In this document: positions 1 to 64,000 of the stretch, piece after piece | Position numbering within the stretch: the stretch's first letter is position 1 | How the letters are laid out: each line of letters opens with the position of its first letter | From: Myxococcales bacterium | GTDB taxonomy: Bacteria > Myxococcota_A > Polyangia > Polyangiales > DASUME01 | Length of the DNA: 64,000 nucleotides | NCBI GenBank assembly: GCA_044507075.1 | Contig: JBIQKA010000014.1 | Coordinates: forward strand, 4,388 to 68,387 | Direction of reading: 5' to 3' | The notes under the pieces: model-generated | What the model was told of the DNA's origin: nothing | What the model saw: the letters and a program-made list of their open reading frames with translations, nothing else | Database searches by the model: none | Program-made: the position numbers and the translations under genes

Positions 1-994
1 ACAGGGCCTCGCTGCGCGTGAGGCGACGCTGGATGGCGCGCGCGAGGCGCTCCTCCAACCCCGAGAGGCGCTGCTCGGTGCGCCCGAGGAGCGCGCCCGG
101 ATGTTTGAGCTTGGCGCTCGCGCGCGCGAGCAGCAAACGCTCCTGCGCGATCCGCGTCTCGGCGCCGCGGCTGAGCCGTCGCACGCGGCTGTCGAGCTGC
201 TCCTGGAGATCTCGATGCTGAGGCACGCTGATCTCGGCGGCGTTGGAGGGCGTCGCCGCGCGCACGTCCGCCACCAGATCGGCGATGGTGGTGTCGATCT
301 CGTGACCGATGCCAGTGACCACGGGTACACGGCTTGCCGCGATCGCGCGTGCCACGTTCTCGTCGTTGAAGGCCCACAGGTCCTCCGCTCCCCCGCCGCC
401 GCGGGCGAGGATGATCACGTCGACCTCGGGCACGCGTTGCACCGCGCGCAGCGCGACCACGATGGAGCGCGGCGCCTCGCTGCCTTGCACCAGGCAAGGC
501 GAGACCACGATGCGCATCGGGAAGCGCTCCTGGGCCACGCGGATCACGTCGTGCATGGCGGCCCCTTGCTCGCTGGTGACCAGGCCGATGCAGCGGGGCA
601 AGAGCGGCAGCGCGCGCTTGCGCGCCGGGTCCAGCAAGCCTTCGGCCTTCAGCTTCTCGAGGAGCCTTCGATAATGCGCGTTGAGCACGCCCTCGCCGGC
701 GGGCAGCGCCGTGCGCGCCTGAAATTGGAACGCCCCACGCGGCTCGAACAGCGTCAGCGTGCCGCGCAGGCAGACGCGCGCGCCGTTCTCGAGCGTGGCG
801 CGGCTGCGCCGCACGTCGCTGCGGAACATCACGACCCGAAGCTGCGCGGCCTCCACTTCATCGTTGAGCGTGAAGTACAGATGGCCAGAGGCAGGTCGCG
901 AGAGATCCCCGATCTCGCCCACCACGCGCAGATCGCTCCAGGAGTGCTCGAGCTGCAGGCGCACCGCGCGGTTGAGCCCCCCGACCGTCAGCAT
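1..994 (-). CDS. xseA: exodeoxyribonuclease VII large subunit (C-terminal part runs off the window start)
   Basis: Not in the ORF track because there is no stop in the window. Manual reverse translation from ATG at 994 gives MLTVGGLNRAVRLQLEHSWSDLRVVGEIGDLSRPASGHLYFTLND..., the XseA OB-fold N-terminus. The frame stays open to position 1. Confidence 0.85.
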   Translation of the reverse strand, partial: MLTVGGLNRAVRLQLEHSWSDLRVVGEIGDLSRPASGHLYFTLNDEVEAAQLRVVMFRSDVRRSRATLENGARVCLRGTLTLFEPRGAFQFQARTALPAGEGVLNAHYRRLLEKLKAEGLLDPARKRALPLLPRCIGLVTSEQGAAMHDVIRVAQERFPMRIVVSPCLVQGSEAPRSIVVALRAVQRVPEVDVIILARGGGGAEDLWAFNDENVARAIAASRVPVVTGIGHEIDTTIADLVADVRAATPSNAAEISVPQHRDLQEQLDSRVRRLSRGAETRIAQERLLLARASAKLKHPGALLGRTEQRLSGLEERLARAIQRRLTRSEAL

Positions 995-1071
995 CTTTTC
1001 TTCGTCACGAAAGCGCACGGGCGGACAGAGCCTACTTCAGGGGACCCACGCGCGCCTCCTGCGAACGCTCC

Positions 1072-1995
1072 ATGCTGTGCTATCGCCTGCTCGTGCCCCA
1101 GGCAGTGCTCGGTCTCGGCAGCAACCTCGGCGCGCGGCGGGCGCTCCTGCGCTGCGCGAGCACGCTGCTCGCGGCTCAGCCCGGCCTCACCGTGCTCGCG
1201 CGCTCGGCGCTCTATGAGACGCCTCCGCTCGGCCCCCCACAGCCCGACTATCTCAACGCGGCCCTCCGGATCGCGTGGCGGGGCGGCCTCGAGGGGCTCT
1301 TGCGCGTTTGCCAACACGTGGAGCAACTGCTCGGCCGCGAGCGCCGCGAGCGCTGGGGCCCTCGCACGATCGACATCGATCTCTTGCACTGGTCGGAGGG
1401 CGCCGTTCACACGCCTTGGGTCGACGTACCCCACCTCGGGCTGCGCGAGCGTCCGTTCGCGCTGGCGCCGCTCCTGGACGTGCAGCCAGAGCTCGCGCGC
1501 GAGTATGGCCCGATCCTGTCGCGCCTCGGCGGCGCACCGACGCGCGCCAACCCCGGCTGGCTGGATCTCACGCGCGCTCCCACGAGGGATGATGGCTTGA
1601 CGCCGGCCGACGATTCGCCGCGCAGCCAGGTGCTCTGCTCTGCCACTGTGCCCACCGAGACGCCACAGGACGAACTCGCCTGCCTGGCCGTGAGTGCAGT
1701 GGGCGCGTGTGCGCGAGCGCCTCGCCCGGCACGCGCGAGCCTCTTCTTTGCCAGCTCCGAGCCACCGCTCAGAGATGGCACGAGCTTTCTCGTGGCCCGC
1801 GTCGCGGCGCTCGCGAAGCTCGGCTTTTGCGCGTGCGACGCGGCAATTACCGGCACAGACGAGGGCGGCACCCGCGGCTATGTGATCGGAGAACACCGCG
1901 CAGCACACGACGCGTGGGTCCTGCCGCGCGTGCTCGTTCAGCCCGCGAATGGGCTAACACGGACCCTGTGGGCTTTCGCCCCGACGGAGCCATGA
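1072..1995 (+). CDS. folK: 2-amino-4-hydroxy-6-hydroxymethyldihydropteridine pyrophosphokinase (HPPK) with ~145 aa C-terminal extension
   Basis: AVLGLGSNLG...LYETPPLGPPQPDYLNA...RWGPRTIDIDLL are HPPK signature blocks. The ORF continues about 145 aa beyond a normal HPPK. The start could instead be the GTG at 1093. Confidence 0.85.
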   Translation: MLCYRLLVPQAVLGLGSNLGARRALLRCASTLLAAQPGLTVLARSALYETPPLGPPQPDYLNAALRIAWRGGLEGLLRVCQHVEQLLGRERRERWGPRTIDIDLLHWSEGAVHTPWVDVPHLGLRERPFALAPLLDVQPELAREYGPILSRLGGAPTRANPGWLDLTRAPTRDDGLTPADDSPRSQVLCSATVPTETPQDELACLAVSAVGACARAPRPARASLFFASSEPPLRDGTSFLVARVAALAKLGFCACDAAITGTDEGGTRGYVIGEHRAAHDAWVLPRVLVQPANGLTRTLWAFAPTEP

Positions 1996-2084
1996 GATTC
2001 TGGTTTTGATTCAAAAAGATCCGTTACGATACGTGGGCTTGGCTCGCGGAGGACGCGGGGCAGGCAAGCTTCGGAGGAACCCGA

Positions 2085-3974
2085 ATGTCCGACACGCGCA
2101 AAGACAAGCGCGCACCTGTATCCCTCAAGGTCCGCTTCAAGAGTGCGACTGTTGACGAGTTCATCGAGCACTACTGCAAGGATGTCTCGCGCGGCGGAAT
2201 CTTCATCAAGTCGAGCCAACCGATGCCGGTGGGGACGCTGCTGAAGTTCCAGTTTCAGCTCAAGGACGAGTCTCAGCTGATCAAGGGCGTGGGCCGCGTA
2301 GTGTGGACGCGCAACGAAGATCGCGCCGGGCCCGATCGCCCGGCGGGCATGGGCATCAAGTTCATCAAGATGGACAACGAGAGTCGCGTGATGGTCGATC
2401 GCATCATCGCGGCTTCGGAGGGCTCTGCCGGCGCGTTCGAGGAAGGTCGCGAGACCGACGTGGCCGACAGCGTCACGCCTCCGCCTCCGTCCAACAACGA
2501 CTCGGGTTTCTTCCCGGACGTGGGGCCCGCGGAGTTGCCGCCGCCCGAGGATCGCACCGCGGTCCGCGAGGCGGCCGGCTTCTTGGCGCAGGCCTTCTCC
2601 GAGGTGGCCGACGAGGCCGCGGCCAAGGAGGCGGAGCAAAAGGCCGAAGAAGCCCGCGCCCGCCAGCAACAGATCGAGGCCCAGCGCCTGGCCGAGGCCG
2701 AACAGCAGCGCAAGGGCTCCGGTGACCCGCTGCCCTCGATGATCATCGATCCAGGGCTCAACGGACCGCCCAAGGCGCCCGCTGCCGAACCGGCTGACGC
2801 GGGCGAGGCGCCGGCAAGTGCGCTGCCGAAGCCCTCTCCCCTGCCCCCTCCGCCCAAGGTTCCGGAGCCTGTTGCCGCCCCGAAGCCGGCAGCTCCCGCA
2901 CCCGCTGCGGTGCCCGCTCCACAGGCCGTGGGCCCTGGCGCGGACTCCGGCTCCTCGCTGTCCCGGCCCCCGGCGGAGAAGAAGAGCCCGGTGCTCCCCA
3001 TCCTCGCGATCGTCGCGGTGCTCGCGGTCGCGGGCTTCGTGGCCATGCGCGGCGGCCCCCAGGCGGCCAACGAGCCCACGCCGGCCAGCGCCGTGGAGGC
3101 GTCCCCGGACACCCCCGCGCCGAGCGAGCCCTCTGCAGCCGCTCCCGCCCCCGAGGAGCAGGCGGCCCAGCCCAGCGCGCCCGAAGAGCCCGAGGAGCCG
3201 GCGGCACCCGAGGAGCCCGTCGAAACCGTCGCGATCCGCGTGTCGACGCAGCCCCCAGGGGCGGAGGTCTCCGTGGGGGGCGTGGTCAAGGGCGCATCGC
3301 CCGTGGTGCTGGACCTGGCCAAGGGAACCCCGACGACCATCGGCGTGAGCATGGCAGGGTACGCTTCGAACTCCGAGGAGATCACGCCGGAGAACGCGAA
3401 GACCGTGCGCTTCGCGCTCAAGGTGCTGCCCTTCGTCTTGCACGTGGAGACCACGCCGCCTGGCGCCACCGTGATCGTCTCGGGCAAGCGCGGCGTCGCG
3501 CCCGTGGACCTCACCTGGACCTCGCCACCCAAGACCGCCCTCAAGGCGACCGCCAAGCTCGCGGGTCATCAGAACGCCGAGGCCCAGGTGGCGCTCGAGT
3601 CTTTCTCGCAAGGTGAAGACGCCATGCGCGCGACCGTTCGCCTCACCCTCGAGCCGAACCCGGAGAAGCCGGTCGCCGCCCCGGCGACGACGGCCCCGGT
3701 CGCGGCCAAGCCCAAGGCACCCGTCGTCAAGTTGAAGACGGACGAGGACTCCGCGCCGAGCGAGGAGAGCGCCCCCGCGGCAGCGAAGCCCGCCGAACCC
3801 AAGCCTGAGCCGGCCCCGGCGCCCAAGGCCGAAGAGCCCAAGGCAGAGCCCAAGCCCGAAGCGCCCAAGGCCGAAGCGCCCAAGGCCGAAGAGCCCAAGG
3901 CAGAGCCCAAGCCCGAAGCGCCCAAGGCAGAGCCCAAGCCCGCCGAGCCGCTGCCCGACAACCCCTTCGGTTGA
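2085..3974 (+). CDS. PilZ domain (TIGR02266-type) / PEGA domain membrane protein with Pro/Ala/Glu/Lys-rich repeats
   Basis: N-terminus MSDTRKDKRAPVSLKVRFKSATVDEFIEHYCKDVSRGGIFIKS...GMGIKF. One TM segment (VLPILAIVAVLAVAGFVAM). Two PEGA-like modules (PPGAEVSVGGVVKGASPVVLDL; PPGATVIVSGKRGVAPVDL). KAEPKPEAP repeats at the C-terminus. Confidence 0.85.
   Translation: MSDTRKDKRAPVSLKVRFKSATVDEFIEHYCKDVSRGGIFIKSSQPMPVGTLLKFQFQLKDESQLIKGVGRVVWTRNEDRAGPDRPAGMGIKFIKMDNESRVMVDRIIAASEGSAGAFEEGRETDVADSVTPPPPSNNDSGFFPDVGPAELPPPEDRTAVREAAGFLAQAFSEVADEAAAKEAEQKAEEARARQQQIEAQRLAEAEQQRKGSGDPLPSMIIDPGLNGPPKAPAAEPADAGEAPASALPKPSPLPPPPKVPEPVAAPKPAAPAPAAVPAPQAVGPGADSGSSLSRPPAEKKSPVLPILAIVAVLAVAGFVAMRGGPQAANEPTPASAVEASPDTPAPSEPSAAAPAPEEQAAQPSAPEEPEEPAAPEEPVETVAIRVSTQPPGAEVSVGGVVKGASPVVLDLAKGTPTTIGVSMAGYASNSEEITPENAKTVRFALKVLPFVLHVETTPPGATVIVSGKRGVAPVDLTWTSPPKTALKATAKLAGHQNAEAQVALESFSQGEDAMRATVRLTLEPNPEKPVAAPATTAPVAAKPKAPVVKLKTDEDSAPSEESAPAAAKPAEPKPEPAPAPKAEEPKAEPKPEAPKAEAPKAEEPKAEPKPEAPKAEPKPAEPLPDNPFG
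3821..3934 (+). repeat. 57-nt tandem duplication inside the PilZ/PEGA gene (19-aa unit APKAEEPKAEPKPEAPKAE)
   Basis: The 50-nt string gcccaaggccgaagagcccaaggcagagcccaagcccgaagcgcccaagg occurs identically at 3821 and 3878, in frame. Confidence 0.9.
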
Positions 3975-3999
3975 ACGCGGTTTCAACGTGTCCCGCAAG

Positions 4000-4024
4000 A
4001 CGCCCGCCCTCGCGCGGGCGTTTT
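4000..4024. terminator. intrinsic-terminator-like hairpin between convergent genes
   Basis: ACGCCCGC-cctcgc-GCGGGCGT (8-bp GC stem) followed by TTTT. It lies between the PilZ-gene stop (3974) and the rhomboid stop (4048). Confidence 0.6.
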
Positions 4025-4047
4025 GCCTTGGGAGAAACGCGCTCGGT

Positions 4048-4746
4048 TCAGCGACGCTTGAGCGCGCGCGTGGACACGCGCGGCCCAAGGTAGGGTGCAG
4101 GTCGTCGGTTCCGCGCGCCCGACAAGAGCACGTAGCCGACCCCCGCCAAAAAGCCGCCCACGTGCGCAAAGAAAGCGACGCCGGCACGGCTCGGCGCCGC
4201 GAGCGCGCCGAAGCCCGAGAACACCTGAATCACGAACCAGACCAAGATGAAGAAGAAGGCGGGCACCTCGAACAAGAACAGGATCACCAAGGTGACCACG
4301 CGCGCGCGGGGGAACATCACGATGTAGGCACCGAGCACGCCCGAGACGGCCCCGGAAGCCCCCACCAGCGGCACCTGGCTCGAGGGATCGATGAGCCCGT
4401 GGGCGATCGCGGAGACGACGCCGGTCAACAGGTAGAACACGAGATAGCGGGTGTGTCCGAGGATGTCTTCGACGTTGTCCCCGAACACGTGCAGAAACCA
4501 CATGTTCGAGGCGAGATGCCCGAGTCCGCCGTGCATGAACATGCTGGTGAACGGGGTGGAGAGGCTGGGGCCGTAACCCGAGAAGAGATAGTCGGGGATG
4601 ACCGCGTGCTGGAGCACGAAGCGCTGCCCCTGCGCCGCGGTGAGCACCAGGAACTGGTAGACGAACACCGCGAGATTGGCCGCGATCAACAGGTAGGTCA
4701 CGAACGGGGCGTGTCGTGTGGGGTTGATGTCGCGCAGCGGGATCAC
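4048..4746 (-). CDS. rhomboid family intramembrane serine protease
   Basis: Multi-TM protein. Contains HGGLGHLASNMWFL (H..xxN), the catalytic GASGAVSGVLGAY (GxSG) and the distal AHVGGFLAG histidine. Confidence 0.85.
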   Translation of the reverse strand: MIPLRDINPTRHAPFVTYLLIAANLAVFVYQFLVLTAAQGQRFVLQHAVIPDYLFSGYGPSLSTPFTSMFMHGGLGHLASNMWFLHVFGDNVEDILGHTRYLVFYLLTGVVSAIAHGLIDPSSQVPLVGASGAVSGVLGAYIVMFPRARVVTLVILFLFEVPAFFFILVWFVIQVFSGFGALAAPSRAGVAFFAHVGGFLAGVGYVLLSGARNRRPAPYLGPRVSTRALKRR

Positions 4747-4830
4747 GCCGTGGACGTATCACAGACAGCGGAACAGCGCAGGGACGCAATCATCCCCAGA
4801 CCGGGTATTTGGTGCTAGACCGCGACGATC

Positions 4831-6753
4831 ATGCGAGCCGTCGATTTGCTCGGCCCCGAGGGCCCACTGGCGCGAGCCATCGAGGGCTACGAGCATCGGC
4901 CGCAGCAGCTCGCGATGGCCGAGATCGTCGAGCGCGCGCTCGCGGAGCGCGGGATCGCGATGGTCGAGGCGGGCACCGGCACCGGTAAGACCATGGCTTA
5001 CCTGGTGCCCGCGCTCCTGTCGGGCCGGAAGGTCGTGATCTCCACCGGCACCAAGACCCTTCAGGATCAGATCATGCAGCGGGACTTGCCGCTGCTCGAG
5101 AGCTACTTGGGCGTACCGGTCTCCGCGGTGCTCATGAAGGGGCTGAACAACTATCTGTGCCTGCGCCGCTACGAAGAGTTCGTGCACAGCCCGGACGCAG
5201 ACCTTCCACAGTTCGCGAGGCACTTGCCGCTGTTGCGCGCGTTTCGCGCGGGGACCCACAGCGGGGAGCGCTCCGACCTGAGCGCGGTGCCCGAGGACGC
5301 GCCGATCTGGAGCCAGGTCCAGAGCAGCTCCGAGACGCGCATCGGCGCGCGCTGCAGCCACCACGAACGTTGCTTCGTCACCAAGATGCGCCGCGCGGCC
5401 GAGGAAGCGCAGCTCGTGGTCGTCAACCATCACCTGTTCTTCGCGGACCTCGCGCTGCGCGACGCGCCGCAGGGCGGCGGCGCGCTGCCCGACTACGACG
5501 CGGTGATCTTCGACGAAGCCCACCAGATCGAGGACGTGGTCACGGAGTTCTTCGGCGTGCGCCTGAGCACCGCCCGGATCGAGACGTTGGTGCGCGACGC
5601 CGAGCGCGCCTTCCGCGCGGCCAAGGTGTTCGAAGCGAATCAAGATCTCGGGCCCGGAGTGCTCACGGCCGCCAGCCTGTTCTTCAGCAGCTTGCCGCGC
5701 GGGCGCGAGTCGGAGACCGGCCGACGCAGCTTGCCGCAACATGCGCTCGAGGCCTCCACGCGCGAGCACGTGTTTCGCCTGGATGGGGCGCTCGAGGCGC
5801 TCGAGTCCGCGGCCAAGCTTTCCGCGCCGGCGGCCGAGGCCATCGCGCAGGTGGCGCGTCGCACGCGGCGGGCCCGGGACGACTTGAACCTCATCTTCGA
5901 GGGCAAACAACGCCACGTGACCTGGGCCGAGACGCGCGGCCGCAGCGTGTCCATCGGGGCGAGCCCGGTGGAGGTGGGAGATCTCCTGCGGGAGCGCATC
6001 TTCGAGCGCGGCGGCGCCGCCGTGCTCACCAGCGCCACCTTGAGCACCGCCGGCGACTTCAGCTTCGTGAAGCGGCGCATCGGCATCGACTTCGAGATCG
6101 ACGAGCTGAGCCTCTCGTCCCCGTTCGACTACGCAAACCAAGCCGCCCTCTACATCCCGCGCGACGTGCCCGACCCACGCGACGCGCGCTACGTGGAGGC
6201 CGCCCGCAAGGAGATCCTGGATCTGATCGAGATCACGGGCGGGGGCGCGTTCGTGTTGTGCACGTCGCTGCGCATGATGCGCGAGCTCCACGCGGCCTGC
6301 GCGCCCGAGCTGCGTCGAGCCCCGCTGATGCAGGGCATGGCGCCCAAGGGGGAGCTGCTCGAGGCCTTCAAGGCCCAGGGGGACGGCGTGCTGTTCGCGA
6401 GCGCGAGCTTCTGGGAAGGGGTGGACGTCCCCGGCTCGGCGTTGCGTCTGGTCGTGATCGACAAGCTGCCCTTCGACGTGCCCAGCGATCCGCTGGTCGA
6501 GGCCCGCTGCAAGCGCATGGAGGAGCGCGGAGAGAACGCGTTCATGGGCTACCTCGTGCCCCAAGCGGCGCTCTCGTTGAAGCAGGGCTTCGGGCGCCTG
6601 ATCCGCACCCAGACCGACCGCGGCGTCGTGGCCGTGCTCGATCGTCGCCTCTCCACGAAGGGCTATGGGCGCGTCTTCTTGAAGAGCCTGCCCGAGGCGA
6701 GCCGCTGCTACTCGCTCGGCGAAGTGCGCGCCTTCTGGGAGGAGCCCACGTGA
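4831..6753 (+). CDS. dinG: ATP-dependent DNA helicase, DinG/Rad3-like
   Basis: Walker A AGTGTGKT, DEAH box VIFDEAHQIED, and C-terminal helicase motifs (SASFWEGVDVPG, GRLIRTQTDRGVVAVLD). Confidence 0.8.
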   Translation: MRAVDLLGPEGPLARAIEGYEHRPQQLAMAEIVERALAERGIAMVEAGTGTGKTMAYLVPALLSGRKVVISTGTKTLQDQIMQRDLPLLESYLGVPVSAVLMKGLNNYLCLRRYEEFVHSPDADLPQFARHLPLLRAFRAGTHSGERSDLSAVPEDAPIWSQVQSSSETRIGARCSHHERCFVTKMRRAAEEAQLVVVNHHLFFADLALRDAPQGGGALPDYDAVIFDEAHQIEDVVTEFFGVRLSTARIETLVRDAERAFRAAKVFEANQDLGPGVLTAASLFFSSLPRGRESETGRRSLPQHALEASTREHVFRLDGALEALESAAKLSAPAAEAIAQVARRTRRARDDLNLIFEGKQRHVTWAETRGRSVSIGASPVEVGDLLRERIFERGGAAVLTSATLSTAGDFSFVKRRIGIDFEIDELSLSSPFDYANQAALYIPRDVPDPRDARYVEAARKEILDLIEITGGGAFVLCTSLRMMRELHAACAPELRRAPLMQGMAPKGELLEAFKAQGDGVLFASASFWEGVDVPGSALRLVVIDKLPFDVPSDPLVEARCKRMEERGENAFMGYLVPQAALSLKQGFGRLIRTQTDRGVVAVLDRRLSTKGYGRVFLKSLPEASRCYSLGEVRAFWEEPT

Positions 6754-7586
6754 GCTCCCTCTTCGTCGCAGCCCCGCTGCTGCTCACACGGCTCGTATGG
6801 GGGCTCTCCCTCAGCGCGCTGATCGCGCTGTTCGCGCTGCGCCGCAAGTCGCTCTCCCCAAGCGGCGCATGGGGCGCGGTCTGTGTGGGCACGCTCATTT
6901 ACCTGGGCGGCGGGGGCGGTTGGTTTGGGGTGCTCGTGACCTTCTTCGCCACCTCCACCCTGCTCGGCAAGGTGGGCAAGCAGCAGAAGAGCGCGATCAA
7001 GCGCGCGTTCGAGAAGGACGATACGCGCGATCTTTCACAGGTGTTCTCCAACGGCGGCGTGGCGGCGCTCTGCGCGCTCTTCGCCTTGCTCTCCGGGGGC
7101 GGCCCGACCTGGTCGGGCGCGTTCGTGGCCGCGCTCGCCACCGCGAACGGCGATACCTGGGCGACAGAGCTCGGCGTGCTCTCGCGCGGGGAACCGTTTT
7201 CGTTGTTTACCTTGCGCCGCGTGCCCCGTGGCACCTCGGGGGCAGTGTCGCCCCTGGGGCTACTCGCGACCCTGCTCGGTGGGCTCGTCGTCGGACTTGC
7301 GGCGGCCCTGAACGCCCCCGCCTTCTCGCACGACGCCCCGACGCTGATCGCTGTGGGCGCGCTCTCGGGCCTGCTCGGGTCGCTCGTGGACAGCGCGCTC
7401 GGGGCCAGCATACAGAGCGGATTTCGCTGCGATACGTGCGGGCGCGACGCGGAGAGCCGAACACACGCGTGCGGTCGTCGCACACGTCATGTGCGCGGTT
7501 TCCTCTGGTTCAACAACGACGTAGTGAACTTGGCCGCCACCGGGACCGCGGCCCTCGCGAGCTGGTCCTTCTTTGCGCTGAGGTGA
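6749..7586 (+). CDS. DUF92 (TMEM19-like) integral membrane protein
   Basis: The GTG start overlaps the dinG stop (GTGA). Polytopic membrane protein with FSNGGVAALCA, ANGDTWATELG, TSGAVSPLG and NNDVVNLAAT blocks typical of DUF92. Confidence 0.65.
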
Positions 7587-7654
7587 ACCAGCCCGCGCGG
7601 GCGCCCGTCAGTGCATGACCTATCGGGCTTGCTAGATTGTAGGTAGGTCTGTCG

Positions 7655-8662
7655 ATGAAGTGGGTCCCAAAGCTCCGTAAGGTCAAGCCGGTGCCGCTCT
7701 CGGCGGCGGCTCTGTCCTTACTCTTGTCCGGCTACTTCGTGAGCGCGGGCTTCGGGCACCTGAATACCACGCCCCTGCAAGCGGAGGACGAAGCTCCCAA
7801 ACAGCCCACGAAGGCCGTCGAAAGCACGCCGCGGGCGAGCACGGAGCAGATCGCGCGGGCGATCCTGGAGCGCAACATCTTCGACTCCACCGTCGGCAGC
7901 ATGGCCTGGGAAGATCGGCCAACACACACCGAGGAGCCGAGCGAGGACACTGAAGAAGAGGACGACGAGAGCGACGAGCTCACCGAGGCGCCCCTCGCAG
8001 ACTGCACGGGCGACCTACGACTCCTCGCATCCGTCGTGCCCAAGGATCCGATGCGCGGGGTGGCCGTCATCCGCCGTGGGTCGGCGCCATCGGTGCAGAT
8101 CCTGGTCGGCACCACCGTGGAGAACGTCACGCTCCTCCTGCTCGCGCCGACGCACGCATACATTCGCGACGGCGACAAACCCGTGTGCCGGCTGCCGCTC
8201 TTCCCTGCCGTTTCGTCGTCCGCCCCTCCCCCGCCCGTGGCGAGCGAGCCGCCGCCGAAGAAACCCCCCCGGCGCAGCAAGAAGGCGCCGCTCTTCTCCG
8301 AGGAGGATCACGCCGCGGGCATCCAGGAGATCGGCCCGGATACGTACCGCGTGAGCCGCGACATGATCACGCGCGGCATGGCCGACGCGGCGGGCGTGGT
8401 GCGCGGGACCAAATTTCACCCCCAAACCGGCCCAGGAGGCGAGCGCAACGCGGGCGTCAAACTGCAGGGCGTGACCCCAAGCTCCACGCTGAGCAAGCTG
8501 GGCATGCGCGAAGGGGACGTCCTGCGCACCCTCAACGGCCTGAACCTCTCGACCCCCGATGGCATGCTCGGCGCGTATCAGCTCTTGCGCGAGCAGAAGA
8601 AGGTCACGCTCTCGGTGCTGCGCGATGGCCGCCCCAAGACCCTGACCTATCACTTCGAATGA
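7655..8662 (+). CDS. PDZ domain protein, GspC-like (N-terminal TM anchor, acidic linker, C-terminal PDZ)
   Basis: TM segment AAALSLLLSGYFVSAGF. C-terminal GVKLQGVTPSSTLSKLGMREGDVLRTLNGLNL is PDZ-like. No other gsp genes are nearby. Confidence 0.5.
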   Translation: MKWVPKLRKVKPVPLSAAALSLLLSGYFVSAGFGHLNTTPLQAEDEAPKQPTKAVESTPRASTEQIARAILERNIFDSTVGSMAWEDRPTHTEEPSEDTEEEDDESDELTEAPLADCTGDLRLLASVVPKDPMRGVAVIRRGSAPSVQILVGTTVENVTLLLLAPTHAYIRDGDKPVCRLPLFPAVSSSAPPPPVASEPPPKKPPRRSKKAPLFSEEDHAAGIQEIGPDTYRVSRDMITRGMADAAGVVRGTKFHPQTGPGGERNAGVKLQGVTPSSTLSKLGMREGDVLRTLNGLNLSTPDGMLGAYQLLREQKKVTLSVLRDGRPKTLTYHFE

Positions 8663-8716
8663 GCCGCGGGGCCCCGCGCCTCGCCCTTGCGACGCGCCTC
8701 GCGTTTGGTGGCTCGC

Positions 8717-8965
8717 TCAGCGCGGAGGGCGAAGGTCGGCGGGCAGCCCGTTCGTGGGCGGACGCTCGAGCGCAGGCCGCAGAGAGGACTTGCCCTCGAC
8801 AGGAGGTGGGCCCGCGTCGGCGCCGGCATCGGGGTCTTGACGCGAGGACTTCTCGTCCGAGCAAGCACCGGCGAACGACGAAAGGGCCAGCGCGCAGAGC
8901 GCGACCAGGACGCGCCGTTTGGCGCGCGAGGAGCTCCAGAAGGAGCGCGGGGAAGGTGTGCTCAT
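8717..8965 (-). CDS. small lipoprotein, unknown function
   Basis: ATG at 8965 is preceded by GGAGAGG. Signal peptide plus lipobox RRVLVALCALALSSFAGAC. Pro/Asp-rich mature part. Confidence 0.5.
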   Translation of the reverse strand: MSTPSPRSFWSSSRAKRRVLVALCALALSSFAGACSDEKSSRQDPDAGADAGPPPVEGKSSLRPALERPPTNGLPADLRPPR

Positions 8966-8982
8966 GGCCTCTCCTTCCCTGC

Positions 8983-9675
8983 TCAGTACTTGACCCAGAT
9001 CTCGGCCCCTGCCGTGATCGCGGTGAGCGGCGTAACCCCCTCCTCCGCGGCGATCTGGGCCTGCGTGGTCTCGTTCGAGCTGTAGGCGCTGTCGCCCACC
9101 CACACGATCTGCGCGTCATCGAAGACGCTGAGGTCGGTGAGGTCCTTGGGCGCCACGAGCTTGTTCCAGCCGAGCTTGCGGGCCGGCATGACCGTCACGT
9201 GCGGCGCCTCCTCGGCCTCGGCCGGCATGTTGGTCGGCGTGAGCGTCCAGTGCGACGGCTCCGTGTCCACGCCCTCCGCCGTGCGGCAGTACTGCACGGT
9301 GGGGAAGTACAGGGTCTCGAAGGGCGTCTCCGGCACCTTGATCCGGATCTTGAGCTCGTAGAATTGGTCGTCGCCGGGCCGATAGTCCTCCTTGGTGAAC
9401 ACCACGGAGGTGGGCACGCCGGCTTCGTTGGTCTTCACGTCCGCGTAGCCGAAAAAGTTCGGCAGGCCACGCGCCGACGTGACCTCGGCCGGCAGCGTGA
9501 TCTCGACCTTCACCGTGTCCGAGCCCGCACAGCCATGACCCACGTTGAAAGTGAGGATTTGGTTGCTGCCCGCGAACGCGGGGCCAGGGATCGAGACATG
9601 GGCGAGCGCGCTCGCGCTCGAGAACAGGACGGCCGCTGCGGCAACCGAGCTAGCCAGACCAAGCTTCTGGGACAT
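8983..9675 (-). CDS. YcnI family (DUF1775) periplasmic copper-binding protein
   Basis: Signal peptide ends ...SASALA. The mature N-terminus HVSIPGPAFAGSNQILTFNVGHGCAGSDTVKVEITLP matches the DUF1775 pattern (N-terminal His, HGC.GS.T). Confidence 0.65.
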   Translation of the reverse strand: MSQKLGLASSVAAAAVLFSSASALAHVSIPGPAFAGSNQILTFNVGHGCAGSDTVKVEITLPAEVTSARGLPNFFGYADVKTNEAGVPTSVVFTKEDYRPGDDQFYELKIRIKVPETPFETLYFPTVQYCRTAEGVDTEPSHWTLTPTNMPAEAEEAPHVTVMPARKLGWNKLVAPKDLTDLSVFDDAQIVWVGDSAYSSNETTQAQIAAEEGVTPLTAITAGAEIWVKY

Positions 9676-9845
9676 GGGTAAACTCCTTGAAACAGGTGTG
9701 GACAGACAAGCACATTGGGCGCGCTTTCAAATGCGGTCATTTGTCGCGGCGGCCCCTTCCACCTCTTGAACGCGCGAGCGCGGCCAATTGTCGCAGGGGG
9801 GCAGGTCACTTCCATGCGGCGCGAGGCGCGGAGTAGATTCTCGCC

Positions 9846-10268
9846 ATGAGCCGTCTTGGCGCACATTCTCATGGCATTTTGTGGCTATCGCTGTCCGGGC
9901 TGGTTGGCTGCGGGGACTCGGGCTGGCCAAAACAGCCCATTTCCATGGATGCCGGCAGCGGCTCCTCCGAAGGTGGCTCCGAAGGTCCCGCGGCCTGCGA
10001 CACGGTGCTGCCCACGAGCTGCCCGACTCCCCCGGTGACCTACGAGCAGCACGTGAAGCCCATCATCGAGGCGCGCTGCCTCCCGTGTCACCACGGCCGG
10101 GGCGAGGAGTGGCCGCTCACCGACTACCCGCACACCGCCGACTGGGCGAGCGAAATTCGCGCGGTGATCGCCGACTGCTCCATGCCGCCGCCCGAAGAGG
10201 GCATCGAGATGCCCACCAGTGAGCGACAGCTCATCCTGGAGTGGGTGCGCTGCGGCGTTCCCGAATAG
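9846..10268 (+). CDS. lipoprotein with a single CxxCH motif (PSCyt1/cytochrome c-like)
   Basis: Lipobox LSGLVGCG. HVKPIIEARCLPCHHG resembles the planctomycete-cytochrome-C type motif V.PI....C..CH. Confidence 0.5.
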   Translation: MSRLGAHSHGILWLSLSGLVGCGDSGWPKQPISMDAGSGSSEGGSEGPAACDTVLPTSCPTPPVTYEQHVKPIIEARCLPCHHGRGEEWPLTDYPHTADWASEIRAVIADCSMPPPEEGIEMPTSERQLILEWVRCGVPE

Positions 10269-10297
10269 CGGGCGTCGGCGGTGCCGGGGCCGTGCCC

Positions 10298-11278
10298 TCA
10301 GCTCGGTCGCGCGAGGTGCACCGCGAAGCGCTCTTTGGGGTCCATGAACGTCTGCACGCGCGCGAGGCCCGCCCCCGCGAACAGCGCCTCGAGCCGCTCG
10401 CGGTCGTACTTGTGGCTCGACTCCGTATGGATGCGCTCCCCTGCTGCGAAGGACACGCGCATGTCGAGCCCGTCGATCGCGACCTCCTGCGCCCGCGTGC
10501 TCTCGAGGTGCATCTCCATGCGCGAGCGCGCTTCGTTCCACACGGCCACGTGGCGAAACGACTCGAGGTCGAAGTGCCCGCCGAGCTCGCGGTTGATGCG
10601 CGCCAAGAGGTTCTTGTTGAAGGCCGCCGTGACGCCCTGCGCGTCGTCGTAGGCCGGCAGCAACACGTCCGCGCTCTTCTTGAGGTCGGCGCCCAAAAGC
10701 AGGAGCCCCGATTCGCCGAGCGCCGCGCGCACGTCCTGCAGGAGCGCGGTGGCCTGAAGATCGTCGTAGTTGCCGATCGAGCTCCCCAAAAACCACACGA
10801 ACAGCGAACCCGGGAGCTCGCTCGCCGCGCTCAGCGCCTCTTCGTGACGCGCGAGCAGGGGCCGCACGGTGAGCAAGGGCTCCTCCCTCGAAAGGCGCTG
10901 GGAGGCCTCCACCAGGGGATCGTAGGAGAGATCGGCGGGCACATACAGCGTGGGGCCCTGGCGCTCCGCGAGCGCGTGCAAGAGGATCTGGCTCTTGGTG
11001 GCGGTGCCCGCGCCCAGCTCTAGCACCTGGAGCGGGCGGGTGACGAGGGCGCGGGCGCGCGCGGCGATCTGGGCGGCATCGGTGTCGAAGATCGCGCGCT
11101 CTGCGCGCGTGAGGTAGTACTCGGGAAGCTCCGTGATCTTTTCGAACAGCGCTGAGCCACGCTCGTCGTAGAGCAGAAACGCGGGCAGCTTCTTCTCCGG
11201 CGAGGAGAGGCCGTCCCTCACGGCGGCTCCGATCCCTTCATGGGCTTCGTTGGCGAACACGAGAGGCTCCTTTTTCAT
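10298..11278 (-). CDS. egtD: L-histidine N-alpha-methyltransferase (ergothioneine biosynthesis)
   Basis: The start MKKEPLVF at 11278 overlaps the egtB stop (ATGA). Contains LLYDERGSALFEKITELPEYYLTRAE, ELGAGTATK, GSSIGNY, AYDDAQGVTAAFNKNLLARIN and HTESSHKY, the EgtD family blocks. Confidence 0.9.
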   Translation of the reverse strand: MKKEPLVFANEAHEGIGAAVRDGLSSPEKKLPAFLLYDERGSALFEKITELPEYYLTRAERAIFDTDAAQIAARARALVTRPLQVLELGAGTATKSQILLHALAERQGPTLYVPADLSYDPLVEASQRLSREEPLLTVRPLLARHEEALSAASELPGSLFVWFLGSSIGNYDDLQATALLQDVRAALGESGLLLLGADLKKSADVLLPAYDDAQGVTAAFNKNLLARINRELGGHFDLESFRHVAVWNEARSRMEMHLESTRAQEVAIDGLDMRVSFAAGERIHTESSHKYDRERLEALFAGAGLARVQTFMDPKERFAVHLARPS

Positions 11279-12579
11279 CGACCCCGGTGACCTTCGAGCG
11301 AGCGGGCGAGGCGCACGCCCGTGACCTGAAAGCGCGTTCGAGCAGGCCAGAAGTTGCGATAGCTCGCGCGCATGTGCGCCCTGGGCGTGAAGCAGGATCC
11401 GCCGCGCAGCACCAGCTGATTGACCATGAACTTGCCGTTGTACTCGCCCAGTGCCCCGGCGCTCGGCGTGTACCCGGGATAGGGCGCGTAGCTCGAGGAG
11501 GTCCACTCCCAGGCGTCGCCGAACAACTGCTGCGGGTGTGTGGCGCAGGTCTCGGCCGAAGGGAGCGGTCGCAGCGCACCGCTCTCGAGGAAGTTGCCCC
11601 GTACGGGCAGCTCACGCGCCGCGAGCTCCCACTCGGCTTCGGTGGGCAGACGCGCGCCGAGGTAGCGCGCGAGGGCGTCGGCTTCGTAGTAGCTCAGGTG
11701 CGCGATCGGCTCATCATCCTGGGCTTCACGCAGCCCGTCCAAGCCGAACACGCGCAGGGCACCTCCTCGATCACGATCGGCGTAGAGCGGCCCCGTGATC
11801 CCCTCGGCGCGCACCCAGCCAAAGCCCTCGGAGAGCCAGAGCGAAGGCTTCGCGTACCCCCCTTCGGCCTCGAACGCCTTCCACTCGCCCACCGTGACCA
11901 GGCGCTCCGAGAGCTCGAAGGGGTCGACCCACACGCGATGTCGCGGCTCTTCGTTATCGAAGCGAAAGCCCGCGCCCGCCTCCGCGCCGAGCTCGACCAG
12001 CCCGCCTTCGTAAGCGTGGAAACGGTTGGGCGCCGCGGGCTGAGTCGCCTCGGGTGCTGGGGTCCCGCGATATGCCGGATAAAACGGGTGCGCGGAGAAC
12101 GCGTGCAGGATGTCCGTCAAGATCAGCTCTTGATGTTGCTCCTCGTGGGCGAGCCCGAGCTCGACCAGGGGCGAAACCTCCAAGGCCTCCTCCGCGGAGA
12201 GGCCCGTGAGCCACTCCGTCATGCGCCCGTCGATCACTTGCCGATAGCGGGTCACTTCGTCGGCGGACGGACGCGACAAAAGCCCGCGCCTGGGCCGTGG
12301 GTGACGCGGACCGAGGCTCTCATAATAGCTGTTGAACAGGAATCGATAGTCCTCATCGAACACGCGATGGCCTCGCGGCGAAAGCACGAAGGTTTCGAAG
12401 AACCAGGTCGTGTGCGCGCGGTGCCATTTGGTGGGGCTACAGTCGGGCATCGATTGCAGCCCCTGATCTTCGCTCGACAGTGGGGCACAAATGCGCTCGG
12501 TCGCGCCGCGCACACCACGGTAACGCTCGAGAAGCTCGATTGTTCGCCGAGAGGAAGTCACCGAGCTCAATTTACGCAA
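11275..12579 (-). CDS. egtB: hercynine oxygenase / sulfoxide synthase EgtB (DinB_2 + FGE-sulfatase domains)
   Basis: SPTKWHRAHTTWFFETF and LAHEEQHQELILTDI form the DinB-like iron site. The C-terminal RLPTEAEWE...VLRGGSCFT is FGE-sulfatase-like. Confidence 0.9.
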   Translation of the reverse strand: MRKLSSVTSSRRTIELLERYRGVRGATERICAPLSSEDQGLQSMPDCSPTKWHRAHTTWFFETFVLSPRGHRVFDEDYRFLFNSYYESLGPRHPRPRRGLLSRPSADEVTRYRQVIDGRMTEWLTGLSAEEALEVSPLVELGLAHEEQHQELILTDILHAFSAHPFYPAYRGTPAPEATQPAAPNRFHAYEGGLVELGAEAGAGFRFDNEEPRHRVWVDPFELSERLVTVGEWKAFEAEGGYAKPSLWLSEGFGWVRAEGITGPLYADRDRGGALRVFGLDGLREAQDDEPIAHLSYYEADALARYLGARLPTEAEWELAARELPVRGNFLESGALRPLPSAETCATHPQQLFGDAWEWTSSSYAPYPGYTPSAGALGEYNGKFMVNQLVLRGGSCFTPRAHMRASYRNFWPARTRFQVTGVRLARSLEGHRGR

Positions 12580-12644
12580 GGGATGTGCCCGAGCGCGAGG
12601 TGATTGTGCTCCGGGTGACGTCCGGAGGTGCTAGATGCAAAGGA

Positions 12645-14051
12645 GTGTTCGCGCGCTTGCCATGGCTTCCTCTGGTGTGCGCTGCCGCCTGCCATCACGT
12701 CGGGGAGGTCAAGCCGGTCCCCGTCAGCGTGCAAGCGAGCTCACGGTGCAAGGGCGACGCCCCGCTGCCGCGTTCGCTCGCTGCCCTCCCAGGCGCGCGC
12801 GCGTCGTGGGTTCCCGATCCCGCGGACGGCGCGCTGCTGTACGTGCTCACCGTCGGGCGAGCGAGCTCCGCGCCACCGCTCGTGATCTTCCACGGCATCG
12901 GCGACAATGGCGTCGAGGATTTTTTTCCTGCCTTGCCCGTGCTCGGCCGTGCGCGGCAAGTGATCGCGCTCGACCTGCCGGGCTTTGGGCGCTCCTCCTA
13001 TCACAGCGACGATCTGGGGCCCGACCGATTGATCCGCGCGATGGAGGCCGCGCTGCGCGCCTGTGACGCGGACGCGCGCGCCGTGGACGTGCTCGGTCAC
13101 TCGAGCGGCGCGCTGCTCGCACTCTTGTTCGCGGGCAAGCACTCGGATTGGGTGCGGCACGTGGTGATGGCCGCGCCGATCGGCATCTTGCGGCCCGAGG
13201 TGCTGCTGCCCGCCCAGCTCGCCACGCAGCTCACCGACATGCACGACGATCATCCGGTGGCGGCACGGGCCTTCTTGACCCTGGCCGACATCGCGGTCCA
13301 GCTAACGCGGGCGTTGACCCCGTCTTCGCAGGCCCTGGCCGACAGCGGGCTGATCGGCCGCCGCCCCGGCGTGCTCGTGGCGACCTCGCTGCTCGACTAC
13401 AACTTCGGCGAGCCCCTCGCGAAGGTCCACACCCCCACCTTGGTGCTGGTAGGCAAGCGCGACCGGGTCGCGCCGCCGCGGGTTGCGCGCGTGCTCGAGG
13501 GGACTTTGCCCGAAGTGCGCCTCGAATACGTGGCCGGTGCTGGGCACGTGATCATGGAAGACCGACCCGACCAGTTCGCAGCCAGCGTGGAGCGCTTTCT
13601 AAGGCAGCCGTGGATCAAGCCCCACCCTCCCGAGCACGAGGCCGAGGGCCGCATCGCGGTCTGCCGCAAGCAGAGCAACATGGTGATCCGGGGGCGCTAC
13701 GAGGAGGTGGTGCTGGACGATTGCCACCACGCCTGGCTCGATCGCGTCTCGGCCGGCCGCGTCACCGTTTACCGCAGCGAGGCGCGCTTGGACCAGCTCG
13801 AGGTGCGGGAGGGCTTCACTGCACAGGACTCGCGGCTCATCTTCACGGCGGGAACGCTGCGCGGGCGCACCGCGCTCGCGCTCGACAACTCGCAGATCGA
13901 CATGGCCGGCACCACGCTCGAAGGGAGCGAGTTCGCGATCGTCTCCCGGGGCAAGAACCGACTCGCGCTCTCCGTCACCACGCTGCGCAGCCCCAACACG
14001 GACCGCGTCGTGCACCGGCTGTTCGAGCTCCACGACGGCGACGTCCGCTGA
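12645..14051 (+). CDS. alpha/beta hydrolase with lipoprotein-like signal and ~150 aa C-terminal extension
   Basis: LVIFHGIGDNG, DLPGFGRS, nucleophile elbow GHSSGA, and C-terminal GAGHVIMEDRP. The start is uncertain: the track ORF begins inside egtB, so I chose the in-frame GTG at 12645 (VFARLPWLPLVCAAAC). Confidence 0.7.
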   Translation: MFARLPWLPLVCAAACHHVGEVKPVPVSVQASSRCKGDAPLPRSLAALPGARASWVPDPADGALLYVLTVGRASSAPPLVIFHGIGDNGVEDFFPALPVLGRARQVIALDLPGFGRSSYHSDDLGPDRLIRAMEAALRACDADARAVDVLGHSSGALLALLFAGKHSDWVRHVVMAAPIGILRPEVLLPAQLATQLTDMHDDHPVAARAFLTLADIAVQLTRALTPSSQALADSGLIGRRPGVLVATSLLDYNFGEPLAKVHTPTLVLVGKRDRVAPPRVARVLEGTLPEVRLEYVAGAGHVIMEDRPDQFAASVERFLRQPWIKPHPPEHEAEGRIAVCRKQSNMVIRGRYEEVVLDDCHHAWLDRVSAGRVTVYRSEARLDQLEVREGFTAQDSRLIFTAGTLRGRTALALDNSQIDMAGTTLEGSEFAIVSRGKNRLALSVTTLRSPNTDRVVHRLFELHDGDVR

Positions 14052-14202
14052 CCCGCGGTCCTTTCGCCCGACCGTGCCGCTGTTTCGCGCGACCCTTCAC
14101 ACTTCTTCACACCCTCCCCCTCGGTCGAGCAACGCTCCCGTCGTAGGGTCCGGGTTGAATAGGCGGTCGCCCCACCCCATTCTCGAGCTAGCCTTGCCGA
14201 AA

Positions 14203-14220
14203 GCGTGCCGCCCGGCACGC
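14203..14220. promoter_or_regulatory. 18-bp palindrome 23 nt upstream of the TelA-family gene (candidate operator)
   Basis: GCGTGCCG-CC-CGGCACGC, with perfect 8-bp arms. Confidence 0.3.
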
Positions 14221-14242
14221 GAGCCAGACCACGAGGAGCACG

Positions 14243-15421
14243 ATGGCCAGCGATGATCTCGTTCTGACGCCCCCCGAGCCCGTTGCCGCCGTAACGCCGA
14301 GCAAAGCGACCGGTCTCGTCCCACTCAACGAGGGTCAGAAGTCCCAGCTCGCAACCCGCGCGGAGTCCTTCATCGACGAGCTGATCCAGCTCGACGCCAA
14401 CAGCCCGGAGTTTGGCAAGAAGGTGGAGCAGCTCACGAGCATGGGTCGGCGCGAGATCGCCGAGGCGGCAGGCCATTCCAATCGCTTCCTGGAGCGCCCG
14501 GTGAAAGCGATGGGCTCCGAGGGCAAGGTGGGCGCGGACCTGGCCGCGCTGCGGCGCACGGTGGAAGACCTCGATCCCGGCAAGCAAGGCAACCTGCTCG
14601 CGCCCAAGAAGCTGTTCGGGCTCGTGCCGTTCGGCAACAAGATGCGCGACTACTTCGACGGCTACAAGTCCGCGCAGTCGCACATCGCGGCCATCCTCAC
14701 GCGGCTTTCGAGCGGCAAGGACGAGCTGCTCAAGGACAACGCCGCGATCGACGTGGAGCGCCAGTCGCTGTGGGCCGCCATGGGGCGGCTGGAGCAGATG
14801 ATCCACATCGGCAAGTCGCTGGATCAAATGCTGGAGGCCAAGGCGGCCGATCTCGAGCATACGGATCCGACCAAGGCCAAGGCGCTACGCGAGGGCGCGC
14901 TCTTCTACGTGCGCCAGCGCCTGAACGACCTGCTCACGCAGATGGCGGTCTCCGTGCAGGGTTATTTGGCCCTCGACCTGGTCAAGAAGAACAACGTGGA
15001 GCTGATCAAGGGGGTCGACCGGGCCTCCACGACGACCGTGGCGGCGCTGCGCACCGCGGTCACGGTGGCGCAGGCGCTCACCAACCAGAAGCTCGTGCTC
15101 AACCAGATCACGGCGCTCAACACGACCACGGCCAACATCATCGAGTCCACCAGCGCGATGCTCCAGGATCAGTCGCGCACCATCCACGAGCAGGCAGCGT
15201 CGTCCACCATCCCGATCGAGACGCTCCAGAAGGCCTTCCAGAACATCTACTCCACCATGGACGCCATCGACTCCTTCAAGGAGAAGGCGCTCAGCAGCAT
15301 GAAGACCACGGTGGAGGCCCTGAGCAGCGAGGTCGAGAAGTCCCGGGGTTACATCGCGCGCGCAGAGGGCGCCGCGCAGGCGCATGGCGAGCATGCCGAG
15401 CCCTTCCGGCTGACCGAGTGA
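14243..15421 (+). CDS. toxic anion resistance protein, TelA/KlaA/YaaN family
   Basis: Full-length helical protein. ...SPEFGKKVEQLTSMGRREI..., LDPGKQGNLL, FDGYKSAQSHI..., LLKDNAAID..., ALDLVKKNNVELIKGVDRASTTT are typical of TelA. Confidence 0.8.
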   Translation: MASDDLVLTPPEPVAAVTPSKATGLVPLNEGQKSQLATRAESFIDELIQLDANSPEFGKKVEQLTSMGRREIAEAAGHSNRFLERPVKAMGSEGKVGADLAALRRTVEDLDPGKQGNLLAPKKLFGLVPFGNKMRDYFDGYKSAQSHIAAILTRLSSGKDELLKDNAAIDVERQSLWAAMGRLEQMIHIGKSLDQMLEAKAADLEHTDPTKAKALREGALFYVRQRLNDLLTQMAVSVQGYLALDLVKKNNVELIKGVDRASTTTVAALRTAVTVAQALTNQKLVLNQITALNTTTANIIESTSAMLQDQSRTIHEQAASSTIPIETLQKAFQNIYSTMDAIDSFKEKALSSMKTTVEALSSEVEKSRGYIARAEGAAQAHGEHAEPFRLTE

Positions 15422-15422
15422 A

Positions 15423-16151
15423 ATGGCGAATATCGATCGCATCATCGAGCAAGCGACCGCCCTGGTAAAGCAGCTCTCCGAGGAAGCCCACGAGCGCACC
15501 CGACGAAAGCGTCGCCGGGTCCATCGGCTCCTTCAGCGCTTCATCCGGCTCCTCGCCTGGATGGCGCTCTCCACGTTCTTGATCGTAGTCGGGATGATCA
15601 GCACGGGCTTCTTGCTCGGAGCCCGCGGGCTCACCATCCAGGCCCTGCTCACCCTGCTCCTGATCTTGCCCAGCACTTGGGCGGCCATCCTCTACTTCGG
15701 CCTCAGGAGGAGGCCTCCCCCGCGCGCCCTGCCGAGCGCCGACATCAAGCAGCTCCCTGCGCGCACCGAGGCCTGGCTCGATGAGCAACGCTGGACGCTG
15801 CCCCAAGCCGCACAAGCGAGCCTGGGCAACATCCTCGCGCGCCTCGAGGGCATCCACGCGCAGGTGCAAGCCCTGGATCCCGAATCGCCCAAGGCCTTCG
15901 AGGTGCGGCGGCTGATCGGCGAGGAGCTGCCGGAGCTGGTCGAAGGCTACCAGAAGGTCCCGCGCGCGCTGCGCGATCGGCCGAGCCACGGCGGGCAGAG
16001 CCCCGACCGCCACCTGCTCGACGGCCTCACCACGATCGAAGAGGAGATGAACCGGCTGGAGGGCGACCTGTCGGAACAAAACTTGCGCGCCCTGGCCACC
16101 CAGCAGCGCTACCTGGAGCTCAAGTACAAGCGTGACCGCAAGCTCGAGTAG
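15423..16151 (+). CDS. XpaC-like (5-bromo-4-chloroindolyl phosphate hydrolysis protein family) membrane protein
   Basis: Starts 2 nt after the TelA stop. Two TM helices follow a basic N-terminus, then a helical C-terminal domain. The TelA-like + XpaC-like pairing recalls B. subtilis xpaC-yaaN (from memory). Confidence 0.45.
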   Translation: MANIDRIIEQATALVKQLSEEAHERTRRKRRRVHRLLQRFIRLLAWMALSTFLIVVGMISTGFLLGARGLTIQALLTLLLILPSTWAAILYFGLRRRPPPRALPSADIKQLPARTEAWLDEQRWTLPQAAQASLGNILARLEGIHAQVQALDPESPKAFEVRRLIGEELPELVEGYQKVPRALRDRPSHGGQSPDRHLLDGLTTIEEEMNRLEGDLSEQNLRALATQQRYLELKYKRDRKLE

Positions 16152-16177
16152 CCGCCAGCGCGCTATGCTGCGCGCGG

Positions 16178-16948
16178 ATGTCGTTGCCCGAGTTCTCACC
16201 CCCCGTCACCGCCCCGTCAGCGCTGCTCACCACGCTGCGCCAGCAGGGCTACGCCGTCGCCGATCGCGCCTGGGTGCTGGGACTCGCAGAAGCCCGCGAA
16301 CACGAGCTCGATGACCTCGAGCGCGAGTGGGAGGGCATGCCGCGTGATCCTTATCTGAAGGACGGGGGGCAGTACCGCCGTCGTCGTCACGCCTCCTTCG
16401 TCATAGGTCCCAGGGGCAGCGAACGCGTCGCCCACCGCGCGCACTTTCAATCCTCGGCGTACAACGCGCTGCACGGCGGCATGCTGCGCTGGTTCGAGCC
16501 GATGGGCCTCGCCCTCGTCGAGCATCACGCGTTCGTTCAGCTGCTGACCGGGCTCGGGCGCCTGTTCGACGAACTGCGCCCGGCCGCCGATCCGCGCTGG
16601 TTCGTGGAGGCGCACCAATTCCGCATCGACACGGAAGATGGCATCGGGCGCCCCACCCCGGAGGGCGCCCACCGCGACGGTGTGGACTTCGTGGCACTCT
16701 TCTTGATCGCCCGTCGCGGGATCCAGGGCGGCGAGACGCGTGTCTTCGACGCCTATCGCCCCGAGGGCCTGCGCTTCACACTCATCCAACCCTGGTCGGT
16801 GCTCATGCTCGATGACGCGCGTGTGGTCCACGAGACCACGCCGATCCGGCCCTACCCGCCCGCGGAGGCGGGGTCAGGGGCGCCCCAGGACCCGCACCGC
16901 GACACCCTCGTGCTCACCTTCCGACGCGAAAGCTTCCAGGATCCGTAA
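16178..16948 (+). CDS. 2OG-Fe(II) dioxygenase family protein (PF10014-like)
   Basis: DGGQYRRRRHASF, the facial triad PEGAHRDGVDFV (HxD), and the distal VVHETTPI. Confidence 0.6.
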   Translation: MSLPEFSPPVTAPSALLTTLRQQGYAVADRAWVLGLAEAREHELDDLEREWEGMPRDPYLKDGGQYRRRRHASFVIGPRGSERVAHRAHFQSSAYNALHGGMLRWFEPMGLALVEHHAFVQLLTGLGRLFDELRPAADPRWFVEAHQFRIDTEDGIGRPTPEGAHRDGVDFVALFLIARRGIQGGETRVFDAYRPEGLRFTLIQPWSVLMLDDARVVHETTPIRPYPPAEAGSGAPQDPHRDTLVLTFRRESFQDP

Positions 16949-16996
16949 GAGCCGGGGGTCCCTACTTTTCTACGTCCGGTTTGCCTGGGTCGTACG

Positions 16997-17019
16997 CGTG
17001 CCCGTGCACGCCGGGCACG
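16997..17019. terminator. GC-rich hairpin between convergent genes (no T-tract)
   Basis: CGTGCCCG-tgcacgc-CGGGCACG, between the dioxygenase stop (16948) and the WS/DGAT stop (17056). Confidence 0.3.
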
Positions 17020-17055
17020 TACGAGCCAGAAGGGAACGGAAGGACAGCCCATCCC

Positions 17056-18459
17056 TCAGGCGTCGAGGAACGACCACCTGGCGCTGCTCTCCGCCGGCAC
17101 GGGTCTGCCCCCGAGCCCCGCGGCGCGCTCGAACTCCGCGATGCCGCGCTCGATGTGATCGAGCAGGCGCTGCATGGACGGCAGCGTTCGCCGGCAACCC
17201 ACGACCCCGAACTGCAGGGAGTCGCCGTAGCTGGTGAAGGTGATGTTGAGCGCGTTGTGATCGTGCACGATCGACGCGGGGTACATCCCATCGAGGCGGG
17301 CGCCGTTCAGGTAAAGCGGGTTCTCGGGGCCCGGCACGTTGGAGATCACCACGTTGAACGACATCCACTTGGGCCGCAGGCCGGTGAAGAGCGTGTAGAT
17401 GACCGGCGCGAGCACCATGGCGCTGAAGGTGGTGGCCTCCTCGTGGCTCATCTGGCGATAACGCTCCTTGGCTTCGTCCACCGAGTGCTTGATCACGCGC
17501 AGACGATCGACCGGATCGGCCAGGTGCGTGCCGAGGTTGGTCAGGATGACCGCGAACTGATTGCCGCCCGCGCTGTCGTCTCGGCGGATGGACATGGGCA
17601 CCATGGCCACCAGGGGCCTGTCGGGCAGCGCGTTCTGGCTCAGCAGATAACCGCGCAGGGCGCTGCTGCAGATACCCAGCGCCACGTCGTTCACGGTCGC
17701 ACCGAACACCCTGGCGATCGCCTTCACGCGCGACAGCGCGTACGACTGGGCCGCCACGCGCCGTGAGCCGGTGATCTTCTCACTCAACTTGCAGTGCGGC
17801 GCCGAATAGAGCGATACGTGCTCGGGGTTGCGTTGCGCTTTCAGAAAGACCTTGAGCGCCTCACGCATCGCGGCGGGGGTCGCCGAGAGATACTTGAAGG
17901 CGGTGTCCATGTAGAAGCCGACGTCGGCCTCCGCATCGCGGATCCGCCGCTTTCGCGGCAGCGCCCAGAAGGGCGGCATGTTGCGCTCGTCGGGATCGGG
18001 CGAGAGAGCCTGCATGCCCAAGCGCATCACCGAGATGCCATCCATCAGGCCGTGATGGACCTTGGTGTACATCGCGAAGCGCTTGTGCGAGAGCCCCTCG
18101 ATGACGTGCGTCTCCCAGAGCGGGCGCTCGCGATCGAGCAGGATCGAGTGCTCCGCGGAGACCAGGCTCAACAGCTCACGGACGCGCCCGGGCTGCGGCA
18201 GCGCGCCGTGGCGCAGGTGCAGATCGAGATCGAGCTCGGCGTCTTCCTGCCAGAACGGCACCCCGAAGCGCGAGACGAGCCGCTTGTTGAAGGGCGCCGA
18301 TGGGTGGCGGAAGGCCCGCATCTGCTCGACCAGATCGAGCACGAATTTGGGCCCCGCGCCCTCGGGCAGCGTGAACAGCTGCAGTCCTCCCACGTGCATC
18401 GGCTGCTGCCTGCGCTCGATGAACAAAAACAACTGATCACTCGGCTCCACCGCCTTCAT
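17056..18459 (-). CDS. wax ester synthase/diacylglycerol acyltransferase (WS/DGAT)
   Basis: MHVGGL near the N-terminus, the catalytic HHGLMDG (HHxxxDG), and the C-terminal NVPGP...LYLNGA block. Confidence 0.9.
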   Translation of the reverse strand: MKAVEPSDQLFLFIERRQQPMHVGGLQLFTLPEGAGPKFVLDLVEQMRAFRHPSAPFNKRLVSRFGVPFWQEDAELDLDLHLRHGALPQPGRVRELLSLVSAEHSILLDRERPLWETHVIEGLSHKRFAMYTKVHHGLMDGISVMRLGMQALSPDPDERNMPPFWALPRKRRIRDAEADVGFYMDTAFKYLSATPAAMREALKVFLKAQRNPEHVSLYSAPHCKLSEKITGSRRVAAQSYALSRVKAIARVFGATVNDVALGICSSALRGYLLSQNALPDRPLVAMVPMSIRRDDSAGGNQFAVILTNLGTHLADPVDRLRVIKHSVDEAKERYRQMSHEEATTFSAMVLAPVIYTLFTGLRPKWMSFNVVISNVPGPENPLYLNGARLDGMYPASIVHDHNALNITFTSYGDSLQFGVVGCRRTLPSMQRLLDHIERGIAEFERAAGLGGRPVPAESSARWSFLDA

Positions 18460-18687
18460 GCAACCCCCCTGTGAGACACGAGCGAGGCAGGTTTGAACCG
18501 CGCCGAAGGCGCTGACAACCCTTGTTTTTCAGGGTGCCCCGAGATGGGAGCGGGTCATGCGCGAAAGCGACGAAACCGAAAGTAGCCTTGCGTACCGTGG
18601 GCGAGCTGCTTGCAGCGCGGGTGGGGCACAGGCGATGGCTATCCCTCGAATGGAAGCCGGATCACGAGCGCCAACGTTCGCGCAAGC

Positions 18688-19101
18688 TCAGAGTTGGAGC
18701 GTGATCATGCAAGTGACCGCGATGTCCGCGACCGGCATGTTCGAGTACAGATGCGAGTGGCGGCGTAGCGCGGCGTTGACGCACTGCCGAAGTTTGTCGG
18801 CGGAGGACAAGACCGTGCCCATGTCCCCGGCTGCGGCCGCGACCTTGGCCTTCTGCTGCTCGGAGGTGAGGAGCCATTGGGAGGCGGTGGCCAGCTGGTT
18901 CTGCGTGCTGCCTTCGAGCCATTGGCGAACGCTTGCACGCTGCAGGGTGCCGCCTTCGTACCAGGCTGCGCCGACCTTCGAAGCAGATTGCTCGCTGGTA
19001 GGCGCGGCGCTGGTGTCCTCGGCGCGTGAGGGCGCCGCGTGGGTAAAGGAAACCATTGCGGCCAGCGCGAGCGCTGGCCCCATGCGACGGGAAAAGCTCA
19101 T
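18688..19101 (-). CDS. secreted hypothetical protein
   Basis: Signal peptide MGPALALAAMVSFTHAAPSRA. Codon third positions are less GC-biased than in neighbours. No family recognised. Confidence 0.5.
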   Translation of the reverse strand: MSFSRRMGPALALAAMVSFTHAAPSRAEDTSAAPTSEQSASKVGAAWYEGGTLQRASVRQWLEGSTQNQLATASQWLLTSEQQKAKVAAAAGDMGTVLSSADKLRQCVNAALRRHSHLYSNMPVADIAVTCMITLQL

Positions 19102-19455
19102 GCTGGAAATTCAATCAGCGTCAAAAGTTCTTTGCAAGCTGCAAGCAGAGATGCACCTGGCGAGCACGAACAGCTGTGATCGCACGAACCTTCTGCTTGA
19201 CGAGAAGCGGTGTGCTGCGCGCGGCGCACAGCCCAAAAGGTTCAACCGCCTTGCACCTTCCAGCTGCCTCCCGCGCGCGCTCATTGACCGAGGCCCGTGC
19301 CGTTTGAACCGCCGAGACCACCGGCCTGGCCGCGGGATTGACAGCAGCGGCCTCCCCAGCGATAGGTAGGTCAACGCTGACACTACGCGCGCTGCACCTT
19401 CTTCTCTTTACGGCGCGCGTTTGGCCCGCTGTCCTGAATTTTAGGAAACCTTACC

Positions 19456-20517
19456 ATGTCGTCCCTACGCTCCCTTGCTTGTGCGACCTCCCTCCTGCTG
19501 CTCGTCCCGGCCTGCGCCGAGGACCCCACCGCGCCGATCCGCCAGAACCTGGACCCGTCCACTCGGGGCGACGGGGATAGCGACGACGAAGGCGATGGAG
19601 ACGACGCGGAGGACGGCGACGGGGACGGCGATGAGACCGGCGATGGCGATGGAACCGGCGACGGCGATGGCGACGCTGACGGCGACGGCGACGGCGACGG
19701 AGATGGCGGCGCTGGCGGCGACGGAGATGGCGATGCTGGCGGCGACGGCGACGGAGATGGCGACGCTGGCGGCGACGGCGACGGCGATGGCGATGGCGAC
19801 GCCCCCGTCAACACCAAGTTCCTGAATGGCAAGCTGTGTCACCTGGACGGTAATCAGGTGGGGATCATCGGCGACTCCTACATTCACCTCTCGGGGGCGT
19901 TCACGCGCAACCTGCAGGAGCACGCGCGCAAGGCGGGCGCCCTCAAGGACGGCGAGTACTATCTCGACCACGCGCTGAGCGGCGCGTCCCTCAACGGCTT
20001 CCCGAACATCCCCTCCCAGTGGCCCGACGTGAAGCGCGCGGCCGAGCTGCGCGGCAGCAAGGGCGTGAAGCTGGTGATCGGCACGGGCGGCGGCAACGAC
20101 GTGCTCGTCAACAACCGCCAGTGCCTCGGGTTCAAGACGGAAGCGGACATCACCGATCAGTGCAAGCAGGTGGTCGCCGATGCGGTCAAGACCGGCATCG
20201 AGCTGTTCGACCAGGGCGCCAAGGACGGCGTCGAAGCGATCATCTACTTCTTCTACCCGCACCTGCCCGAGGGCAGCCTGTTCAACGGGGACCACCCGAA
20301 CACGATCCTCGACTACGCCTACCCGCACGTGAAGAAGATGTGCGACGACCAGCAGAAGCCGAAGTGCTTCTTTATCGACACGCGCCCTGCCTTCGAGGGC
20401 AAGCAGGCCACGGCCATTACCTGGGAGGACGGGATCCACCCGACCGCCGAGGGCTCGCAGATCATCGCCGACCTGGTGTGGGGCGTGATGCAAGACAAGT
20501 GCATTGCCTCGGAGTGA
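19456..20517 (+). CDS. SGNH/GDSL hydrolase lipoprotein with long Asp/Gly-rich tether
   Basis: Lipobox LLLVPACA. About 75 aa of GDGD repeats. SGNH blocks IIGDSYIH (I), GTGGGNDVL (III) and DGIHPT (V). Confidence 0.8.
   Translation: MSSLRSLACATSLLLLVPACAEDPTAPIRQNLDPSTRGDGDSDDEGDGDDAEDGDGDGDETGDGDGTGDGDGDADGDGDGDGDGGAGGDGDGDAGGDGDGDGDAGGDGDGDGDGDAPVNTKFLNGKLCHLDGNQVGIIGDSYIHLSGAFTRNLQEHARKAGALKDGEYYLDHALSGASLNGFPNIPSQWPDVKRAAELRGSKGVKLVIGTGGGNDVLVNNRQCLGFKTEADITDQCKQVVADAVKTGIELFDQGAKDGVEAIIYFFYPHLPEGSLFNGDHPNTILDYAYPHVKKMCDDQQKPKCFFIDTRPAFEGKQATAITWEDGIHPTAEGSQIIADLVWGVMQDKCIASE
19568..19800 (+). repeat. in-frame GAC/GGC (Asp-Gly) microsatellite-like coding repeat
   Basis: gacggcgacggcgatggcgac-type hexamer iterations encode DGDGDGD... 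Confidence 0.9.
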
Positions 20518-20541
20518 TTCTTACCGCGCTTCACGCGCTGT

Positions 20542-21264
20542 TCAGAGCTTCGACTCCGCCTCGTCGATGGTGTCATCGAGCCGAGAGAGGCGCTTTTTGA
20601 TCTGTGACCTGGCGCGATTCAGGTTCTCCGCCTTGACCGTCTCGAGCGCGTCGATGTCCGCCTCAATGGCTGCGCGCTGCTGAGGAACGTCCGCGAGCGA
20701 ATCGCTGGCCGCGGCCCGCACCTGCGGGTCGGCGGTCTCCGCCTTGGTCCGCACCGCGCTTGCGCGCTCGTCGAGCTCGACCAGCTCCTCTCGCGAGTCC
20801 TTGACGAGCTCGTTGCGCCGCTCGCTCAGCCTCGCCTCGGCCTTGCTCACGCGCCGGGTGTCCTCGCTCCGTTGCTCACTCCGCTTCCTGCTCTGCTTGG
20901 CCTGCTCCTCGCGCTGCTCCTGGGTGAGCTCCGCACGCTCCTCTGCCTGCTCGGTGCCAACCTCCGTGCGCTCTTCTTGGAGCTCTGCCTGCTCTTCGCG
21001 GAGGTCTTGCGCGGTCTGTCCGGGTTGAGCCATCTCCTCGCGGGTCTTGGCTTCCTCCCGCTCTAGGTCCTGCTTTTCGCGCGCGAACTCCTGCTCCAAT
21101 CTCTGCTGCTCTTCTTGCTGCTCGGCCTTTAGCTCTGCTTCCTTTTCGGCCGCCGTCTGCGCGTGCTCCGCTTGCTTCTCCTCCGCGCGCTCCAGCTGCT
21201 GTGCGCTATTGCAGCCCAGCAGGCCAGAACACAGCGCAAGGGCCGTGAGGTGCGTGGTCTTCAT
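20542..21264 (-). CDS. Glu/Gln/Arg-rich coiled-coil lipoprotein
   Basis: ATG at 21264 is preceded by GGGAGGAG. Lipobox LALCSGLLGCN. The rest is heptad-like EEQQRLEQEFAREKQDLEREEAK... Confidence 0.65.
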   Translation of the reverse strand: MKTTHLTALALCSGLLGCNSAQQLERAEEKQAEHAQTAAEKEAELKAEQQEEQQRLEQEFAREKQDLEREEAKTREEMAQPGQTAQDLREEQAELQEERTEVGTEQAEERAELTQEQREEQAKQSRKRSEQRSEDTRRVSKAEARLSERRNELVKDSREELVELDERASAVRTKAETADPQVRAAASDSLADVPQQRAAIEADIDALETVKAENLNRARSQIKKRLSRLDDTIDEAESKL

Positions 21265-21410
21265 GGTCTTCTCCTCCCGCACTGCATGTGGGCTCCGAAG
21301 GAGTGCTCGCTATGCGCCCGTGACAACTAAGTACATCATCGGAGCAGGCGGCACGGGGCGATCCGCCCGAGCCCGCGGGGTCGCCCCGTGATAGACGGAG
21401 CTGTGTCCCG

Positions 21411-21866
21411 ATGAGCTCCCTACCCTACGATCTCGAACACGTACGCTCCATGTTGCGCTCCTATCAAGCCCTGCTCGGGCGCCCGCTCGCAGACCGTGGA
21501 GATCTGGAGCGCACGGCCCGCTTCCTCTACGAGGACGCACCGTTCTGCCTCCTGGCCCACAGCGCCGAGCCGGAGCCGCGCTTCGTCTACGCAAACCTGA
21601 CGGCGCTGCGCTGCTTCGAATACACGCGGGAGGAGCTCCTCGGGCTCCCTTCGCGGCTCTCGGCCGAGCCCGAGCGCCGCGAAGAGCGGCAGCGGTTCGT
21701 CCATGAGGTCCACGCGCGCGGCTATGCGGAGGGATACCGTGGCTTGCGCATCGCCAAGTCAGGTCGAAGGTTCTGGATCGAAGACGTGACGATGTGGAAT
21801 CTCGTCGACGGGCGCGGGGTACTGTGTGGCCAGGCCGCCACCTACGGCCGAATCACGCCGGCCTGA
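21411..21866 (+). CDS. MEKHLA domain protein (PAS-like)
   Basis: PRFVYANLTALRCFEYTREELLGLPSRLSAEP..ERQRFV..V...GY...YRGLRIAKSGRRFWIEDVTMWNLVD..G...GQAA fits the MEKHLA consensus. Confidence 0.75.
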   Translation: MSSLPYDLEHVRSMLRSYQALLGRPLADRGDLERTARFLYEDAPFCLLAHSAEPEPRFVYANLTALRCFEYTREELLGLPSRLSAEPERREERQRFVHEVHARGYAEGYRGLRIAKSGRRFWIEDVTMWNLVDGRGVLCGQAATYGRITPA

Positions 21867-21890
21867 CAGTCAGCTCTCGCAAGTGGACCC

Positions 21891-22754
21891 GTGCTAACCC
21901 TAGCGTGGATGGAGGACCGAATGATCTTTGATCCCTGTCGCCCTGCGCTTACATCCTGGCTTTCGCTCCTGTTGGCCGCCTGGGCCCTGGGCTGCGCGGG
22001 CCCGCGCGCGCGTGTGCCTTCCGGGGGCGCGGTTCTGCCGAGTGCGCCCGACAAGCTCGTCGACTTGAGCCACCCTTTTGATCGCGACACCGTGTACTGG
22101 CCGACCGAGCGCTCCGGGTTCGAGCTCACGAGCGAGCACCATGGGCAGACCCCCGGTGGCTACTTCTACGCAGCCAATTCCTTCACCGCGCCCGAACACG
22201 GCGGGACACATCTGGATGCGCCGATCCACTTCGCGGCAGGCAAGCAGACCACCGAGCAGATCCCGCTTGAGCGCCTGATCGCGCCCGCTGTGGTGCTCGA
22301 TCTCTCCGAACGCGCACGGACGGACCGCGACACGCAGCTGTCGGTCGCCGACGTGGAGAATTTCGAGCGCACGCACGGCGCGATCACGCCGGGGACCATC
22401 GTGCTCGTCCGCAGCGACTGGTCGCGCCGCTGGCCGGACCGCCTCGCGTACCTCGGGAGCGATCGCGTGGGGGACGCCTCGGACCTCCACTTCCCGGGTA
22501 TTTCGGCGGAGGCCGCGCGGGCGTTGGTGCAACGCAAGGTGGCGGCGGTGGGGATCGACACGGCCAGCATCGATCACGGTCCTTCACGCGAGTTCTGGGC
22601 CCATCGCATCCTCATGGAGGCTGACATCCCAGCCTTCGAGAACCTCACGGAACTCGCACGCTTGCCGCCGCGCGGCGCGCTCATGATCGCGCTGCCGATG
22701 TCGATTCGGGGAGGCTCGGGCGGGCCGCTCCGGGCGATCGCGGTGCTGCCGTGA
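21891..22754 (+). CDS. putative cyclase / arylformamidase family protein (secreted or lipoprotein)
   Basis: EHGGTHLDAPIHF matches the HxGTHxDxPxH metal motif. Signal LSLLLAAWALGCAG. The start could be 21891 (GTG), 21909 or 21921 (ATG). Confidence 0.75.
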   Translation: MLTLAWMEDRMIFDPCRPALTSWLSLLLAAWALGCAGPRARVPSGGAVLPSAPDKLVDLSHPFDRDTVYWPTERSGFELTSEHHGQTPGGYFYAANSFTAPEHGGTHLDAPIHFAAGKQTTEQIPLERLIAPAVVLDLSERARTDRDTQLSVADVENFERTHGAITPGTIVLVRSDWSRRWPDRLAYLGSDRVGDASDLHFPGISAEAARALVQRKVAAVGIDTASIDHGPSREFWAHRILMEADIPAFENLTELARLPPRGALMIALPMSIRGGSGGPLRAIAVLP

Positions 22755-22922
22755 ACAGCGGAGGGCCTTACGGGGAAGGAGGTCCTCGGTGAGCTCCAGT
22801 GTACGGTGAGGTAATTTCTGACGGTCGCGCCAGGCAAATATCCACCTGATGACTTGATTTGCCCGTGGGGGTGGACCGAAACTTGTAGGGTGAGCGGGGG
22901 GGAGCGAGCGAGTCGGACACAG

Positions 22923-23522
22923 ATGGCCGCCGAGGCGGGCGTGACCAGTACCGTCTTCGACGATGAGCCCTCGTCCGGCGTACGCCACACTTCGTTGCCC
23001 GCGACGGGACCAGTCTCCACCACACACACGGGGACGCGCTCGCTCCTGCTGGACGAACGCGAAGCCGAGGCCGACACCTGGCATGGGGCCCGCTACGTGG
23101 AGCTCACCATGGACGGGCAGGCCCTGTATGCCTCCGAGGGATCCCAGAGCTGGCTTACGAACCAGCGCCTGACCGCCCTCGGCGGCGTCGTGCGCAAGGC
23201 AGGTGGGGCTCAACGCACGCAGGCCCGCGTCGACGATGTCGACATCCAGCTCGTGCGCATGTACCACCGGACGGGTAGCCATTACCTGGCCGTGCTGACG
23301 CGCGCCGCCCCCAAACGCACCGCCGTCCGGCTGTCCGAGATGCAACGCCGCGTGGCCGGGCTCGCCGCCCAGGGCAACACCGCCCAACAGGTCAGCGCGC
23401 AGCTGGGGGTCTCCGTGAACACGGTGAAATTTCATCTGAAGCGCGTTTACGAGATCTTGAACGTGAGCAATCGGGTAGAGCTGAGTCGCGCACTCGAGGA
23501 GTCAGTCTACCCGTTCGGGTAG
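22923..23522 (+). CDS. LuxR-family transcriptional regulator (C-terminal HTH)
   Basis: LSEMQRRVAGLAAQGNTAQQVSAQLGVSVNTVKFHLKRVYEILNVSNRVEL is a GerE/LuxR HTH. The N-terminal ~140 aa are unassigned. The start is uncertain (the ORF opens at 22854). Confidence 0.7.
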   Translation: MAAEAGVTSTVFDDEPSSGVRHTSLPATGPVSTTHTGTRSLLLDEREAEADTWHGARYVELTMDGQALYASEGSQSWLTNQRLTALGGVVRKAGGAQRTQARVDDVDIQLVRMYHRTGSHYLAVLTRAAPKRTAVRLSEMQRRVAGLAAQGNTAQQVSAQLGVSVNTVKFHLKRVYEILNVSNRVELSRALEESVYPFG

Positions 23523-23759
23523 GCCTCGGACATGCGGTCGGCCGATCGCGAGTAACCCCCCACCCTACGCAGCGCGTCGGCTTGCGCGACGCCAATCCAG
23601 GGGGACCGCACAGACAGAGCACGGGCACGCGTACTTACGGGACGTCAATCCCCGCTGCGGAGGCGAAGCCTCGGGTTGCCTCCATCCTGGGCACGCCTCG
23701 CCGCTACGCGCGGTCGGGCCCAGCCCAGGACCCCTCGCGTTGGCCCGCACCCGGCGGGC

Positions 23760-23775
23760 GGGCAAACGGGTTGCA
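23760..23775 (+). promoter_or_regulatory. sigma-54-like -24/-12 element
   Basis: gGGCAA-acggg-TTGCA against the consensus TGGCAC-N5-TTGCA, with correct GG-to-GC spacing. It lies about 30 nt upstream of the ATG at 23806. Confidence 0.3.
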
Positions 23776-23805
23776 AAGAGCGCACTCGTACGACCAGAGT
23801 GTCAG

Positions 23806-24072
23806 ATGTCGCTCAAGTACGTCTACCTCGTGATCGCCGCCACGAGCCTGTGCGCGGCGGCCACCACCAAGCTCCTCTCGGGCTCGGCCCAGGCCGCCGA
23901 GCCCCCGCAGAGGATGCGTTGGGAGTACCTGTGCAAGAGCGAACTCGCCGCTTCTCCGCGCGGGATGGCGGCGGACGTGCAGCGGGTGGCCAACGAGTTG
24001 GGACCACATGGCTGGGAGCTCGTGAGCGATGTGGGCACCCATGTATTTTGCTTCAAACGCCCGCTGCGCTGA
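23806..24072 (+). CDS. small secreted protein (DUF4177-like GWEL motif)
   Basis: Signal MSLKYVYLVIAATSLCAAA...AQA. Mature part contains WEYLC...VANELGPHGWELVS. GC3 is high in this frame. Confidence 0.55.
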   Translation: MSLKYVYLVIAATSLCAAATTKLLSGSAQAAEPPQRMRWEYLCKSELAASPRGMAADVQRVANELGPHGWELVSDVGTHVFCFKRPLR

Positions 24073-24137
24073 CGTGTCAAACGCGGGCCTCGGGCGCCGC
24101 GCGCGTTTCGCGAGGGGATCTCGCAAGGGACCAACCC

Positions 24138-24338
24138 GTGGACTTGATCGACATCTTGGGACCGCGGCTCTTACGGGGCCGCATGGGCGCGCAAGGGCGC
24201 TTCTCCTTCACGCGTGCGCTGCGGCTCTTGCACGCGCTGCGCGCGAGGCGCGAGGTTCCGCAGCCGCGGGGCCGCTATGTGCTGAGCCTGGGCTTCGATG
24301 TCCGGACCCAGATCCGGTGCGACATCGAGCGCCCCTGA
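24138..24338 (+). CDS. possible small basic protein (66 aa)
   Basis: GTG start with AAGGGA 8 nt upstream. Codon third positions are almost all G/C in this frame. No recognisable family. Confidence 0.3.
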   Translation: MDLIDILGPRLLRGRMGAQGRFSFTRALRLLHALRARREVPQPRGRYVLSLGFDVRTQIRCDIERP

Positions 24339-24380
24339 CGTAGGTCGGCGCGTGGCCACGCCACGCGTGCCGTCGACGAC

Positions 24381-24893
24381 TCACCAGCCCGCGAGCCAGA
24401 GCCGCAGCCGGAGGCCGAGCGAGGTCGTGTAGCCTACTTCGCTGGTCGTGATGCGCCCGCTGGGCGAGACGAAAAAGCTCGTCGGATACGCGTGTACGCC
24501 ATAGCTGCGTGAGAGCACGCCGTCCGGATCGTTCACCACCGGAAAGCTCAGGCCACGCTCCCGCATGTAACGTTCGACCTCCGCACCCGGGCCCGAGCGC
24601 ACGGCGACCGACACGACATCGACGCGGTGCGAGAGCGCCTCGATGCTGCTCTCCTCCAGGCGACAGACCCCACACCAGGTGGCCCAGAAGTGCAGCAATC
24701 GGGGCCGCTCGTGCGGGCCGCCCAGCGTGACCTCCGTGCCGTCGAGCAGACGGGCCGCGCGCACGGGCGCCTGCCCCCCGGGGTGATCGCGCGTCTTGTA
24801 CGCGTGCACCCCGATCAGCAACGCGAGCAAGAGCGCGACCTCAAAGGCGTGTCGACGCGCCGTTCGCCCCACGCGAGCGAGCACGGCGCGCAC
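24381..24893 (-). CDS. TlpA/ResA-like membrane-anchored thiol:disulfide oxidoreductase
   Basis: N-terminal TM VALLLALLIGV, thioredoxin motif FWATWCGVC, and cis-Pro region AYPTSFFV. The GTG start directly abuts the upstream gene stop (TGAGTG). Confidence 0.8.
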   Translation of the reverse strand: MRAVLARVGRTARRHAFEVALLLALLIGVHAYKTRDHPGGQAPVRAARLLDGTEVTLGGPHERPRLLHFWATWCGVCRLEESSIEALSHRVDVVSVAVRSGPGAEVERYMRERGLSFPVVNDPDGVLSRSYGVHAYPTSFFVSPSGRITTSEVGYTTSLGLRLRLWLAGW

Positions 24894-26018
24894 TCATTCC
24901 TCCCGCAGCGCGAGCTGACTCGCGCCGCCCGTGATCTGAATGTCGTAGCGATCGGCGCTCGCCTCGTAGTCGGGTGACTCCCAGCGCGTGGTGCCGCCGA
25001 CCGCTCCCAGCTCGAGCTTGTCGATGCTCAGGTGGCTGACGCCGCCGCTCACCTGGACGCGCATCGGGGTCTGCTTGGGGCGCATGAGCTTGAGCTGGCT
25101 GGAGCCACCCGTGACGCGCACAAAGACCGTGCCCACGGGCGCGGGCAAGTGCAGGGTCACCTGGCTCGCACCGCCGCGCAGCTCGAAGCTCCTGAGCCGG
25201 AGCGCCTGCATGTTGGCCACGACCTTGCTCGCGCCACCACGGAAGACGAGCTGCCACGCGAGCTGCTCGTTGAGGTCGACCTGCAATGACTGCCTGCGTA
25301 AGGTCAGCGCGCGCAACGCGGAGTGGTTGGACTCCAGGAACACCTGGCCGCGCTCGACGCGCACGCGCGGCGCGGGCCCCTCGAAGCGGGCGCGATAGAG
25401 CAAGTTGCCGCGCAGGCTCCCGAGCGTGAAATTGGAGGCTCCGCGGGTGAGCTCGAAGCGCCCATCCTCGCCGCTGGGGAGCGGATGCGAGAGCTCCTCG
25501 AAGCCATCCGGCGCCGCCTCCCCCGACGCTTCCTGGCCACGCAGCCTTTCCGCCTGCACGCGGTAGATCTCGCTGACACGACGCATGTACGCCCAAACGA
25601 TGTCGAGCTCTTCGGCGCTGTGGTCCGCGCATAGCTCGCGAAACGAATCGAAGATGGGCTCGAACAGATCTGCCGTGGCCGCGACGCGCTCGGGCACGAG
25701 CTTGATGTTCACCTGTCTTCGATCTTCTGCGCCCTTCTCCCGTCGCACATAGCCAGCGCGCTCGAGCCGATCGACGACGCCCGTGATGGCGCCCGTGGTG
25801 AGGCCCGTGAGCTCGGAGAGCTTGCCGGCAGTGACGGGCCCCTCCTGCGCGTAACGGTCGACGAGTTCGAGGCAGCGGTGATCGCTCGGCGTGAGCCCGA
25901 GCCGCGCCGCCAACGCCTCCTGAAACTGCACCGTTCGGGCTGCCATCTCACGAGTCACGTTCGTTCCCTCTTTGAGGTGAGCTGCGAGCTCCTCGCTGGA
26001 CAGGCTCCGCTCCTCCAC
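24894..26018 (-). CDS. MarR-family wHTH fused to a LiaF-C/toast-rack-like beta-repeat domain
   Basis: The N-terminal LELVDRYAQEGPVTAGKLSELTGLTTGAITGVVDRLERAGYVRREK...DRRQV is MarR-like. The C-terminal half has five strand repeats: RGGASKVV, RGGASQVTL, TGGSSQLKL, SGGVSHLSI, TGGASQLAL. No TM segment. Confidence 0.65.
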   Translation of the reverse strand: MEERSLSSEELAAHLKEGTNVTREMAARTVQFQEALAARLGLTPSDHRCLELVDRYAQEGPVTAGKLSELTGLTTGAITGVVDRLERAGYVRREKGAEDRRQVNIKLVPERVAATADLFEPIFDSFRELCADHSAEELDIVWAYMRRVSEIYRVQAERLRGQEASGEAAPDGFEELSHPLPSGEDGRFELTRGASNFTLGSLRGNLLYRARFEGPAPRVRVERGQVFLESNHSALRALTLRRQSLQVDLNEQLAWQLVFRGGASKVVANMQALRLRSFELRGGASQVTLHLPAPVGTVFVRVTGGSSQLKLMRPKQTPMRVQVSGGVSHLSIDKLELGAVGGTTRWESPDYEASADRYDIQITGGASQLALREE

Positions 26019-26035
26019 GACTTCCCCCCTACTAA

Positions 26036-26164
26036 CCGACTGTATTAACAGCGCAATTTAGAAACCCACGCGACGCGACACTATTTCACGCCAGGACCAC
26101 GGGTTCAAAGCATTCTTGACCTATAAAGAATATTATCTTAGAAGCTAAACAAATCGTCAACCGG
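26036..26164. promoter_or_regulatory. A/T-rich divergent promoter region (MarR-fusion/TlpA operon versus ECF sigma)
   Basis: This is the most A/T-rich stretch in the window. It contains TTGACC (26116-26121) and small dyads: CTGT-atta-ACAG, TTCTT-n8-AAGAA and AAGAATATTATCTT. Confidence 0.4.
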
Positions 26165-26767
26165 GTGGCCCCCATGTCGATGCAAGTTGAAATCCCAGCG
26201 CCCCTCGTTCATGCCCCCATGCTCGGAGCGAGCCAGGGTCCGCCCGCAAGCGCGGGCTCTGAGCTCATCACCCGCCAGGTGATCGAGTGCCACAGCCCGG
26301 CCCTGCTCGCCTTCGCGCAGCGCATGTTGTTCCGGATGGAGGACGCCGAGGACGTCGTGCAGGAGACCTGGCTCAGCGCGCTCAAGAGCGCCTCCTCCTT
26401 CGAGGGGCGCTCGAGCTTGCGCACCTGGCTCACCGGCATCCTCCGGCGTCGCATCTTCGATCGTTACCAGGCGCGCAGCCGGTTCGAGCCGCTGCTCGCG
26501 GAGCTCAGCACCGAGGAGCAGCAGGAGCCCGATCCGCACGACCTGCACGAGGCCGCCTGCCACGCGGCCACGGCGATCTCGGCGCTGCGCGAGCAGGAGC
26601 GCACCGCGGTGCTCTTGTGTGACGTCCACGAATGGGAGCGCGACGAGGCCGCCGAGCACATGCAGATCTCGCGAGGCCATTTGCGCGTGGTGTTGCACCG
26701 CGCGCGTCACCGCATCGCGCAGCAGCTCAGCCTGCACGGCGTAACGGAGCAGGTGCTGTCTCGCTGA
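26165..26767 (+). CDS. ECF-type RNA polymerase sigma-70 factor
   Basis: Region 2: DAEDVVQETWLSALKS...LRTWLTGILRRRIFD. Region 4: LREQERTAVLLCDVHEWERDEAAEHMQISRGHLRVVLHRARHRI. Confidence 0.85.
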   Translation: MAPMSMQVEIPAPLVHAPMLGASQGPPASAGSELITRQVIECHSPALLAFAQRMLFRMEDAEDVVQETWLSALKSASSFEGRSSLRTWLTGILRRRIFDRYQARSRFEPLLAELSTEEQQEPDPHDLHEAACHAATAISALREQERTAVLLCDVHEWERDEAAEHMQISRGHLRVVLHRARHRIAQQLSLHGVTEQVLSR

Positions 26768-26772
26768 CCGGG

Positions 26773-27588
26773 CTACTCCCGGTGGCCCAGGCCCAGCCAG
26801 GCTGGCATCTCGATGCGCACGGGGCCCGTAAATTGCGCGCGCAGGCGTCGCTCGATACCGGCCGCCACGGGCTCGAAGGTCGCGCTGCCCAGCTTGTGCT
26901 CGAGCAGCACGAGCGGCGCCAGCGAGCGGCGCATGACGCGCCAGAACTCGCCGATGTCGGGTGACTCCTCCACGTGCACGCGCTCCTCGACGGTCACGCG
27001 CGAAAACCCCGCGGCGCTCATCTCGGCGCGGAACTCCTCCGGATCGGAGAGCGGCCCCTTGCCGTCGCCAAAGGGCAGGTTCGGAAGCTCCTGGGCGAGC
27101 GCCTGAAAAACGGCGACCAGCGTGGGAACACGGAGCAGGGGCTGCCAGCTCGAGACCACCGCGCGCCCGCCCGGCTTGAGCACGCGCCAAAGCTCACGAA
27201 AGCCCCGCGCGCGGTCAGGGAAGAAGATCAACCCGAACATCGAAAACGCGGCGTCGAACTCACCATCTCGGTGGGGCAACGCTTGCCCGTCCCCTTCGCG
27301 CGCCGACACGTTGCGCAGGCCGAGCTTCTCGACCCGTTGCTCGAGCTGCCGGAGCATGTCGGCGGCGAAGTCGATTCCGTGCACCTCGCTTCCGAGCTGT
27401 GCGGCTTGCACCACCAGCGATCCGGGGCCCGCGCAGACATCGAGCACGCGCTCGCCCGCCTTTACGCCCGCGAGCCGCAGCGCATCGGCCGAGTACTTCG
27501 CGAACTGGTCGAAGGACTCCTCGGCGTATCCGGTGGAGACCAGATTCCAAACGAGAGGGGTGGCCAGGGGCGAAGGAGCGCTTGTCAT
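26773..27588 (-). CDS. class I SAM-dependent methyltransferase
   Basis: Start MTSAPSP at 27588. Motif I VLDVCAGPGSL, then FDAAFSMFGLIFF and LKPGGRAVV. Confidence 0.8.
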   Translation of the reverse strand: MTSAPSPLATPLVWNLVSTGYAEESFDQFAKYSADALRLAGVKAGERVLDVCAGPGSLVVQAAQLGSEVHGIDFAADMLRQLEQRVEKLGLRNVSAREGDGQALPHRDGEFDAAFSMFGLIFFPDRARGFRELWRVLKPGGRAVVSSWQPLLRVPTLVAVFQALAQELPNLPFGDGKGPLSDPEEFRAEMSAAGFSRVTVEERVHVEESPDIGEFWRVMRRSLAPLVLLEHKLGSATFEPVAAGIERRLRAQFTGPVRIEMPAWLGLGHRE

Positions 27589-27720
27589 GCGGAAGACTAT
27601 AGATCTTCGGCGCCCGGCGGTCATCGGCGACAGCACCTGCGCACGCGTGCTCGATGGCCCAGCCCGGTCTATACGGTGGCCCGCCGGGCGTGACTTGCTG
27701 CGCCCGAGGAAGGTCATCGC

Positions 27721-28587
27721 ATGCTTCGTTCCGCCGTCTGCACCTCCGCTCTCTCTGTGCTCATGCTCACTGGCTGTGTAAAGCGCACGGACTACGACGC
27801 GTTGCAGGTCAAGTCGGCCCACGAACGCGGCGCGCTGGAGGCTCAGCTGGAGCAGCAGAAGAAGGAGAACCTCTCGCTCGCCGAGGCGCTCACGCAGGAG
27901 CAAGAGAAGCTCGCGCAAGCCAACGCGGAGATCGAGCGCCTCAACGGCGAGCTGTCAGCGGCTCAAAAGCAGCTCGAGGAGCAGCAGAACCAGCTCGCCG
28001 AGATGGTCAAGAACAGCTCCAACCTCAAGAGCTCCATCGAGGAGATGCAGGCGGCGCTGGCCGTGCTGCGCGAGCAGAAGAAGCAGAGCGAGGAGCGGGT
28101 CGCCGAGTTCAAGAAGCTGCTCGACAGCTTCAAGACGCTGATCGACGCGGGCAAGCTCAAGGTGAAGGTCGTGCGCGGGCGCATGGTCGTCGAGCTCCCG
28201 TCGGACGTGCTGTTCGCGAGCGGATCGGTCGACCTCTCCACGAGCGGCAAGACCAGCGTGTCCGAGGTGGGCGCCATCTTCGTGACCATGAAGGGCCGCG
28301 AATTTCAGGTAGAGGGGCACACCGACGATCAGCCGATCAAGACCGATCGCTTCCCCAGCAACTGGGAGCTCGCGGCGGGGCGTGCGATCGCGGTCGCGCA
28401 GATCCTGATCAAGTCGGGCCTGCCGCCCAAGCGCGTGAGCGCGGCGAGCTTCGGCGAGTTCCGGCCGGTGGCCAGCAACAAGAAGCCCGAGACGCGAGCC
28501 CAGAACCGCCGCATCGAGATCGTGCTCGTACCCGACCTCTCCAAGGTCCCAGGCTTCGAGGAGCTCGAAGCCATCGGCAAGCGCTAG
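27721..28587 (+). CDS. OmpA/MotB-domain lipoprotein with N-terminal coiled coil
   Basis: Lipobox VLMLTGCV. About 110 aa of coiled coil. OmpA-like C-terminus FASGSVDL...VEGHTDDQPI...SNWELAAGRA...NRRIEIVL. Confidence 0.85.
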   Translation: MLRSAVCTSALSVLMLTGCVKRTDYDALQVKSAHERGALEAQLEQQKKENLSLAEALTQEQEKLAQANAEIERLNGELSAAQKQLEEQQNQLAEMVKNSSNLKSSIEEMQAALAVLREQKKQSEERVAEFKKLLDSFKTLIDAGKLKVKVVRGRMVVELPSDVLFASGSVDLSTSGKTSVSEVGAIFVTMKGREFQVEGHTDDQPIKTDRFPSNWELAAGRAIAVAQILIKSGLPPKRVSAASFGEFRPVASNKKPETRAQNRRIEIVLVPDLSKVPGFEELEAIGKR

Positions 28588-28615
28588 CCTCGCGCTCTTG
28601 CGGGTTGGGCGCCGT

Positions 28616-29170
28616 TCAGAAGCCGAGACCAGACTGGAAGAGCACCGTCAGGCTCGGCTTCATCTCCGACCCGTTGTCGCGCATGAAAAAGGGCAGGTCG
28701 AGCTCGATGAAGTAGGCCAGTCCCTTCCCGAGGGCGAAGGGCTTCACGATGATGGGCACCAGGCCGATGTTGCGGGGCGCACCGACCTCCGTCGCGACGC
28801 GCAGGCCCGCCGAGAGCGGGCCGAACGAGTACACGACCCCCGGGTCCACCACGAAGGTGGTCGCCGTGGTGCCGCCCTTCCACTGATTGAACGCGATGAA
28901 CTCGAAATCGATCGACCAGCGGTCGTTCAGGCGCACCGTGATGCCGGGCGTGATACCCACGTTCACGAAGTCCTGCCCGATGAAGGTGTTCTCGGGCGAG
29001 CCGATGGTGAGGACGGGGAGCGCGAAGCCGAGGTGTCCGCCTACACGGCGGGTGGCTCCCTCGGACTCCGAATCGGCGCGCGCAGAGGCATGGACCGCGA
29101 GCGCCATCACGAACGAACAAATCAATAGAGCGAACTGACGAATCCTACGCGACTGAAAAGCAGACATCAT
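28616..29170 (-). CDS. small outer-membrane beta-barrel protein
   Basis: Signal ...FVMALAVHASARA. Alternating hydrophobic strands. C-terminal LFQSGLGF ends in Phe. Confidence 0.5.
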   Translation of the reverse strand: MMSAFQSRRIRQFALLICSFVMALAVHASARADSESEGATRRVGGHLGFALPVLTIGSPENTFIGQDFVNVGITPGITVRLNDRWSIDFEFIAFNQWKGGTTATTFVVDPGVVYSFGPLSAGLRVATEVGAPRNIGLVPIIVKPFALGKGLAYFIELDLPFFMRDNGSEMKPSLTVLFQSGLGF

Positions 29171-29219
29171 CTCGTTCTTCCCGCTTCCCTCTGCCTCGTA
29201 CGGGCCCGCACGAAGCCGT

Positions 29220-29265
29220 CTTTCGAAAAGGTTGCAGGTAGATTGAATCGCAATCCGTTCGAAAG
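29220..29265. promoter_or_regulatory. imperfect inverted repeat upstream of the beta-barrel gene
   Basis: CTTTCGAAAAGGTTGC-n14-GCAATCCGTTCGAAAG (13 of 16 positions pair), in an A/T-richer spacer. Confidence 0.3.
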
Positions 29266-29312
29266 TTTCTAGCCTCCCCCAGCGCTGGGTCGGTGATTTG
29301 AACGCAGGAAAC

Positions 29313-29789
29313 CTACATGTGCGGCCCCCTTGTGCGTGGGAAGGAGCGTCGGCGTGCCCCCACCACGATGGCGAGCACCAGCAGCCACCATGCCGACTGC
29401 GGATGATCGAGGCCTTCGCTCAAGGCGCAGCCGGACGCTGCTGGCTTATCGCTCGACCCACCGGGTACGCCGCGGTCCTCCCTCGGTTCGTCGTCGACCT
29501 CTTGCCCCCCCTCCTCTCCCTCGTGTTCATCGTCGGCCGCGGCGCCCCCATCCCTGCGGCTCGAGGTCCCACCATCCCCTTCTTCGTCATCCTCGTTCGA
29601 GCCCACTTCCACGAACTGCCAGTACTGCTGGGCGATGTTGCCGAGGTATGGGTACTGCTTCACCTCGGCGCCCGCCGTCGCCTCGACCGCATCGATCAGG
29701 CGGGCGGTCTCTCGGTTTGCGATCTGGTGGTAGCCGGGGTCGGCGCCTATCCCGGTGGTGATGCGCCAGTTCCAGTTGTCGTGGACCAC
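29313..29789 (-). CDS. acidic hypothetical protein with MYXO-CTERM-like tail (Cys + TM + RRR), no detectable signal peptide
   Basis: The C-terminus is SGCALSEGLDHPQSAWWLLVLAIVVGARRR. GTG start. The in-frame upstream sequence reaches a stop without any signal peptide. Confidence 0.4.
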   Translation of the reverse strand: MVHDNWNWRITTGIGADPGYHQIANRETARLIDAVEATAGAEVKQYPYLGNIAQQYWQFVEVGSNEDDEEGDGGTSSRRDGGAAADDEHEGEEGGQEVDDEPREDRGVPGGSSDKPAASGCALSEGLDHPQSAWWLLVLAIVVGARRRSFPRTRGPHM

Positions 29790-29919
29790 GATCGACTCGG
29801 GCCCGATCGGCGAAGATGCGTTCCCCCTCTCCTTGTCGTCCCCGCCAACGCGCGCGACCTCGGATCGAGAGCGTGCTGGGGTATCGTCGCAGCGTCCGTT
29901 CAGCGCATGGGCGCGTGGA

Positions 29920-31542
29920 TCAGAGCCCGAAGATCGGGTCGTCTGCGCTCACGTTCGGCTTGCCGCGCTTGTTCTCGACCACGCGATCCATCAGTTCGTC
30001 GAGGCTCTCATCAGCGCGCGAGGGAGCCGCTTCCTTCTTGGTCGGAGCGACCGAGACGGCCGCGGCCGGGCTCGGCTTGGCTTCCTTCTCGGGCTTCACG
30101 GGATGGTCGACACGCGCGGACGCGCCCTCCTCTTCGACCTTGGGCGCTTCTGGCCCACGGGCCGTGCGCTCCGCTTCGATGGATTCGCCCTGAACGACTT
30201 TGGCCGCGCTCCCCTTCACGGGGGCCGGCTCGACGGGCAAGGTTGTCTTGGCCGCACGCACGCGCGAGGCGACCTTGGGCTGCCTTGCGCGGGTGGGCTT
30301 GACCTTGCGCGCAGGGGTCGCGCGCAACGTGACGACGGGCGCGTCCGGCTCCACGTCGACCGCGCGATCTGCGCGCTCTTGCGGGCTCGGCTCGGGCTCG
30401 GCCGCCGCCGCCGCCGCGGGTTGAGCCGAAAGCTCAGCCGCGAACACCGGGGGCTCAGGAAGCGCAGGCTCGGGCTCGCTGGGCGCAAGCGCCGCGGAAG
30501 GCGGCTGCCAGGGTTCGACCTTCGGCTCCGGCACGGTCGCGGCCTGCACCAGGTCCGACGCCATGGGCGTCGCGATGATGGTCGCGGCACGCGCGGATTT
30601 CGAGCGCCGCGCGGCCTCGGCCGGCCCAGCGTTGCCCCGATACCAGAGGCCCGCCACGATCCCGAACATCACGCACGCCGCGGCGAACAGCGCGGGGCGC
30701 GCGAGCGGGCGGCGCCGCAGCGCGTGCTCCGCCGAGCGCAGATCAAGGTCGAGCGTGTCTTCGCGGGCCGAGAACGGATGCGCGTGGGACGCCGCCGCGT
30801 GCCGGGGCGAAGGCGAGAGCGTCGCGAGCCTACGCGCCTCGTGCGAGGCGCTCAGCACCCGCGCCACCATGCCCAGCAAGGCCATCGAGACCGAGCTCAA
30901 GGCGAGCATGGCCAAGAACAGGCGACTCTCGGGCGTCAGGCTCCAGATGGCCTGGCTGAGTTGCGCTCGCCCCGAGGCCGCCCACACCGCGGCGACCAAG
31001 CTCACGGAGGGCACCACGGTCAACGACCAACCGAAGAGCTGCGCTGCCGCGCGCGACTCCTGCACCAGCGAACCGCCCATCACACTGAGCGCGAGCGCGA
31101 ACACACACAGAGGCTCGCTGCGACCGAGCGGGAGCTTGGCGTCCAGGCCGATCATGACGCAGGCCGCGAAGGCCGCGAGCGCCGGTGCGACACACGCGTA
31201 GGGGTGGCGACGGATGTCCTTGCTCAGCTTCGCCAACACGCCCAGGAGCGCCGCGGCGCCGCCCAGCGCGAGTCCCGCGCCGGAGGCCGCCGGGACCCAG
31301 TGGGCCAGCGACTGCCATCGGGCTTCGCCCGCTAGCACGCGCAAGCGCTCCGAGACGAGCGGGGCGGAGAGGAGCAACACGTAGCTCGTGCCCAGGAGGA
31401 GCAGCGACACCGCGAACATGCCCCCCGGAAAGCGCGTTCGCGTCTCGTGGGCGAGGCGAGCTTCGCCGGCCATCTGCTGCGTCCAGGCTTGGTCCAAGGG
31501 GCCTCCCATTTGTCCGCGCCTCGCGCGGGCTCCGTTCGCCAC
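29920..31542 (-). CDS. polytopic membrane protein with long Pro/Ala/Glu/Lys-rich C-terminal tail
   Basis: About 7 hydrophobic helices in the first 300 aa, then a low-complexity tail (PEPKVEPWQPP..., KPEKEAKPSPAAA). The start is uncertain (several in-frame Met). Confidence 0.5.
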   Translation of the reverse strand: MANGARARRGQMGGPLDQAWTQQMAGEARLAHETRTRFPGGMFAVSLLLLGTSYVLLLSAPLVSERLRVLAGEARWQSLAHWVPAASGAGLALGGAAALLGVLAKLSKDIRRHPYACVAPALAAFAACVMIGLDAKLPLGRSEPLCVFALALSVMGGSLVQESRAAAQLFGWSLTVVPSVSLVAAVWAASGRAQLSQAIWSLTPESRLFLAMLALSSVSMALLGMVARVLSASHEARRLATLSPSPRHAAASHAHPFSAREDTLDLDLRSAEHALRRRPLARPALFAAACVMFGIVAGLWYRGNAGPAEAARRSKSARAATIIATPMASDLVQAATVPEPKVEPWQPPSAALAPSEPEPALPEPPVFAAELSAQPAAAAAAEPEPSPQERADRAVDVEPDAPVVTLRATPARKVKPTRARQPKVASRVRAAKTTLPVEPAPVKGSAAKVVQGESIEAERTARGPEAPKVEEEGASARVDHPVKPEKEAKPSPAAAVSVAPTKKEAAPSRADESLDELMDRVVENKRGKPNVSADDPIFGL

Positions 31543-31675
31543 CTTCAGGGGTAGGGAAACCTCAAATCAAGCGCTATTTCTCGGGGGTCATGCTCCTGCG
31601 CCGAGATACCGTCCCGGCTGATATTTTGCACGTGAGTGGAGCTGTGCCTGACGGGGAGGCCAGGACACACGTCCC

Positions 31676-32881
31676 ATGCCGCGATGGCGGCTTGCCCTGG
31701 AATTGGGAGGTGCGTGCGACGCGGAGCGACCTTTCGACGATACGCCGCGTGTCTACTTGCGTGGGGTGAGAGCGGAGCAGAAAGCAAGCATTCCGAAGCT
31801 CGTTTGGACGGTCAGCCTCAACGTCTTGGTGGTCGCGGGCATCCTGTTCACGATCTATCAAACGCGTCAGATCGTGGGCTGGATGCTGATCGCCTTGCTC
31901 CTTTCGCTCGCGCTCGACCCGACGGTCGAGTTCTTGGAGCAAAGGGGGCTGCGGCGCGGCCCCGCCATCGCTGGCATCTTCCTCGCCATGGGCGGTGTGT
32001 TCGCGCTCCTGTTCTGGACCGTGATGCCGATGCTCATCCACCAGGGCCAAAGCCTCATCAACGCCGCCCCCAATCTGCTGGAGAACCTGCGCCACGATCC
32101 GGCGCTGCGCTGGGCGGACAGCAGGTTTCATCTGCTCGATTCCATCCAGGAGGAGTGGGCAGAGTACGCGCGGGCCGCGGCGTTGCCGCTGCTCAAGATG
32201 GCGCAAGGCCTGTTCAGCGGCGTGCTCGGCACGATCACGACCCTCGTGCTCACCGTGTTCATGCTAGCGGCCGGCCAGCAGCTGTTCCACGGCGCCCTCG
32301 AATGGATCCATCCCGAGCAGCGCGAGCGTTACGTGATGCTGACGGGCAAGATCCGGCGCTCGGTCGGCAAGTACGTCATCGGCACGCTGCTCATCGCGTG
32401 CCTCGGGGGCGTCGTCTCCGGTACCACCCTGGCGATCCTGGGGGTTCCGTACTTTCTCCCGCTCGGCCTGATCATGATCTTGCTGGGTGTGGTCCCCTTC
32501 ATCGGCGCGATCCTGGGCGGCACCTTGATGGTCGGGGCCACCTTCCTCACCTCGGGCCTCAAGGCGGGCGGCATCGCGCTCGCGGTGTTCATCGCCTACC
32601 AACAGTGTGAGAACCATCTGCTCCAGCCCGTCGTGCAGCGGAGGACCATCGAGATGAACCCGCTGCTGATCGTCATCGTGATGCTGTTCGGGACGGGTCT
32701 CGCGGGGATCGTCGGGGCCTTGCTCTCGCTGCCGATCGCGGCCGCCATTCAGGTCGTGCTCCAGGATGTGCTCGAGCGCAGGCGCGCGCGGAGGCAGGAC
32801 TTCGAAGACCAAGCGCCGCGCGAAGCGCGGGAGGCCCCGGTCGTTTGGGCGCACGGAAAGCTGCAGCGGCGAGAGATCTGA
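31676..32881 (+). CDS. AI-2E family transporter (PerM/UPF0118)
   Basis: Polytopic. LALDPTVEFLE, ...LGVPYFLPLGLIMILLGVVPFIGAILGG...YQQCENHLLQPVVQRRTIEMNPLLIVIV are family-typical blocks. The start may be downstream (GTG at 31766). Confidence 0.8.
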   Translation: MPRWRLALELGGACDAERPFDDTPRVYLRGVRAEQKASIPKLVWTVSLNVLVVAGILFTIYQTRQIVGWMLIALLLSLALDPTVEFLEQRGLRRGPAIAGIFLAMGGVFALLFWTVMPMLIHQGQSLINAAPNLLENLRHDPALRWADSRFHLLDSIQEEWAEYARAAALPLLKMAQGLFSGVLGTITTLVLTVFMLAAGQQLFHGALEWIHPEQRERYVMLTGKIRRSVGKYVIGTLLIACLGGVVSGTTLAILGVPYFLPLGLIMILLGVVPFIGAILGGTLMVGATFLTSGLKAGGIALAVFIAYQQCENHLLQPVVQRRTIEMNPLLIVIVMLFGTGLAGIVGALLSLPIAAAIQVVLQDVLERRRARRQDFEDQAPREAREAPVVWAHGKLQRREI

Positions 32882-32928
32882 AAGGCCCCTTTGAGGAGCG
32901 GGCTCGGAGCACGCAGCGGGCGAGCACC

Positions 32929-34485
32929 TCAAAACCGTCGGGCGCCGGCCACCACGGGCACGGATGCGACCTGACGCTCCTCGTTCTGCTCGCCGGCGCT
33001 CGCAACGTAGAGGGTGAACTCGGAGCCCTTGCCGAGCGCGCTGCGCACCCTGAGGCCACCGCCATGCGCGCGCACGATGCCGAGCGCGGCGGACAGGCCG
33101 AGCCCACGACCCGTGAACTTGGTCGTGAGGAACGGCTCGAAGATCCGAGGTAGGATCTCTGCGTCCATGCCGACCCCGGTGTCCGTCACCTGGATGGCCA
33201 CGAGCGGCACGCCAAAGTCCTCTGGCGCGAGCACAACGTCGCTGAGCGCGAGCTCGGCGCCGCTCGGGCGATAGACCCGGACGCGCACCTCGCCAAACGC
33301 GGCATGGATGGACTCCACCGCGTTCAGGATCAGGGCGAGTAACACCTGCTGGATCTGGGCGCTGTCCGCCTGGATGCTCACGTCCTCCTCGAGGTCGACG
33401 ACCAACATCACGTTCTTCGACAGCGAAGCGCGCACCAAGTCACAGGTGCGTTCAAGCACCTTGCGCACCTCCACCGGCGCCACGTTCGCCTCCCCCCGCT
33501 CCGCGTACGCCAACATCTGCGTGCACAGCTGGGCCGCTCGCTCACACGAGCCCAGCACCTTCGAGAGGAGCGGTTGCACGCCGTGGTCCGCGTCGAGACG
33601 CTGTTGCACGAGGGAGGTCATCCCCATGATCTCGGTGAGCAGGTTGTTGAAGTCGTGCGCCACGCCACCCGCCAACAGCCCGAGGCTCTCGAGCCGCTGG
33701 GATTGCTGCAGCTTGCGTTCGATGGCGAGTCGACTCTCCTCCGCGCGCTTGCGTTCGGTGACGTCGCGCGAACAGCTGAGCAGCGCATCACGGCTTCCGT
33801 CGGGGCCGATCAAGGGCACGACGCGCGAGGCGTAGGACCGCACTTCTCCCGTCGCGGACTCGAAGTCGAACTCCTTCTTTCCCTCTTGCCCGGTTTCGAA
33901 GACCGATCTGTAGGTGTCCTGAAAATAGCGCGTGATCTCCTCGGGCATGCCGAGCTCGCGATGGTCTTTCCCCTCGAAGTCCGCGGGGGTGAGGCCGGTG
34001 GCGGCCACGACGGCGTCATTCACGAACGTATGTCTGTACGCACGATCGATGATCGCGATGATGTCCGGCGACTCGCGCACGATCTGCTCGAATCGCCAAT
34101 CCGGCTCGCACCCGAGCCACGTCCCGACCAACAGCTCACCGTGGGACCGTAGCGCGAACCTGCCCCGCAACGTGTGCGGCGAACCGCTCGCGACCACCGC
34201 GAACACGACCTGCGCTTCTCGGGACAGTGGGGCGAGGCAGGTTTCAAGGGAGCCTGCGCTCGGTTCGAAGCCGAAGTCCGCGTGTGTCCGCAAATCAACG
34301 ATACCCGCCTGTTCGAGCAAGGCGCGCGAGGCCGCGCAGACCCTCAGTCGCGCGCCGCATCGCTGCAGCAGCGCGACGGGATGGGCCACGCATTCGAGGG
34401 GGATCTGCGTCGGCTCCGAACTTCGGTACATCGCTTCGACTGTGCCAAAGCAGTGCGCCGCGTGTCGATGACGCAAGGTATCCAT
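32929..34485 (-). CDS. cytoplasmic PAS-domain sensor histidine kinase
   Basis: PAS region (ESPDIIAIIDRAYRHTFVND...), H-box GGVAHDFNNLLTEI, N-box LALILNAVES, and G-boxes DTGVGMD and GRGLGLSA. Confidence 0.85.
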   Translation of the reverse strand: MDTLRHRHAAHCFGTVEAMYRSSEPTQIPLECVAHPVALLQRCGARLRVCAASRALLEQAGIVDLRTHADFGFEPSAGSLETCLAPLSREAQVVFAVVASGSPHTLRGRFALRSHGELLVGTWLGCEPDWRFEQIVRESPDIIAIIDRAYRHTFVNDAVVAATGLTPADFEGKDHRELGMPEEITRYFQDTYRSVFETGQEGKKEFDFESATGEVRSYASRVVPLIGPDGSRDALLSCSRDVTERKRAEESRLAIERKLQQSQRLESLGLLAGGVAHDFNNLLTEIMGMTSLVQQRLDADHGVQPLLSKVLGSCERAAQLCTQMLAYAERGEANVAPVEVRKVLERTCDLVRASLSKNVMLVVDLEEDVSIQADSAQIQQVLLALILNAVESIHAAFGEVRVRVYRPSGAELALSDVVLAPEDFGVPLVAIQVTDTGVGMDAEILPRIFEPFLTTKFTGRGLGLSAALGIVRAHGGGLRVRSALGKGSEFTLYVASAGEQNEERQVASVPVVAGARRF

Positions 34486-34821
34486 ATTCGAGCGCGCTGC
34501 CCCATGAACGCGCCGCGCGGGCTAGCTCAAAAACGGTGACACAGGCGCCATGCGCTTCCGGGCACGGCGACCGGGGCGTGCTTGCTATCGACGTGGAAAA
34601 ACGCCTCACGCGCACGTGCACAGCGTGAGCTCTCTCATCGCTCCGATCGTTCGCCGTGTCGTCTGTTGCCAAGATCCGAATGCCGTCGGCACAACCCCGC
34701 ACGATCTCTGCACTCGCAAGATCGCTTGCGGGCACGCCCATGCGGCATGCCCACAGTCGCCAAACGGCGCCGCTGTGCGCCGTGTGTTTCGGCGGCCCAC
34801 AACCTGCAACGACGGCCCGGC

Positions 34822-35409
34822 ATGAAACGCCTGACCTTGCCGACAATCTTGGCCGTGTTGTCGTTCATCCTCGCAGCGCAGGCTCACGCTCGCCCTCCGA
34901 GCGAGCTGCGTGAGCAGCTCGACGAAGCCACCAAGCTCACCCTCGCGCGGGCGATGGTCGGCGAGGCTGACTGGCATGAACCGGATCACGTCGCGATCGC
35001 ATTCGTACTCGCCAAGCGCTGGCCCCTGTACCGCGTGCGTCACCCAGAGGCGAGCTTTCAGGATTACATCGCGCTCTACTCGTCCGCGGTGAAACGTGAC
35101 GTTGGCGCCCGCGCGAAATGGTTGCACTCCCTGCCCTGGGGCCCGATCGAAGGCCCGCACAGCAAGCGTTGGGATCGGGTGCGCGCGCTGGTGGAGCGTT
35201 TCAGTGAGGGCAAACTGAGAGACCCGTGCCCCGGTGCGATGCACTGGGGCGGTGCGATGGATCGCCCTGGCGCGGGCATGAAGCCCGTGAGCTGCGGCTT
35301 CACGCGCAACATTTTCTACGGGTTCCGCGCGCCTGCCGCGAGCTCCGCGTCGAGCAAGGGCACCGCGAAGGCAGCCGAGCGGACCTCTGTCCTGCTGGCC
35401 GACAACTGA
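34822..35409 (+). CDS. secreted protein, cell-wall hydrolase (SleB/Hydrolase_2)-like
   Basis: Signal MKRLTLPTILAVLSFILAAQAHA. LARAMVGEADW...HVAIAFVLAKRW resembles the LAR..y.EA...AVa.V..NR pattern. This is a weak call. Confidence 0.4.
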   Translation: MKRLTLPTILAVLSFILAAQAHARPPSELREQLDEATKLTLARAMVGEADWHEPDHVAIAFVLAKRWPLYRVRHPEASFQDYIALYSSAVKRDVGARAKWLHSLPWGPIEGPHSKRWDRVRALVERFSEGKLRDPCPGAMHWGGAMDRPGAGMKPVSCGFTRNIFYGFRAPAASSASSKGTAKAAERTSVLLADN

Positions 35410-35606
35410 CGCGCCCCGCTTCACCCCAAACCGTGCGCGTCGTCACGGCGCGTCGAAGGCATCCGGCGCCCGCGCACCGCGTCGGACACCCGCGCCACCG
35501 ACAGCGTCACACATCGTGACGCGAGGCCGGCGCGGGTTCGCGGCCGCGCCCCGTGGAACGCAGGCGCGGACCGACAAACATGCGTGGTACACTGAGCGAC
35601 TGGCGC

Positions 35607-36641
35607 ATGGGGGCAAGGACACCATCCAGTTCGTGCAGACGCTCTGCTCGCGTACGCGGGTCGAACGTGCTGCTCGCGCTGGTGTCCGGGTGCGGGTTCA
35701 TCGGCTTCGAGGGGAAGCCAGCGACGAACGACGCGGGCGGAGCCCAGGACATGCCGGCCGACGCCTCGAGTGAAATGGACTCAGGCGATTCGCGCCGCGA
35801 GGACGGCTCGCTACCAGACGCGACGGTCCTGGATGCGATGGCGCGAGGCGACGCCGAGAGCGACGCCGCGGCGCACGCTGAGGACGCCGCGCACGACGCG
35901 TACGTAGATCCGGATCCGCCCGCGACCCAGGTGACCGACTACTGCGCGGCCATCCCCAGACTCCAGCGTGCGCCGGTGATCGACGGCGTCGTGGACTCTC
36001 AGCTCAACGTCCTGCCGCTGATGCCCGTGGGCTGGACCTCGTCGAGCCCCGGTGTCGCGCTGCCGGCTCACACCACGGCCAGCTACGCCCTCGCCTGGCT
36101 TCCAGAGGGACTCTACGCGTTCGTGCGCGTGGTGGATCTCAGTCGCTTGCCCCCCCCGCCCGCCGCACAGCCGTGGCACGGGGACGGCGTGGAGATCTAC
36201 TTCGACAGCGACGGCCAGTTCCCCATGATCCCGAAGTACGACAACCCAGGCACCGTTCAGATCATCGTGCCGGCACCTGTGGACAGCACCACCCCCTCCA
36301 CGCGCAGCATGCGCTTTCGCGACGCATCCCCGCTGACACCATGGGCGAGCCTTCGGTTCACGGTTTTTCCCACGGCAGACGGCTACGTGTTCGAGGGCCT
36401 CGTCGAAGCGGATGCCGTGGATGAATCGTCCCTCGCGCTCTCGTCGGGGAACAGCGTGGGCGTGAACTTGAGCATCAACGTATCGGCGTCGGACGAGCAG
36501 GTGAGCGATCCGGATGCGGGGTTGACGCTCGAGGGGTTGCGGCTCGGTCAGTACTTCCTGCGCACCATCGTCTCGGACGACTGCGGCGGCCTGCCCTTTT
36601 GCAACTCGGGCGCGTTCTGCTCACCGACCCTGATCGAGTGA
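35607..36641 (+). CDS. lipoprotein with CBM9/DOMON-like carbohydrate-binding domain
   Basis: Lipobox LLALVSGCG. Acidic tether. RAPVIDGVVDSQLN...GW and WHGDGVEIYFDSD match CBM9-like motifs. The ORF opens at 35553; the start chosen is at MGARTP. Confidence 0.55.
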   Translation: MGARTPSSSCRRSARVRGSNVLLALVSGCGFIGFEGKPATNDAGGAQDMPADASSEMDSGDSRREDGSLPDATVLDAMARGDAESDAAAHAEDAAHDAYVDPDPPATQVTDYCAAIPRLQRAPVIDGVVDSQLNVLPLMPVGWTSSSPGVALPAHTTASYALAWLPEGLYAFVRVVDLSRLPPPPAAQPWHGDGVEIYFDSDGQFPMIPKYDNPGTVQIIVPAPVDSTTPSTRSMRFRDASPLTPWASLRFTVFPTADGYVFEGLVEADAVDESSLALSSGNSVGVNLSINVSASDEQVSDPDAGLTLEGLRLGQYFLRTIVSDDCGGLPFCNSGAFCSPTLIE

Positions 36642-36673
36642 GGCGCAGAACGCGGGGCAAGCGACTTGCCCAT

Positions 36674-37090
36674 CTACTTGCACATGCCGTTTTCGCAGGC
36701 CCTGTGGCCGCAACCAAACAAGCTGCAGTCGTTGATGTAGTCGGTGCATGGCCGCATGCACATGTCGGTTCCGCTGTCGCCGTCGCCGCTATCGCCGTCG
36801 CCGCTGTCGCCGTCGCCGCTATCGCCGTCGCCCCAGTAATCGCCGTCTCCGTCCCCATCGCCGTCGCCGCTATCGCCGTCGCCCCAGTAATCGCCGTCGC
36901 CGTCGCCGTCTCCCTCGTCGCCGTCTCCGTCCCCATCGCCGTCGCCACTGTCGCCGTCACCGGTATCGCCGTCACCGGTGTCGCCCATCTGGTCGTCGTC
37001 AGGCTGCGCGGGCTTGGCGCACGCGATAAGGGCAGCGAGTAGCACGGCGAAGCCGAGCCCAGGTCGGGAGGTAGAACGAAGCGAGATCAT
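36674..37090 (-). CDS. mini-lipoprotein: Asp/Gly repeat tether + ~30 aa seven-Cys C-terminal module
   Basis: ATG at 37090 is preceded by GGGAGG. Lipobox LLAALIACA. DGDSGDGD repeats with two DYWGDGDSGDGDGDGDG units. The C-terminus is DMCMRPCTDYINDCSLFGCGHRACENGMCK. Confidence 0.6.
   Translation of the reverse strand: MISLRSTSRPGLGFAVLLAALIACAKPAQPDDDQMGDTGDGDTGDGDSGDGDGDGDGDEGDGDGDGDYWGDGDSGDGDGDGDGDYWGDGDSGDGDSGDGDSGDGDSGTDMCMRPCTDYINDCSLFGCGHRACENGMCK
36771..36985 (-). repeat. in-frame Asp/Gly coding repeat including a 51-nt tandem unit
   Basis: cgtcgccgctatcgccgtcgccccagtaatcgccgtc occurs at 36811 and 36862, flanked by gtcgcc/atcgcc hexamer iterations. Confidence 0.9.
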
Positions 37091-37271
37091 CGCCTCCCAT
37101 CGTCCTGGATTCGCGCGGCGTCGTCGCTGACATTGCTCCCTTTTCTTTTTACCCCTTACACCGGACGCCTCCTGCCGCGGGCCGCCTTCAGGAGCAGCGC
37201 GCGTATCATAAGCGCTACTCACCTGGGCGACGCCCCCCGGGATGGCCAGAGATTGCTATATCGAAGCGACC

Positions 37272-37781
37272 ATGCTCTACGACGTCACCATCACGCAGTT
37301 CTCCAAGATGCTTCAGAACCTCAACGCCATCCTGGACAAGGGCCAGGCGCACGCGGACGCCAAGAAGTACGACAGTGAGGTCTTGCTGCAGTCTCGGCTT
37401 GCGCCCGATCAGTTCGCGCTCTTGAAGCAAATCCAGATCGCCTGCGACACCGCCAAGAACGGAGCCGCACGCCTCACGGGCAAGGAGCCGCCCGTGCACG
37501 AAGACAACGAAAAGACGCTGGCCGACGCCAAGGCACGCATCACGAAGGCCCTCGAATACCTTGCAAGTTTCAGCGCCGCCGACTTCGCTGGCTCCGAGCT
37601 GCGGCGCATCACCCAACCCCGCTGGGCAGGAAAGACGTTGAGCGGCCAGGAGTTCGCGCTTCAACACATGATGCCGAACTTCTACTTCCACGTGACGACC
37701 GCCTACTCCATCCTGCGTCACAGCGGGGTCGAGCTGGGCAAAAAGGACTACCTCGGGCCGATGCCCTACCGCGAGGGCTGA
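37272..37781 (+). CDS. DUF1993 family protein
   Basis: MLYDVTITQFSKMLQNLNAILDKG...RLAPDQFALLKQIQIACD...MPNFYFHVTTAYSILRHSGVELGKKDYLG is the typical DUF1993 pattern. Confidence 0.7.
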   Translation: MLYDVTITQFSKMLQNLNAILDKGQAHADAKKYDSEVLLQSRLAPDQFALLKQIQIACDTAKNGAARLTGKEPPVHEDNEKTLADAKARITKALEYLASFSAADFAGSELRRITQPRWAGKTLSGQEFALQHMMPNFYFHVTTAYSILRHSGVELGKKDYLGPMPYREG

Positions 37782-37874
37782 ACGCGGGCGCTTCTTCCCG
37801 CGGCCACGTTTCCCCCAGGCCGCGCTCCACGTTTCCCCGGGCCGCACTCAATCTAGGGCATATAATCCAGCAAG

Positions 37875-40178
37875 ATGCTCTCGAGAGAAGAGTTTGCGTG
37901 CATCTTCCGCGATCAACTCGAGGTGCGCCTCGTGGTCGATCCCGGGGGCACGGTCATCCAAGCCACCACTGGATACTTGCACGCGAGCGGCTTGAAAGCC
38001 GAGGCGGTCCTCGGTCGAGAGATGTGGTCGTGTCCTCCCTTTGCGGGCGATGCGCATCTCGCGGCACAGGCGCGAAGCCTGATGGAGACCAGCCTTCGCC
38101 TCCGCCTGCCCCAGGCCGTTTCACTCACGCGCGATGAAGGCACGCCCGGTCGCTGGGGCCACCTGGAAGCCTTGCCCGTCTGCGTGGAGGGCGCGCGCGT
38201 GCGATTTCAAGTGCTCACGCTGCAGCCCCACCGAGCCGCGAGCCTCGAAGAGGCCGCGCGAGCGCGCAGGCTCAGCAAGCTGATCGAGCACAGCTACGAC
38301 GCGCTCGCGCTGTTCGACAACCGGGGAAACGCCCTCTACGCGAGCCCGTCCTTCCGTCACCTGCTCGGGCTCGACTCGGCCGCGGCCCATCCCCCCGTCA
38401 CGTTCTCCCACATGCATCCGGACGACCTGGTCGATTTCGCGGCCAAGCTGAGCGACCTCTACCTTCGTCCTGGCGGCTCCTTTCTCACGCGCATCCGCGT
38501 GCCCGATGGCGAAGGCGGCTTTCGCGTCGTGGAGCTACGCAACCGCAACTTGCTCGATGATCCCGACGTAGCCGCGCTCGTCTCCCACGCGCGCGACATC
38601 ACCGATGACGTCGCGCTCCACGATGAGCTCAGACGCGCGCAAGAGCGGGTGACGCTCGCGCTCTCGGCCGCGCACGCGTTGAGTTGGGACATCGATCTCA
38701 TCGGAGGCAAACACCACTTCTCCGAGGACCTGCGGGGTTACTTTGGGATCACGGAGGAGGCCCTCGAGCAGGAGGGCCCGATCGCCGCGGTCCACCCGGA
38801 CTCGCGCGAGGAGTTCGTGCGGCTCAGCCGGATCAGCAGGCAAGGCCTCGGCGACCTGAACACCGAGTTCCGGGGCCGTGATCGGGATGGCGAGGAGCGC
38901 TGGTACGCCTCCTTCGGGCGCGCCCTCCGCGATGAAGAAGGCAAGCCGATCCGCCTCGCCGGCGTCACCTGGGACATCACCGAGCAACGCAAGCTCCGGC
39001 TCGAACGGGCGGTTTTGGACCAGCGGATGCGGGAAAGTCAAAAGCTCGAGAGTCTGGGCGTCCTCGCGGGCGGCATCGCGCACGACTTCAACAACCTGCT
39101 GACGGCCATCCTGGGCCACGCGTGCCTGGCGCGCGCCCACCCTGCCGCGGCCGCCGTGCGGCATCACCTCGAGAACATCGAGGAGGCCTCCCAGCGGGCA
39201 TCGGACCTCTGCCGCCAGATGCTGGCCTACGCGGGCAAGGCCAAGTTCGTGCTCGGTGTCACCAACCTCAACCGCCTGATCGAAGACACCGTCCATCTGC
39301 TCAAGGTGTCCATCAGCAAGAAGGTTCAACTCACCTTCACGCTCGCCGACGATCTGCCGAACATCGTCGGCGACGCCACGCAACTCAGGCAGGTGTTGAT
39401 GAACCTGGTGTTGAACGCGTCCGAGGCGGTGGGGGATGCGAGCGGTACCATCGCCATTCGAACCGGCGTGATGTCGCACGAAGACATCAAGCTCACCGAA
39501 CTGTCGTCGGGCCATCTCGAACCGGGCGACTACGCGTTCCTCGAAGTCGAGGACTCCGGCATCGGCATGCCGGAAGAGACCCGCGCGCGCATCTTCGATC
39601 CCTTCTTCTCGACCAAGTTCACCGGGCGTGGCCTGGGGCTCTCCGCGGTGTTGGGGATCGTGCGAGGCCACCAGGGCGCGTTGCAGGTCAGGAGCACGCC
39701 GGGCCAAGGCTCATGTTTTACCATGCTGATCCCGGTCGCCCCGAACGCGGCGCTGGAGAACGTGCTCCCTGCTCCGATGGAGGGGCCGCCGCGCTACGAA
39801 GGAACCGTGTTGCTGGCGGAGGACGAGCCGGCCGTCCGTACGGTCACCAAACACATGCTCGAGCACCTCGGCTTCAGCGTCCTCACCGTGAGTGACGGCC
39901 AGGCCGCGATCGCGGCCTATCGGGAGCACATCGCCGCGCTGAGCCTCGTGTTGATGGATCTCACGATGCCTCGCCTCGACGGTCGCGAGGCGCTCTCCGT
40001 GATGCGGTCCTACGGCGCGCGGCTGCCGCACGTGATCCTCATGAGTGGCCACTCGGAGCAGGACGTCATGGCGCACTTCTCGGACGTGGCTGCCGTGAGC
40101 TTCTTGCAGAAACCCTTCACGCCAGAGCGTCTGCACGAGGAGATCGCGCGTGCCTGGCAAGGGCCTCGCACCGCGTGA
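37875..40178 (+). CDS. hybrid sensor histidine kinase/response regulator with multiple PAS domains
   Basis: Three PAS-like segments, H-box GGIAHDFNNLLTAILGH, N-box LMNLVLNASEA, DSGIGMP, GRGLGLSAV, and a C-terminal receiver VLLAEDEPAVR...LVLMDLTMPRLDG. Confidence 0.9.
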   Translation: MLSREEFACIFRDQLEVRLVVDPGGTVIQATTGYLHASGLKAEAVLGREMWSCPPFAGDAHLAAQARSLMETSLRLRLPQAVSLTRDEGTPGRWGHLEALPVCVEGARVRFQVLTLQPHRAASLEEAARARRLSKLIEHSYDALALFDNRGNALYASPSFRHLLGLDSAAAHPPVTFSHMHPDDLVDFAAKLSDLYLRPGGSFLTRIRVPDGEGGFRVVELRNRNLLDDPDVAALVSHARDITDDVALHDELRRAQERVTLALSAAHALSWDIDLIGGKHHFSEDLRGYFGITEEALEQEGPIAAVHPDSREEFVRLSRISRQGLGDLNTEFRGRDRDGEERWYASFGRALRDEEGKPIRLAGVTWDITEQRKLRLERAVLDQRMRESQKLESLGVLAGGIAHDFNNLLTAILGHACLARAHPAAAAVRHHLENIEEASQRASDLCRQMLAYAGKAKFVLGVTNLNRLIEDTVHLLKVSISKKVQLTFTLADDLPNIVGDATQLRQVLMNLVLNASEAVGDASGTIAIRTGVMSHEDIKLTELSSGHLEPGDYAFLEVEDSGIGMPEETRARIFDPFFSTKFTGRGLGLSAVLGIVRGHQGALQVRSTPGQGSCFTMLIPVAPNAALENVLPAPMEGPPRYEGTVLLAEDEPAVRTVTKHMLEHLGFSVLTVSDGQAAIAAYREHIAALSLVLMDLTMPRLDGREALSVMRSYGARLPHVILMSGHSEQDVMAHFSDVAAVSFLQKPFTPERLHEEIARAWQGPRTA

Positions 40179-40771
40179 GCAGGCTCGGGTGTCTCCTTTT
40201 CGCCTGGGCATGGGTCTTCGCCCTGCCCGCCTCCGATGTCCGAGCAGCCCCCATTCGGCTGCCGCTCGTCGTGCACATGGCGAGCGAAGGCGGGCGCGAT
40301 GTCGCGCCTCGAGAATTCGTCGAGACGCAGCTTCGGCGCGCCAACGAGATCTTCGCCCCCTACGGCGTGGCCTTCGAGCTCCGCGCGCTCGTGCGTACGA
40401 GTTCGCCGCCGCGGATGGAGAGCCGGGCCGACCGGAGCGCGCTCGCGCGGCACGAAATGGCCGGGGTCATCGATTGCTTCGTGGTGGCCTCACTGCGCGA
40501 CGTGGACGAGCCCGGTCGCATGCGGCAAGGCGTGCACTGGCACTCCGAGACGCGGCCGGGCGCCCATTACCTGATCCTGTCCGCGATCTCCGGGCCCGAC
40601 GTGCTGGCGCACGAACTCGGTCACTATCTCGGTAACCCGCGCCACAGCGACACGCCCGGGAACCTGATGAGCTACCAGCGCGGCGCCGTCCTGCCCTTCC
40701 TCGATGAGGTCCAACAGCGCAGGATGCGGCGGGCCATCCGGGCCTATCGCCGGAGCGGCGAGCTCGAGTGA
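40175..40771 (+). CDS. secreted zinc metalloprotease-like protein (HExxH)
   Basis: The GTG start overlaps the kinase stop (GTGA). Signal LLFAWAWVFALPASDVRA. Zinc motif VLAHELGHYLGNPRHSD followed by NLMSY (a Met-turn candidate). Confidence 0.55.
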   Translation: MSRLGCLLFAWAWVFALPASDVRAAPIRLPLVVHMASEGGRDVAPREFVETQLRRANEIFAPYGVAFELRALVRTSSPPRMESRADRSALARHEMAGVIDCFVVASLRDVDEPGRMRQGVHWHSETRPGAHYLILSAISGPDVLAHELGHYLGNPRHSDTPGNLMSYQRGAVLPFLDEVQQRRMRRAIRAYRRSGELE

Positions 40772-40787
40772 GCCTAAAGCCACGCCC

Positions 40788-41534
40788 TCACTTGGGCTCC
40801 ACCCCGTAGCGCTGGGCGAGCGCGCGCATCTCCCGGACCAGCGCGTACCAATCGGCGCCGGGGCGTTGGAGAAAGCCCCGGTTGATCGCCGCGTAGGCAC
40901 GCGCGCGTTCCCGTAGGGGCCCGAGGCATCCCGCTTGCTCCTGGTTGAACTTGGTGCCGGCGTAACAGGCCGGGAGATAGGCCGCGTAGCGCCGTTCGTC
41001 GTAGGCGCGCAGCTCCGGCAAGCTCATGGAGAGGCTCACCTGAGCGAGCCCCAGTTCGGCGGCGGGGGCGGGCTCGTTCTCCACCATGAACGTGAAATAG
41101 TCCGGGCGCCCACGGGCGCTGAGCGGACCGTTGGCCTCCGCGTAGATGCGCGCGACCCCCCGCTGGGGAGAGAAGATCTCGAGCCGGAAGGCCTCCGTGT
41201 CGCTGAGCGTGCAGTAGACGTTCACCACGATCACGCGCTGATTGCGGAACACGCAGGCGCGGGCGCGCTCGGCGCTGTGCCACTCGCCCGTGCCGAGGTA
41301 CTCCAGGGGCCCGGATCGCACGTCACCCAGGGCGTCCTCGGCCGAGTAAAGATCGTGAACCGGCGCAGGCTCGGGTGCAGGCGCCATCGGCGTGGGAGGA
41401 GCTCTCAAAGCCTCCGGAGGACGGTGCACCGCGCACGCGGACGCCGCCAACATGACCGCACAGATCGAGTGTCGCGCCACGGGGTTCGACCTCACGGGCG
41501 CAGCATAGCTCGGAACGAAGCGCTCGCGCAGCAC
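40788..41534 (-). CDS. hypothetical lipoprotein
   Basis: Lipobox AVMLAASACA, then a Pro-rich linker. No family recognised. Confidence 0.5.
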   Translation of the reverse strand: MLRERFVPSYAAPVRSNPVARHSICAVMLAASACAVHRPPEALRAPPTPMAPAPEPAPVHDLYSAEDALGDVRSGPLEYLGTGEWHSAERARACVFRNQRVIVVNVYCTLSDTEAFRLEIFSPQRGVARIYAEANGPLSARGRPDYFTFMVENEPAPAAELGLAQVSLSMSLPELRAYDERRYAAYLPACYAGTKFNQEQAGCLGPLRERARAYAAINRGFLQRPGADWYALVREMRALAQRYGVEPK

Positions 41535-41557
41535 GCGCTTGGTGCGTCTGGGACTTC

Positions 41558-42190
41558 ATGCCACCATCGGGGGAGCAAATGGGTCAGCTCTCTGAGCAGT
41601 CGAAGGCGCAACTGAGCAAGGCGGTAGCTGAAATCGAGCGATCGAGCGCCGCCGAAGTCGTGATCGCCGTACGCCCTCACGCCACCCCCATGCTCGCCCC
41701 CTGCGCCCTCGCGGGCCTGTCGTTCGGGCTCGCGGGGCTGGCCTTCCTCATGTTCAGCCCCTGGCCCTTCTCCCACCTTTCGATCTGGCTCGACACCGCG
41801 CTGCTCGCGCTGCTCGGGGCCTTCGTCTGTCGCCGCTTTGCGCGCGTGCGCAGGTGGTGCACGCCCCGCTCGCTCGCCCAGGAGTCCGTAAAGCGCGCGG
41901 CCCAGGCCGAGTTCGTGCAGTGCCGGGTGTTCGAGACACGCGAGCGCACTGGAATCCTCATCTACGTGGCCCAAACCGAGCGCCTCGCGAAGGTCCTGCC
42001 CGATCGGGGCGTGAGCGAGCGGGTGGACCAGGCTGAGTGGCACGCCGCCGTGGAGCGCATCGCCCAATCGGTCGCGAAGAGCGACGAAGGCTCTGAGCTC
42101 GCCAGCGCCGTCATGGGGCTCGCGCCGCTCCTCGGCGCAGCGCTGCCTCCGCGGGAGGATGATTTCAACGAGCTCGAGGATCTGGCATGA
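41558..42190 (+). CDS. TPM-domain membrane protein (COG3762-like)
   Basis: AVAEIERSSAAEVVIAVRP, then two TM helices, then FETRERTGILIYVAQTERLAKVLPDRGV. This is a TPM/DUF477 fold split by TM helices. Confidence 0.6.
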   Translation: MPPSGEQMGQLSEQSKAQLSKAVAEIERSSAAEVVIAVRPHATPMLAPCALAGLSFGLAGLAFLMFSPWPFSHLSIWLDTALLALLGAFVCRRFARVRRWCTPRSLAQESVKRAAQAEFVQCRVFETRERTGILIYVAQTERLAKVLPDRGVSERVDQAEWHAAVERIAQSVAKSDEGSELASAVMGLAPLLGAALPPREDDFNELEDLA

Positions 42191-43677
42191 GCAAGCTGCG
42201 CGCGCTCCTGGTCCTCATGGGCCTGTTGGCCCCCGTGGCCCACGCCCTGGCCCGTCCCGGGGGCGGTCAGACCTTCGGCTCGGACGACTTTCCCGCGGGA
42301 GGGGGAGATGGCGGCGGAGGCGACGGCGGAGCCGAGCTCATCATCTTCTTGCTCCGGCTGGTGATCGCGGTCCCGGAGCTCGGCGTCCCGGTCCTCTTGG
42401 TGGTGATCGTCGTCTGGTGGCGGAGCCAACGCGATCAACCGCAAAGCTGGACCTCACAACACGCATCCCGGGCGGGGAACGTCGCGCCCCGACAGCCTCG
42501 CCGCCCGAGCCCCAAGGCGGCGCTGCAGACGCTCTATGAGCTCGACCCCGACTTCTCACGGGTGATCTTCGACGACTTCTGCTTCCGGCTCTACGCCGCG
42601 AGCTACGGCGCGCGCGCCGATTCGCGCGCCATGTCCGCGCTCACGCCGTACCTCAGCGAACAAGTGCGGGCGAAGCTCATGGCCGAACCCCCGCGGGGAG
42701 TGGCGGGAACCCAGGTGGTCGTGGGCGCCATGGGGCTCTCCAATTTCGCGCTCGTGCCCGCGCACGGAGAGCAGCCGGCCCTCAGCTCACTCACGGTGAC
42801 GTATGAGGCCAACGTCAGCTTCGGCTCGCGCACCACCTACCGACGCGAGCGCTGGATCCTCAAGCGCCCCACGGACGCGCGCACCAAGCCCCCCGACGAG
42901 ACCGCCCGGCTCGGCTGCCCTAATTGCGGCGCGCCCTTCTCCTCCTCCGACGGGCGCCGCTGCGCGTACTGCGACCAGGTGGTCGCCGACGGCCGATTCG
43001 CCTGGCAGGTGGTCGAACGACAGCTGCTCTCGGTGGAGGCGCGTCCGCCTTCGCTCACGAGCAACGTCCGGGAGCAGGGCACCGATCGGCCAACCGTGCG
43101 CGATGCGGATGTGGAACGCGACTTGGCCGCGCTCGAGGCTGACGACCCCGCCGTGACCCGCGATGCGCTCCAGGCCCGAGTTCGCTACCTGTACGACGAG
43201 CTCAACGGCGCCTACAGCTCCGGCAACGTGCCCGCCCTGCGCGCGCTCACCTCGGACGGCATGTTCGACTATCTGCGCTACTGGCTCGACGCCTACGGCG
43301 CGCAGAACCTGCACAACGCCCTCGAGGGCATGCGCATCACGCGCCTCGAGTTCGTGAAGGTGGTCCGAGACAAGCACTTCCACGCGGTCACCGTGCGTCT
43401 GTGGGGGACGGGGCGCGACTACACGCGGAACGTCACGACCGGCCAGATCGTCTCTGGTTCGGCCACCGCCGAGCGTGTTTACTCCGAGTATTGGACCCTG
43501 ATACGCGGCGCACAGACGCGGGGCCCGTCGCACAATCAGGGGACGTGCCCGAGCTGCGCCGCTCCGCTTACCATCTCCATGGCCGGGACCTGTAGCCACT
43601 GCGGAAGTCACCTGACCCGCGGCGAATTCGACTGGGTCCTGAGCAAGATCGAACAAGACGACGTGTACGAGGGTTGA
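42187..43677 (+). CDS. membrane protein with two Tim44-like domains, each followed by a zinc ribbon
   Basis: The ATGA overlaps the upstream gene. Signal plus a Gly-rich stretch plus a TM helix. Zinc ribbons CPNCGAP..CAYCDQ and CPSCAAP..CSHCGSH. The Tim44-like block VTVRLWGTGRDYTRNVTTGQIVSGS...EYWTLIRG. Confidence 0.55.
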   Translation: MSKLRALLVLMGLLAPVAHALARPGGGQTFGSDDFPAGGGDGGGGDGGAELIIFLLRLVIAVPELGVPVLLVVIVVWWRSQRDQPQSWTSQHASRAGNVAPRQPRRPSPKAALQTLYELDPDFSRVIFDDFCFRLYAASYGARADSRAMSALTPYLSEQVRAKLMAEPPRGVAGTQVVVGAMGLSNFALVPAHGEQPALSSLTVTYEANVSFGSRTTYRRERWILKRPTDARTKPPDETARLGCPNCGAPFSSSDGRRCAYCDQVVADGRFAWQVVERQLLSVEARPPSLTSNVREQGTDRPTVRDADVERDLAALEADDPAVTRDALQARVRYLYDELNGAYSSGNVPALRALTSDGMFDYLRYWLDAYGAQNLHNALEGMRITRLEFVKVVRDKHFHAVTVRLWGTGRDYTRNVTTGQIVSGSATAERVYSEYWTLIRGAQTRGPSHNQGTCPSCAAPLTISMAGTCSHCGSHLTRGEFDWVLSKIEQDDVYEG

Positions 43678-43698
43678 GGGAACGAAAGGCAAGGCACG

Positions 43699-44820
43699 AT
43701 GGGAATTCTGAACTCGTTGCGCAACGAGCTGGTCGACATCGTCGAGTGGGTCGACGACAGCAAACACACCCTGGTCTGGCGCTTCCCGCGCTATCAGAAC
43801 GAGATCAAGAACGGCGCCCAGCTGATCGTCCGCCCGGGCCAGGAAGCCATCTTCGTGGACCAGGGCAAGATCGCGGACGTGTTCCAGCCGGGACGCTACG
43901 AGCTCAAGACCGCGAACATCCCCATCCTCTCCACGTTGCGCGGCTGGAAACACGGCTTCGATAGCCCCTTCAAGTGCGAGGTCTACTTCGTCTCTACCCG
44001 CACGCTCACCGACCTCAAGTGGGGCACGCCCAACCCCATCATGATGCGCGACGCCGAGTTCGGCCCCATCCGCCTGCGCGCCTTCGGCAACTACACCCTG
44101 CGCGCGATCGACGCCAAGGCGCTCTTGCGCGAGCTCGTGGGCACCGACGGCATCTTCGAGGCCGAAGAGGTCACCGAGCTGTTGCGCTCGGTGATCGCGT
44201 CGACCTTCGCGGAGGTGCTCGGCAAGGCCCAGATCGGCGCGCTCGACCTGGCCGCCAAATACACCGAGCTCGCTGAGGCGCTGCGCAAGGAGGTCTGCTC
44301 GCGCATCGACGACGAGTACGGCCTCGACGTCCCGGCGCTGCAGATCGTGAACATCGCCCTCCCGGAGTCCGTGGAGAAGGCGATCGACACGCGCAGCCAG
44401 ATGGGCGTCATCGGCGATCTCAACCGCTACCAGCAGTTCCAGGTGGCCAACGCCATCACGCAGGCAGCACAAAACCCGGGTGGCGGCGCTGCGAGCGAGG
44501 GTCTCGGGCTCGGCATCGGGTTCGCGATGGCCAATCAGATGGCGCGCGGGCTCGGGGGCGCTGGCTTTGGCGCAGCCCCCATGCCCCCACCCCCGCCGGC
44601 CAGCGTGGCGTGGCACGTGACTGCCAATGGACAATCCATGGGCCCCTTCTCCACCGAGCAGCTCGCGCAAGCGATCCAACAGGGACAGGTCACGGCGAGC
44701 ACGCTGGTATGGAGCGCGGGCATGGCGGGCTGGACCGCCGCGTCGCAGGTCCCCCAGCTCGCGAGCTTTTTTGGCCCGCCTCCACCGCCACCGGCACCGC
44801 CTCCGCCACCCGCTCCCTGA
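43699..44820 (+). CDS. SPFH/Band-7 domain protein (COG4260, YdjI-like) with C-terminal GYF_2 domain and poly-Pro tail
   Basis: N-terminus GILNSLRNELVDIVEW...LVWRFP...IKNGAQLIVRPGQEAIFV. C-terminus WHVTANGQSMGPFSTEQLAQAIQQGQVTASTLVWSAGMAGWTAASQVPQL matches the GYF_2 consensus. Confidence 0.8.
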   Translation: MGILNSLRNELVDIVEWVDDSKHTLVWRFPRYQNEIKNGAQLIVRPGQEAIFVDQGKIADVFQPGRYELKTANIPILSTLRGWKHGFDSPFKCEVYFVSTRTLTDLKWGTPNPIMMRDAEFGPIRLRAFGNYTLRAIDAKALLRELVGTDGIFEAEEVTELLRSVIASTFAEVLGKAQIGALDLAAKYTELAEALRKEVCSRIDDEYGLDVPALQIVNIALPESVEKAIDTRSQMGVIGDLNRYQQFQVANAITQAAQNPGGGAASEGLGLGIGFAMANQMARGLGGAGFGAAPMPPPPPASVAWHVTANGQSMGPFSTEQLAQAIQQGQVTASTLVWSAGMAGWTAASQVPQLASFFGPPPPPPAPPPPPAP

Positions 44821-44855
44821 GCGGGCTTGCTGAACGAGGGGCGCGGGTGAGGTCG

Positions 44856-45221
44856 CTACAGCCCCGCCTCCAGCGCCATCTGAGTCGGATCGGCAGGGTC
44901 GAGCCATACCTGGACCTGCTGCCCGGGCTGAAAACGCGGCAGATGGACGGCGGAGATGCAATCCTCGATCTCGCCGCGTACCTTCTGTCCACCGAGCTCG
45001 ACCTCGACGGTGACCAGCACGACAGGATCCTGGTTGAAGCGGTCCCCGGTATCCACCAGGGAAACCACGCTCCCGGTGTGCACGTTGCCATGCTCGCGAA
45101 TGCTGGCTGCGCGCATATCCTTGTAAAGAGGTGGGCCGAGCACGACGGCGAGCAGACCGATGACCAGGGCGGCGACCCAGACGGTGCCTGCGCTCGATTT
45201 GGCCTCCGAGGTGGAAGTCAT
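44856..45221 (-). CDS. DUF3592-like single-pass membrane protein
   Basis: Start MTSTSE at 45221 (ATGA overlap with the upstream gene). TM VWVAALVIGLLAVVLG, then HTGSVVSL...VQVWLDPADP. Confidence 0.5.
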   Translation of the reverse strand: MTSTSEAKSSAGTVWVAALVIGLLAVVLGPPLYKDMRAASIREHGNVHTGSVVSLVDTGDRFNQDPVVLVTVEVELGGQKVRGEIEDCISAVHLPRFQPGQQVQVWLDPADPTQMALEAGL

Positions 45222-45664
45222 ACCATCGCTTTTCGGGCGCGTGCGGTGGCTTCCTGCAGCGCGCGCTCGTAGGCCGCGGGCTCCGAGAGCGGCAGGATCA
45301 TGTTGCCGATCAGCGGATTGACGAGGTTGATGCCCATGCGCACCAGACTCGAACGGAACAGGATGGGCACCTGATGGTAGTGACCGCGCTGGCGTCGGAA
45401 CCAATCGGTCCAGGTCTTGCGAAACTCGGTCGCATACCCCTGTAGCTCATGCGCGTCGACGCACAGGGAGACCTTGTGTCCTTCCCGGATCCGCTGATCG
45501 AGCAGCTCACAGATCGGCGCGACGAAGTCGGCATGGGCCAGACCCACGTAGCGGATGTCGAGTACGCCCAACACGACCTCGCGCACTTGGGCGCTCCCGG
45601 CGCGCGCCTCCAAGCTGAACCCAGACGCTCCCAGGGGCGCTCTCTTGATCTTGTCTGTATGCAT
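45218..45664 (-). CDS. hypothetical cytoplasmic protein (possibly STAS/SpoIIAA-like)
   Basis: Coding-like frame, translationally coupled to the downstream gene. The family assignment is only a guess. Confidence 0.4.
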   Translation of the reverse strand: MHTDKIKRAPLGASGFSLEARAGSAQVREVVLGVLDIRYVGLAHADFVAPICELLDQRIREGHKVSLCVDAHELQGYATEFRKTWTDWFRRQRGHYHQVPILFRSSLVRMGINLVNPLIGNMILPLSEPAAYERALQEATARARKAMV

Positions 45665-45729
45665 CGCCCGGGGATTATACAGCTTGCGTCCCTCAAGCGG
45701 GCCAGCTGTCGCTCGTCACCGAAACGCCG

Positions 45730-48279
45730 TCATCCCCCGCAGATCGCCCCGCCGCTCATGCCGAAGCCGAGGCTGTCGCACAGGCCAGGGGCGCCGGTGT
45801 CGATCCCCGCGGTATCGAGTGCACCCATCAACATGCCGTAGCCGCCGTAGGGCGAGAGCGCGCCGCCGAGCGCGTCGTCGAGGATGCCGCAGCCCATCTC
45901 CGCCGCGGGGTTCGTGAAGTCGCCGGCATCGAAGCCGCCGCCCTCGCCCGAGATCACGAGCGTGGCGATGGTCACCATGCGCACCTCCCACTTGGCGAGC
46001 GCCACCCAGCCCCCGACCGAAGCTCCTGCGAGCCCCCCAACCAGGCCCAGGCCGCTGATCATGCGGTTGGCGGCGTCGAACGCCTCGCACGTCTCCGCGG
46101 CACCGCCGCTCCCGTCGGCCAGGATGCCGATCACGGTGCCGGTGGTCTCGTCGATCGCCCAGAACGGCCCGGGCGCGACGGGCACCAGCAGCTGGTACGA
46201 TTGGTTGAAGGGCTGCTCGAGCGCGGCCCACTGCAGGCGCTGATCGGCGGTGAGGTCAGGCTGCGCGCGGGCCCCCCCCGGGTTCACCAGCGTGAGCGGC
46301 GCGCCATCCAGCGCCTCGAGCGTGCTCTCGCCGGTCATCAGCTCCGCTTCCATCACGGCCAGGCTCGCCGTGGAGCGCAAGGTGCGCACGAAGGCGTCGC
46401 GGGGATCGGCGCTCGCCGTCGCGAAGCGCGCGAGCGGGAACAGATCGAGCTCACGGCGGAACGGGGCGCCCAGGCGCGCGCGCTGCACCAGCGTGGCCAC
46501 GCGCAGACCGTCCTCGAACGTGAGCGCCGTGGTCGGATCGCCCTGAAACAGCGGCGGCTGGGCCAAGGGCAGTTTGCCGGGGGTGACGCTGAAGCCCTTG
46601 GCGAGCTCGGCGATCACGCTGTCCGAGTCCTGGCTCTCCACGGCCTCCCATAGCGGCTCGAGCGAGAGCTTGTCGGCGATCCAGTCGTCGAGCAGCATGC
46701 TGGGTGAGGGCGGCGCCGCCTCCACGGCGATCGAGATCCGACCGAGCAACACCGCGCGCACATCTTCCAGCATGTCGCGGGTCACCTCGAGGTCCGCGGT
46801 GGTGGAGCCGCGGTCCTCGGCCAACTGCACCGCGTTCGCCTCGCGGAACTCTGCGGGCACGCTGGTGGACACATCGAACAGGAGCACCACCCTCGGAGGG
46901 GGCGCCTGGTTCTGGACCACCTGAAACGACACCGGCTCTCCGCCCTCGGTGATCGTGAAGGCGTCGGAGGAGAGCGCAGGCACGGAGGAGCCGCCGCTGT
47001 CCACGGCGCTCACGCGCAGGGTGACGTGGGGAAAGGCCGAGGCTTGCGCGCTGGCCGAGATCCGATCCACGCGCGCGACCTGGGTCGGATCGGTCATGGT
47101 CGGGGCCAGCGGGTGACCGTTGACGCTCAGCACGCCCGAGGCTTCGTCCACGGTGTAGTGGTCGCCCTGCACGGTGACCACGTCCCCGCTGATCGCGAGC
47201 GCGTCGCGCTCCTCCTGGGTCATGTCCGGCCCAGCCACGGCGAGCAGCGGCACGAACGAGGTCACGTCCTCGGCGCGCATGCGCAAGAGGGACTCGGTCC
47301 GAACCGGCGGGACGAAGGAGAGGTGGATCTTGCGGCCCACGACCTCTTCGCTCTCGTAGGTGCGCTCCAGCAACGTAAAGCGCTCGAAGGGCGCGTCGGC
47401 GCGCGCAGCCTGCAAGCGCACATACACGTTGGCGGCGGCGTAGGGCCCCGAGGTCGGCGTGGTGCCACCAGTGACGCACCCAGTGCCAAATGGCGCGCTC
47501 TTCGCGAGCGGGTTGGCGAGCACCCACTCTCCTTCCAACTTGACGCGCACGAGGGGGATGTCCTTAAGCGTGAAGTCGAAGGGGGAGGAGAGCTCCGCGG
47601 GCAGCTTGTCGAGCAAGCGCTGTGAGAGCGCCTCCGCGCGCGCGCCCGTCGGATCGATGAGCGTGCGGGGCGCCGGGGGCTTTCCTCCGAGCGCCCTGCG
47701 CCAGCGCGTGTTCTGCGCTTCGCTGAAGGAAATCGGCTCCGGCGCGGGACGCGCGCCGAGCAACATGGTTTCGCCTGTGAGGCAGTCAGGGTCGGCCGCG
47801 CCGCGCACGACCTCCGCCTCGAAGCCCGCGCGCCGGTAGAGCGACACGAGCAGCTCCGCCTTCTCCCGCGGTGTGCCCGCGCCGCCGCGCAGGGTGCCCC
47901 GCAATCCCCAGCGCTGACGATTCAAGACGCCGTCGAAGCCGGATGTGCTGGGCGGATAGGTCGCGATCTGGTCGCGCACGAACAGGTAGAGCTGCTCGGG
48001 ATCGCCCTGCTTCACCAGGGCCTCCGCGCGCGCCACGCGATGATCGGGCTGCATGCGCAACGCCGATTGCACTTCGCGCCAGGCGTCGAAGGGGCTCAGG
48101 ACCTCGGCATCGGGCGCGCCCGCATCAGCGAGTGGTTCACTCGCGGCATCTTCTCCTGCATCGCTGACCACGCCCCCATCCCCATCCTCCGAGGCGCGCC
48201 GCTCGTTTCCACAACCGCTCCCCAGGATCGCGTACATGCTCAGAACTACGAAGAAAGCGCGCAACGCGTCGACCGACAT
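45730..48279 (-). CDS. large (849 aa) lipoprotein, unknown function
   Basis: ATG at 48279 is preceded by GGAGG. Lipobox MYAILGSGCG. Weak transglutaminase-like stretch (REKAELLVSLYRRAGFEAEVVRG, no Cys). VWA/MIDAS-like VVLLFDVSTSV. Gly-rich C-terminus ending GGAICGG. Confidence 0.6.
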   Translation of the reverse strand: MSVDALRAFFVVLSMYAILGSGCGNERRASEDGDGGVVSDAGEDAASEPLADAGAPDAEVLSPFDAWREVQSALRMQPDHRVARAEALVKQGDPEQLYLFVRDQIATYPPSTSGFDGVLNRQRWGLRGTLRGGAGTPREKAELLVSLYRRAGFEAEVVRGAADPDCLTGETMLLGARPAPEPISFSEAQNTRWRRALGGKPPAPRTLIDPTGARAEALSQRLLDKLPAELSSPFDFTLKDIPLVRVKLEGEWVLANPLAKSAPFGTGCVTGGTTPTSGPYAAANVYVRLQAARADAPFERFTLLERTYESEEVVGRKIHLSFVPPVRTESLLRMRAEDVTSFVPLLAVAGPDMTQEERDALAISGDVVTVQGDHYTVDEASGVLSVNGHPLAPTMTDPTQVARVDRISASAQASAFPHVTLRVSAVDSGGSSVPALSSDAFTITEGGEPVSFQVVQNQAPPPRVVLLFDVSTSVPAEFREANAVQLAEDRGSTTADLEVTRDMLEDVRAVLLGRISIAVEAAPPSPSMLLDDWIADKLSLEPLWEAVESQDSDSVIAELAKGFSVTPGKLPLAQPPLFQGDPTTALTFEDGLRVATLVQRARLGAPFRRELDLFPLARFATASADPRDAFVRTLRSTASLAVMEAELMTGESTLEALDGAPLTLVNPGGARAQPDLTADQRLQWAALEQPFNQSYQLLVPVAPGPFWAIDETTGTVIGILADGSGGAAETCEAFDAANRMISGLGLVGGLAGASVGGWVALAKWEVRMVTIATLVISGEGGGFDAGDFTNPAAEMGCGILDDALGGALSPYGGYGMLMGALDTAGIDTGAPGLCDSLGFGMSGGAICGG

Positions 48280-48551
48280 CTGGGATACCTCCAAGAACTG
48301 CCCAAACCTCGCAGACTCCTTCGCGCCCATCAAGCTCGGTGGTGCAGGGCACAGAAGGCCTCGTCCTCGCCCTCCTCTGGGCGCCCGGGCGCTCGAAGGC
48401 GGGGCACGTCGCCTCCCGAACATCTCGCCGACATCTTACGGACACGCACCATCCGCGCGTTCCTCGCGAGGGGCGATCCGCCGCGCGATCGACCCACCAC
48501 GTCCCTGGGACCACGCTCCGCTAAGCCGCGAGGACTTCACGGTTTTTCCTT

Positions 48552-48578
48552 GTCTTACGATTTTTCGAATCGTATGAA
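48552..48578. promoter_or_regulatory. candidate NikR operator (autoregulatory) directly upstream of nikR
   Basis: GTCTTAC-N13-GTATGAA. The larger dyad is TCTTACGATT-tttcg-AATCGTATGA (10-bp arms, 1 mismatch). It ends 9 nt before the nikR ATG. Confidence 0.6.
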
Positions 48579-48586
48579 GCCGCTCC

Positions 48587-48997
48587 ATGAGCGACCTCGA
48601 GCGCGTCAGCGTGACGATCGAGCGGGAGCTGCTGGAGCGCTTCGACCGCTCGATCGAGCAATCGCAGCATCAGAATCGCTCGGAGGCAGTGCGCGATCTG
48701 ATCCGCAGCCGCCTGATCGAAGAAGAGGTGGAGAAGAGCTCAGGCCACCTGATGGGCACGGTGACGCTCGTCTACGACCACACGCAACGCGAGCTCGCCG
48801 ATCGGCTACTCGCCGCGGGCCATCACCACGAACACGTCACGCTCAGCACGCTCCACGTGCACATAGACAGCGTGCATTGCCTCGAGGTCACCGTGCTGCG
48901 GGGCGAGGCGCGAGAGCTCAAACGAGTGGCTGCGCATCTGCTCGGCATGAAGGGAGTCAAGCATGGCAAGCTGGTCCTCACGTCGCTCACGCCGTGA
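48587..48997 (+). CDS. nikR: nickel-responsive transcriptional regulator NikR
   Basis: RHH N-terminus RVSVTIERELLERFD...NRSEAVRDLIR. The C-terminal Ni site HHHEH...LHVHIDSVHC has the HxH-x5-C spacing of E. coli NikR H87/H89/C95. Confidence 0.9.
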   Translation: MSDLERVSVTIERELLERFDRSIEQSQHQNRSEAVRDLIRSRLIEEEVEKSSGHLMGTVTLVYDHTQRELADRLLAAGHHHEHVTLSTLHVHIDSVHCLEVTVLRGEARELKRVAAHLLGMKGVKHGKLVLTSLTP

Positions 48998-49790
48998 GCT
49001 CGAGAGGCTCGCAGGCTTGGCGTGGCTCACGTGCGCCATCTCCTGCGCGGACGCCGAGGAAGCCCGGCGCGTGGAGCTCCCCGTGGTGGTGGACGGCTCG
49101 TGCATGGAGCCGGTGGCCACGAACCTCGGCTATACGGTGCAGGTTCAAGAGGCGCAGCTCGCCGTGAGCGATCTGCAGTTCAGCATCGCGGGCGAGGTGC
49201 ACACCTCCTCGCGCGCGCCTCTCCGCGCGCTGTTTCTCTCCACCGCGCGCGCCCATCCCGGGCACTATACGGGCGGCGAAGTCACGGGCGAGCTCCTCGG
49301 CCGCTTCGTGCTCGACTGGACTTTCGGCCATGGCATCGAGCTCGGCAGGGCCACGCTGCTCGAGGGGCGCTACGACAGCGCCAACATGACGCTCGAGCGT
49401 GCGCAAGCGAGCGACCTGGCCGCCGATAGCCCGTTGCTCGGCCACAGCGCGTGGATCCGCGGGACGGCTGCCAGGGACGGCGCACAGATCCCGTTCGTGG
49501 CCTTGCTAGATGCCCCGCGCGGGCGGCAGATCGTGGGCTTTCCCTTCGATCTCCAGGTGAGCGCCGACACCGACGTCCGGTTGGGCCTGAAGCTATGCAC
49601 CGTCGACCCGCTCGAGCAGGACACCCTCTTCGACGACATCGACTTCGCGACGCTGACCCTGGAGAGCTCCGGGAGCTTCGTTGGGCAAGTCGTGCTCGAG
49701 GAGGCCAGCACGGCCCCGAACCTTTCGGCCTACCAGCGCCTCAAGCGCACGCTGCAGAGCCACGATCACTTCGTCGTTCATCCCCTTTGA
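48963..49790 (+). CDS. lipoprotein LP1, unknown family, His-rich C-terminus
   Basis: The ATG overlaps the nikR 3' end by 35 nt. Signal plus lipobox RRSRRELERLAGLAWLTCAISCA. Contains AHPGHYTGGE and ends QSHDHFVVHPL. Confidence 0.6.
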   Translation: MASWSSRRSRRELERLAGLAWLTCAISCADAEEARRVELPVVVDGSCMEPVATNLGYTVQVQEAQLAVSDLQFSIAGEVHTSSRAPLRALFLSTARAHPGHYTGGEVTGELLGRFVLDWTFGHGIELGRATLLEGRYDSANMTLERAQASDLAADSPLLGHSAWIRGTAARDGAQIPFVALLDAPRGRQIVGFPFDLQVSADTDVRLGLKLCTVDPLEQDTLFDDIDFATLTLESSGSFVGQVVLEEASTAPNLSAYQRLKRTLQSHDHFVVHPL

Positions 49791-49821
49791 AGCGCACGAC
49801 AAGACCAGGAGCACAAGGATC

Positions 49822-50550
49822 ATGAGCGCACCTCGACATGGATGGGTAGCCCTCGGCGTTCTCGCGATCGCCGCCTGCGGGAACGACACGCAGACGGGGG
49901 GCACGGGCACGCTGAAGGTCACGAGCTACGGCGAGGCCTTCATCGAAGAGGGGATCCCCGCCTCGGAGATGGCGGATGGCTGGTCCGTCGCGTTCAGCAA
50001 GTTCGAGGTCCGCATCACGGACGTGAGCGTGAACGGGCTCACGCTCGCGAATCCGCCGGCGGTCGACCTGGTGCAGCCCTCCGCGGGTCAAGGGCAGGAG
50101 CTCGGCAGCCTGGAGGTTCCGTCGGGAAGCTACAGCGACGCGCGCTTCGTCGTCCGCTCGGTTCACGTGGTGGGCAACGCCCAAAAGCACGACACGAAGA
50201 AGGACTTCGATTGGACCTTTTCGGCGCCCATCTCCTACCAGGCTTGCGAGACGACCAACGAGGTCCCCAGGAACGGGGTCGGCGTCTTTGAGATCACGAT
50301 TCACGCCGATCACTTGTTCTACGATAGTTTGGTCAGCGAGGACCCCGCGCTCGGCTTCGATGCGCTCGCCGCGGCCGACACGAACGGCGACGGGGTGGTC
50401 CATCAGGAGGAGCTCACCGCAGCAGACGTCGGCGGGTTCGATACCGGCAACGAGGACATCGCAAACCTCTGGGAGTGGCTGAGCGCGCTGGTGGCCACCC
50501 TCGGCCACGTGGACGGCGAAGGACACTGCCACGCCGAAGCCGCGATGTGA
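49822..50550 (+). CDS. lipoprotein LP2, unknown family, EF-hand-like loop and His/Cys C-terminus
   Basis: Lipobox GVLAIAACGN. Contains DTNGDGVVHQEEL and the C-terminal LGHVDGEGHCHAEAAM. The stop overlaps the receptor start. Confidence 0.65.
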   Translation: MSAPRHGWVALGVLAIAACGNDTQTGGTGTLKVTSYGEAFIEEGIPASEMADGWSVAFSKFEVRITDVSVNGLTLANPPAVDLVQPSAGQGQELGSLEVPSGSYSDARFVVRSVHVVGNAQKHDTKKDFDWTFSAPISYQACETTNEVPRNGVGVFEITIHADHLFYDSLVSEDPALGFDALAAADTNGDGVVHQEELTAADVGGFDTGNEDIANLWEWLSALVATLGHVDGEGHCHAEAAM

Positions 50551-52691
50551 GCGCATCCCGGCACGCGTCCTCGCGCGCGGGTAGGCGCCGCGCGCGCTTT
50601 CTCCCGGCGCTGCTCGGGCTCACGTTGCTCTCTGGGCGAGCCAGGGCGCACGAAGGGGATCCGCCCGCGGCTCCGGCGCGGGCGGAGGAGCGCCCCACGC
50701 CGCCGGCGAGCTTCGAGACCACGCGGCCCACCGCCTACGAAGCGCATGCCGTCGTCACCCGCCAGCGCGCAAAGCCCGCCTCGAGCGCGCACGTGCACCA
50801 GGCCGACGTGGCCTCCGTGCCCATCCGAACCGCGGAGGACGCGCTACGCCTGGTGCCGGGGTTGGTCCTCGTCCAGCACGGCAGCGAAGGCAAGGGGCAA
50901 CAGTACTTCTTGCGTGGCTTCGACGCGGTGCACGGGGCGGACATCGAGCTCACGGTGGAGGACATCCCGATCAACGAGTGGTCGAACATCCACGCCCAGG
51001 GTTACTTGGACGTGGGGTTCGTGATCCCCGAGCTCATCCAAACGCTCGAGGTCGTGAAGGGCCCCTTTTCGCTCGAGCAAGGCGCCTTCGCGATGGCCGG
51101 CAGCGCGCGCTACTGGCTCGGCATCTCCCCCGCCGAGCGCGGCGCGCGGGCCAGCTACACGGTGGGCACCACGGGGCGGCAACGCGTCTTGTTGACCTAC
51201 GCTCCGAAGGACGGTGACGGCAGCGAGTTCGTGGCGGCCGAGGTCGTGAACGACCCATCGTTCGGCCAAAACCGTGAGGCGCGCCGCGCGAACGTGATGG
51301 GGCGGGTGAACCTGATGAACTCCGAGAAGCGGGGCCGTCTTTCGCTCCTGCTCTCCGGTTACGCCGCCAACTTCGGGCTGCCCGGCACGCTGCGCATCGC
51401 CGACGTCGCGCGCGGACGCATGGACTTTTACGACGCCTACTTCCTCGACGGCACCGGCTCCTCGCTGCGCACGCTCGGCGCGCTCCACTACCACCGCGAG
51501 GACGCCCGGACCCGGATCAAAGGGGTGCTCTACGGAGGACTGCGCAGGCTCTCCCTGTTCGACAACTTCACCGGCGACCTCGTCGATCCCGTGCACGGGG
51601 ACTACCGTGATCAGCGCCAGCGCGCCCAGAGCTTCGGAACCCACCTGTTCGTGGACCACGCGCTTGGGCCCGAACTCGGCCTGCTCGCGGGCGCGGGCCT
51701 CACGGGCGACAGGCTGGATCAAAAGGAGCTACGCACCGACGAAGAGGGTGAGCTCGTGGCGCTGCGGCGCGGCCTCGAGGGCGTGCAGCTGCTCGCCTTC
51801 GCGCAGCTTGGGCTGCGTTACCAGCCGACCCGCCTGGTCACCCTGGAAGCAGGCGCGCGCGGCGACCTGGCTCACGCCAATGTGCGCGACGTGCTGCACA
51901 CCCAACGACGCCAGCAGGGAACCGAGGTCGCCTGGTCACCGCGCGCGATGGCCACCGTGCGCGCGCACCCGTTCGTGAAGTTGATGGCCTCCTATGGTCG
52001 CGGCATGCGTCCTCCGGAGGCACGCGCGCTCACCCGCTTCCGGCCGGCCATGCTCGGGATCTCCGAAGAGGACGCCGGCACGGCGCGCTCGCGTTTCACG
52101 CAGTCCCACACCATGGAGCTCGGCGCCAGGGTGCGCGCCGATGCGCGCCTCTCCGGGAGCGCTGCGGGCTTCGCCACGCTGATCGAGCGGGAGTCTCTGT
52201 TCGATCACGTCTCGGGCACGAACTTGGAGCTCAATGGCACCCGCCGCGTGGGCGCCGAGGCGTTGGTCACGGGCCAACCCTGGCCCTTCTTGACCCTCAG
52301 CGGCGATATCACCGGCGTCGACGCACGCTTTCGCGCCTCGGGGAACCGCGTTCCGTTCGCCCCTTGGCTCACGGGCGGCCTTCGTGCCGTGCTGACGCAT
52401 CCATCCGGCACCCGCGCAGGCCTGCGCTTCGTCGCGGTGGCCCCGCGGCCCCTCCCCCACGGCGCACGTGGAGAGCCGCTCTTTTTGCTCGACGCCACGG
52501 CCGGCTACCGCTTTCGCTGGCTCGACGTGTGCCTCGCCCTCGAGAATCTGCTCTTTCGCCAGCTACGCGAGGGCGAGTACCACTTCGCGAGTCACTGGTT
52601 TAGGGACGAGCCGCGGAGCGCCATCCCCACCACGCAGGTCATCGCAGGCCCCCCTTTCAACGCGCGCCTCACGCTCTCGGTGTTTCTGTAG
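50547..52691 (+). CDS. TonB-dependent outer-membrane receptor
   Basis: The GTG overlaps the LP2 stop. Signal ...LLSGRARA. Plug domain IRTAEDALRLVPGLVLVQHGSEGKGQQYFLRGFD...EVVKGPFS. Long beta-barrel region. The last residue is Leu, not Phe. Confidence 0.85.
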   Translation: MSASRHASSRAGRRRARFLPALLGLTLLSGRARAHEGDPPAAPARAEERPTPPASFETTRPTAYEAHAVVTRQRAKPASSAHVHQADVASVPIRTAEDALRLVPGLVLVQHGSEGKGQQYFLRGFDAVHGADIELTVEDIPINEWSNIHAQGYLDVGFVIPELIQTLEVVKGPFSLEQGAFAMAGSARYWLGISPAERGARASYTVGTTGRQRVLLTYAPKDGDGSEFVAAEVVNDPSFGQNREARRANVMGRVNLMNSEKRGRLSLLLSGYAANFGLPGTLRIADVARGRMDFYDAYFLDGTGSSLRTLGALHYHREDARTRIKGVLYGGLRRLSLFDNFTGDLVDPVHGDYRDQRQRAQSFGTHLFVDHALGPELGLLAGAGLTGDRLDQKELRTDEEGELVALRRGLEGVQLLAFAQLGLRYQPTRLVTLEAGARGDLAHANVRDVLHTQRRQQGTEVAWSPRAMATVRAHPFVKLMASYGRGMRPPEARALTRFRPAMLGISEEDAGTARSRFTQSHTMELGARVRADARLSGSAAGFATLIERESLFDHVSGTNLELNGTRRVGAEALVTGQPWPFLTLSGDITGVDARFRASGNRVPFAPWLTGGLRAVLTHPSGTRAGLRFVAVAPRPLPHGARGEPLFLLDATAGYRFRWLDVCLALENLLFRQLREGEYHFASHWFRDEPRSAIPTTQVIAGPPFNARLTLSVFL

Positions 52692-53511
52692 CCGGTGGCG
52701 CAGCGCTCGGCGTCGGGCGCACCACGCGGCTAGACACCGCGAACACGACGAACAACACCATCACCACCGCGAGACCGAACCCGAGCTCTCGGCCTTCCGT
52801 CCAGCCCTCCGCAGCCGGCCACAGGTACCTGGCGGCCCCCAACATCGCCACCAACAAAGACAGCGCGCCGACCGCCCCGCTCATCCAGCGCGAGGCGATG
52901 CGCGCCCGCTCGTCGGCCCGCTTGAGAAGGCTCGCGATCCAGAGCCCGTTTACCGAGTCGATCAGCACCATCCCGAGCGCGAAAGCGAGCGCGAGACCGA
53001 GCGCCCCGCCGCCGCCGCCCACGCGGCTGGCGCTCAGCGCGAACAGGGAGGCCAGGCTCATCGTGTCGAAGGAGAGCGCAAAAAGCGCCCCAAGGAGCGC
53101 GGGGGCGCCCGGGTGGCAGCTATGGGTCACGCGCTGGAACCAACCGGCACGGAGCCCCACCATGGGCACGCCCTCGCCGCGCGGGGTTTCCCAGACCGCA
53201 CGCAGATTCAAGATGCCGAGCGCCGAAAGCGCAGCCATCGAGATCGCCACACCCAGATCTTCGAACCAGCTCGGCACGAGAAAGGAGCTCGAGAGCGCCC
53301 CGGCCAGGATGGCGACCAGGCTCACCACCGCACCGTGACCGGCCGAGAACAGGAGCCCGCACCAGCGCGCGCTGCTTGGACGATGTCCGATCGTGCGAAC
53401 ACGGGTCAACCCATCGATGGCGACGAGGTGATCGGCGTCGAGTCCGTGTTTGACTCCCATCACGAACGCGAGCGCAAGCAACGCAAGCCAGTCGTTCATT
53501 CCGTTGGTCAT
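52669..53511 (-). CDS. NiCoT family high-affinity nickel/cobalt permease (HoxN/NixA/UreH type)
   Basis: TM2 signature KHGLDADHLVAIDG (HxxxxDH). Also LFSAGHG, LSFDTMS and GMVLIDSVNG blocks. The 3' end overlaps the receptor 3' end by 23 nt. Confidence 0.85.
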   Translation of the reverse strand: MTNGMNDWLALLALAFVMGVKHGLDADHLVAIDGLTRVRTIGHRPSSARWCGLLFSAGHGAVVSLVAILAGALSSSFLVPSWFEDLGVAISMAALSALGILNLRAVWETPRGEGVPMVGLRAGWFQRVTHSCHPGAPALLGALFALSFDTMSLASLFALSASRVGGGGGALGLALAFALGMVLIDSVNGLWIASLLKRADERARIASRWMSGAVGALSLLVAMLGAARYLWPAAEGWTEGRELGFGLAVVMVLFVVFAVSSRVVRPTPSAAPPATETPRA

Positions 53512-53590
53512 GCATCCCTCGATGAACTCCGGGCCCTGGGCGCGAGGACGCTCCCCGCCGCGCGCCTCTTCGCTCGACTCTCCCTCCGTC

Positions 53591-53617
53591 GTCTTACGGT
53601 TTCCACGTTCATCTTAC
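53591..53617. promoter_or_regulatory. direct repeat of the nikR-operator half-site upstream of the NiCoT gene
   Basis: GTCTTAC-N13-ATCTTAC. It has the same 7-mer and the same 13-nt spacing as the nikR site, but in direct orientation. It lies 80-106 nt upstream of the permease start. Confidence 0.4.
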
Positions 53618-53962
53618 CGGTCGCGCCTTTCGTGCGGCCCGCGCGTGCGTCATGTTCCCTCCTCTTTGCATCACCAGCGCGCGCGTAAATCCGCATCGAT
53701 CGCGGAAAGCCCGTAGACCATCCACCCCACAGGTCGGACGGTCAGAATGCATTTGCGACACCTACCGCTCCCGAAGCGTGCGCTCGTTCTCCTCCGCGCG
53801 CCCGAACACGAAGCGCGACGCACGTCTCTTCTTTTCGCTCTTTGCTGATGCCTGCGCTCAGACGCCGTAGTACGGTCTGTGGGTCGCCGCGCTCATGGAA
53901 GCGCGCAGCGACGAGAGCCCTCGCCTGAGCGCGCCCACGGGCGCGAGCACAGGAGGTTGTCC

Positions 53963-54880
53963 ATGGCAGAGCGCGTCGCCGCGAGCGAAGGCACCGTCGT
54001 CGACTTCATCCGCTCCACGCTGCGTGGCGTTGGGCAGATCGTCTTTCAAGGCCATGCGGGCACCGGCCTCTTCTTTCTCGTGGGCATCGGCTTCACGTCG
54101 CGCATCCTCTTGCTCGGCGCCGTGCTCGGAGCGCTCGTCTCCACGCTCACGGCGCGTCTACTCCGTTACGATGCGCAGGAGATCACCCAGGGGTTGTTCG
54201 GCTTCAACGCCACGCTCGCGGGCATCGCGCTCCCGTTCTATTTGGATCCCGGCTCGTGGATCACCTGGGCGCTCGTCGTCGTGGGCGCTGTGCTCGCCAC
54301 CGTGCTCACCCGCCTGCTCCGCCAGCACCTGTCCTGGCCCAGCTACACGGCGGGCTTCGTCATCTCCACCTGGCTCCTGCTCCTCTTGATCCACGGAATC
54401 GAGGGAACGGCCATCGATCACAAGCCGGAACCTTCGGGTTCGCTCCACGCGCCCAACAGCTTCGTGTCCGCCTTCCTGGCCGGAGAAGCCGAGATCATGT
54501 TCGGCTCGAGCACATTCACGGGGATCATGTTCCTGCTGGGGATCGCCCTCAGCAACCGCAAACACGCCCTGCTCACGCTGCTCGGCACCGTGGTGGGGAC
54601 GGGCCTCGCCTACTACCACAACGACCCCGCAAACACGATCCGCCTCGGAATCTATGGCTACAACGCCGCGCTGGCCGCGGTGGGCATCGTCCTATGGCGC
54701 GAGTCGCTCCTACTCTCGATCTTGGCCGCGGTGGTCTCGGTGCCGATGACCGAGTTCTTCCCCAAGGTGCTCGGCATTCCTCCGCTCACTGCCCCATTCG
54801 TGGCCGCCTGTTGGTTCGTGATCGCCGTCGGCGGCCTGGACCGCTACTTCAGCCACGTCGCCGGAGCGCACCATGCCTAG
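53963..54880 (+). CDS. urea transporter (UT/Yut family)
   Basis: ATG is preceded by AGGAGG. LRGVGQIVFQ...GLFFLVGI, GLFGFNATLAGIAL, GIYGYNAALAAVG and PPLTAPFV blocks are typical of UT channels. Confidence 0.85.
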   Translation: MAERVAASEGTVVDFIRSTLRGVGQIVFQGHAGTGLFFLVGIGFTSRILLLGAVLGALVSTLTARLLRYDAQEITQGLFGFNATLAGIALPFYLDPGSWITWALVVVGAVLATVLTRLLRQHLSWPSYTAGFVISTWLLLLLIHGIEGTAIDHKPEPSGSLHAPNSFVSAFLAGEAEIMFGSSTFTGIMFLLGIALSNRKHALLTLLGTVVGTGLAYYHNDPANTIRLGIYGYNAALAAVGIVLWRESLLLSILAAVVSVPMTEFFPKVLGIPPLTAPFVAACWFVIAVGGLDRYFSHVAGAHHA

Positions 54881-55050
54881 AGCGCATTTCACAAGTCCCC
54901 GCACCGCCTCGCGGGCGGCGCGGCGTCTGATCCGCCGACCTCGGACACTGCGACAATACCCCAGCATTGCCTCGGTCCGAGGTCGACGGATCCGACGCCG
55001 CGGCGCTCCACGATCCGGCGCGGGGATCTATGAAATGCGCTCTAGGGCAT
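54873..55050. repeat. ~178-nt imperfect palindrome filling the urea transporter-ureA spacer
   Basis: The outer arms CCTAGAGCGCATTTCA (54876-54891) and TGAAATGCGCTCTAGG (55031-55046) are perfectly complementary, and 4 more bp pair with a 1-nt bulge. Inner complementary segments: TCCCCGC/GCGGGGA, CGCGGCGTC/GACGCCGCG, GATCCG.CGACCTCGGAC/GTCCGAGGTCG.CGGATC. Confidence 0.85.
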
Positions 55051-55075
55051 CCGGCCCTGCACATGAGGAATCACC

Positions 55076-55378
55076 ATGCACCTGACGCCACGTGAGATCG
55101 AGAAGATAATGGTGTACTCGCTGGCCGAGATCGCGCTCAAGCGCAGGGCCAAGGGGATCAAGCTGAATCACCCGGAGGCGATGGCCGTGATCTGCGCGGC
55201 CGCCATGGATGGCGCGCGCGAGGGTCGCACCGTGGAAGAGGTGATGGCCTCGTCCGCTCAGGTCTTGAAGCTGAGCGACGTGATGGAGGGCGTGGCCGAC
55301 ATGATCCCCTTCGTGCAACTCGAGGCCGTGTTCACGGATGGCAGCCGCCTGATCACCGTCCACCAACCGATCCGCTGA
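55076..55378 (+). CDS. ureA: urease subunit gamma
   Basis: [35 protein letters not shown]...FPDGSRL-type full-length match (100 aa). Confidence 0.95.
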
Positions 55379-55408
55379 CTTCGCAACGCGCGAGCATAGG
55401 AGCACACC

Positions 55409-55822
55409 ATGACCAAGAAGGATGGCGAGGCACGGGTGCCGGTCGGGGGCCTGCTGCTGCGAGAAGAGGAGATCGAGCTCAACGCGGGGCGCGAGGTCGT
55501 CACCCTCAAGGCCCGCAACACCGGTGATCGTCCGATCCAGGTCGGGTCCCACTATCACTTCTTCGAGGTCAACCGTTTCCTCGAGTTCGACCGCGCGCGC
55601 GCGTTCGGGATGCGCATGGACATCCCCGCCACCACGGCGGTGCGGTTCGAACCCGGCGATGAAAAGACCATCAACCTCGTGCCCTACGGCGGCAAGCGCT
55701 ACGCGTACGGCTTCAACAACCTCGTGGACGGTTGGGTGGGTGGTTCGCCCACGACCTACCGCCCCAACTTCACGGAGGCGATGAAGCGCGCCGAGGAGCG
55801 CGGCTTCAAGTCCAAGAAGTAG
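55409..55822 (+). CDS. ureB: urease subunit beta
   Basis: [46 protein letters not shown]...LVPYGG. Confidence 0.95.
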
Positions 55823-55904
55823 TTCCGTCCAGGATGACTGGTTGTTCAGCTCGCGGGCGCAGCTGCCCGCCCCGAACGTTCGCCAGCACGGAGGCGAGGT
55901 TTCC

Positions 55905-57623
55905 ATGTCCAAGATCTCACGCAGGCAATACGCAGACCTCTACGGCCCCACCACGGGAGACAAGATCCGCCTCGGCAACACGGACCTCTACGTCGAGATC
56001 GAGCGCGACCTTCGCGTCTACGGTGACGAGGCCGTGTACGGCGGCGGCAAGACCATGCGCGACGGGGGAGGCATCGAAAACCGCCTGACCTCGGCAGCGG
56101 GCGCGCCGGACCTACTGATCACCAACGTCACGATCATCGACCCCTACCTCGGCGTCATCAAGGCCGACGTCGGCATGAAGGATGGAAAGATCGCAGGGGT
56201 CGGCAAGGCGGGGAACCCCAACACCATGGAGGGCGTGACGCCGGGCCTGGCAGTGGGGCCCGCGACCGACGCGATCTCCGGGGAACACATGATCCTCACG
56301 CCGGCAGGCATGGACGCGCACGTGCACTACATCTCACCCCAGCAGGTGTACGCCGCGCTCTCGAATGGCATCACCACGCTGTGGGGAGGCGGCGTTGGCC
56401 CCACCGACGGCACCAATGGCACCACCATCACCTCGGGCCCACAAAACCTCGCCTGGATGCTCCAGGCCGCGGAGGGCCTGCCGATCAACTTCGGCTTCTT
56501 GGGCAAAGGCAACTCGAGCGGCAAGGGCCCCTTGGTGGAGCAGCTCATCGGGGGCGCCGCCGGCTTCAAAGTTCACGAGGACTGGGGCACCACACCGAGC
56601 GCAATTCGCAGCGCGCTCTCCGTCGCAGACGAATACGACGTCCAGGTGTGCATCCATACCGATACGCTGAACGAGGCCGGCTACGTGGAGGACACCGTCG
56701 CCGCCATGGACGGGAGAACCATCCACACTTACCACTCGGAGGGCGCGGGCGGCGGCCACGCGCCGGACATCCTGCGCGTGTGCGCGGAGCCCAACGTCCT
56801 GCCGAGTTCGACCAATCCGACGCTGCCCTTCGGGGTCAATTCGATGGCCGAGCTCTTCGACATGATCATGGTCTGTCACAACCTGAACCCGAAGGTCCGC
56901 TCCGACGTGGAGTTTGCCGAGAGCCGCGTACGCGCGGAGACCATCGCCGCCGAGAGCGTTTTGCACGACATGGGCCTCATCTCCATCATCTCGAGCGACT
57001 CCCAGGCCATGGGTCGGGTCGGCGAGACGTTCATGCGCGCCATTCAGACGGCTGACACCATGAAGAAGGCACGAGGGAAGCTGCCCGAAGACGCTCCCGA
57101 CAACGACAACTTTCGGGTCCTGCGCTTTCTTTCGAAGGTCACCATCAACCCCGCCATCGCGCAGGGCATCGGGCACGTGTTGGGATCCATCACGCCCGGC
57201 AAGCTCGCCGACCTCGTGCTCTGGGAGCCCGCGTTTTTTGGCGCCAAACCCAAGATGGTGATCAAGGGTGGTCTGATCAATTGGGCGAGCACGGGCGACC
57301 CGAACGCGTCCCTGCCGACCCCGCAGCCCGTGATGTATCGCCCCATGTTCGGAGGCTTCGGCTTAGCCATGCCCTCCACCTGCGTGAGCTTCGTGTCGCG
57401 GGCCGCCTACGACAACGGCATCAAGGAGAAGCTCGGCTTGCAGCGCAAGGTGATCCCAGTGCTTGGCACGCGCACGCTCGGCAAGCAGAACATGGTGCGC
57501 AACACGACCCTCGCGAAGATCGAGGTCGATTCGCAGACCTTCGCGGTGAAGGTCGACGGCGTGCACGCCACGGTGCCGCCCGCGAAGTCGCTCTCGTTGG
57601 GCCAACTCTATTTCTTTAGCTGA
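55905..57623 (+). CDS. ureC: urease subunit alpha
   Basis: Start [28 protein letters not shown] with GGAGG upstream. Contains [37 protein letters not shown] and MVCHNL. Confidence 0.95.
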
Positions 57624-57702
57624 TCCCATTCAGCTCATCTGTGCGCTTCCCTCGCGGGAGGACGCGGCCGATGTCATCTCGCTGTAGCTCGCTGTCTCGC
57701 TC

Positions 57703-57721
57703 GCGGGTCGAACCGACCCGC
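57703..57721 (+). other. GC-rich hairpin in the ureC-porin spacer
   Basis: GCGGGTCG-aac-CGACCCGC (8-bp stem), with no T-tract. Confidence 0.25.
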
Positions 57722-57777
57722 TCCGACCGCAGTACTGGGCGTAGGTCATCGACCCCCTCACTCCCTCGGCACGCGAG

Positions 57778-59526
57778 GTGGAAGGCTCCATGTTCACCCT
57801 GGAACTGGCTGACGATCGCCAATCAACGCACACGACCTCGCATACGCCATCTGGCCACGGAGCGTGGCGCTCACGGCTGCGGCTCGCCTCGGCGATGCTG
57901 TGGATCGCCGGCTCGTCCGTCGCGCACGCCCAGGAACTTCCTCCACCACCTCCCACGCTCGAGGTGGTCCCCGTCGTTCCCGCGCCGGCCCCTGAAACTC
58001 CTCCCGGGCCGCCTGCCCCCTCCACGGCCGAGTTGGAGGCCGAGATCGCGCGGTTACGTCAGCAGAGCGACGCATCCCGAGCGGAGCTGCACCGGCTCGA
58101 ACAGGAGCTCGGCGCACTGCGTGCGCGCCAGGAGGTCCATGAGACCTCCACCGCGCGCGCGCAAAAGCCGCCCCCCGGCACCGTGAGCGGCGTGCCCACC
58201 CGCTACCATTCCGGCGCCTTTGGCCCAAGCACGCCCGTCGCGCCCGACGCCGACCACCAACCCATCGTCCAGGCGCGCTACGGGTACAATGGCGATGCGA
58301 CGGGGCCGCTCGGCGGCGGCGGCCATTTCAAGGCCGCTACTGCGGACGACGAATTCAGCGTCGCAGTGACCGCCCAGATCACCGTGGACGGCACGTTCTT
58401 CAACCACAACAAGATGCCCACGGACGAGCAGGGCTTCAACATCCCGTTCGCCCGCCTCTATCTGTACGGAAACGTCACCAAGATGGTGAGCTATCAGGTG
58501 GGCGTGCAGGGCTTCTTGGGCACGTTCAACCTGCTCGACGCGTTCTTCAGCTGGCACCTCTACAAGAACCTGACCCTGCGCTTCGGCAAGGGCCTCACAC
58601 CGCCGCTCTACGAGTACTTCTCGTTCAACCCGGCGCTCGAACCGGTGATCACGAACTCGCCACTCTTTCAGTTGGCTGCCAAGCGCCCGATCGGCGTCAT
58701 GCTCACAGGCACGCTGGCCAAGGAGCGCCTCGGGTTCTGGGCGGGGGTGAGCAACAGCGGAACGAGCCTGTTCGGCAACCTCGACAACAACGTCGACTTC
58801 AACACCCACGTCGAATTCAACCCCTTCCGGGGAGAGCGCTGGAAGAACGGCTTTCTGGAGGGCCTCGGCCTGGGCGCCGGCTTCTCGGTCGGCAAGCAAC
58901 GCTACGCGCTCGATCAAACGAGCATCGCCTTCACCAACAATGGCGAGGCCACCACCAACCCGAGCTTCGTCACCGTGGTGGGCATCCCCTGGTACGTCTA
59001 CAACGATGACGTGCGGACCGATGGTCAGCGCTTCCGCCTGGCGCCGCACCTTTACTACTTCGGCCGGGTGAGCCTGCTCGGCGAGTACATGTTTCATCGC
59101 CGCGACCTCACGAACGGCACCCGCGGCGGCATGTCGACGCAGCACGCGTATTACGTCAACGGTTCGGTCTGGCTCACCGGCGAGCGCGACTTCAAGGGCA
59201 CCGCCTTTCAGGCCTATGCCACCGTGGACCCCAGACGCCCCCTCGCGCGTGGAAGCCGGGGTCCAGGAGCGTTTCAGCTCGCGGGACAATGGTCCCAGTT
59301 CTTTGCCGGGGACCGCGACATCGAGCGCGGCTTGGTGGATGACACGCGCTCGACGACGCGCATGGACAACGTGATGGCGGGCCTCAACTGGTGGCCCAAT
59401 AAGCACGTCCGCATTACCGTGAACTACGTAAAGACCTGGTTCGACGAGGCGATCCCGATCCGCAGCCGTGGACCGAATCTGTCCTCGTATCAGACGGCGT
59501 GGTTCCGCTTTGCCCTGTTCCTCTGA
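57778..59526 (+). CDS. OprO/OprP-like (Porin_O_P family) outer-membrane porin with N-terminal coiled coil
   Basis: Signal ...AMLWIAGSSVAHA. Coiled coil AELEAEIARLRQQSDASRAELHRLEQELGALRARQ. Barrel blocks FNIPFARLYLYGNV, LLDAFFSWHLYKNLTLRFGKGLTPPLYEYF, RPIGVMLTG, GFWAGVSNSG. The start is uncertain. Confidence 0.7.
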   Translation: MEGSMFTLELADDRQSTHTTSHTPSGHGAWRSRLRLASAMLWIAGSSVAHAQELPPPPPTLEVVPVVPAPAPETPPGPPAPSTAELEAEIARLRQQSDASRAELHRLEQELGALRARQEVHETSTARAQKPPPGTVSGVPTRYHSGAFGPSTPVAPDADHQPIVQARYGYNGDATGPLGGGGHFKAATADDEFSVAVTAQITVDGTFFNHNKMPTDEQGFNIPFARLYLYGNVTKMVSYQVGVQGFLGTFNLLDAFFSWHLYKNLTLRFGKGLTPPLYEYFSFNPALEPVITNSPLFQLAAKRPIGVMLTGTLAKERLGFWAGVSNSGTSLFGNLDNNVDFNTHVEFNPFRGERWKNGFLEGLGLGAGFSVGKQRYALDQTSIAFTNNGEATTNPSFVTVVGIPWYVYNDDVRTDGQRFRLAPHLYYFGRVSLLGEYMFHRRDLTNGTRGGMSTQHAYYVNGSVWLTGERDFKGTAFQAYATVDPRRPLARGSRGPGAFQLAGQWSQFFAGDRDIERGLVDDTRSTTRMDNVMAGLNWWPNKHVRITVNYVKTWFDEAIPIRSRGPNLSSYQTAWFRFALFL

Positions 59527-59580
59527 GGGAGGACCGCGGCGAGCATCGGCTGTGCGCCCTCGAACACAAGGAAGAATGAG

Positions 59581-60213
59581 ATGAAGAAGATCACGCGCAT
59601 CGGAGTGGGCGGCCCCGTGGGCTCCGGCAAGACGGCTGTCATCGAGGCGATCACGCCGCTCTTGCTCGACCTCGGCGTCCGCGTCCTGATCGTGACCAAC
59701 GACGTGGTCACCACCGAGGACGCCAAGCACGTTCGGCGCACGTTGAAGGGGGTGTTGGTGGAGGAGCGCATCCTCGGCGTGGAGACGGGAGCGTGCCCGC
59801 ACACTGCGGTGCGCGAGGATCCGAGCATGAACCTGGCGGCCGTGGAGGACATGGAGAGGCGTTTTCCGGACAGCGACCTCGTACTCATCGAGAGCGGCGG
59901 CGACAACCTCACCCTCACCTTCAGCCCCGCGCTCGTCGACTACTTCATCTATGTGATCGACGTGGCCGCGGGCGACAAGATCCCACGCAAGAACGGCCCG
60001 GGCATCTCACAGTCCGACATCCTCGTGATCAACAAGACCGACCTCGCTCCCTACGTGGGCGCGAGCCTCGACGTCATGCGTGACGACTCCAAGATGATGC
60101 GAGGCACCAAGCCCTTCGTATTCACGAATTGCAAGGCCGGCGAAGGGATCTCCGAGCTGGTCGCGCTGATCCGTCAAGAGGTGCTGTTCGACCTCAAGCT
60201 CAAGTCCGCCTGA
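59581..60213 (+). CDS. ureG: urease accessory GTPase UreG
   Basis: P-loop [22 protein letters not shown] (CPH nickel site), ESGGDNL and NKTDLAP. Confidence 0.95.
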
Positions 60214-60227
60214 AGAAGCGCTCCGTC

Positions 60228-61136
60228 ATGCAAGCGACCGCCCCGGAACTGCTCCCCTACCTTGCGGAGCCGCCGCAGCTACCGAGCGGCGCGCCTGGGA
60301 AGAACGGGTATCTGAAGCTCGGCTTCGAGCGACAGGGCGAGCGCACCATCTTGCGCGAACTGGAGCGCCGCGTTCCGCTCCTGGTGCAGCAGGCGCTCTA
60401 CTGGGACGAGGAGTTTTTGGGCCTTCCCTGCGTGGCGATCATCTCGAACGCGGGCGGCATCGTGCAGGGCGATCGCTACACCATCGAGATCGAGCTGGGG
60501 GCTGAGGCGCAAGCCCATGTCACCACCCAGGCGGCCACCAAGATCCACGTGATGGATCACAACTATGCCGCGCAGACGCAGCACGTCCGGCTCGGCGAGG
60601 GTGCCTACCTCGAGTACCTGCCCGATCCGATGATCCCCCATCGCCATACGCGCTTTCTCATGCACACCACGCTGACCATGGCGCCCAACGCCACCCTGTT
60701 CTACGCGGAGATCCTGTCGGCGGGCCGCAAGCACCACGGGGAGGGCGAGCTCTACCAGTTCGATCTCTTCTCGTCGCTGGTGCGCGCGGAGCGGGAGGAC
60801 GGGCGAGAGCTCTTCGTCGAAAAATTCGTGGTCGAGCCGGGCCAGAGCCCGGTGCGTCAGCTGGGCGTGGTCGGGCCGTACGACGTGTTCGCCAATGCGC
60901 TGTTGCTCACACCGAGAGCATACGCCGACGCTATCTTCGAGGAGCTGGGCGCGGGCTTCGACGCGCGCGCAGAGCTCGCGAGCGGCGCAAGTCGCCTCCC
61001 CAACGACGCCGGGCTCGTGTTCAAGGTGCTGGGTATGGAGACCGAGCCCGTGCGCGCGAGGCTGCGCGAATTTTGGTCCCTCGTCCGCACCCACGTCACC
61101 GGCAAGGGCTTGATGAAGGAGCCCCCATGGCGCTGA
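60228..61136 (+). CDS. ureD: urease accessory protein UreD (UreH)
   Basis: Start MQATAPE at 60228. G.L.L.FER.G.RT, SNAGGIVQGDRY.IEI and TTQAATKI blocks typical of UreD. Confidence 0.8.
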   Translation: MQATAPELLPYLAEPPQLPSGAPGKNGYLKLGFERQGERTILRELERRVPLLVQQALYWDEEFLGLPCVAIISNAGGIVQGDRYTIEIELGAEAQAHVTTQAATKIHVMDHNYAAQTQHVRLGEGAYLEYLPDPMIPHRHTRFLMHTTLTMAPNATLFYAEILSAGRKHHGEGELYQFDLFSSLVRAEREDGRELFVEKFVVEPGQSPVRQLGVVGPYDVFANALLLTPRAYADAIFEELGAGFDARAELASGASRLPNDAGLVFKVLGMETEPVRARLREFWSLVRTHVTGKGLMKEPPWR

Positions 61137-61179
61137 GGGCGCGGACCCTCCTCGCACATTCATCCGAAGGAGCCAGCCC

Positions 61180-61839
61180 ATGATTCTGATCGAAGCGATA
61201 CTCGGCAACCTGCGCTGCGAGGAATGGAAAGAGAAGCTCGAGGGCGCCACGCTGGACGAGCTGAGCCTCGACCAGTGGCAGGCACAAAAGACGCGCCTGC
61301 GCACGACCACGCGCGACGGTCACGAGATCGCGCTCTCGCTCGACCGCAGGAGCCACCTGCACGATGGCGACATCCTGCACTGGAGTCCCAAGGACAGGCG
61401 CGCGATCGTCGTGCGTATCCAGCTCCAGGATGTGATGGTCGTCCACCTCGACCAGGTCGACAAAGCGCCCGCGAGCACGCTCGCTCAAACCTGCGTGGAG
61501 CTCGGGCACGCCCTGGGCAACCAGCACTGGCCCGCCGTGGTCAAAGACAGCAAGATCTACGTGCCGCTCACGGTCGATCGCAAGGTCATGGCGTCGGTGA
61601 TGAAGACCCATGCCTTCGAGGGCATCCACTATGAGTTCGTGGACGGCGCCGAGGTGATCCCCTTCCTCGCACCGCACGAGGCGCGCCGGCTGTTCGGCGG
61701 CGCCGACTCCACACCGCACAGCCACGTTCATGGCGATCCCATGCACGCGCACGAGGGGATGAGCGAGCCCCATGCCCATCCGGGCGGCCACGAACCGCAC
61801 ACCCACGCGGCTTCTTCGCCTGCCCAGGCGGGACGCTAG
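61180..61839 (+). CDS. ureE: urease accessory metallochaperone UreE with His-rich tail
   Basis: LGHALGNQHWPAV (GNRH-type motif). C-terminal HSHVHGDPMHAHEGMSEPHAHPGGHEPHTH. Confidence 0.85.
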   Translation: MILIEAILGNLRCEEWKEKLEGATLDELSLDQWQAQKTRLRTTTRDGHEIALSLDRRSHLHDGDILHWSPKDRRAIVVRIQLQDVMVVHLDQVDKAPASTLAQTCVELGHALGNQHWPAVVKDSKIYVPLTVDRKVMASVMKTHAFEGIHYEFVDGAEVIPFLAPHEARRLFGGADSTPHSHVHGDPMHAHEGMSEPHAHPGGHEPHTHAASSPAQAGR

Positions 61840-62553
61840 ATGAAGACGCGCGCAGCGCCGGGTGTCGCGAGCATCCTCGAGTTGATGCGGGTCTTGCAGT
61901 TCGGCGACTCCGTGGTGCCCGTGGGCTCGTTCTCGTTCTCCAACGGCCTCGAATCGGCGGTGCAGCAGGGGATCGTCCACGATCTGGTCACGCTCGAGAC
62001 CCTCGTAGAAACCGCCCTCGCGCAGGCGGCGCTGAGCGATGGCATCGCGCTCCTGCACGCGCACCGCGCGGCCTTGCGGGGGGAGCTGTCCGCGATCATC
62101 CAGGCCGACTTCGCCGTGCACAATCGCAAGCTCAATGAGGAGATGCGGCTGATGACGGTGCGCATGGGACGCAAGCTCGCCGAGCTCGCCGCCCACGTGT
62201 TCGAAGCGCCGATGGTCGCCGGGTGGCTACACGCCATCCGGGCGGGCGAGACGCCCGGCAGCTACCCGATCGCGCAAGCCCTCGTGTTCGCGGACGCCGA
62301 GCTCAGCGAGCACGACGCGTTCGCGGTGCATCAATATGGCCTCGCCTCGATGATGCTGGGCGCAGCGCTGCGGCTGATGCGCCTGAGCCACCTCGACGCC
62401 CAGCGCATCTTGTTCGCGGTCAACGGCGCGGCCGGCGAACATTACGCGCGGATCGCAGGTGCAAGCCTCGAGGACATGGCCAGCTTCGCCCCCATGCTCG
62501 ACATCCTGGCCAGCGTGCACGTGAAGTCCCACGTGCGGATGTTCATGAACTAG
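61840..62553 (+). CDS. ureF: urease accessory protein UreF
   Basis: The ATG immediately follows the ureE stop. LQFGDSVVPVGSFSFSNGLESAV... is the typical UreF N-terminal block. Confidence 0.85.
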   Translation: MKTRAAPGVASILELMRVLQFGDSVVPVGSFSFSNGLESAVQQGIVHDLVTLETLVETALAQAALSDGIALLHAHRAALRGELSAIIQADFAVHNRKLNEEMRLMTVRMGRKLAELAAHVFEAPMVAGWLHAIRAGETPGSYPIAQALVFADAELSEHDAFAVHQYGLASMMLGAALRLMRLSHLDAQRILFAVNGAAGEHYARIAGASLEDMASFAPMLDILASVHVKSHVRMFMN

Positions 62554-62811
62554 CTGCGCGCCCTCCGATCTGGCGCGGACCTCGGCCCGCGAACGCTCGC
62601 GCTCGCGAGCCCTCCAAATGGATCGTTCCAAAATGGGAACTTCTGCGATGGGCGGCGGCCAACCCGAGGCAAGCTAGCCCACGATTCCTCACCGACCTCC
62701 GCGGCGAGTTGGTGAAGGGGGCTACCGAACGCGACTATCCAACCGGCTCAAACCCTCGAGCTTCGAGAGCACGGTTGGAGATAGGCGACAGATCGTGATA
62801 TGTAGGCGCGG

Positions 62812-63372
62812 ATGACAACGACGCGCACTGTAACTTTTGAGTACGAGGCTCCTCCGAGCGAAGTGGCGGCCCTCCTCCAGGACCCGATCTTCCTGCGTCA
62901 CCGCTCGGAGAGCGCCGGCGAGACCAACATCGACGTGCGCGTCGAGCCGGAGAGCAACGGGACCCGCGTCACGGTGTCGCGCGAGAAGAACGTGGATGTG
63001 CCCGCGTTCGCCAAGCCCATCCTCGGCTCTGCGCGCAAGGCCGTCGAGCGCACCCTGTGGCGTCCCTCGGGAGACAGCTGGCAGGCCGAGTACACCATCG
63101 AGGTGGGCGGAGTTCCGGTGAAGGCGCAGGGCAAGAGCACGCTCGCGCCGAGCCCGGGCGGCTGCAAGTACACCTCGACCTTCGAGATCACCGCCAAGAT
63201 CCCGCTGGTGGGCAGGAAGATCGAGGAGTTCGTGGCCGAGGGCCTGGTGGAGCAGCTGCTGCAGAACGCACAGCGCAACGCCGAAGGCCTGGCCCGCAGC
63301 GCCCCGCGCGGCACGCAGTCCCTCATCGAAGGGCTCGCCCCCGCGTCCGACAAGGCCGTCAACCACGGCTGA
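62812..63372 (+). CDS. DUF2505 / SRPBCC-like protein
   Basis: FEYEAPPSEVAALLQDP.F...R......VPAFAKPILG...W....TFEITAKIPLVGRKIEEFV matches the DUF2505 pattern. Confidence 0.6.
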   Translation: MTTTRTVTFEYEAPPSEVAALLQDPIFLRHRSESAGETNIDVRVEPESNGTRVTVSREKNVDVPAFAKPILGSARKAVERTLWRPSGDSWQAEYTIEVGGVPVKAQGKSTLAPSPGGCKYTSTFEITAKIPLVGRKIEEFVAEGLVEQLLQNAQRNAEGLARSAPRGTQSLIEGLAPASDKAVNHG

Positions 63373-63462
63373 AGCGAGCCCGCGCGGCGCCCGCCGCCCG
63401 GCTTTCGCAACTGAGTCGCCGCGCGCGGCCGAGAGCGGAGCTGTCCTGCAGACGTCGGCCCG

Positions 63463-64000
63463 CTAGCTCAGGCGCAGGGCGAGCTTGCCGAGGAAGTGCT
63501 GCTTGAGCCCCTCTTGCGCGGCCACCGCGTCTTGCAGCGCGTAGCTGCGGGTCACGTTGACCTCGAACGGCTCCTGCCTCGCCATGCGCTCGAATCGCTC
63601 GAGGATGTCGGCGTCGGGCAGGGCGTCGTAGCGCACGATCGCGAGGTTGGCGCGCTTTGCAGGCTCGGGCTCGACGCCGCTCGGGTACGCCACTTGTCCG
63701 CCCTCACGCATCGCGGCGAGCACCTGCTCGACCACCTCGCCGCCGGTGGTAAGGAGCGCCTTGCTGAAGCCATCGGGCGCGAAGGCGCGCGCTGCTGCGA
63801 GCACGTCGTCCCTGTGGCCATCCACCACGGTGTCGGCGCCGAGCCGGCGCGTCAGCGCCACGCCGTCCGCGCCAGAGGCCACCGCAAAGACGCGGGCGCC
63901 CTTGCGCTTTCCGATCTGGATGGCGATATGACCGACGCCGCCGCTCGCGCCCACCACGGCCAGGGTGTCGCCCTCGGAGACCTCGAGCACGTCTTCCAGT
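63463..64000 (-). CDS. zinc-type alcohol dehydrogenase/quinone oxidoreductase (MDR) family, N-terminus beyond window end
   Basis: Rossmann motif VVGASGGVGHIAIQIGKRKGARVFAV. The frame is open to the window end. Confidence 0.75.
   Translation of the reverse strand, partial: LEDVLEVSEGDTLAVVGASGGVGHIAIQIGKRKGARVFAVASGADGVALTRRLGADTVVDGHRDDVLAAARAFAPDGFSKALLTTGGEVVEQVLAAMREGGQVAYPSGVEPEPAKRANLAIVRYDALPDADILERFERMARQEPFEVNVTRSYALQDAVAAQEGLKQHFLGKLALRLS

Follow-up and report, generated by a model that had tools for sequence, protein, structure and literature searches.

Between 48.55 and 62.55 kb of the window (the whole stretch of DNA analysed, 64,000 nucleotides) lies a real cluster of nickel acquisition, urea acquisition and urease genes, made up of two modules, each conserved on its own elsewhere, that came together in one lineage, and not of one ancient regulon. 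The order is nikR, two lipoprotein genes (LP1 and LP2), a TonB-dependent receptor (TBDR), a NicO/NiCoT-like permease (NicO) on the opposite strand, a UT-family channel, ureABC, an OprO/P-like porin and ureGDEF. The explanation that we favour, with moderate confidence, is that in one Polyangia-like lineage a NikR-controlled outer-membrane nickel module was joined to a UT-porin-urease module. All functions in the cluster, including substrates, direction of transport and regulation, are predicted.

The gene content and order of the preliminary description were borne out, 15 of 15 genes being found by Pfam and NCBIfam in the order and orientation given, and the gene calls of NCBI GCA_044508025.1 JBIQIM010000004.1 match the genes, order and orientation of the cluster. 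The top matches of every unit were from Myxococcota (Polyangia, Nannocystales, Bradymonadales), which supports the 'myxobacterium-like' host that had been proposed. The features are as follows.

48552..48578, no strand, candidate NikR operator, GTCTTACGATTTTTCGAATCGTATGAA, 27 bp (inverted repeat, position shared with the boxes of relatives)
48587..48997, + strand, nikR, nickel-responsive ribbon-helix-helix repressor, 136 aa (NF003381, Pfam RHH_1 and NikR_C)
48963..49790, + strand, LP1, lipoprotein, lipobox Cys28 (alignment, AF2, Foldseek)
49822..50550, + strand, LP2, lipoprotein, lipobox Cys19 (alignment, AF2, Foldseek)
50547..52691, + strand, TBDR, 714 aa (plug and barrel domains, synteny)
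52669..53511, - strand, NicO/NiCoT-superfamily inner-membrane permease, 280 aa, about 7 TM (PF03824, hydropathy, motifs)
53591..53617, no strand, second candidate NikR site, GTCTTACGGTTTCCACGTTCATCTTAC, 27 bp (half-site copy, conservation in the relative L082)
53963..54880, + strand, UT-family urea channel, 305 aa (PF03253, 205 bits)
54876..55046, no strand, near-perfect hairpin of 171 nt in the gap from the UT stop to the ureA start (folding)
55076..57623, + strand, ureABC, urease structural subunits (Pfam Urease_gamma, Urease_beta, Urease_alpha, Amidohydro_1): ureA 55076-55378, ureB 55409-55822, ureC 55905-57623, all +
57790..59526, + strand, OprO/P-like porin, 578 aa (PF07396, 52 bits)
59581..62553, + strand, ureGDEF, nickel-insertion accessory proteins (TIGR00101, 278 bits; Pfam UreD, UreE_N/C, UreF): ureG 59581-60213, ureD 60228-61136, ureE 61180-61839, ureF 61840-62553, all +

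The predicted nickel module and its lipoproteins

The genes nikR, LP1, LP2 and TBDR are one unit, and their description as a translationally chained operon holds, since the nikR and LP1 frames share 35 nt, only 31 nt separate LP1 from LP2, and the receptor, starting at GTG 50547, has 4 nt (GTGA) in common with the LP2 stop. The nikR product scored 160.8 bits against NF003381 (cutoff 105), and its His/Cys nickel-site residues align with those of E. coli NikR. The receptor has 333 homologs at E<=1e-10 among 8000 candidates scored. Its family comes mainly from Myxococcota and is found alongside LP1 and LP2; the nearest solved structures are PqqU/YncD, at only E 1e-12.

Of 80 Myxococcota species loci, about 75 have LP1, LP2 and TBDR together, and about 14 of these contain nikR and/or a GTGTTAC-N13/14-GTAACAC NikR box; nikR itself adjoins the module in 10 of the loci and on five further contigs (L082, L085, L133, L134, L135). 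A urease, UT, NicO or porin gene was found within 10 kb of TBDR in none of the 80 species loci, which gives no support to the idea of a conserved, self-contained regulon. The arrangement nikR-LP1-LP2-TBDR-NicO-UT is repeated in one closer relative only (L082; TBDR 77% identical), the contig of which stops after UT, its match to the cluster thus covering nikR through UT. Synteny of the block in relatives, earlier named as a check, was seen as far as UT in this relative, and in the 80 other species loci TBDR is not linked within 10 kb to the remaining parts. NicO-family genes adjoin the module in the independent lineages L072, L073, L077, L079, L021, L013 and L010; together with the NikR boxes kept in relatives, this agrees with the proposed combination of an outer- and an inner-membrane step for nickel.

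LP1 and LP2 are paralogs with invariant His/Cys/Asp motifs, which in the alignments are GEvH, AHPGH and ThDH for LP1, and HADH, an EF-hand-like loop and a C-terminal GHvDGEGHC for LP2. No Pfam or NCBIfam family was matched by LP1, and LP2 gave a weak Pfam match to DUF4382, below the cutoff; as neither protein matched any NCBIfam model, the MbnP model was not matched either. The AF2 models (pLDDT 89.6 for LP1 and 91.1 for LP2) gave weak Foldseek matches to the MbnP fold, with prob 0.97-1.0, E 5e-4 to 1.6e-3 and a low TM of 0.30-0.38 for LP1 against 7L6G, and prob about 0.8 and TM 0.33 for LP2.

MbnP (PDB 7L6G), a copper-binding protein that partners the dihaem peroxidase MbnH, is nevertheless the best structural match of both lipoproteins. 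Its gene often neighbours that of the TonB-dependent transporter MbnT, and the protein is an extracytoplasmic metal-binding one (PMC3621798). This likeness would suit a cargo of copper, cobalt, zinc or a metallophore, with the link to nickel only regulatory and limited to a minority of lineages. The same reading draws on the HMA-domain genes within 10 kb of TBDR in 6 loci, on the ability of NicO-family carriers to transport cobalt also, and on about 65 of the 80 LP1-LP2-TBDR loci, in which no NikR signal was found though the lipoprotein motifs are identical, so that the nickel specificity of the family is only putative. We consider it unlikely, because no metal regulator other than NikR recurs among the genes of the operon, the NikR box lies at the promoter, and the permeases neighbouring the module are of the NicO type. 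In contrast to the MbnP system, no MbnH gene was found among the gene calls of the contig, the WxW/kynurenine motif is absent from the LP1 and LP2 alignments, conserved His/Cys/Asp motifs stand in place of the His/Met/Kyn site, and the lipoproteins form a paralogous pair beside NikR and not beside a copper system.

Candidate NikR sites and the NicO-like permease

The dyad operator reported ahead of nikR is a real inverted repeat, TCTTACGATT-N5-AATCGTATGA (48553-48577), the operator ending 8 nt before the nikR ATG. Perfect GTGTTAC-N13/14-GTAACAC boxes occupy the same place in relatives, 10-40 bp before the nikR ATG, strong boxes positionally equivalent to the window operator being present in 10 nikR-linked loci. 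These strong boxes agree with the NikR consensus published for delta-proteobacteria (PMC545781) and, across 1.4 Mb of loci, occur only ahead of nikR or LP1. The window operator, of which L082 and L085 have conserved lineage variants, has a degenerate right half and reached 12.5 bits on the 9-nt half-site PWM of the relatives and <11 bits on the 7-nt model; it appears to be a degenerate, lineage-specific form of the NikR box and is a candidate only. Control of the LP1-LP2-TBDR operon by NikR is predicted, backed by the conserved boxes of the relatives.

The second candidate site, 80-106 bp ahead of the NicO start, repeats the operator half-site in direct orientation; direct instead of inverted half-sites are unusual for the symmetric NikR tetramer. 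The half-site GTCTTACG has only two copies in 64 kb, one in the nikR operator and one upstream of NicO, and when the NicO-UT intergenic region is aligned with that of L082, the latter site is the only stretch that is conserved. Since the only other copy falls in its promoter region, NicO is probably NikR-controlled as well.

Upstream of UT, ureA, porin and ureG no NikR-type site was found with the PWM of the relatives, in any half-site orientation, or with the lineage half-site, and the urea half is probably regulated separately from NikR. It could be argued that the whole 14 kb forms one NikR regulon, nickel also controlling UT, urease, porin and accessory genes as it does H. pylori ureA: all parts are contiguous, L082 keeps the block at least as far as UT, NikR sites can be poorly palindromic and so escape detection, and in H. 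pylori NikR regulates urease, FrpB4 and FecA3. We regard this as improbable, given the missing sites, the lack of any linkage within 10 kb between the nickel and urea halves in 80 other species, a UT-porin-urease set that occurs elsewhere with no nickel transporter, and the 171-nt hairpin that splits UT from ureA. Of the single Ni-urease regulon first proposed, the gene content stands and the two-membrane logic for nickel and urea is supported, and the conserved linkage and NikR control of the urea half are not supported.

The permease was correctly placed on the opposite strand. The 'NiCoT' of the preliminary description belongs to the NicO superfamily and has HX4DH (KHGLDADH) and GHxxVV signatures; it scored 46.5 bits against PF03824 but only 61 bits against TIGR00802, far under the 333 cutoff of the NiCoT model, and is here termed NicO-like. 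L082 has this gene too. PF03824 also includes exporters, among them the RcnA type, and with the short length of the protein, the missed subfamily cutoff and an RcnA-like His-rich loop in another NicO type near the module in Kofleriaceae, an RcnA-like nickel/cobalt exporter protecting the cell might be considered. It is a very doubtful reading, because the window protein carries the importer-type signature [KR]HxxDADH...GHxxVV without a His-rich loop, HoxN/HupN/NixA and NicT, both importer models, head its NCBIfam matches, its gene lies between an uptake receptor and urease, and the candidate half-site ahead of it fits repression at high nickel, as would suit an importer.

The UT-porin-urease module

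The UT protein scored 175 bits against TIGR03441, under the 274.6 equivalog cutoff. The most likely starts are ATG 53963 for UT, 55905 for ureC, 60228 for ureD and 57790 for the porin. The hairpin (dG -127.6 kcal/mol, z -12.2), the sole long inverted repeat in the window, is a lineage-specific insertion; in L087, L100 and L102, UT and ureA lie about 60-80 bp apart.

The porin has an N-terminal Pro-rich and coiled-coil extension, and its subfamily is narrow, only 27 of 1.84 billion representatives reaching E<=1e-30. UT and/or urease genes lie beside it in 10 of the 18 closest metagenomic homolog loci, in at least three arrangements and over a wide divergence of urease (47-80% identity), and a divergent pair of UT and porin occurs where urease is absent; the synteny agrees with the outer- and inner-membrane logic that had been proposed for urea. 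An ordinary anion or phosphate porin, present in the urease operon by chance and without a role in urea entry, would account for the matches to Pfam Porin_O_P and to the OprO/OprP structures, for a close homolog with no urea genes nearby (L086) and for the fact that urea is small and may pass general porins. We give this little credence in view of that recurrent linkage, of the restriction of the OprO/OprP match to the C-terminal part (about one third), and of the precedent of FmdC, a porin for urea and short-chain amides.

Known systems and the proposed mechanism

As with FrpB4/FecA3 of H. pylori, a NikR-type repressor is predicted to act on a TonB-dependent receptor in an organism needing nickel for urease, the inner-membrane step falling to another protein, a NiCoT-type permease (NixA there, NicO-like here). 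The H. pylori nickel-uptake genes are scattered and not clustered with urease. No accessory lipoproteins are described for FrpB4/FecA3, with which our mainly Myxococcota receptor was compared by description only, and the NikR regulation of H. pylori urease contrasts with the urease genes here, at which no NikR site was found. The Yersinia urease locus also reportedly adjoins a NiCoT-type nickel permease, as attributed to Sebbane et al. 2002. Its structural and accessory genes adjoin the UT-family channel Yut (PMC7156557); it is without the nikR, TonB-dependent receptor, lipoproteins and dedicated porin present here, and its accessory order is ureEFGD, compared with ureGDEF after an inserted porin gene. 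Bll6948, Daro_3944, Rgel01002199 and NikH are predicted NikR-regulated proteobacterial Ni(II) TBDTs (PMC11247825), whose nickel specificity, as here, was deduced from NikR boxes or nickel-gene context and which share the 27-28 bp box architecture; the receptor here is of another family, always with two paralogous lipoproteins that weakly match the MbnP fold. Our literature search found no paper describing such a Myxococcota nickel TBDR-lipoprotein system. FmdC of Methylophilus methylotrophus resembles our porin by context, as an outer-membrane porin genetically tied to urea/amide use that presumably serves when the substrate is dilute, and fmdC-annotated porins occur near urea genes in Nitrospira. 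The porin here is paired with a UT channel instead of a Urt ABC system or formamidase and, compared by description only, differs in its long N-terminal coiled-coil extension.

We propose that nickel-bound NikR, on the 27-bp operator ahead of nikR, represses nikR-LP1-LP2-TBDR, and that the operon would be on when nickel is scarce, TBDR bringing free or chelated nickel through the outer membrane. LP1 and LP2, with their invariant clusters, may capture the metal or pass it on, and the convergent NicO-like permease would move it through the inner membrane. Urea would pass the outer membrane via the porin and the inner membrane via the UT channel. The hydrolysis of urea by urease and the insertion of nickel by UreDEFG are established for these families, and in this organism the nickel so inserted would be that imported.

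Composition of the cluster

All the genes named in the preliminary description, and their order, were recovered by ORF listing and Pfam/NCBIfam scans of the window (G+C about 65–71%), and the gene calls on an identical contig (JBIQIM010000004.1, assembly GCA_044508025.1) agree with the window ORFs.

Features of the nickel–urea–urease cluster (coordinates, strand, assignment and its source)
48587–48997, +, nikR (ORF listing, Pfam/NCBIfam)
48963–49790, +, lipoprotein gene LP1 (ORF listing)
49822–50550, +, lipoprotein gene LP2 (ORF listing)
50547–52691, +, TonB-dependent receptor, TBDR (Pfam)
52669–53511, −, NicO-family permease (Pfam/NCBIfam)
53963–54880, +, UT urea channel (Pfam/NCBIfam)
55076–57623, +, ureA, ureB and ureC (Pfam)
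57790–59526, +, Porin_O_P porin (Pfam)
59581–62553, +, ureG, ureD, ureE and ureF (Pfam/NCBIfam)

The close packing described for nikR-LP1-LP2-TBDR was also confirmed: the reading frames of nikR and LP1 share 35 nt, a gap of 31 nt separates LP1 from LP2, and the LP2 stop codon and the GTG start of the receptor gene overlap as GTGA. UreA, UreB and UreC and the accessory proteins UreD, UreE, UreF and UreG, i.e., the full maturation set, are all present with strong matches to all seven Pfam/TIGR models. Directly upstream of nikR, and divergent from it, lies a large ORF (45730–48423, −) of 897 aa (849 aa on the source contig), for which no family match was found beyond a sub-threshold VWA domain. 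It was taken as the left edge of the cluster because it is not kept beside nikR in the related loci L082, from a closer relative, and L085.

The nickel module and its predicted regulation

The receptor contains a plug domain (PF07715, 55 bits) and a barrel (PF00593, 65 bits); among solved structures PqqU and YncD come closest to it (E 1e-12), and no NCBIfam equivalog matched it. Among 8000 candidates scored, 333 homologs were found at E≤1e-10, and those with a name are almost all from Myxococcota. Eighty species-level loci with 10-kb flanks were searched with all 15 window proteins. LP1, LP2 and TBDR occur together in about 75 of the 80, as LP1-LP2-TBDR, as TBDR-LP1-LP2 or divergently, and nikR adjoins them in 10 of the 80. 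The order nikR-LP1-LP2-TBDR recurs on five further contigs (L082, L085, L133, L134 and L135), with different neighbours each time. From these co-occurrence counts and changing neighbours, the conserved unit is therefore the four-gene operon nikR-LP1-LP2-TBDR. The permease, UT, urease, porin and ureDEFG genes were found within 10 kb of the receptor gene in none of the 80 species loci, so that the synteny check suggested in the preliminary description showed no conserved linkage of all parts in them. The only exception is L082 (TBDR 77% identical), which reads nikR-LP1-LP2-TBDR-NicO(−)-UT(+) up to the contig end. As judged from these neighbourhoods, the placement of the nickel operon beside urea genes is recent and lineage-specific.

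NikR was assigned by NF003381 (160.8 bits, cutoff 105) and by the Pfam domains RHH_1 (31 bits) and NikR_C (90.8 bits). In a soft comparison, its nickel-site columns align with what we take to be H76, H87, H89 and C95 of the E. coli protein. The dyad described in front of nikR as an operator was found as the inverted repeat TCTTACGATT-N5-AATCGTATGA at 48553–48577. Every nikR-linked relative carries, in variant form in L082 and L085, a near-perfect GTGTTAC-N13/14-GTAACAC or GTATTAC...GTAATAC box 10–40 bp upstream of nikR, the former being the published delta-proteobacterial NikR consensus (PMC545781). A position weight matrix (PWM) built from the relatives' boxes and run over 1.4 Mb of loci gave strong sites solely before nikR, or before LP1 in L023 and L030, which are without an adjacent nikR. 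Upstream of LP1 in L007 (6637–6664) there are everted half-sites, GTAACAC-N14-GTGCTAC, and an everted box is apparent by eye upstream of LP1 in L004, again with no adjacent nikR in either locus; both resemble the reversed sites of Desulfotalea (PMC545781). Modules devoid of NikR boxes (L016, L003, L026) show other AT-rich palindromes upstream of LP1, e.g., TGCAGAA-N6-TTCTGCA in L016, and other lineages may use different regulators for the same LP1-LP2-TBDR module.

The candidate operator of the window, GTCTTACGATTTTTCGAATCGTATGAA (48552–48578, 27 bp), occupies the same position as the perfect boxes of the relatives, its right half being degenerate, and scores 12.5 bits versus 25–34 bits for the relatives with the same 9-nt half-site PWM. 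Since its two closest relatives carry the variant as well (GTCATACGATTCTCGAAATCGTAGGAA in L082 and GTCTTACGATTTTTCGAAAGGTAGGGA in L085), it was regarded as lineage-specific and not as noise. In the DNA-reading β-strand of NikR (residues 5–11; window 48587–48640) the window, L082 and L085 have ERVSVTI/V together with the divergent operator GTCWTAC...GTAKGRA, whereas T/VRASLSI stands at this place in the NikRs that go with canonical GTGTTAC boxes. This possible co-variation of reading head and operator may be a reason for the operator drift.

The half-site GTCTTACG occurs in exactly two copies in the 64 kb, one in the candidate nikR operator and one at 53591. The latter lies within a second candidate site, GTCTTACGGTTTCCACGTTCATCTTAC, 27 bp long with half-sites in direct orientation, 80–106 bp upstream of the permease gene, and it is the sole conserved island in the alignment of the NicO–UT intergenic region with L082. 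A search of the window for the inner dyad TACGATT-N5-AATCGTA, with up to three mismatches, returned the nikR site only, as did the 9-nt half-site PWM in inverted orientation; a 7-nt PWM in all four half-site orientations gave nothing at 11 bits or above. No site comparable to the NikR operator was found upstream of UT, ureA, the porin gene or ureG, and boxes of the relatives' type were ruled out by the 9-nt and 7-nt scans at the urease, UT and porin promoters. From this distribution of sites, the predicted NikR regulon therefore comprises nikR-LP1-LP2-TBDR and probably the permease gene, with the urea half outside it. The preliminary description had put forward the whole cluster as a possible self-contained Ni-urease regulon; lacking both NikR sites in the urea half and a conserved linkage of nickel and urea genes, a single NikR regulon with urease included has become unlikely.

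LP1 and LP2 both have lipoprotein signal peptides and belong to no curated Pfam or NCBIfam family, LP2 giving only a DUF4382 match below threshold. By hhalign the two are paralogous (probability 96.6%, E 4.9e-10). In the LP2 alignment C19 of the lipobox, C142, H161-A-D163-H164, an EF-hand-like loop and the C-terminal G-H229-x-D-G-E-G-H235-C236 are invariant; in LP1 these are C28, E78, A-H98-P-G-H101 and G105, and H80 and H267 (THDH) are kept in at least 90% of sequences. The confident AF2 models (pLDDT 91.1 for LP2, 89.6 for LP1) gave a single meaningful structural match, to MbnP, the copper-binding partner of MbnH, with probability 0.97–1.0, E 5e-4 to 1.6e-3 and low TM (0.30–0.38) for LP1, and probability of about 0.8 and TM 0.33 for LP2. 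Among PDB sequences, a profile of the LP1 alignment retrieved no true relative. Genes for MbnP often lie beside those of TonB-dependent transporters (PMC3621798), and the MbnP family is defined by features (PMC11951088, PMC3621798) that include a WxW motif with a Trp-derived kynurenine (PMC11951088). The LP1 and LP2 alignments hold WxF and no WxW, no gene for the dihaem peroxidase MbnH was seen in the operon of the window or of annotated relatives, and at E≤0.01 neither protein matched NCBIfam, including the MbnP model (TIGR04052-type, 'metallo-mystery pair'). With MbnH, the kynurenine site and a sequence-model match all missing, LP1 and LP2 were therefore not placed in the MbnP family. The models suggest that they may be extracytoplasmic metal binders serving the receptor, MbnP-like in working.

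A different cargo of LP1-LP2-TBDR, e.g., copper or cobalt, would agree with the match to the MbnP fold and with the large number of loci that show no NikR signals. Whether a locus has such signals or not, its His/Cys/Asp motifs are equally invariant; the chemistry is thus common to the whole family, and the case for a nickel specificity comes from the NikR and NicO context and not from the motifs. Given that context, we consider another metal improbable.

The permease had been described as a NiCoT. It has 280 aa and about seven hydrophobic segments, as against the eight-TM NiCoT architecture, and it falls far below cutoff with its best models, HoxN/HupN/NixA (TIGR00802) and NicT, the former matching residues 14–103 alone, at 61.2 bits versus a cutoff of 333. 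What stands of that naming are the signatures KHGLDADH (residues 21–28) and FSAGHGAVV (55–63), which we take to be of the NiCoT type (HX4DH and GHSxVV-like); a His-rich loop was not seen in the window protein. These sequence features make it a permease of the NicO superfamily but no canonical NiCoT, and it probably works as an importer, the converse reading as an exporter being very unlikely. A second NicO-type protein, with an HX4DH-type RHAFEPDH motif and a His-rich loop, HAHAHGDRMHVH, differs from the window permease; its gene adjoins the module upstream of TBDR in L072 (8437–9210), L073, L077 and L079 and directly downstream in L021 (about 11980–12780, nikR-linked), L013 and L010. A protein of HupE/UreJ type is encoded near the module in one further locus. 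The recurrent pairing with permeases of predicted nickel/cobalt type gives independent support to an outer- plus inner-membrane metal route.

The urea module

The urea channel covers PF03253 over profile positions 1–290 of 292 (205 bits) and scores 175 bits with the Yut equivalog TIGR03441 (cutoff 274.6), so that it belongs to the UT family and is not a Yut equivalog. The porin matches PF07396 (52.1 bits, cutoff 20.9) and aligns to OprO/OprP structures by its C-terminal part alone (profile positions 403–541). An exhaustive phmmer search of 1.84 billion proteins gave only 27 representatives at E≤1e-30, and some cluster members are from Gemmataceae. A metagenome scan seeded with a nine-sequence porin alignment yielded 47 loci, of which 18 hold close homologs (36% identity or more), and in 10 of the 18 UT and/or urease genes adjoin the porin gene.

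Arrangements of the porin gene with urea genes in related loci
L087: porin divergent from UT-ureABC-ureEFGD
L100, L102: UT-ureABC divergent from ureEFGD-porin
L090, L103: ureABC-ureFGD divergent from porin, without UT
L088, L089, L094, L095: bare divergent UT–porin pair
L098: ureD immediately upstream of porin

The ureases of these loci are 47–80% identical to that of the window, and the loci thus represent different lineages. In L088 urease is absent within its 15 kb; the bare pair suggests a stand-alone urea-entry unit. No nickel transporters were found beside the UT–porin–urease sets in the examined flanks of L087, L100, L086 and L088. By this synteny, the urea half forms another conserved module besides the nickel operon. 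The genomic context of the porin subfamily is urea and not pst/pho, and an anion porin irrelevant to urea, for all the OprO/OprP likeness, seems highly improbable. The earlier suggestion that the porin may serve urea thus gains from its neighbourhood, while urea passage itself is predicted. In the window the porin gene sits between ureC and ureG, and the accessory order is ureG-D-E-F versus ureE-F-G-D in L087, L100 and L102; this lineage has thus rearranged its urea module.

A near-perfect hairpin of 171 nt (54876–55046; ΔG −127.6 kcal/mol, z −12.2) extends from the UT stop codon to 30 nt before the ureA ATG; no other long inverted repeat occurs in the 64 kb. A conserved regulatory RNA was rejected, the UT–ureA gaps of relatives being about 60–80 bp and a second copy being absent from the window. 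As it does not occur in those short gaps of other lineages, the hairpin looks like an inserted palindromic element, its possible roles being those of a terminator, an insulator or a processing site. At the contig end of L082, just past UT (14390–14466), a GC-rich hairpin, GAAGCGGGCGGCTCCGCCCGCGAGC, stands twice in tandem; these repeats may have broken the assembly where the window has its long hairpin. Rfam models gave no riboswitch or leader between 44 and 64 kb; the sole match above gathering score there was 5_ureB_sRNA (56063–56355, −; 49.1 versus 40 bits, E 2.5e-10), antisense inside ureC. The match most likely reflects conserved coding sequence shared with H. pylori ureB, although it may also mark an antisense RNA to the urease alpha-subunit gene.

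Proposed pathway and its meaning

The best supported reading, which we moderately favour, is a five-step uptake of nickel and urea feeding urease, with substrates and regulation inferred throughout. Low nickel would release NikR from its operator; nickel would cross the outer membrane through the receptor with LP1 and LP2, and the inner membrane through the NicO permease; urea would enter through the porin and then UT; and UreDEFG would put nickel into UreABC. Among known urease clusters, that of Yersinia likewise includes a nickel permease. The logic of the pathway is like that of H. pylori, where NikR is combined with FrpB4/FecA3 and NixA, and is seen again in the NikR-linked TonB-dependent transporters listed for other proteobacteria (PMC11247825). 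Yersinia also provides an example of urease genes lying together with a UT channel gene (PMC7156557). FmdC, by its literature description, is a precedent for a urea/short-chain-amide porin.

A receptor family with an obligatory lipoprotein pair weakly MbnP-like in fold, a UT-associated porin subfamily and the assembly of both families into one locus all appear to be new; literature searches found no description of the TBDR/lipoprotein family or of the porin subfamily. It is tempting to speculate, though we hold this only tentatively, that nikR-LP1-LP2-TBDR represents an undescribed, mainly myxobacterial family for nickel acquisition at the outer membrane, in which the receptor would act together with its two paralogous metal-binding lipoproteins (invariant AHPGH/THDH and HADH/GHxDGEGHC sites), the lipoproteins being a nickel counterpart of copper MbnP that dispenses with kynurenine cofactor and MbnH, and that the porin subfamily is a dedicated urea porin pairing with UT across phyla.

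To our knowledge, the passage of nickel over the outer membrane is understood in detail in very few bacteria. The cluster brings no new principle; its main use is to tie two uncharacterised protein families to nickel and urea through guilt by association. The locus and its hundreds of relatives point to an outer-membrane system of three proteins that is open to testing, its candidate metal ligands being clear and its NikR switch easy to recognise. Its carriers include species that can be grown in culture, namely Plesiocystis pacifica, Lujinxingia vulgaris, Enhygromyxa salina and Nannocystis exedens. The UT–porin pairing is a concrete candidate for a dedicated outer-membrane urea route, and bears on urea scavenging in soils and sediments.

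Follow-up and report, generated by a model that had tools for sequence, protein, structure and literature searches.

A NikR-linked pair of paralogous lipoproteins beside a TonB-dependent receptor in Myxococcota: a possible nickel-handling module

What is the function of two lipoprotein genes that lie between a gene for the nickel-responsive repressor NikR and a gene for a TonB-dependent receptor? The question arose from a first-pass annotation of a Myxococcales contig, analyzed here over 64,000 nucleotides (the window), in which the two proteins, LP1 and LP2, were proposed to capture nickel or a nickel chelate for the receptor. The locus comprises the following features, with positions counted from the start of the window.

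48552-48578, + strand: putative NikR operator, GTCTTACGAT-N7-ATCGTATGAA, 9 nt before the nikR ATG (inverted repeat and matrix score)
48587-48997, + strand: nikR, nickel-responsive repressor, gene 1 of the operon (NCBIfam NF003381, Pfam NikR_C and RHH_1)
48963-49790, + strand: LP1, lipoprotein of 275 aa, new family (lipobox, orthologues, model)
49822-50550, + strand: LP2, lipoprotein of 242 aa, new family, paralogue of LP1 (lipobox, homologues, model)
50547-52691, + strand: TonB-dependent receptor, partner of LP1 and LP2 (Pfam Plug, TonB_dep_Rec)
52669-53511, − strand: NicO/HoxN-type inner-membrane Ni/Co permease (Pfam NicO and TIGR00802, both below cut-off)
53879-62553, + strand: urea transporter and urease cluster (Pfam; ureA, ureB, and ureC named from translations)

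The first four genes form a chain. The LP1 ATG (48963) lies within nikR, which ends at 48997, giving the 35-nt overlap described initially, and the LP2 stop codon is overlapped by the receptor GTG at 50547 (GTGA, 4 nt), again as described. LP1 and LP2 are separated by 31 nt, and the LP2 ATG (49822) is preceded by AGGAG. A sigma-70 promoter scan returned 0 sites, and terminator-like sites did not exceed the background level in a terminator scan. Searches of the window and of 14 sampled NikR-free loci against Rfam revealed no riboswitch, neither of the cobalamin nor of the NiCo type.

The nikR product scored 160.8 bits against NCBIfam NF003381 (cut-off 105), matched Pfam NikR_C (E 6.5e-26) as well as RHH_1, and contains an H-x-H-x5-C motif in the segment LHVHIDSVHC, which we take to correspond to the nickel site H87/H89/C95 of E. 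coli NikR. NikR regulons consist chiefly of nickel uptake genes. At other loci, the operator consensus reads GTGTTACGAA-N7/8-TTCGTAACAC and is located 38–92 nt upstream of nikR. In the window, the site is an inverted repeat with 10-nt arms of 90% complementarity, and it shares its position (−35) with sites upstream of nikR at other loci. With a half-site matrix trained on 13 nikR-upstream sites of other loci, from which the window site was left out, it reached 16.1 bits, compared to a maximum of 14.5 bits in 2259 random 400-nt windows. The site is degenerate, with matches at 14 of the 20 arm positions and a weak right arm; by its sequence, a putative NikR-type palindromic operator is present in the promoter region of the operon. 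Further sites outside the training set scored 22.8 bits at locus L006, 37.8 bits at L018, and 30.8 bits at L025, the last two being loci without nikR, and 17.4 bits at L012, where the site is placed between mbnH and LP1. Upstream of the NicO gene and the urease cluster, only a half-site was detected. A crude search for another palindrome shared upstream of NikR-free modules, with an invalid positive control, found none and is a weak negative.

By signal peptide and lipobox cysteine, LP1 and LP2 are predicted lipoproteins, and both cysteines are conserved among the orthologues, the lipoboxes of which mostly read L-[ASG]-[AG]-C.

49044-49046, + strand: LP1 lipobox cysteine C28, kept in 81 of 81 orthologues
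49876-49878, + strand: LP2 lipobox cysteine C19, kept in 80 of 81 orthologues

The LP1 family comprises 895 representatives at E ≤ 1e-3, and the LP2 search returned 647 homologues. That neither protein fits a known family had already been noted, and nothing above the Pfam or NCBIfam thresholds turned up here: LP1 had no match, LP2 only sub-threshold matches to DUF4382 and EF-hand, and a scan of 42 LP1 and 42 LP2 homologues placed none in a family above threshold. When the family profiles were compared to PDB sequences, LP2 matched only EF-hands of calmodulin, and these weakly, while LP1 had no match, and a literature search retrieved no paper on the LP1/LP2 family. The likeness to DUF4382, for which we know of no function, is limited to the first beta-sandwich of LP2 (residues 56–139; E 2.2e-4) and remains below the gathering score (21.9 bits vs. 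25); out of 42 homologues scanned for each protein, 8 in the LP2 set and 1 in the LP1 set gave similarly weak matches. LP1 and LP2 had further been suspected, by eye, to be distant paralogues. Since BLASTP between the two was not significant (E 0.25), profiles were required to see the relationship. Using hhalign, the two family alignments matched over 173 columns (probability 96.8%, E 2.8e-10), and still over 146 columns after trimming of the signal peptides (91.3%, E 9.3e-7), pairing exactly the segments that had been matched by eye.

The supposed partnership with the receptor is borne out by a synteny census. In all 80 species-level loci, LP1 directly precedes LP2, and the receptor orthologue is adjacent in 75 of them, four of the five exceptions being contig ends. 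LP1-LP2-receptor is thus a three-gene unit conserved within Myxococcota; it occurs in more than 170 species, and 174 genomes carry it. Genes for TonB and ExbBD do not recur beside the module. In an unbiased clustering of neighbors, nikR was the commonest specific family, followed by MbnPH, and beyond these only unspecific kinase/histidine-kinase families were found (clusters 3 and 5; ≤ 18 loci). The nickel link made in the first-pass annotation holds in part. It extends beyond the window, with nikR adjoining the module in 15 of 80 other loci (16 of 81 including the window) and operators present even at loci without nikR; however, nikR or a NikR box accompanies only ~20–25% of the modules. All NikR-linked modules fall within the clade containing the window, and one whole clade of ~31 loci has neither nikR nor a NikR box. 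As about three-quarters of the modules have no detectable NikR link, nickel specificity is not proven for the family as a whole. The genes for urease, the urea transporter, and NicO, for their part, proved not to be linked genes, as tblastn gave no matches beside the module in the 80 loci; the NicO-type permease beside the module is specific to this window.

The many modules without a NikR signal would also fit a different cargo, i.e., copper, cobalt, zinc, or a metallophore complex stripped by LP1/LP2; the NikR link would then reflect the re-wiring, in a particular lineage, of a cassette for metal import in general. The position of nikR as the commonest specific neighbor, the lack of cobalamin or NiCo riboswitches in the window and the sampled loci, and the presence of NicO and urease in the window argue against such a cargo. 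The conservation of the residues that could bind metal was counted over 81 orthologues each of LP1 and LP2.

49194-49202, + strand: LP1 E78-V-H80 in the AGEVH motif (E78 in 75 of 81, H80 in 76 of 81)
49251-49265, + strand: LP1 A97-H98-P99-G100-H101 (H98, P99, G100, and H101 each in 81 of 81)
49761-49769, + strand: LP1 C-terminal H267-D268-H269 (H267 in 80 of 81, D268 in 76 of 81)
50302-50313, + strand: LP2 H161-A-D163-H164 (H161, D163, and H164 in 81 of 81)
50377-50412, + strand: LP2 EF-hand-type loop DTNGDGVVHQEE, residues 186–197, fitting the canonical 12-residue pattern
50503-50529, + strand: LP2 C-terminal G228-H229-V-D231-G-E233-G-H235-C236 (H229 and E233 in 80 of 81, H235 in 78 of 81, C236 in 79 of 81)

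The ligand-rich C-terminal tails, to which attention had been drawn initially, are kept across the 81 orthologues of both proteins and turned out to belong to larger clusters of invariant residues (AGEVH, AHPGH, and HDH in LP1; HADH and GHVDGEGHC in LP2). Accordingly, for this first proposal, neither assignment to a known family nor loss of the tails was observed among the points examined, and linkage to a nickel gene was present. In LP1, A97–H101 opens a longer motif, AHPGHYxGGEVTGEL, and the AlphaFold model places this motif in a loop of low confidence (pLDDT 55–70). LP2 additionally shares YGExFIEEGIP, DGW54, and C142 (81 of 81), and a disulfide between C142 and C236 is probable from their conservation. 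The EF-hand loop recognized in the first-pass annotation, D186-x-N-x-D190-G-x-V-x-x-x-E197, matches the canonical D-x-[DN]-x-D-G-x-[ILV]-x-x-x-E and is well conserved (D186 in 81, D190 and E197 in 80 of 81 LP2 orthologues). It is a single loop and not a paired domain, scoring 13.8 bits against Pfam EF-hand (gathering score 25.9), and weak EF-hand_5 matches occur in 26 of 42 LP2 members. Among the motifs, the strongest ones (AGEVH, AHPGHYxGGEVTGEL, YGExFIEEGIP, DGW54, C142, and HADH) had not been listed initially.

A second LP2 copy at locus L075 is degenerate, having lost H161, H164, H229, and H235 while retaining both cysteines. Such joint loss, together with the three to four invariant histidines plus acidic residues in each paralogue, is typical of a functional metal site. 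This, and a metal-binding protein as the nearest fold (see below), speaks against LP1 and LP2 assisting the receptor without trafficking metal, in a structural or regulatory role such as assembly, gating, or signaling, with His clusters that are used only for folding or sensing. We consider such a role very unlikely, even though the LP1 His loop is predicted to be disordered and an assembly factor would show equally obligate synteny. The ligands do not decide on the metal: sites built from His, Asp, and Cys are not specific to nickel, and the ligand sets are identical between the NikR-linked and the NikR-free clades, which is compatible with another cargo.

A structure search, as suggested in the first-pass annotation, returned the metal protein MbnP (7l6g) as the best PDB match of both AlphaFold models (pLDDT 89.7 for LP1 and 91.4 for LP2). 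We take MbnP to be a periplasmic copper protein encoded beside methanobactin receptors and also found in 'metallo-mystery pair' operons. For LP1, it was the only significant PDB match in Foldseek (E 3.7e-4, probability 1.0, TM 0.37–0.40), and for LP2 it was the top match (E 1.8e-3, probability 0.87, TM 0.32–0.34). The superpositions have an rmsd of 8–11 Å at a TM of only 0.32–0.40; the predicted folds of LP1 and LP2 thus resemble that of MbnP at low TM, LP1 with an inserted His loop. Membership in the MbnP family (TIGR04052/PF20243) was considered and ruled out. Even at E ≤ 1, the family profiles returned no match to either protein, and none of the 42 + 42 homologues was matched. Compared by hhalign to a 34-sequence MbnP alignment, LP1 reached a probability of 3% and LP2 of 15%, the latter through the signal peptide only, and a local MbnP HMM remained at noise level on LP2 proteins (E ≥ 0.28 in a 1101-protein database). 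Furthermore, the WxW motif of MbnP, whose Trp is converted into the copper ligand kynurenine, has no counterpart: W188 and W190 are invariant in the MbnP alignment (A3), while LP1 has no invariant Trp and LP2 only W54 (DGW) and W131 (WxF). Of cysteines, six of which are invariant in MbnP (C73, C136, C225, C248, C288, and C295), mature LP1 conserves none and LP2 two (C142 and C236).

MbnP is nevertheless encountered next to the module. Canonical MbnP and MbnH genes lie directly upstream of LP1 at L012, L046, and L057, and their products are true members of their families (TIGR04052 with 189–224 bits and TIGR04039 with 465–489 bits, respectively). MbnH alone is found beside the module at L075, and L012 also carries CopA; an MbnH partner is absent from the window and from 76 of the 80 loci. 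These four loci, like the fold resemblance to copper-binding MbnP, could indicate copper. However, LP1 and LP2 lack WxW as well as any Cu(I) motif rich in Met or Cys, and as the NikR-like box of L012 (17.4 bits) is located between mbnH and LP1, the LP1-LP2-receptor unit looks nickel-regulated even there. On balance, a cargo other than nickel appears unlikely to us.

The MbnP comparison also bears on the side of the outer membrane at which the lipoproteins act. Lipoproteins encoded with TonB-dependent receptors are often surface-exposed ligand catchers, and LP1 and LP2 could likewise bind nickel or a nickel chelate extracellularly and pass it on to the receptor, as HmuY, TbpB, BtuG, or SusD do for their receptors. 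A calcium-binding loop and a disulfide would suit an extracellular protein, and one LP2 member has a weak HmuY match. In addition, position +2 is occupied by G, S, D, or A but in no case by K; by the Myxococcus rule, this argues against inner-membrane retention. No surface-export determinant is detectable in LP1 or LP2, however, and their only structural relative, MbnP, is presumably periplasmic, as would be expected of the haem-c protein MbnH, with which the module shares an operon at three loci. Surface capture on behalf of the receptor, as first proposed, is therefore not what these data point to, and we regard it as improbable. Since MbnP is the sole structural relative and operons are shared with MbnP and MbnH, a periplasmic step that follows the receptor is favored.

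The remaining genes of the locus fit a route for nickel. The receptor matches Pfam Plug PF07715 (E 1.1e-14) and the barrel family PF00593 (TonB_dep_Rec; E 1.8e-17), both above cut-offs, and three plug histidines (H111, H129, and H149) are invariant in 58 of 58 sequences. Its sole solved relative is CirA, over the plug only (E 4e-6). The NicO-type protein matches Pfam NicO (E 4e-12) and TIGR00802 (E 1e-16), both below the curated cut-offs, and its HGLDADH segment fits HX4DH, presumably the NiCoT signature. The urease region encodes UT, ureA, ureB, ureC, a porin-like gene, ureG, ureD, ureE, and ureF, with Pfam matches to UT (E 1.8e-60), Porin_O_P, UreG/cobW, UreD, UreE, and UreF; this complete cluster is likely the nickel consumer of the genome.

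Taken together, the adjacency to the receptor, the frequent NikR link, and the MbnP-like fold suggest that LP1 and LP2 are probably a nickel-handling accessory pair. Our preferred reading, with a probability of roughly 45%, is that nikR-LP1-LP2-receptor is a NikR-repressed, autoregulated operon for TonB-dependent nickel uptake across the outer membrane, in which the lipoproteins accept nickel at the receptor and feed NicO and urease. When nickel is replete, Ni-NikR would bind the palindrome at 48552-48578 and keep the operon off; when nickel is scarce, the operon would be expressed. The receptor, whose plug contains three invariant histidines, would then carry Ni(II), free or loosely chelated, across the outer membrane. 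LP1 and LP2, lipid-anchored beta-sandwich proteins with histidine-based sites, would most probably sit at the periplasmic face beside the receptor, draw the ion from the channel, and take it at their invariant clusters, with E78, H80, H98, H101, H267, and D268 as candidate ligands in LP1 and H161, D163, H164, H229, E233, and H235 in LP2, the latter protein presumably being stabilized by its calcium-binding EF loop and the C142-C236 disulfide. From there, the metal may be handed to an inner-membrane permease, here the adjoining NicO type, which would supply urease. More doubtful than this reading, and offered only tentatively, is a generalization in which proteins of the MbnP fold accept metal from receptors generally, in metal-specific branches. 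LP1/LP2 would be the cofactor-independent, His-based nickel branch, forming a lipid-anchored heterodimeric relay that draws free Ni(II) from the dedicated receptor and passes it to inner-membrane permeases.

Apart from Helicobacter, little is known, to our knowledge, about the passage of nickel over the outer membrane and through the periplasm. Here, the module provides two new protein families in which the candidate metal sites are sharply delimited, a cognate receptor whose plug has an invariant His triad, and NikR as a regulatory handle. As its carriers include culturable Myxococcota, with Plesiocystis pacifica SIR-1 (locus L040, which has a perfect NikR box), Enhygromyxa salina, and Lujinxingia vulgaris as candidates, the idea of an inner-side metal acceptor of a TonB-dependent gate is directly testable. 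If true, it would add a previously unrecognized periplasmic step to nickel import, show that the chemistry of the MbnP fold is not confined to copper and kynurenine, and imply that MbnP-MbnH-LP1-LP2-receptor operons serve copper and nickel via one gate. For annotators, it provides a basis to name several hundred 'hypothetical lipoproteins'.

How does the module compare to known systems? In Helicobacter pylori, FrpB4 and FecA3 are repressed by NikR. Both are TonB-dependent nickel importers, and further nickel receptors are Bll6948, Daro_3944, and Rgel01002199 (PMC11247825). The proposed module would share with FrpB4 and FecA3 the TonB-energized import of nickel over the outer membrane, NikR control, and the supply of urease; the receptor described here, from Myxococcota, resembles any solved receptor at the plug level only. 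We know of no dedicated lipoprotein partners of FrpB4, FecA3, or the other known nickel receptors. NikA and CntA parallel the proposed role of LP1/LP2 as nickel-controlled periplasmic acceptors of nickel or nickel chelates for an inner-membrane transporter; they are, however, soluble cluster-C solute-binding proteins of ABC importers with an unrelated fold, and no ABC transporter is encoded at the LP1/LP2 locus in the window. HmuY-HmuR, TbpB-TbpA, BtuG-BtuB, and SusD-SusC likewise combine a lipoprotein gene with an adjacent TonB-dependent receptor gene and obligate co-inheritance. Their lipoproteins are surface-exposed catchers of haem, transferrin, B12, and glycans, respectively, with folds unrelated to LP1/LP2, in contrast to two paralogous proteins of MbnP-like predicted fold with candidate metal-ion sites.

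The closest comparison is to MbnP, which, with MbnH and the receptor MbnT, is also a secreted beta-sandwich protein encoded beside a TonB-dependent receptor, and the Myxococcota homologues of which also carry a lipobox. The first-pass claim of an undescribed module is qualified in this respect: the combination of a receptor with a dedicated secreted beta-sandwich protein that binds metal has a precedent in MbnT/MbnP, and NikR-repressed nickel receptors have one in Helicobacter. LP1 and LP2 differ from MbnP in being two paralogues instead of one protein, in having no sequence-profile similarity to it, and in missing the WxW, the kynurenine site, and the cysteines of the four-Cys motif. Their candidate sites are His/Asp clusters, unlike the copper ligands of MbnP, i.e., His, Met, and kynurenine (PMC11951088). 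Finally, the two systems differ in regulation, with NikR for the LP1/LP2 module and a copper link for MbnP.

In the window (G+C ~68%), nikR, the lipoprotein genes LP1 and LP2 and a TonB-dependent receptor gene form a four-gene operon, and their ORF coordinates and overlaps match the gene chaining described in the first-pass annotation. LP1 overlaps nikR by 35 nt, LP2 follows after a 31-nt gap with AGGAG preceding its ATG, and the stop codon of LP2 and the start codon of the receptor gene share nucleotides in GTGA. The encoded NikR carries an H-x-H-x5-C motif, which we take to be the nickel site.

48587-48997 (+): nikR, full-length orthologue (NF003381, 160.8 bits)
48963-49790 (+): LP1, 275 aa
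49822-50550 (+): LP2, 242 aa
50547 (GTG)-52691 (+): TonB-dependent receptor, Plug and barrel domains
52669-53511 (−): NicO/HoxN-type permease with HGLDADH (HX4DH) motif, short (280 aa)

The permease gene is convergent with the receptor gene, shares 23 nt with the 3' end of the latter, and scores far under the NiCoT family cut-offs. A complete urease island follows at higher coordinates (urea transporter, ureA, ureB, ureC, a Porin_O_P-like gene, ureG, ureD, ureE, and ureF). The Porin_O_P-like outer-membrane protein within this operon (582 aa; 57778-59526, + strand, between ureC and ureG) might serve as a channel for urea or anions and be expressed together with urease. Directly upstream of nikR, the opposite strand encodes an 897-aa secreted protein (45730-48423, −) with zero Pfam matches. 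A DUF1775 (YcnI-like) protein (8983-9675, −; E 7e-15) has a signal peptide followed by HVS; such an N-terminal His is of the kind found in copper-binding YcnI. This protein bears no relation to the nickel locus.

Neither lipoprotein had been assignable to a family by eye, and scans against Pfam and NCBIfam gave no match for LP1 and only sub-threshold DUF4382 and EF-hand matches for LP2. Among 1.84 billion cluster representatives, the LP1 family comprised 895 at E ≤ 1e-3, 220 of them at E ≤ 1e-30, and a word-indexed search revealed 647 LP2 homologues; public names are limited to "hypothetical protein", "putative lipoprotein", and "EF-hand domain-containing protein". BLASTP of LP1 against LP2 gave nothing significant (E 0.25). 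Comparison of the family alignments by hhalign, however, yielded a probability of 96.8% (E 2.8e-10, 173 columns). Because a lipoprotein signal peptide alone can yield a weak match (score 31 for LP2 vs. MbnP), the comparison was also run on alignments trimmed after the lipobox, which retained a probability of 91.3% (E 9.3e-7, 146 columns). The distant paralogy proposed earlier was thus borne out, including the segment pairs picked by eye, and the AHPGH loop appears in the alignment as a segment inserted into LP1. In a local database, the LP1 HMM also matched LP2 proteins (best E 3e-7).

With the family alignments as input, AlphaFold2 gave confident models (LP1: pLDDT 89.7, pTM 0.81; LP2: pLDDT 91.4, pTM 0.83) that consist largely of beta structure, with short helices at the C-terminus. 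The sole poorly defined part of LP1 is residues 80-105, which carry H80, H98, and H101, as would be expected for a loop that becomes ordered when metal is bound. In a Foldseek search of the PDB, the two models had a single meaningful match, the Methylosinus trichosporium MbnP structure 7L6G (LP1: E 3.7e-4 to 1e-3, probability 0.99-1.00, TM 0.36-0.40, next match E 0.075; LP2: E 1.8e-3, probability 0.87, TM 0.32-0.34), and the predicted structures thus resemble MbnP in fold. MbnP works with the di-haem enzyme MbnH, and its copper ligands are His, Met, and a kynurenine that arises from the Trp in a WxW motif (PMC11951088); genes for MbnP are usually found beside those of MbnT-like TonB-dependent receptors (PMC3621798, PMC9601215). 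The candidate sites of LP1 and LP2, in contrast, are histidine-based. Membership of the MbnP family itself was rejected on every sequence comparison: the MbnP family HMM matched neither protein, hhalign against a 34-sequence MbnP alignment gave probabilities of 3% (LP1) and 15% (LP2), and the WxW motif and conserved MbnP cysteines are absent from both. For this reason, we regard the two proteins as founding new families of probably MbnP-like fold, for which remote homology to MbnP is plausible but unproven. MbnH is no partner of the LP1-LP2-receptor module in 76 of 80 species-level loci. Three loci (L012, L046, and L057) have the operon order MbnP-MbnH-LP1-LP2-receptor (MbnP 189-224 bits, TIGR04052; MbnH 465-489 bits, TIGR04039), preceded in L012 by a CopA-type ATPase gene (CopA-MbnP-MbnH-LP1-LP2-receptor, L012:4170-12987). 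Apparently, a single receptor locus here houses MbnP-fold proteins of both the copper and the nickel type.

Residue conservation was determined for LP1 and LP2 from the 80 species-level loci plus the window.

Conserved residues of LP1 and LP2 (n = 81)
LP1 lipobox: C28 81/81
LP1 AGEVH: E78 75/81, H80 76/81
LP1 AHPGHYxGGEVTGEL: H98, P99, G100, H101 each 81/81
LP1 C-terminal HDH: H267 80/81, D268 76/81
LP2 lipobox: C19 80/81
LP2 YGExFIEEGIP: E38, E42 81/81
LP2 D52, W54: 81/81
LP2 C142: 81/81
LP2 HADH: H161, D163, H164 81/81
LP2 EF loop: D186 81/81, D190 80/81, E197 80/81
LP2 tail: H229 80/81, E233 80/81, H235 78/81, C236 79/81

LP1 and LP2 are hence lipoprotein paralogues, each with candidate metal sites that are invariant. 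By these counts, the ligand-rich tails highlighted in the first-pass annotation are conserved (76/81 to 80/81 per residue listed), and judging from the residue patterns they are only one half of larger candidate sites. This is supported by a second, degenerate LP2-like gene (L075:11734-12606), in which H161Q, H164R, H229F, and H235R occur all together, while C142 and C236 persist, as does much of the EF loop. The four histidines would behave as one functional unit, and C142 and C236 probably form a separate structural unit, a disulfide. This gene copy has no LP1 partner and adjoins a YtkA-like gene and an MbnH gene without an adjoining canonical MbnP.

A scan of one genome per species detected LP2 relatives in 174 genomes, from which the 80 loci were fetched. 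Carriers include Polyangia, Nannocystaceae, Enhygromyxa, Plesiocystis, Paraliomyxa, and Bradymonadales/Lujinxingia, as well as some MAGs labelled Bdellovibrionales or "Proteobacteria". LP1 lies directly upstream of LP2 in all 80 loci, and a receptor orthologue adjoins the pair in 75 (LP1-LP2-receptor 56, receptor-LP1-LP2 8, divergent 11); four of the other five are cut by contig ends, leaving L007 alone truly without a receptor. The linkage to a TonB-dependent receptor therefore holds well beyond the window, and LP1-LP2 is obligately coupled to a dedicated receptor. Unbiased clustering of all neighbours revealed no other recurrent gene except unspecific kinase/histidine-kinase families, nikR, and MbnH/MbnP, with nikR the commonest specific neighbour, followed by MbnH/MbnP. 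The urease linkage was not recovered, as NicO, urea transporter, and urease genes adjoin the module in 0/80 other loci; the conserved unit is the three-gene LP1-LP2-receptor module, and the urease link is particular to the window genome. An uncultured Polyangiaceae MAG (L080, CAZNZA010000008.1; no overlap with the window) carries LP1-LP2-receptor (LP2 47% identical) but no nikR; its neighbour is a divergent two-component system of a histidine kinase and a response regulator.

Linkage to nikR, in contrast to urease, extends to 15 of the 80 loci; in 14 of them nikR precedes the module, as it does in the window, and in one it follows the receptor gene. A sharp palindrome, GTGTTACGAA-N7/8-TTCGTAACAC, is located upstream of nikR and fits the GTGTTAC-N13/14-GTAACAC class of NikR sites from comparative genomics. 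A half-site matrix trained on 13 nikR-upstream sites was used to score promoter regions, with 2259 random 400-nt windows as background (99.9th percentile 12.7 bits, maximum 14.5); scores are for sites left out of training.

Window 48552-48578: putative NikR site, 16.1 bits, at −35, the usual position
L006: NikR-like site, 22.8 bits
L018: NikR-like site, 37.8 bits, directly before LP1, locus without nikR
L025: NikR-like site, 30.8 bits, directly before LP1, locus without nikR
L012: NikR-like site, 17.4 bits, in the mbnH-LP1 spacer
L029: weaker NikR-like site, 9.4 bits
L045, 9108-9135: weaker NikR-like site, 9.1 bits, AT-rich palindrome GTAATAATAAT-N6-ATTGTTATTAC upstream of LP1

An operator-like NikR site thus precedes the operon in the window. 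The palindrome at L045, the only locus with nikR downstream of the receptor, may just as well be a box of the Fur or Zur type. Two loci that lack nikR have everted half-sites (GTAACAC-N14-GTGCTAC) immediately before LP1 (L001 ~6637-6664, L021 ~7466-7493), and L054 and L049 have extra tandem half-sites beside the full operator. Upstream of the NicO-like gene in the window, GTCTTACGG (53591-53599) copies the left half of the nikR operator, and TCTTAC is repeated 21 nt on (~53612-53617) as a direct repeat, not a palindrome; GTCTTACGG might be a weak NikR half-site. Neither the window nor any of 14 NikR-free loci yielded a riboswitch when searched. A neighbour-joining tree from LP1 and LP2 sequences joined end to end placed every NikR-linked module within one group of ~50, including the window, whereas the second group (~31 loci, mostly Nannocystaceae-like, receptor often divergent) had no NikR signal. 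Given this NikR-free clade and the MbnPH and CopA neighbours at some loci, the module may have a different or broader metal specificity than Ni; the ligand residues are alike in both groups.

The receptor has no close solved relatives, with only the CirA plug matching (E 4e-6). Plug H111, H129, and H149 (QHGxxGKG...RGFDAxHGxD...NExSNxH) are invariant across 58/58 full-length orthologues, as are several acidic residues and barrel D553-H554 and H697. This fits a receptor whose cargo would be the metal ion itself and not a large chelate, and the His/Asp residues invariant in these 58 orthologues of the module receptor may form a metal-ion path. Under nickel limitation, the operon would be derepressed and the receptor would import Ni(II); LP1 and LP2, anchored near the receptor, would bind the ion through their His clusters and relay it in the direction of a permease in the inner membrane. 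In the window genome, the NicO/HoxN-type permease and urease are encoded next door. According to the first-pass annotation, the lipoproteins may instead capture Ni or a Ni chelate for the receptor, which would take place at the cell surface. MbnP is periplasmic, the c-type haems of MbnH imply the same location for it, and because LP1 and LP2 share operons with both in some loci, we favour by analogy that they act at the periplasmic face. The Myxococcus lipoprotein sorting rule reads the +2 residue for outer- versus inner-membrane anchoring; since this residue is G, S, D, or A and never K, it would argue for outer-membrane anchoring of LP1 and LP2.

A full-text literature search found no description of the LP1-LP2 module, which should be of interest to the metal-trafficking field. 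The novelty claimed earlier for lipoprotein-assisted, TonB-dependent Ni uptake stands in part. New, as it appears, are the LP1 and LP2 families themselves, paired as paralogues, the histidine-cluster sites on an MbnP-like scaffold, and the breadth of the module within Myxococcota. Its two halves have precedents. FrpB4 and FecA3 are TonB-dependent nickel receptors repressed by NikR, like the receptor proposed here. Further TonB-dependent nickel receptors have been listed (PMC11247825). MbnT with MbnP, in turn, already pairs a receptor with a secreted metal-binding protein of its own, and what appears new is the proposed joining of a NikR-repressed Ni receptor with such partner proteins.

Follow-up and report, generated by a model that had tools for sequence, protein, structure and literature searches.

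The locus examined here raises a simple question: why is the interval between a urea transporter gene and ureA filled by one long palindrome, and was this palindrome built for the control of urease or brought in from elsewhere? The locus lies in a window of 64,000 nucleotides, by which we mean the whole stretch of DNA that was analyzed, from a Myxococcota MAG (G000; 6.39 Mb in 322 contigs, 94.7% complete, 7.5% contamination, 67.4% G+C). In our view, the palindrome is very probably a single copy of a non-autonomous MITE from a family that employs the termini of an 871- to 872-bp insertion sequence (IS) of the IS427 group of the IS5 family. The element is multicopy with unrelated flanks, its ends are identical to those of such ISs, it is bordered by CTAG/TA, the orthologous site is empty, and its copies show no structure-preserving covariation.

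The palindrome and its dispersed copies

The palindrome separates genes that are all encoded on the forward strand. Upstream, a urea transporter gene of the UT family (53879 to 54880; PF03253 at an E value of 1.8e-60) ends in a TAG stop codon at 54878-54880, and downstream the ureABC block (55076 to 57623) consists of ureA (55076-55378, PF00547), ureB (55409-55822, PF00699), and ureC (55842-57623, PF00449 and PF01979). Nickel- and urea-related genes are clustered around the palindrome. The inverted arms, each 16 nt long, are CCTAGAGCGCATTTCA (54876-54891) and TGAAATGCGCTCTAGG (55031-55046); their complementarity is perfect, they lie 139 nt apart, and the ATG at 54873-54875 can additionally pair with the CAT at 55048-55050, provided that G55047 bulges out. 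A repeat search of the window found, nested inside the palindrome, arms of 39 nt with 82% complementarity and of 32 nt with 91%, and the hairpin at this spacer measures about 171 nt. The arms, the TAG stop, the GAGGAA motif, and the ureA ATG all have the positions and sequences given for them in the first-pass annotation, and its suggestion that the whole spacer can fold as a single imperfect hairpin agrees with our folding of 54860-55075, which returned one long hairpin.

A genome-wide search for copy number, of the kind that the same annotation had proposed as a check, returned a dispersed multicopy repeat, as expected for a MITE-like insertion. Including the urease copy, 16 full-length copies with unrelated flanks are present in G000 and, together with internally deleted copies and fragments, they are spread over more than 14 contigs. 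The contig of the window itself carries one further full copy (C186:122-289), 4.1 kb upstream of the window, and 14 more are found elsewhere in the genome; the earlier statement that the window holds no second copy is correct for full-length copies. The copies are 79 to 99% identical to the family consensus. The copy on C249 is truncated, two others are internally deleted (C37:12257-12376, 113 bp, and C230:3928-4014, 83 bp), and about a dozen shorter fragments were also recovered. Inside the window, a reverse-strand match of 44 nt to the middle of the element (84% identity, E value of 2e-6) at 29855-29898 is possibly a decayed fragment.

Beyond the host genome, BLAST of the element against 40 relatives gave no match, and an exact 20-mer of the conserved core was absent from the genome and metagenome contig collections searched. 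A pattern combining the TIR with subterminal sequence matched the genome contigs only once, by chance, inside a coding region of Planctomycetota. The sequence family is new, and its kind, a MITE with IS5/IS427-type ends sitting on a stop codon, is well known.

Several structures related to the family were observed in passing. Back-to-back mini-palindromes of 24 to 28 bp that consist of TIRs only, such as CTAGAGCGCATTTCTTGAAATGCGCTCTAAG, occur at G000:C22:6762-6787, at G000:C222:86-110, and at about 1487-1515 of L041 (G005); they may represent minimal elements, or what internal deletion or excision left behind. The sole left-right pair of TIRs at an IS-like spacing, C249:25783-27405, encloses a 353-amino-acid ORF that is no transposase and matches no Pfam family, and the pair is best interpreted as two independent element ends.

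Target site and the orthologous locus

The MITE proper extends from 54880 to 55042 on the forward strand. It is 163 bp long, 95.8% identical to the consensus, and self-complementary over almost its full length. It is noncoding, the only ORFs crossing it being frames of 70 to 71 amino acids that run into the flanks. The family consensus carries the same 17-nt TIR, GAGCGCATTTCAYAAAT, at both ends. In the urease copy, the left TIR (54880-54896) reads GAGCGCATTTCACAAGT, with one difference from the consensus (G for A at base 16, position 54895), and the right TIR (55026-55042) reads ATCTATGAAATGCGCTC, the reverse complement of which is GAGCGCATTTCATAGAT. The left TA of the target-site duplication occupies 54878-54879 in the context C-TA-G; the right TA occupies 55043-55044 and is followed by G55045, which completes CTAG.

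When the copies were aligned with 40-nt flanks, similarity stopped sharply at ...C-TA-GAGCGCATTTCAC...GTGAAATGCGCTC-TA-G.... Among the 16 copies tabulated, the termini are GAGCGC...GCGCTC, with single point changes in a few, and 8 have TA at both ends, the others showing TG, CA, AA, GA, or TT at one or both flanks. In nearly all copies, the left-hand base outside this dinucleotide is C and the right-hand one is G, which identifies CTAG as the target, the duplicated unit being TA or the 4-bp CTAG, two readings that are not strictly separable for a palindromic and constant target. The first base of the element is G and its last is C, and CTAG is its own reverse complement, so that the target looks like a continuation of the arms. 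This explains how the first-pass annotation arrived at a palindrome of 171 to 178 nt with no clear target-site duplication; the TA duplication is present, masked within the arms.

The locus before insertion can be approached through a homologous one. No orthologue of the urea transporter was found in 9 congeneric genomes, and its closest homologue (P0003, 79% identical) comes from JGI and Logan contigs in which the order transporter-ureA-ureB-ureC is conserved. In this orthologous locus (L034), the spacer between the transporter gene and ureA is 70 nt long and contains no element, giving an empty site, although in a rather remote relative (protein identity of 79%) and not in a sister strain. 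Its junction reads CATGCTTAGGGCGT, against CATGCCTAG-element-GGCAT in the window, and aligns with CATGCC-TAG-element-GGCAT. Over a longer range, ...CCCCGCCATGCTTAGGGCGT...TTTGCACATGAGGAATCACCATG in the orthologue corresponds to ...GCGCACCATGCCTAG-element-GGCATCC...CTGCACATGAGGAATCACCATG in the window. Taking the element and one TA out of the window leaves ...CATGCCTAGGGCAT..., to be compared with ...CATGCTTAGGGCGT... in the orthologue. Since this removal restores the homologous stop context, the insertion entered a CTAG that bore the TAG stop of the transporter gene. The present stop codon is composed of the left target TA and the first G of the element, which together rebuild TAG and leave the transporter protein unchanged. 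On the other side, the original short spacer (55045-55075, forward strand), with the ureA RBS GAGGAA at 55065-55070 ahead of the ATG at 55076, is intact despite the insertion, and the block TGCACATGAGGAATCACCATG containing this RBS is identical in L034.

Searches for empty alleles gave no match, either for the predicted empty-site 24-mer in metagenome contigs or for joined flanks within the G000 assembly. Without the MITE, the spacer in the window would be about 26 to 31 nt (55045-55075), against 70 nt in L034 (1052-1124), with the 21 nt directly ahead of the ATG the same in both; about 40 nt were therefore lost in the window genome or gained in the orthologue. The nearest relatives of the transporter encoded in this block (53879-57623) are metagenomic (77 to 79%), followed by proteins from Planctomycetota and Nitrospira (about 54 to 57%), and the transporter-urease block may have been acquired horizontally.

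CTAG is a scarce target in this genome, with 2,264 sites where base composition predicts about 19,260, an 8.5-fold underrepresentation. According to crude GC3-based gene calls, about 10% of these sites fall on TAG stop codons, and stop-codon usage is 2318 TGA, 681 TAG, and 231 TAA. A neighboring gene has its TAG stop within the terminal CTAG of the element in 6 of 19 copies and within 5 nt in 2 more, an enrichment that is to be taken as a rough estimate, and none of the 19 copies examined interrupts a long GC3-rich frame. This pattern fits a CTAG-specific element whose surviving insertions spare genes. As many of the remaining CTAG sites are TAG stops, and as the G...C termini rebuild them, insertions at gene ends leave the protein unchanged, and the family offers a clean example of how a CTAG-specific element persists in a GC-rich genome. 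The copies adjacent to stop codons lie in one orientation in 7 of 9 cases, which is not significant.

A different element in the same genome also uses this target. An IS701-family IS (G000:C176:5-1380, within locus L028, C176:1-1547), which encodes a 412-amino-acid transposase (NF033540, PF13546) and is flanked by CTAG, is inserted exactly into the terminal CTAG of the MITE copy at C176:1381-1547, and each MITE end is thus a fresh target for other CTAG-seeking elements. Its TIR, CACTACTTGAT, is different from that of the MITE, which rules it out as the parent.

The hairpin in a putative transporter-urease transcript

The forward strand of 54860-55075 folds at -138.8 kcal/mol, compared with -84.8 ± 4.4 for dinucleotide shuffles (z of -12.4), and the reverse strand at -159.5 kcal/mol (z of -12.9); none of 200 shuffles folded as well on either strand. 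In all copies, the reverse strand folds better by 10 to 31 kcal/mol, owing to G-U pairs. We attribute the hairpin to the fold-back architecture of the element and not to a structure that evolved for urease control. Across an alignment of 13 copies, the RNAalifold covariation term was +2.03, where a positive value is penalizing, double changes occurred at only 4 of 61 pairs, and most substitutions disrupt pairing. Such predominantly pair-breaking differences argue against selection for the structure. The first-pass annotation had looked to conservation of the pairing in orthologous spacers, but the orthologous spacer lacks the element and the variation between copies mostly breaks pairs.

Might this one copy nonetheless have been put to use by its new neighbors? 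A domesticated copy would act as an element for RNA processing, stability, or partial termination that decouples the expression of transporter and urease, and precedents have been reported for the NEMIS/Correia and ERIC elements. Here, a co-opted hairpin of about 75 bp between the stop codon and the ureA RBS would provide a site for a double-strand-specific RNase or a 3' stabilizer. The hairpin is certainly very stable, and the spacer probably lies within a single transcription unit, the orthologous spacer being just 70 nt long and no terminator-like site having been detected. Moreover, gene-adjacent MITEs are transcribed and are able to stabilize or destabilize mRNA (PMC3733652). The urease copy is one of the two most stable forward-strand folds of the family, and it alone reads TCTGAT at 54926-54931, where other copies have CCGCCT; of these four changes, two restore pairing with the opposite arm, so that 17 instead of 15 of 19 arm positions are complementary. 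This variant could reflect hairpin-templated correction, a subfamily difference, or chance. Against domestication, there is no covariation or pair-preserving bias between copies, 15 unrelated loci carry the same hairpin, the stem is not followed by a U-tract, and a promoter and terminator scan found no promoter-like or terminator-like site inside the element. We regard domestication as very unlikely, and place co-option as an RNase site or stabilizer at the same low level. If it did occur, different levels of transporter and urease could be obtained from one nickel- or urea-controlled transcript, and the stem-tightening 4-nt change peculiar to this copy would then record past selection.

Under the preferred reading, that of a MITE copy whose hairpin did not evolve for this operon, an incidental effect of the hairpin on a transporter-ureABC mRNA is possible. 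If these genes are cotranscribed, the mRNA would carry a hairpin of about -124 to -139 kcal/mol, which could incidentally affect processing, stability, or read-through. Should the hairpin indeed alter expression of the transporter-urease transcript, the locus would illustrate how a mobile element can rewire an operon in nature.

Long-hairpin MITEs adjacent to genes have been described in several bacteria, namely, NEMIS/Correia in Neisseria, ERIC and YPAL in Yersinia, RUP in Streptococcus pneumoniae, and Nezha in cyanobacteria (PMC3733652). The urease element resembles them in falling within 70 to 300 bp, in having TIRs within 15 to 30 bp, in being noncoding and located beside genes, and in a near-complete self-complementarity that would yield one robust hairpin in a transcript. 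In contrast, it shares no sequence similarity with any of them, and its host belongs to an uncultured genus of Myxococcota. Correia and ERIC are reported to influence mRNA; for the urease element, any such influence is hypothetical. Correia and ERIC also duplicate TA. For annotation purposes, the appropriate label for the spacer is a MITE with IS5/IS427-type ends rather than a urease regulator, and masking of the family is advisable wherever else it occurs in G000.

Source of the element ends

The origin of the family can be traced through its termini. The 15-mer TAGAGCGCATTTCAY is present in 8 other genomes among 300 sampled from the same taxonomic order, while a reversed-pattern control was found in none. 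In the congeneric genome G002, TAGAGCGCATTTCAY is the left end of an IS, of which a 3'-truncated copy (L038), beginning with CTAGAGCGCATTTCAT, is available. This IS encodes an ORFA with DUF4096 (PF13340) followed by an ORFB with DDE_Tnp_1 (PF01609; the frames also match PF13612 and PF13586). Matched to NCBIfam NF033580 (IS5 family), the two frames cover positions 4-121 and 114-228, and the A-run GCAAAAAAGGGG lies at their overlap in this copy. Homologues of ORFA, 78 to 86% identical, led to three metagenome contigs with complete ISs of 871 bp (L066) and 872 bp (L067 and L065), each with perfect 18-bp TIRs and cTA...TAg flanks. The TIR of L066 and L067 is GAGCGCATTTCA[C/T]AAATG, that of L065 begins with GAACGC, and L066 has an ORFA with PF13340 and an ORFB with PF01609/PF13586. 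The MITE consensus ends, GAGCGCATTTCACAAATCCCC and GAGCGCATTTCATAAATCCCC, are identical to the TIRs of L066 and L067 over 17 nt and are unrelated to these ISs further inward. A remoter relative of the IS in G021 (64% ORFA identity) is flanked by C-TA-G as well.

ISs of the IS427 group measure about 830 to 865 bp, carry inverted repeats of 13 to 21 bp, duplicate 2 bp in most cases, and contain a pair of overlapping ORFs together with a frameshift motif (PMC3281130). The partner ISs share this organization, being about 0.8 to 0.9 kb long with two overlapping ORFs, a DDE_Tnp_1 domain, and 2-bp TA flanks. L065 to L067 are like IS1248, ISPpa2, and ISPaes1 of Paracoccus, which belong to this group (PMC3281130), in size, TIRs, TA flanks, and ORFs with DUF4096 and DDE_Tnp_1/DDE_Tnp_1_2. 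The MITE shares with such ISs the terminal 17 nt and the CTAG/TA target but differs from them in being noncoding and in having an unrelated interior, and no IS of this type is present in the G000 assembly.

Its size within the range of about 70 to 300 bp, its lack of coding capacity, its TIRs, its presence at multiple unrelated loci, its target duplication and empty site, and its IS-shared ends mark the element as a MITE. Neither an autonomous partner in the same genome nor a sign of mobility was found in the G000 assembly; a partner is not required for membership, as fossil MITE families are common. By tblastn, ORFA and ORFB of the partner IS have no close homologue in this assembly, and no partner transposase was detected at an E value of ≤1e-15 in five further genomes whose small repeats share the MITE terminus. 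Repeats are often missing from MAG assemblies. The MITE family may now be immobile, as the lack of a matching transposase in the assembly would imply, or the partner IS may be present and unassembled.

From these data, we infer that the family was mobilized in trans by a transposase of the IS427 group. The source IS type would produce this transposase from two overlapping frames, one supplying the DUF4096-containing N-terminal part and the other the DDE part, and would insert at the tetranucleotide CTAG, duplicating its central TA. In this scenario, the transposase, supplied in trans, recognized the ends of the MITE and inserted it into the CTAG that held the TAG stop of the transporter gene, and the G...C termini would then have rebuilt CTAG at both ends of the element. 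This leaves the stop codon, the ureA RBS, and the transporter protein as they were, which accounts for the tolerance of the insertion.

The TA flanks inside CTAG would also suit a MITE derived from an IS630/Tc1-mariner element, since this family likewise duplicates TA and IS630 itself targets CTAG. The 17- to 18-nt ends, however, are identical to those of complete IS5/IS427-group elements and not of IS630 elements, and the DDE_3 transposase domain (PF13358), which gave matches in control genomes, is absent from G000, making this derivation very improbable. As a dispersed, intergenic, hairpin-forming repeat, the element also recalls the REP/REPIN-type palindromes mobilized by a RAYT (Y1 transposase), but its 163 bp, IS-type TIRs, and fixed TA/CTAG target are unlike REPs of 20 to 40 bp (PMC3733652), and Y1_Tnp (PF01797), matched in 6 control genomes, is absent from G000; we give this assignment almost no credence.

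Hardly any weight can be given to a riboswitch, attenuator, or DNA operator dyad that arose in situ for urease, even though the palindrome fills the spacer directly upstream of the ureA RBS and is surrounded by nickel- and urea-related genes, because the copy number and the empty orthologous site exclude a structure specific to this locus. The first-pass annotation had itself tied a locus-specific reading to the element not recurring at many unrelated loci, and 16 full-length copies with unrelated flanks decide the matter. The Rfam/Infernal scan that it had recommended, run on 54000-56000 with a cutoff of E ≤ 1, found no family at gathering threshold, the best matches being eukaryotic miRNA-precursor models at 21 to 27 bits against gathering thresholds of 77 to 89, which is sub-threshold noise. 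Of the four options that it had listed, the MITE-like insertion survives; an RNA processing or stability element evolved for the operon, an attenuator, and a protein-bound dyad find no support as its origin.

Finally, the GAGCGCATTTCA terminus is found on different small repeats in other Myxococcota. The elements in G279 (L046, L061, and L062) are about 170 nt long, and the one in G238 (L042) is 146 nt. In G157 (L052 to L060), the same terminus occurs on a 53-nt element and on a one-ended repeat of about 237 nt, and two elements adjoin there, sharing one TA.
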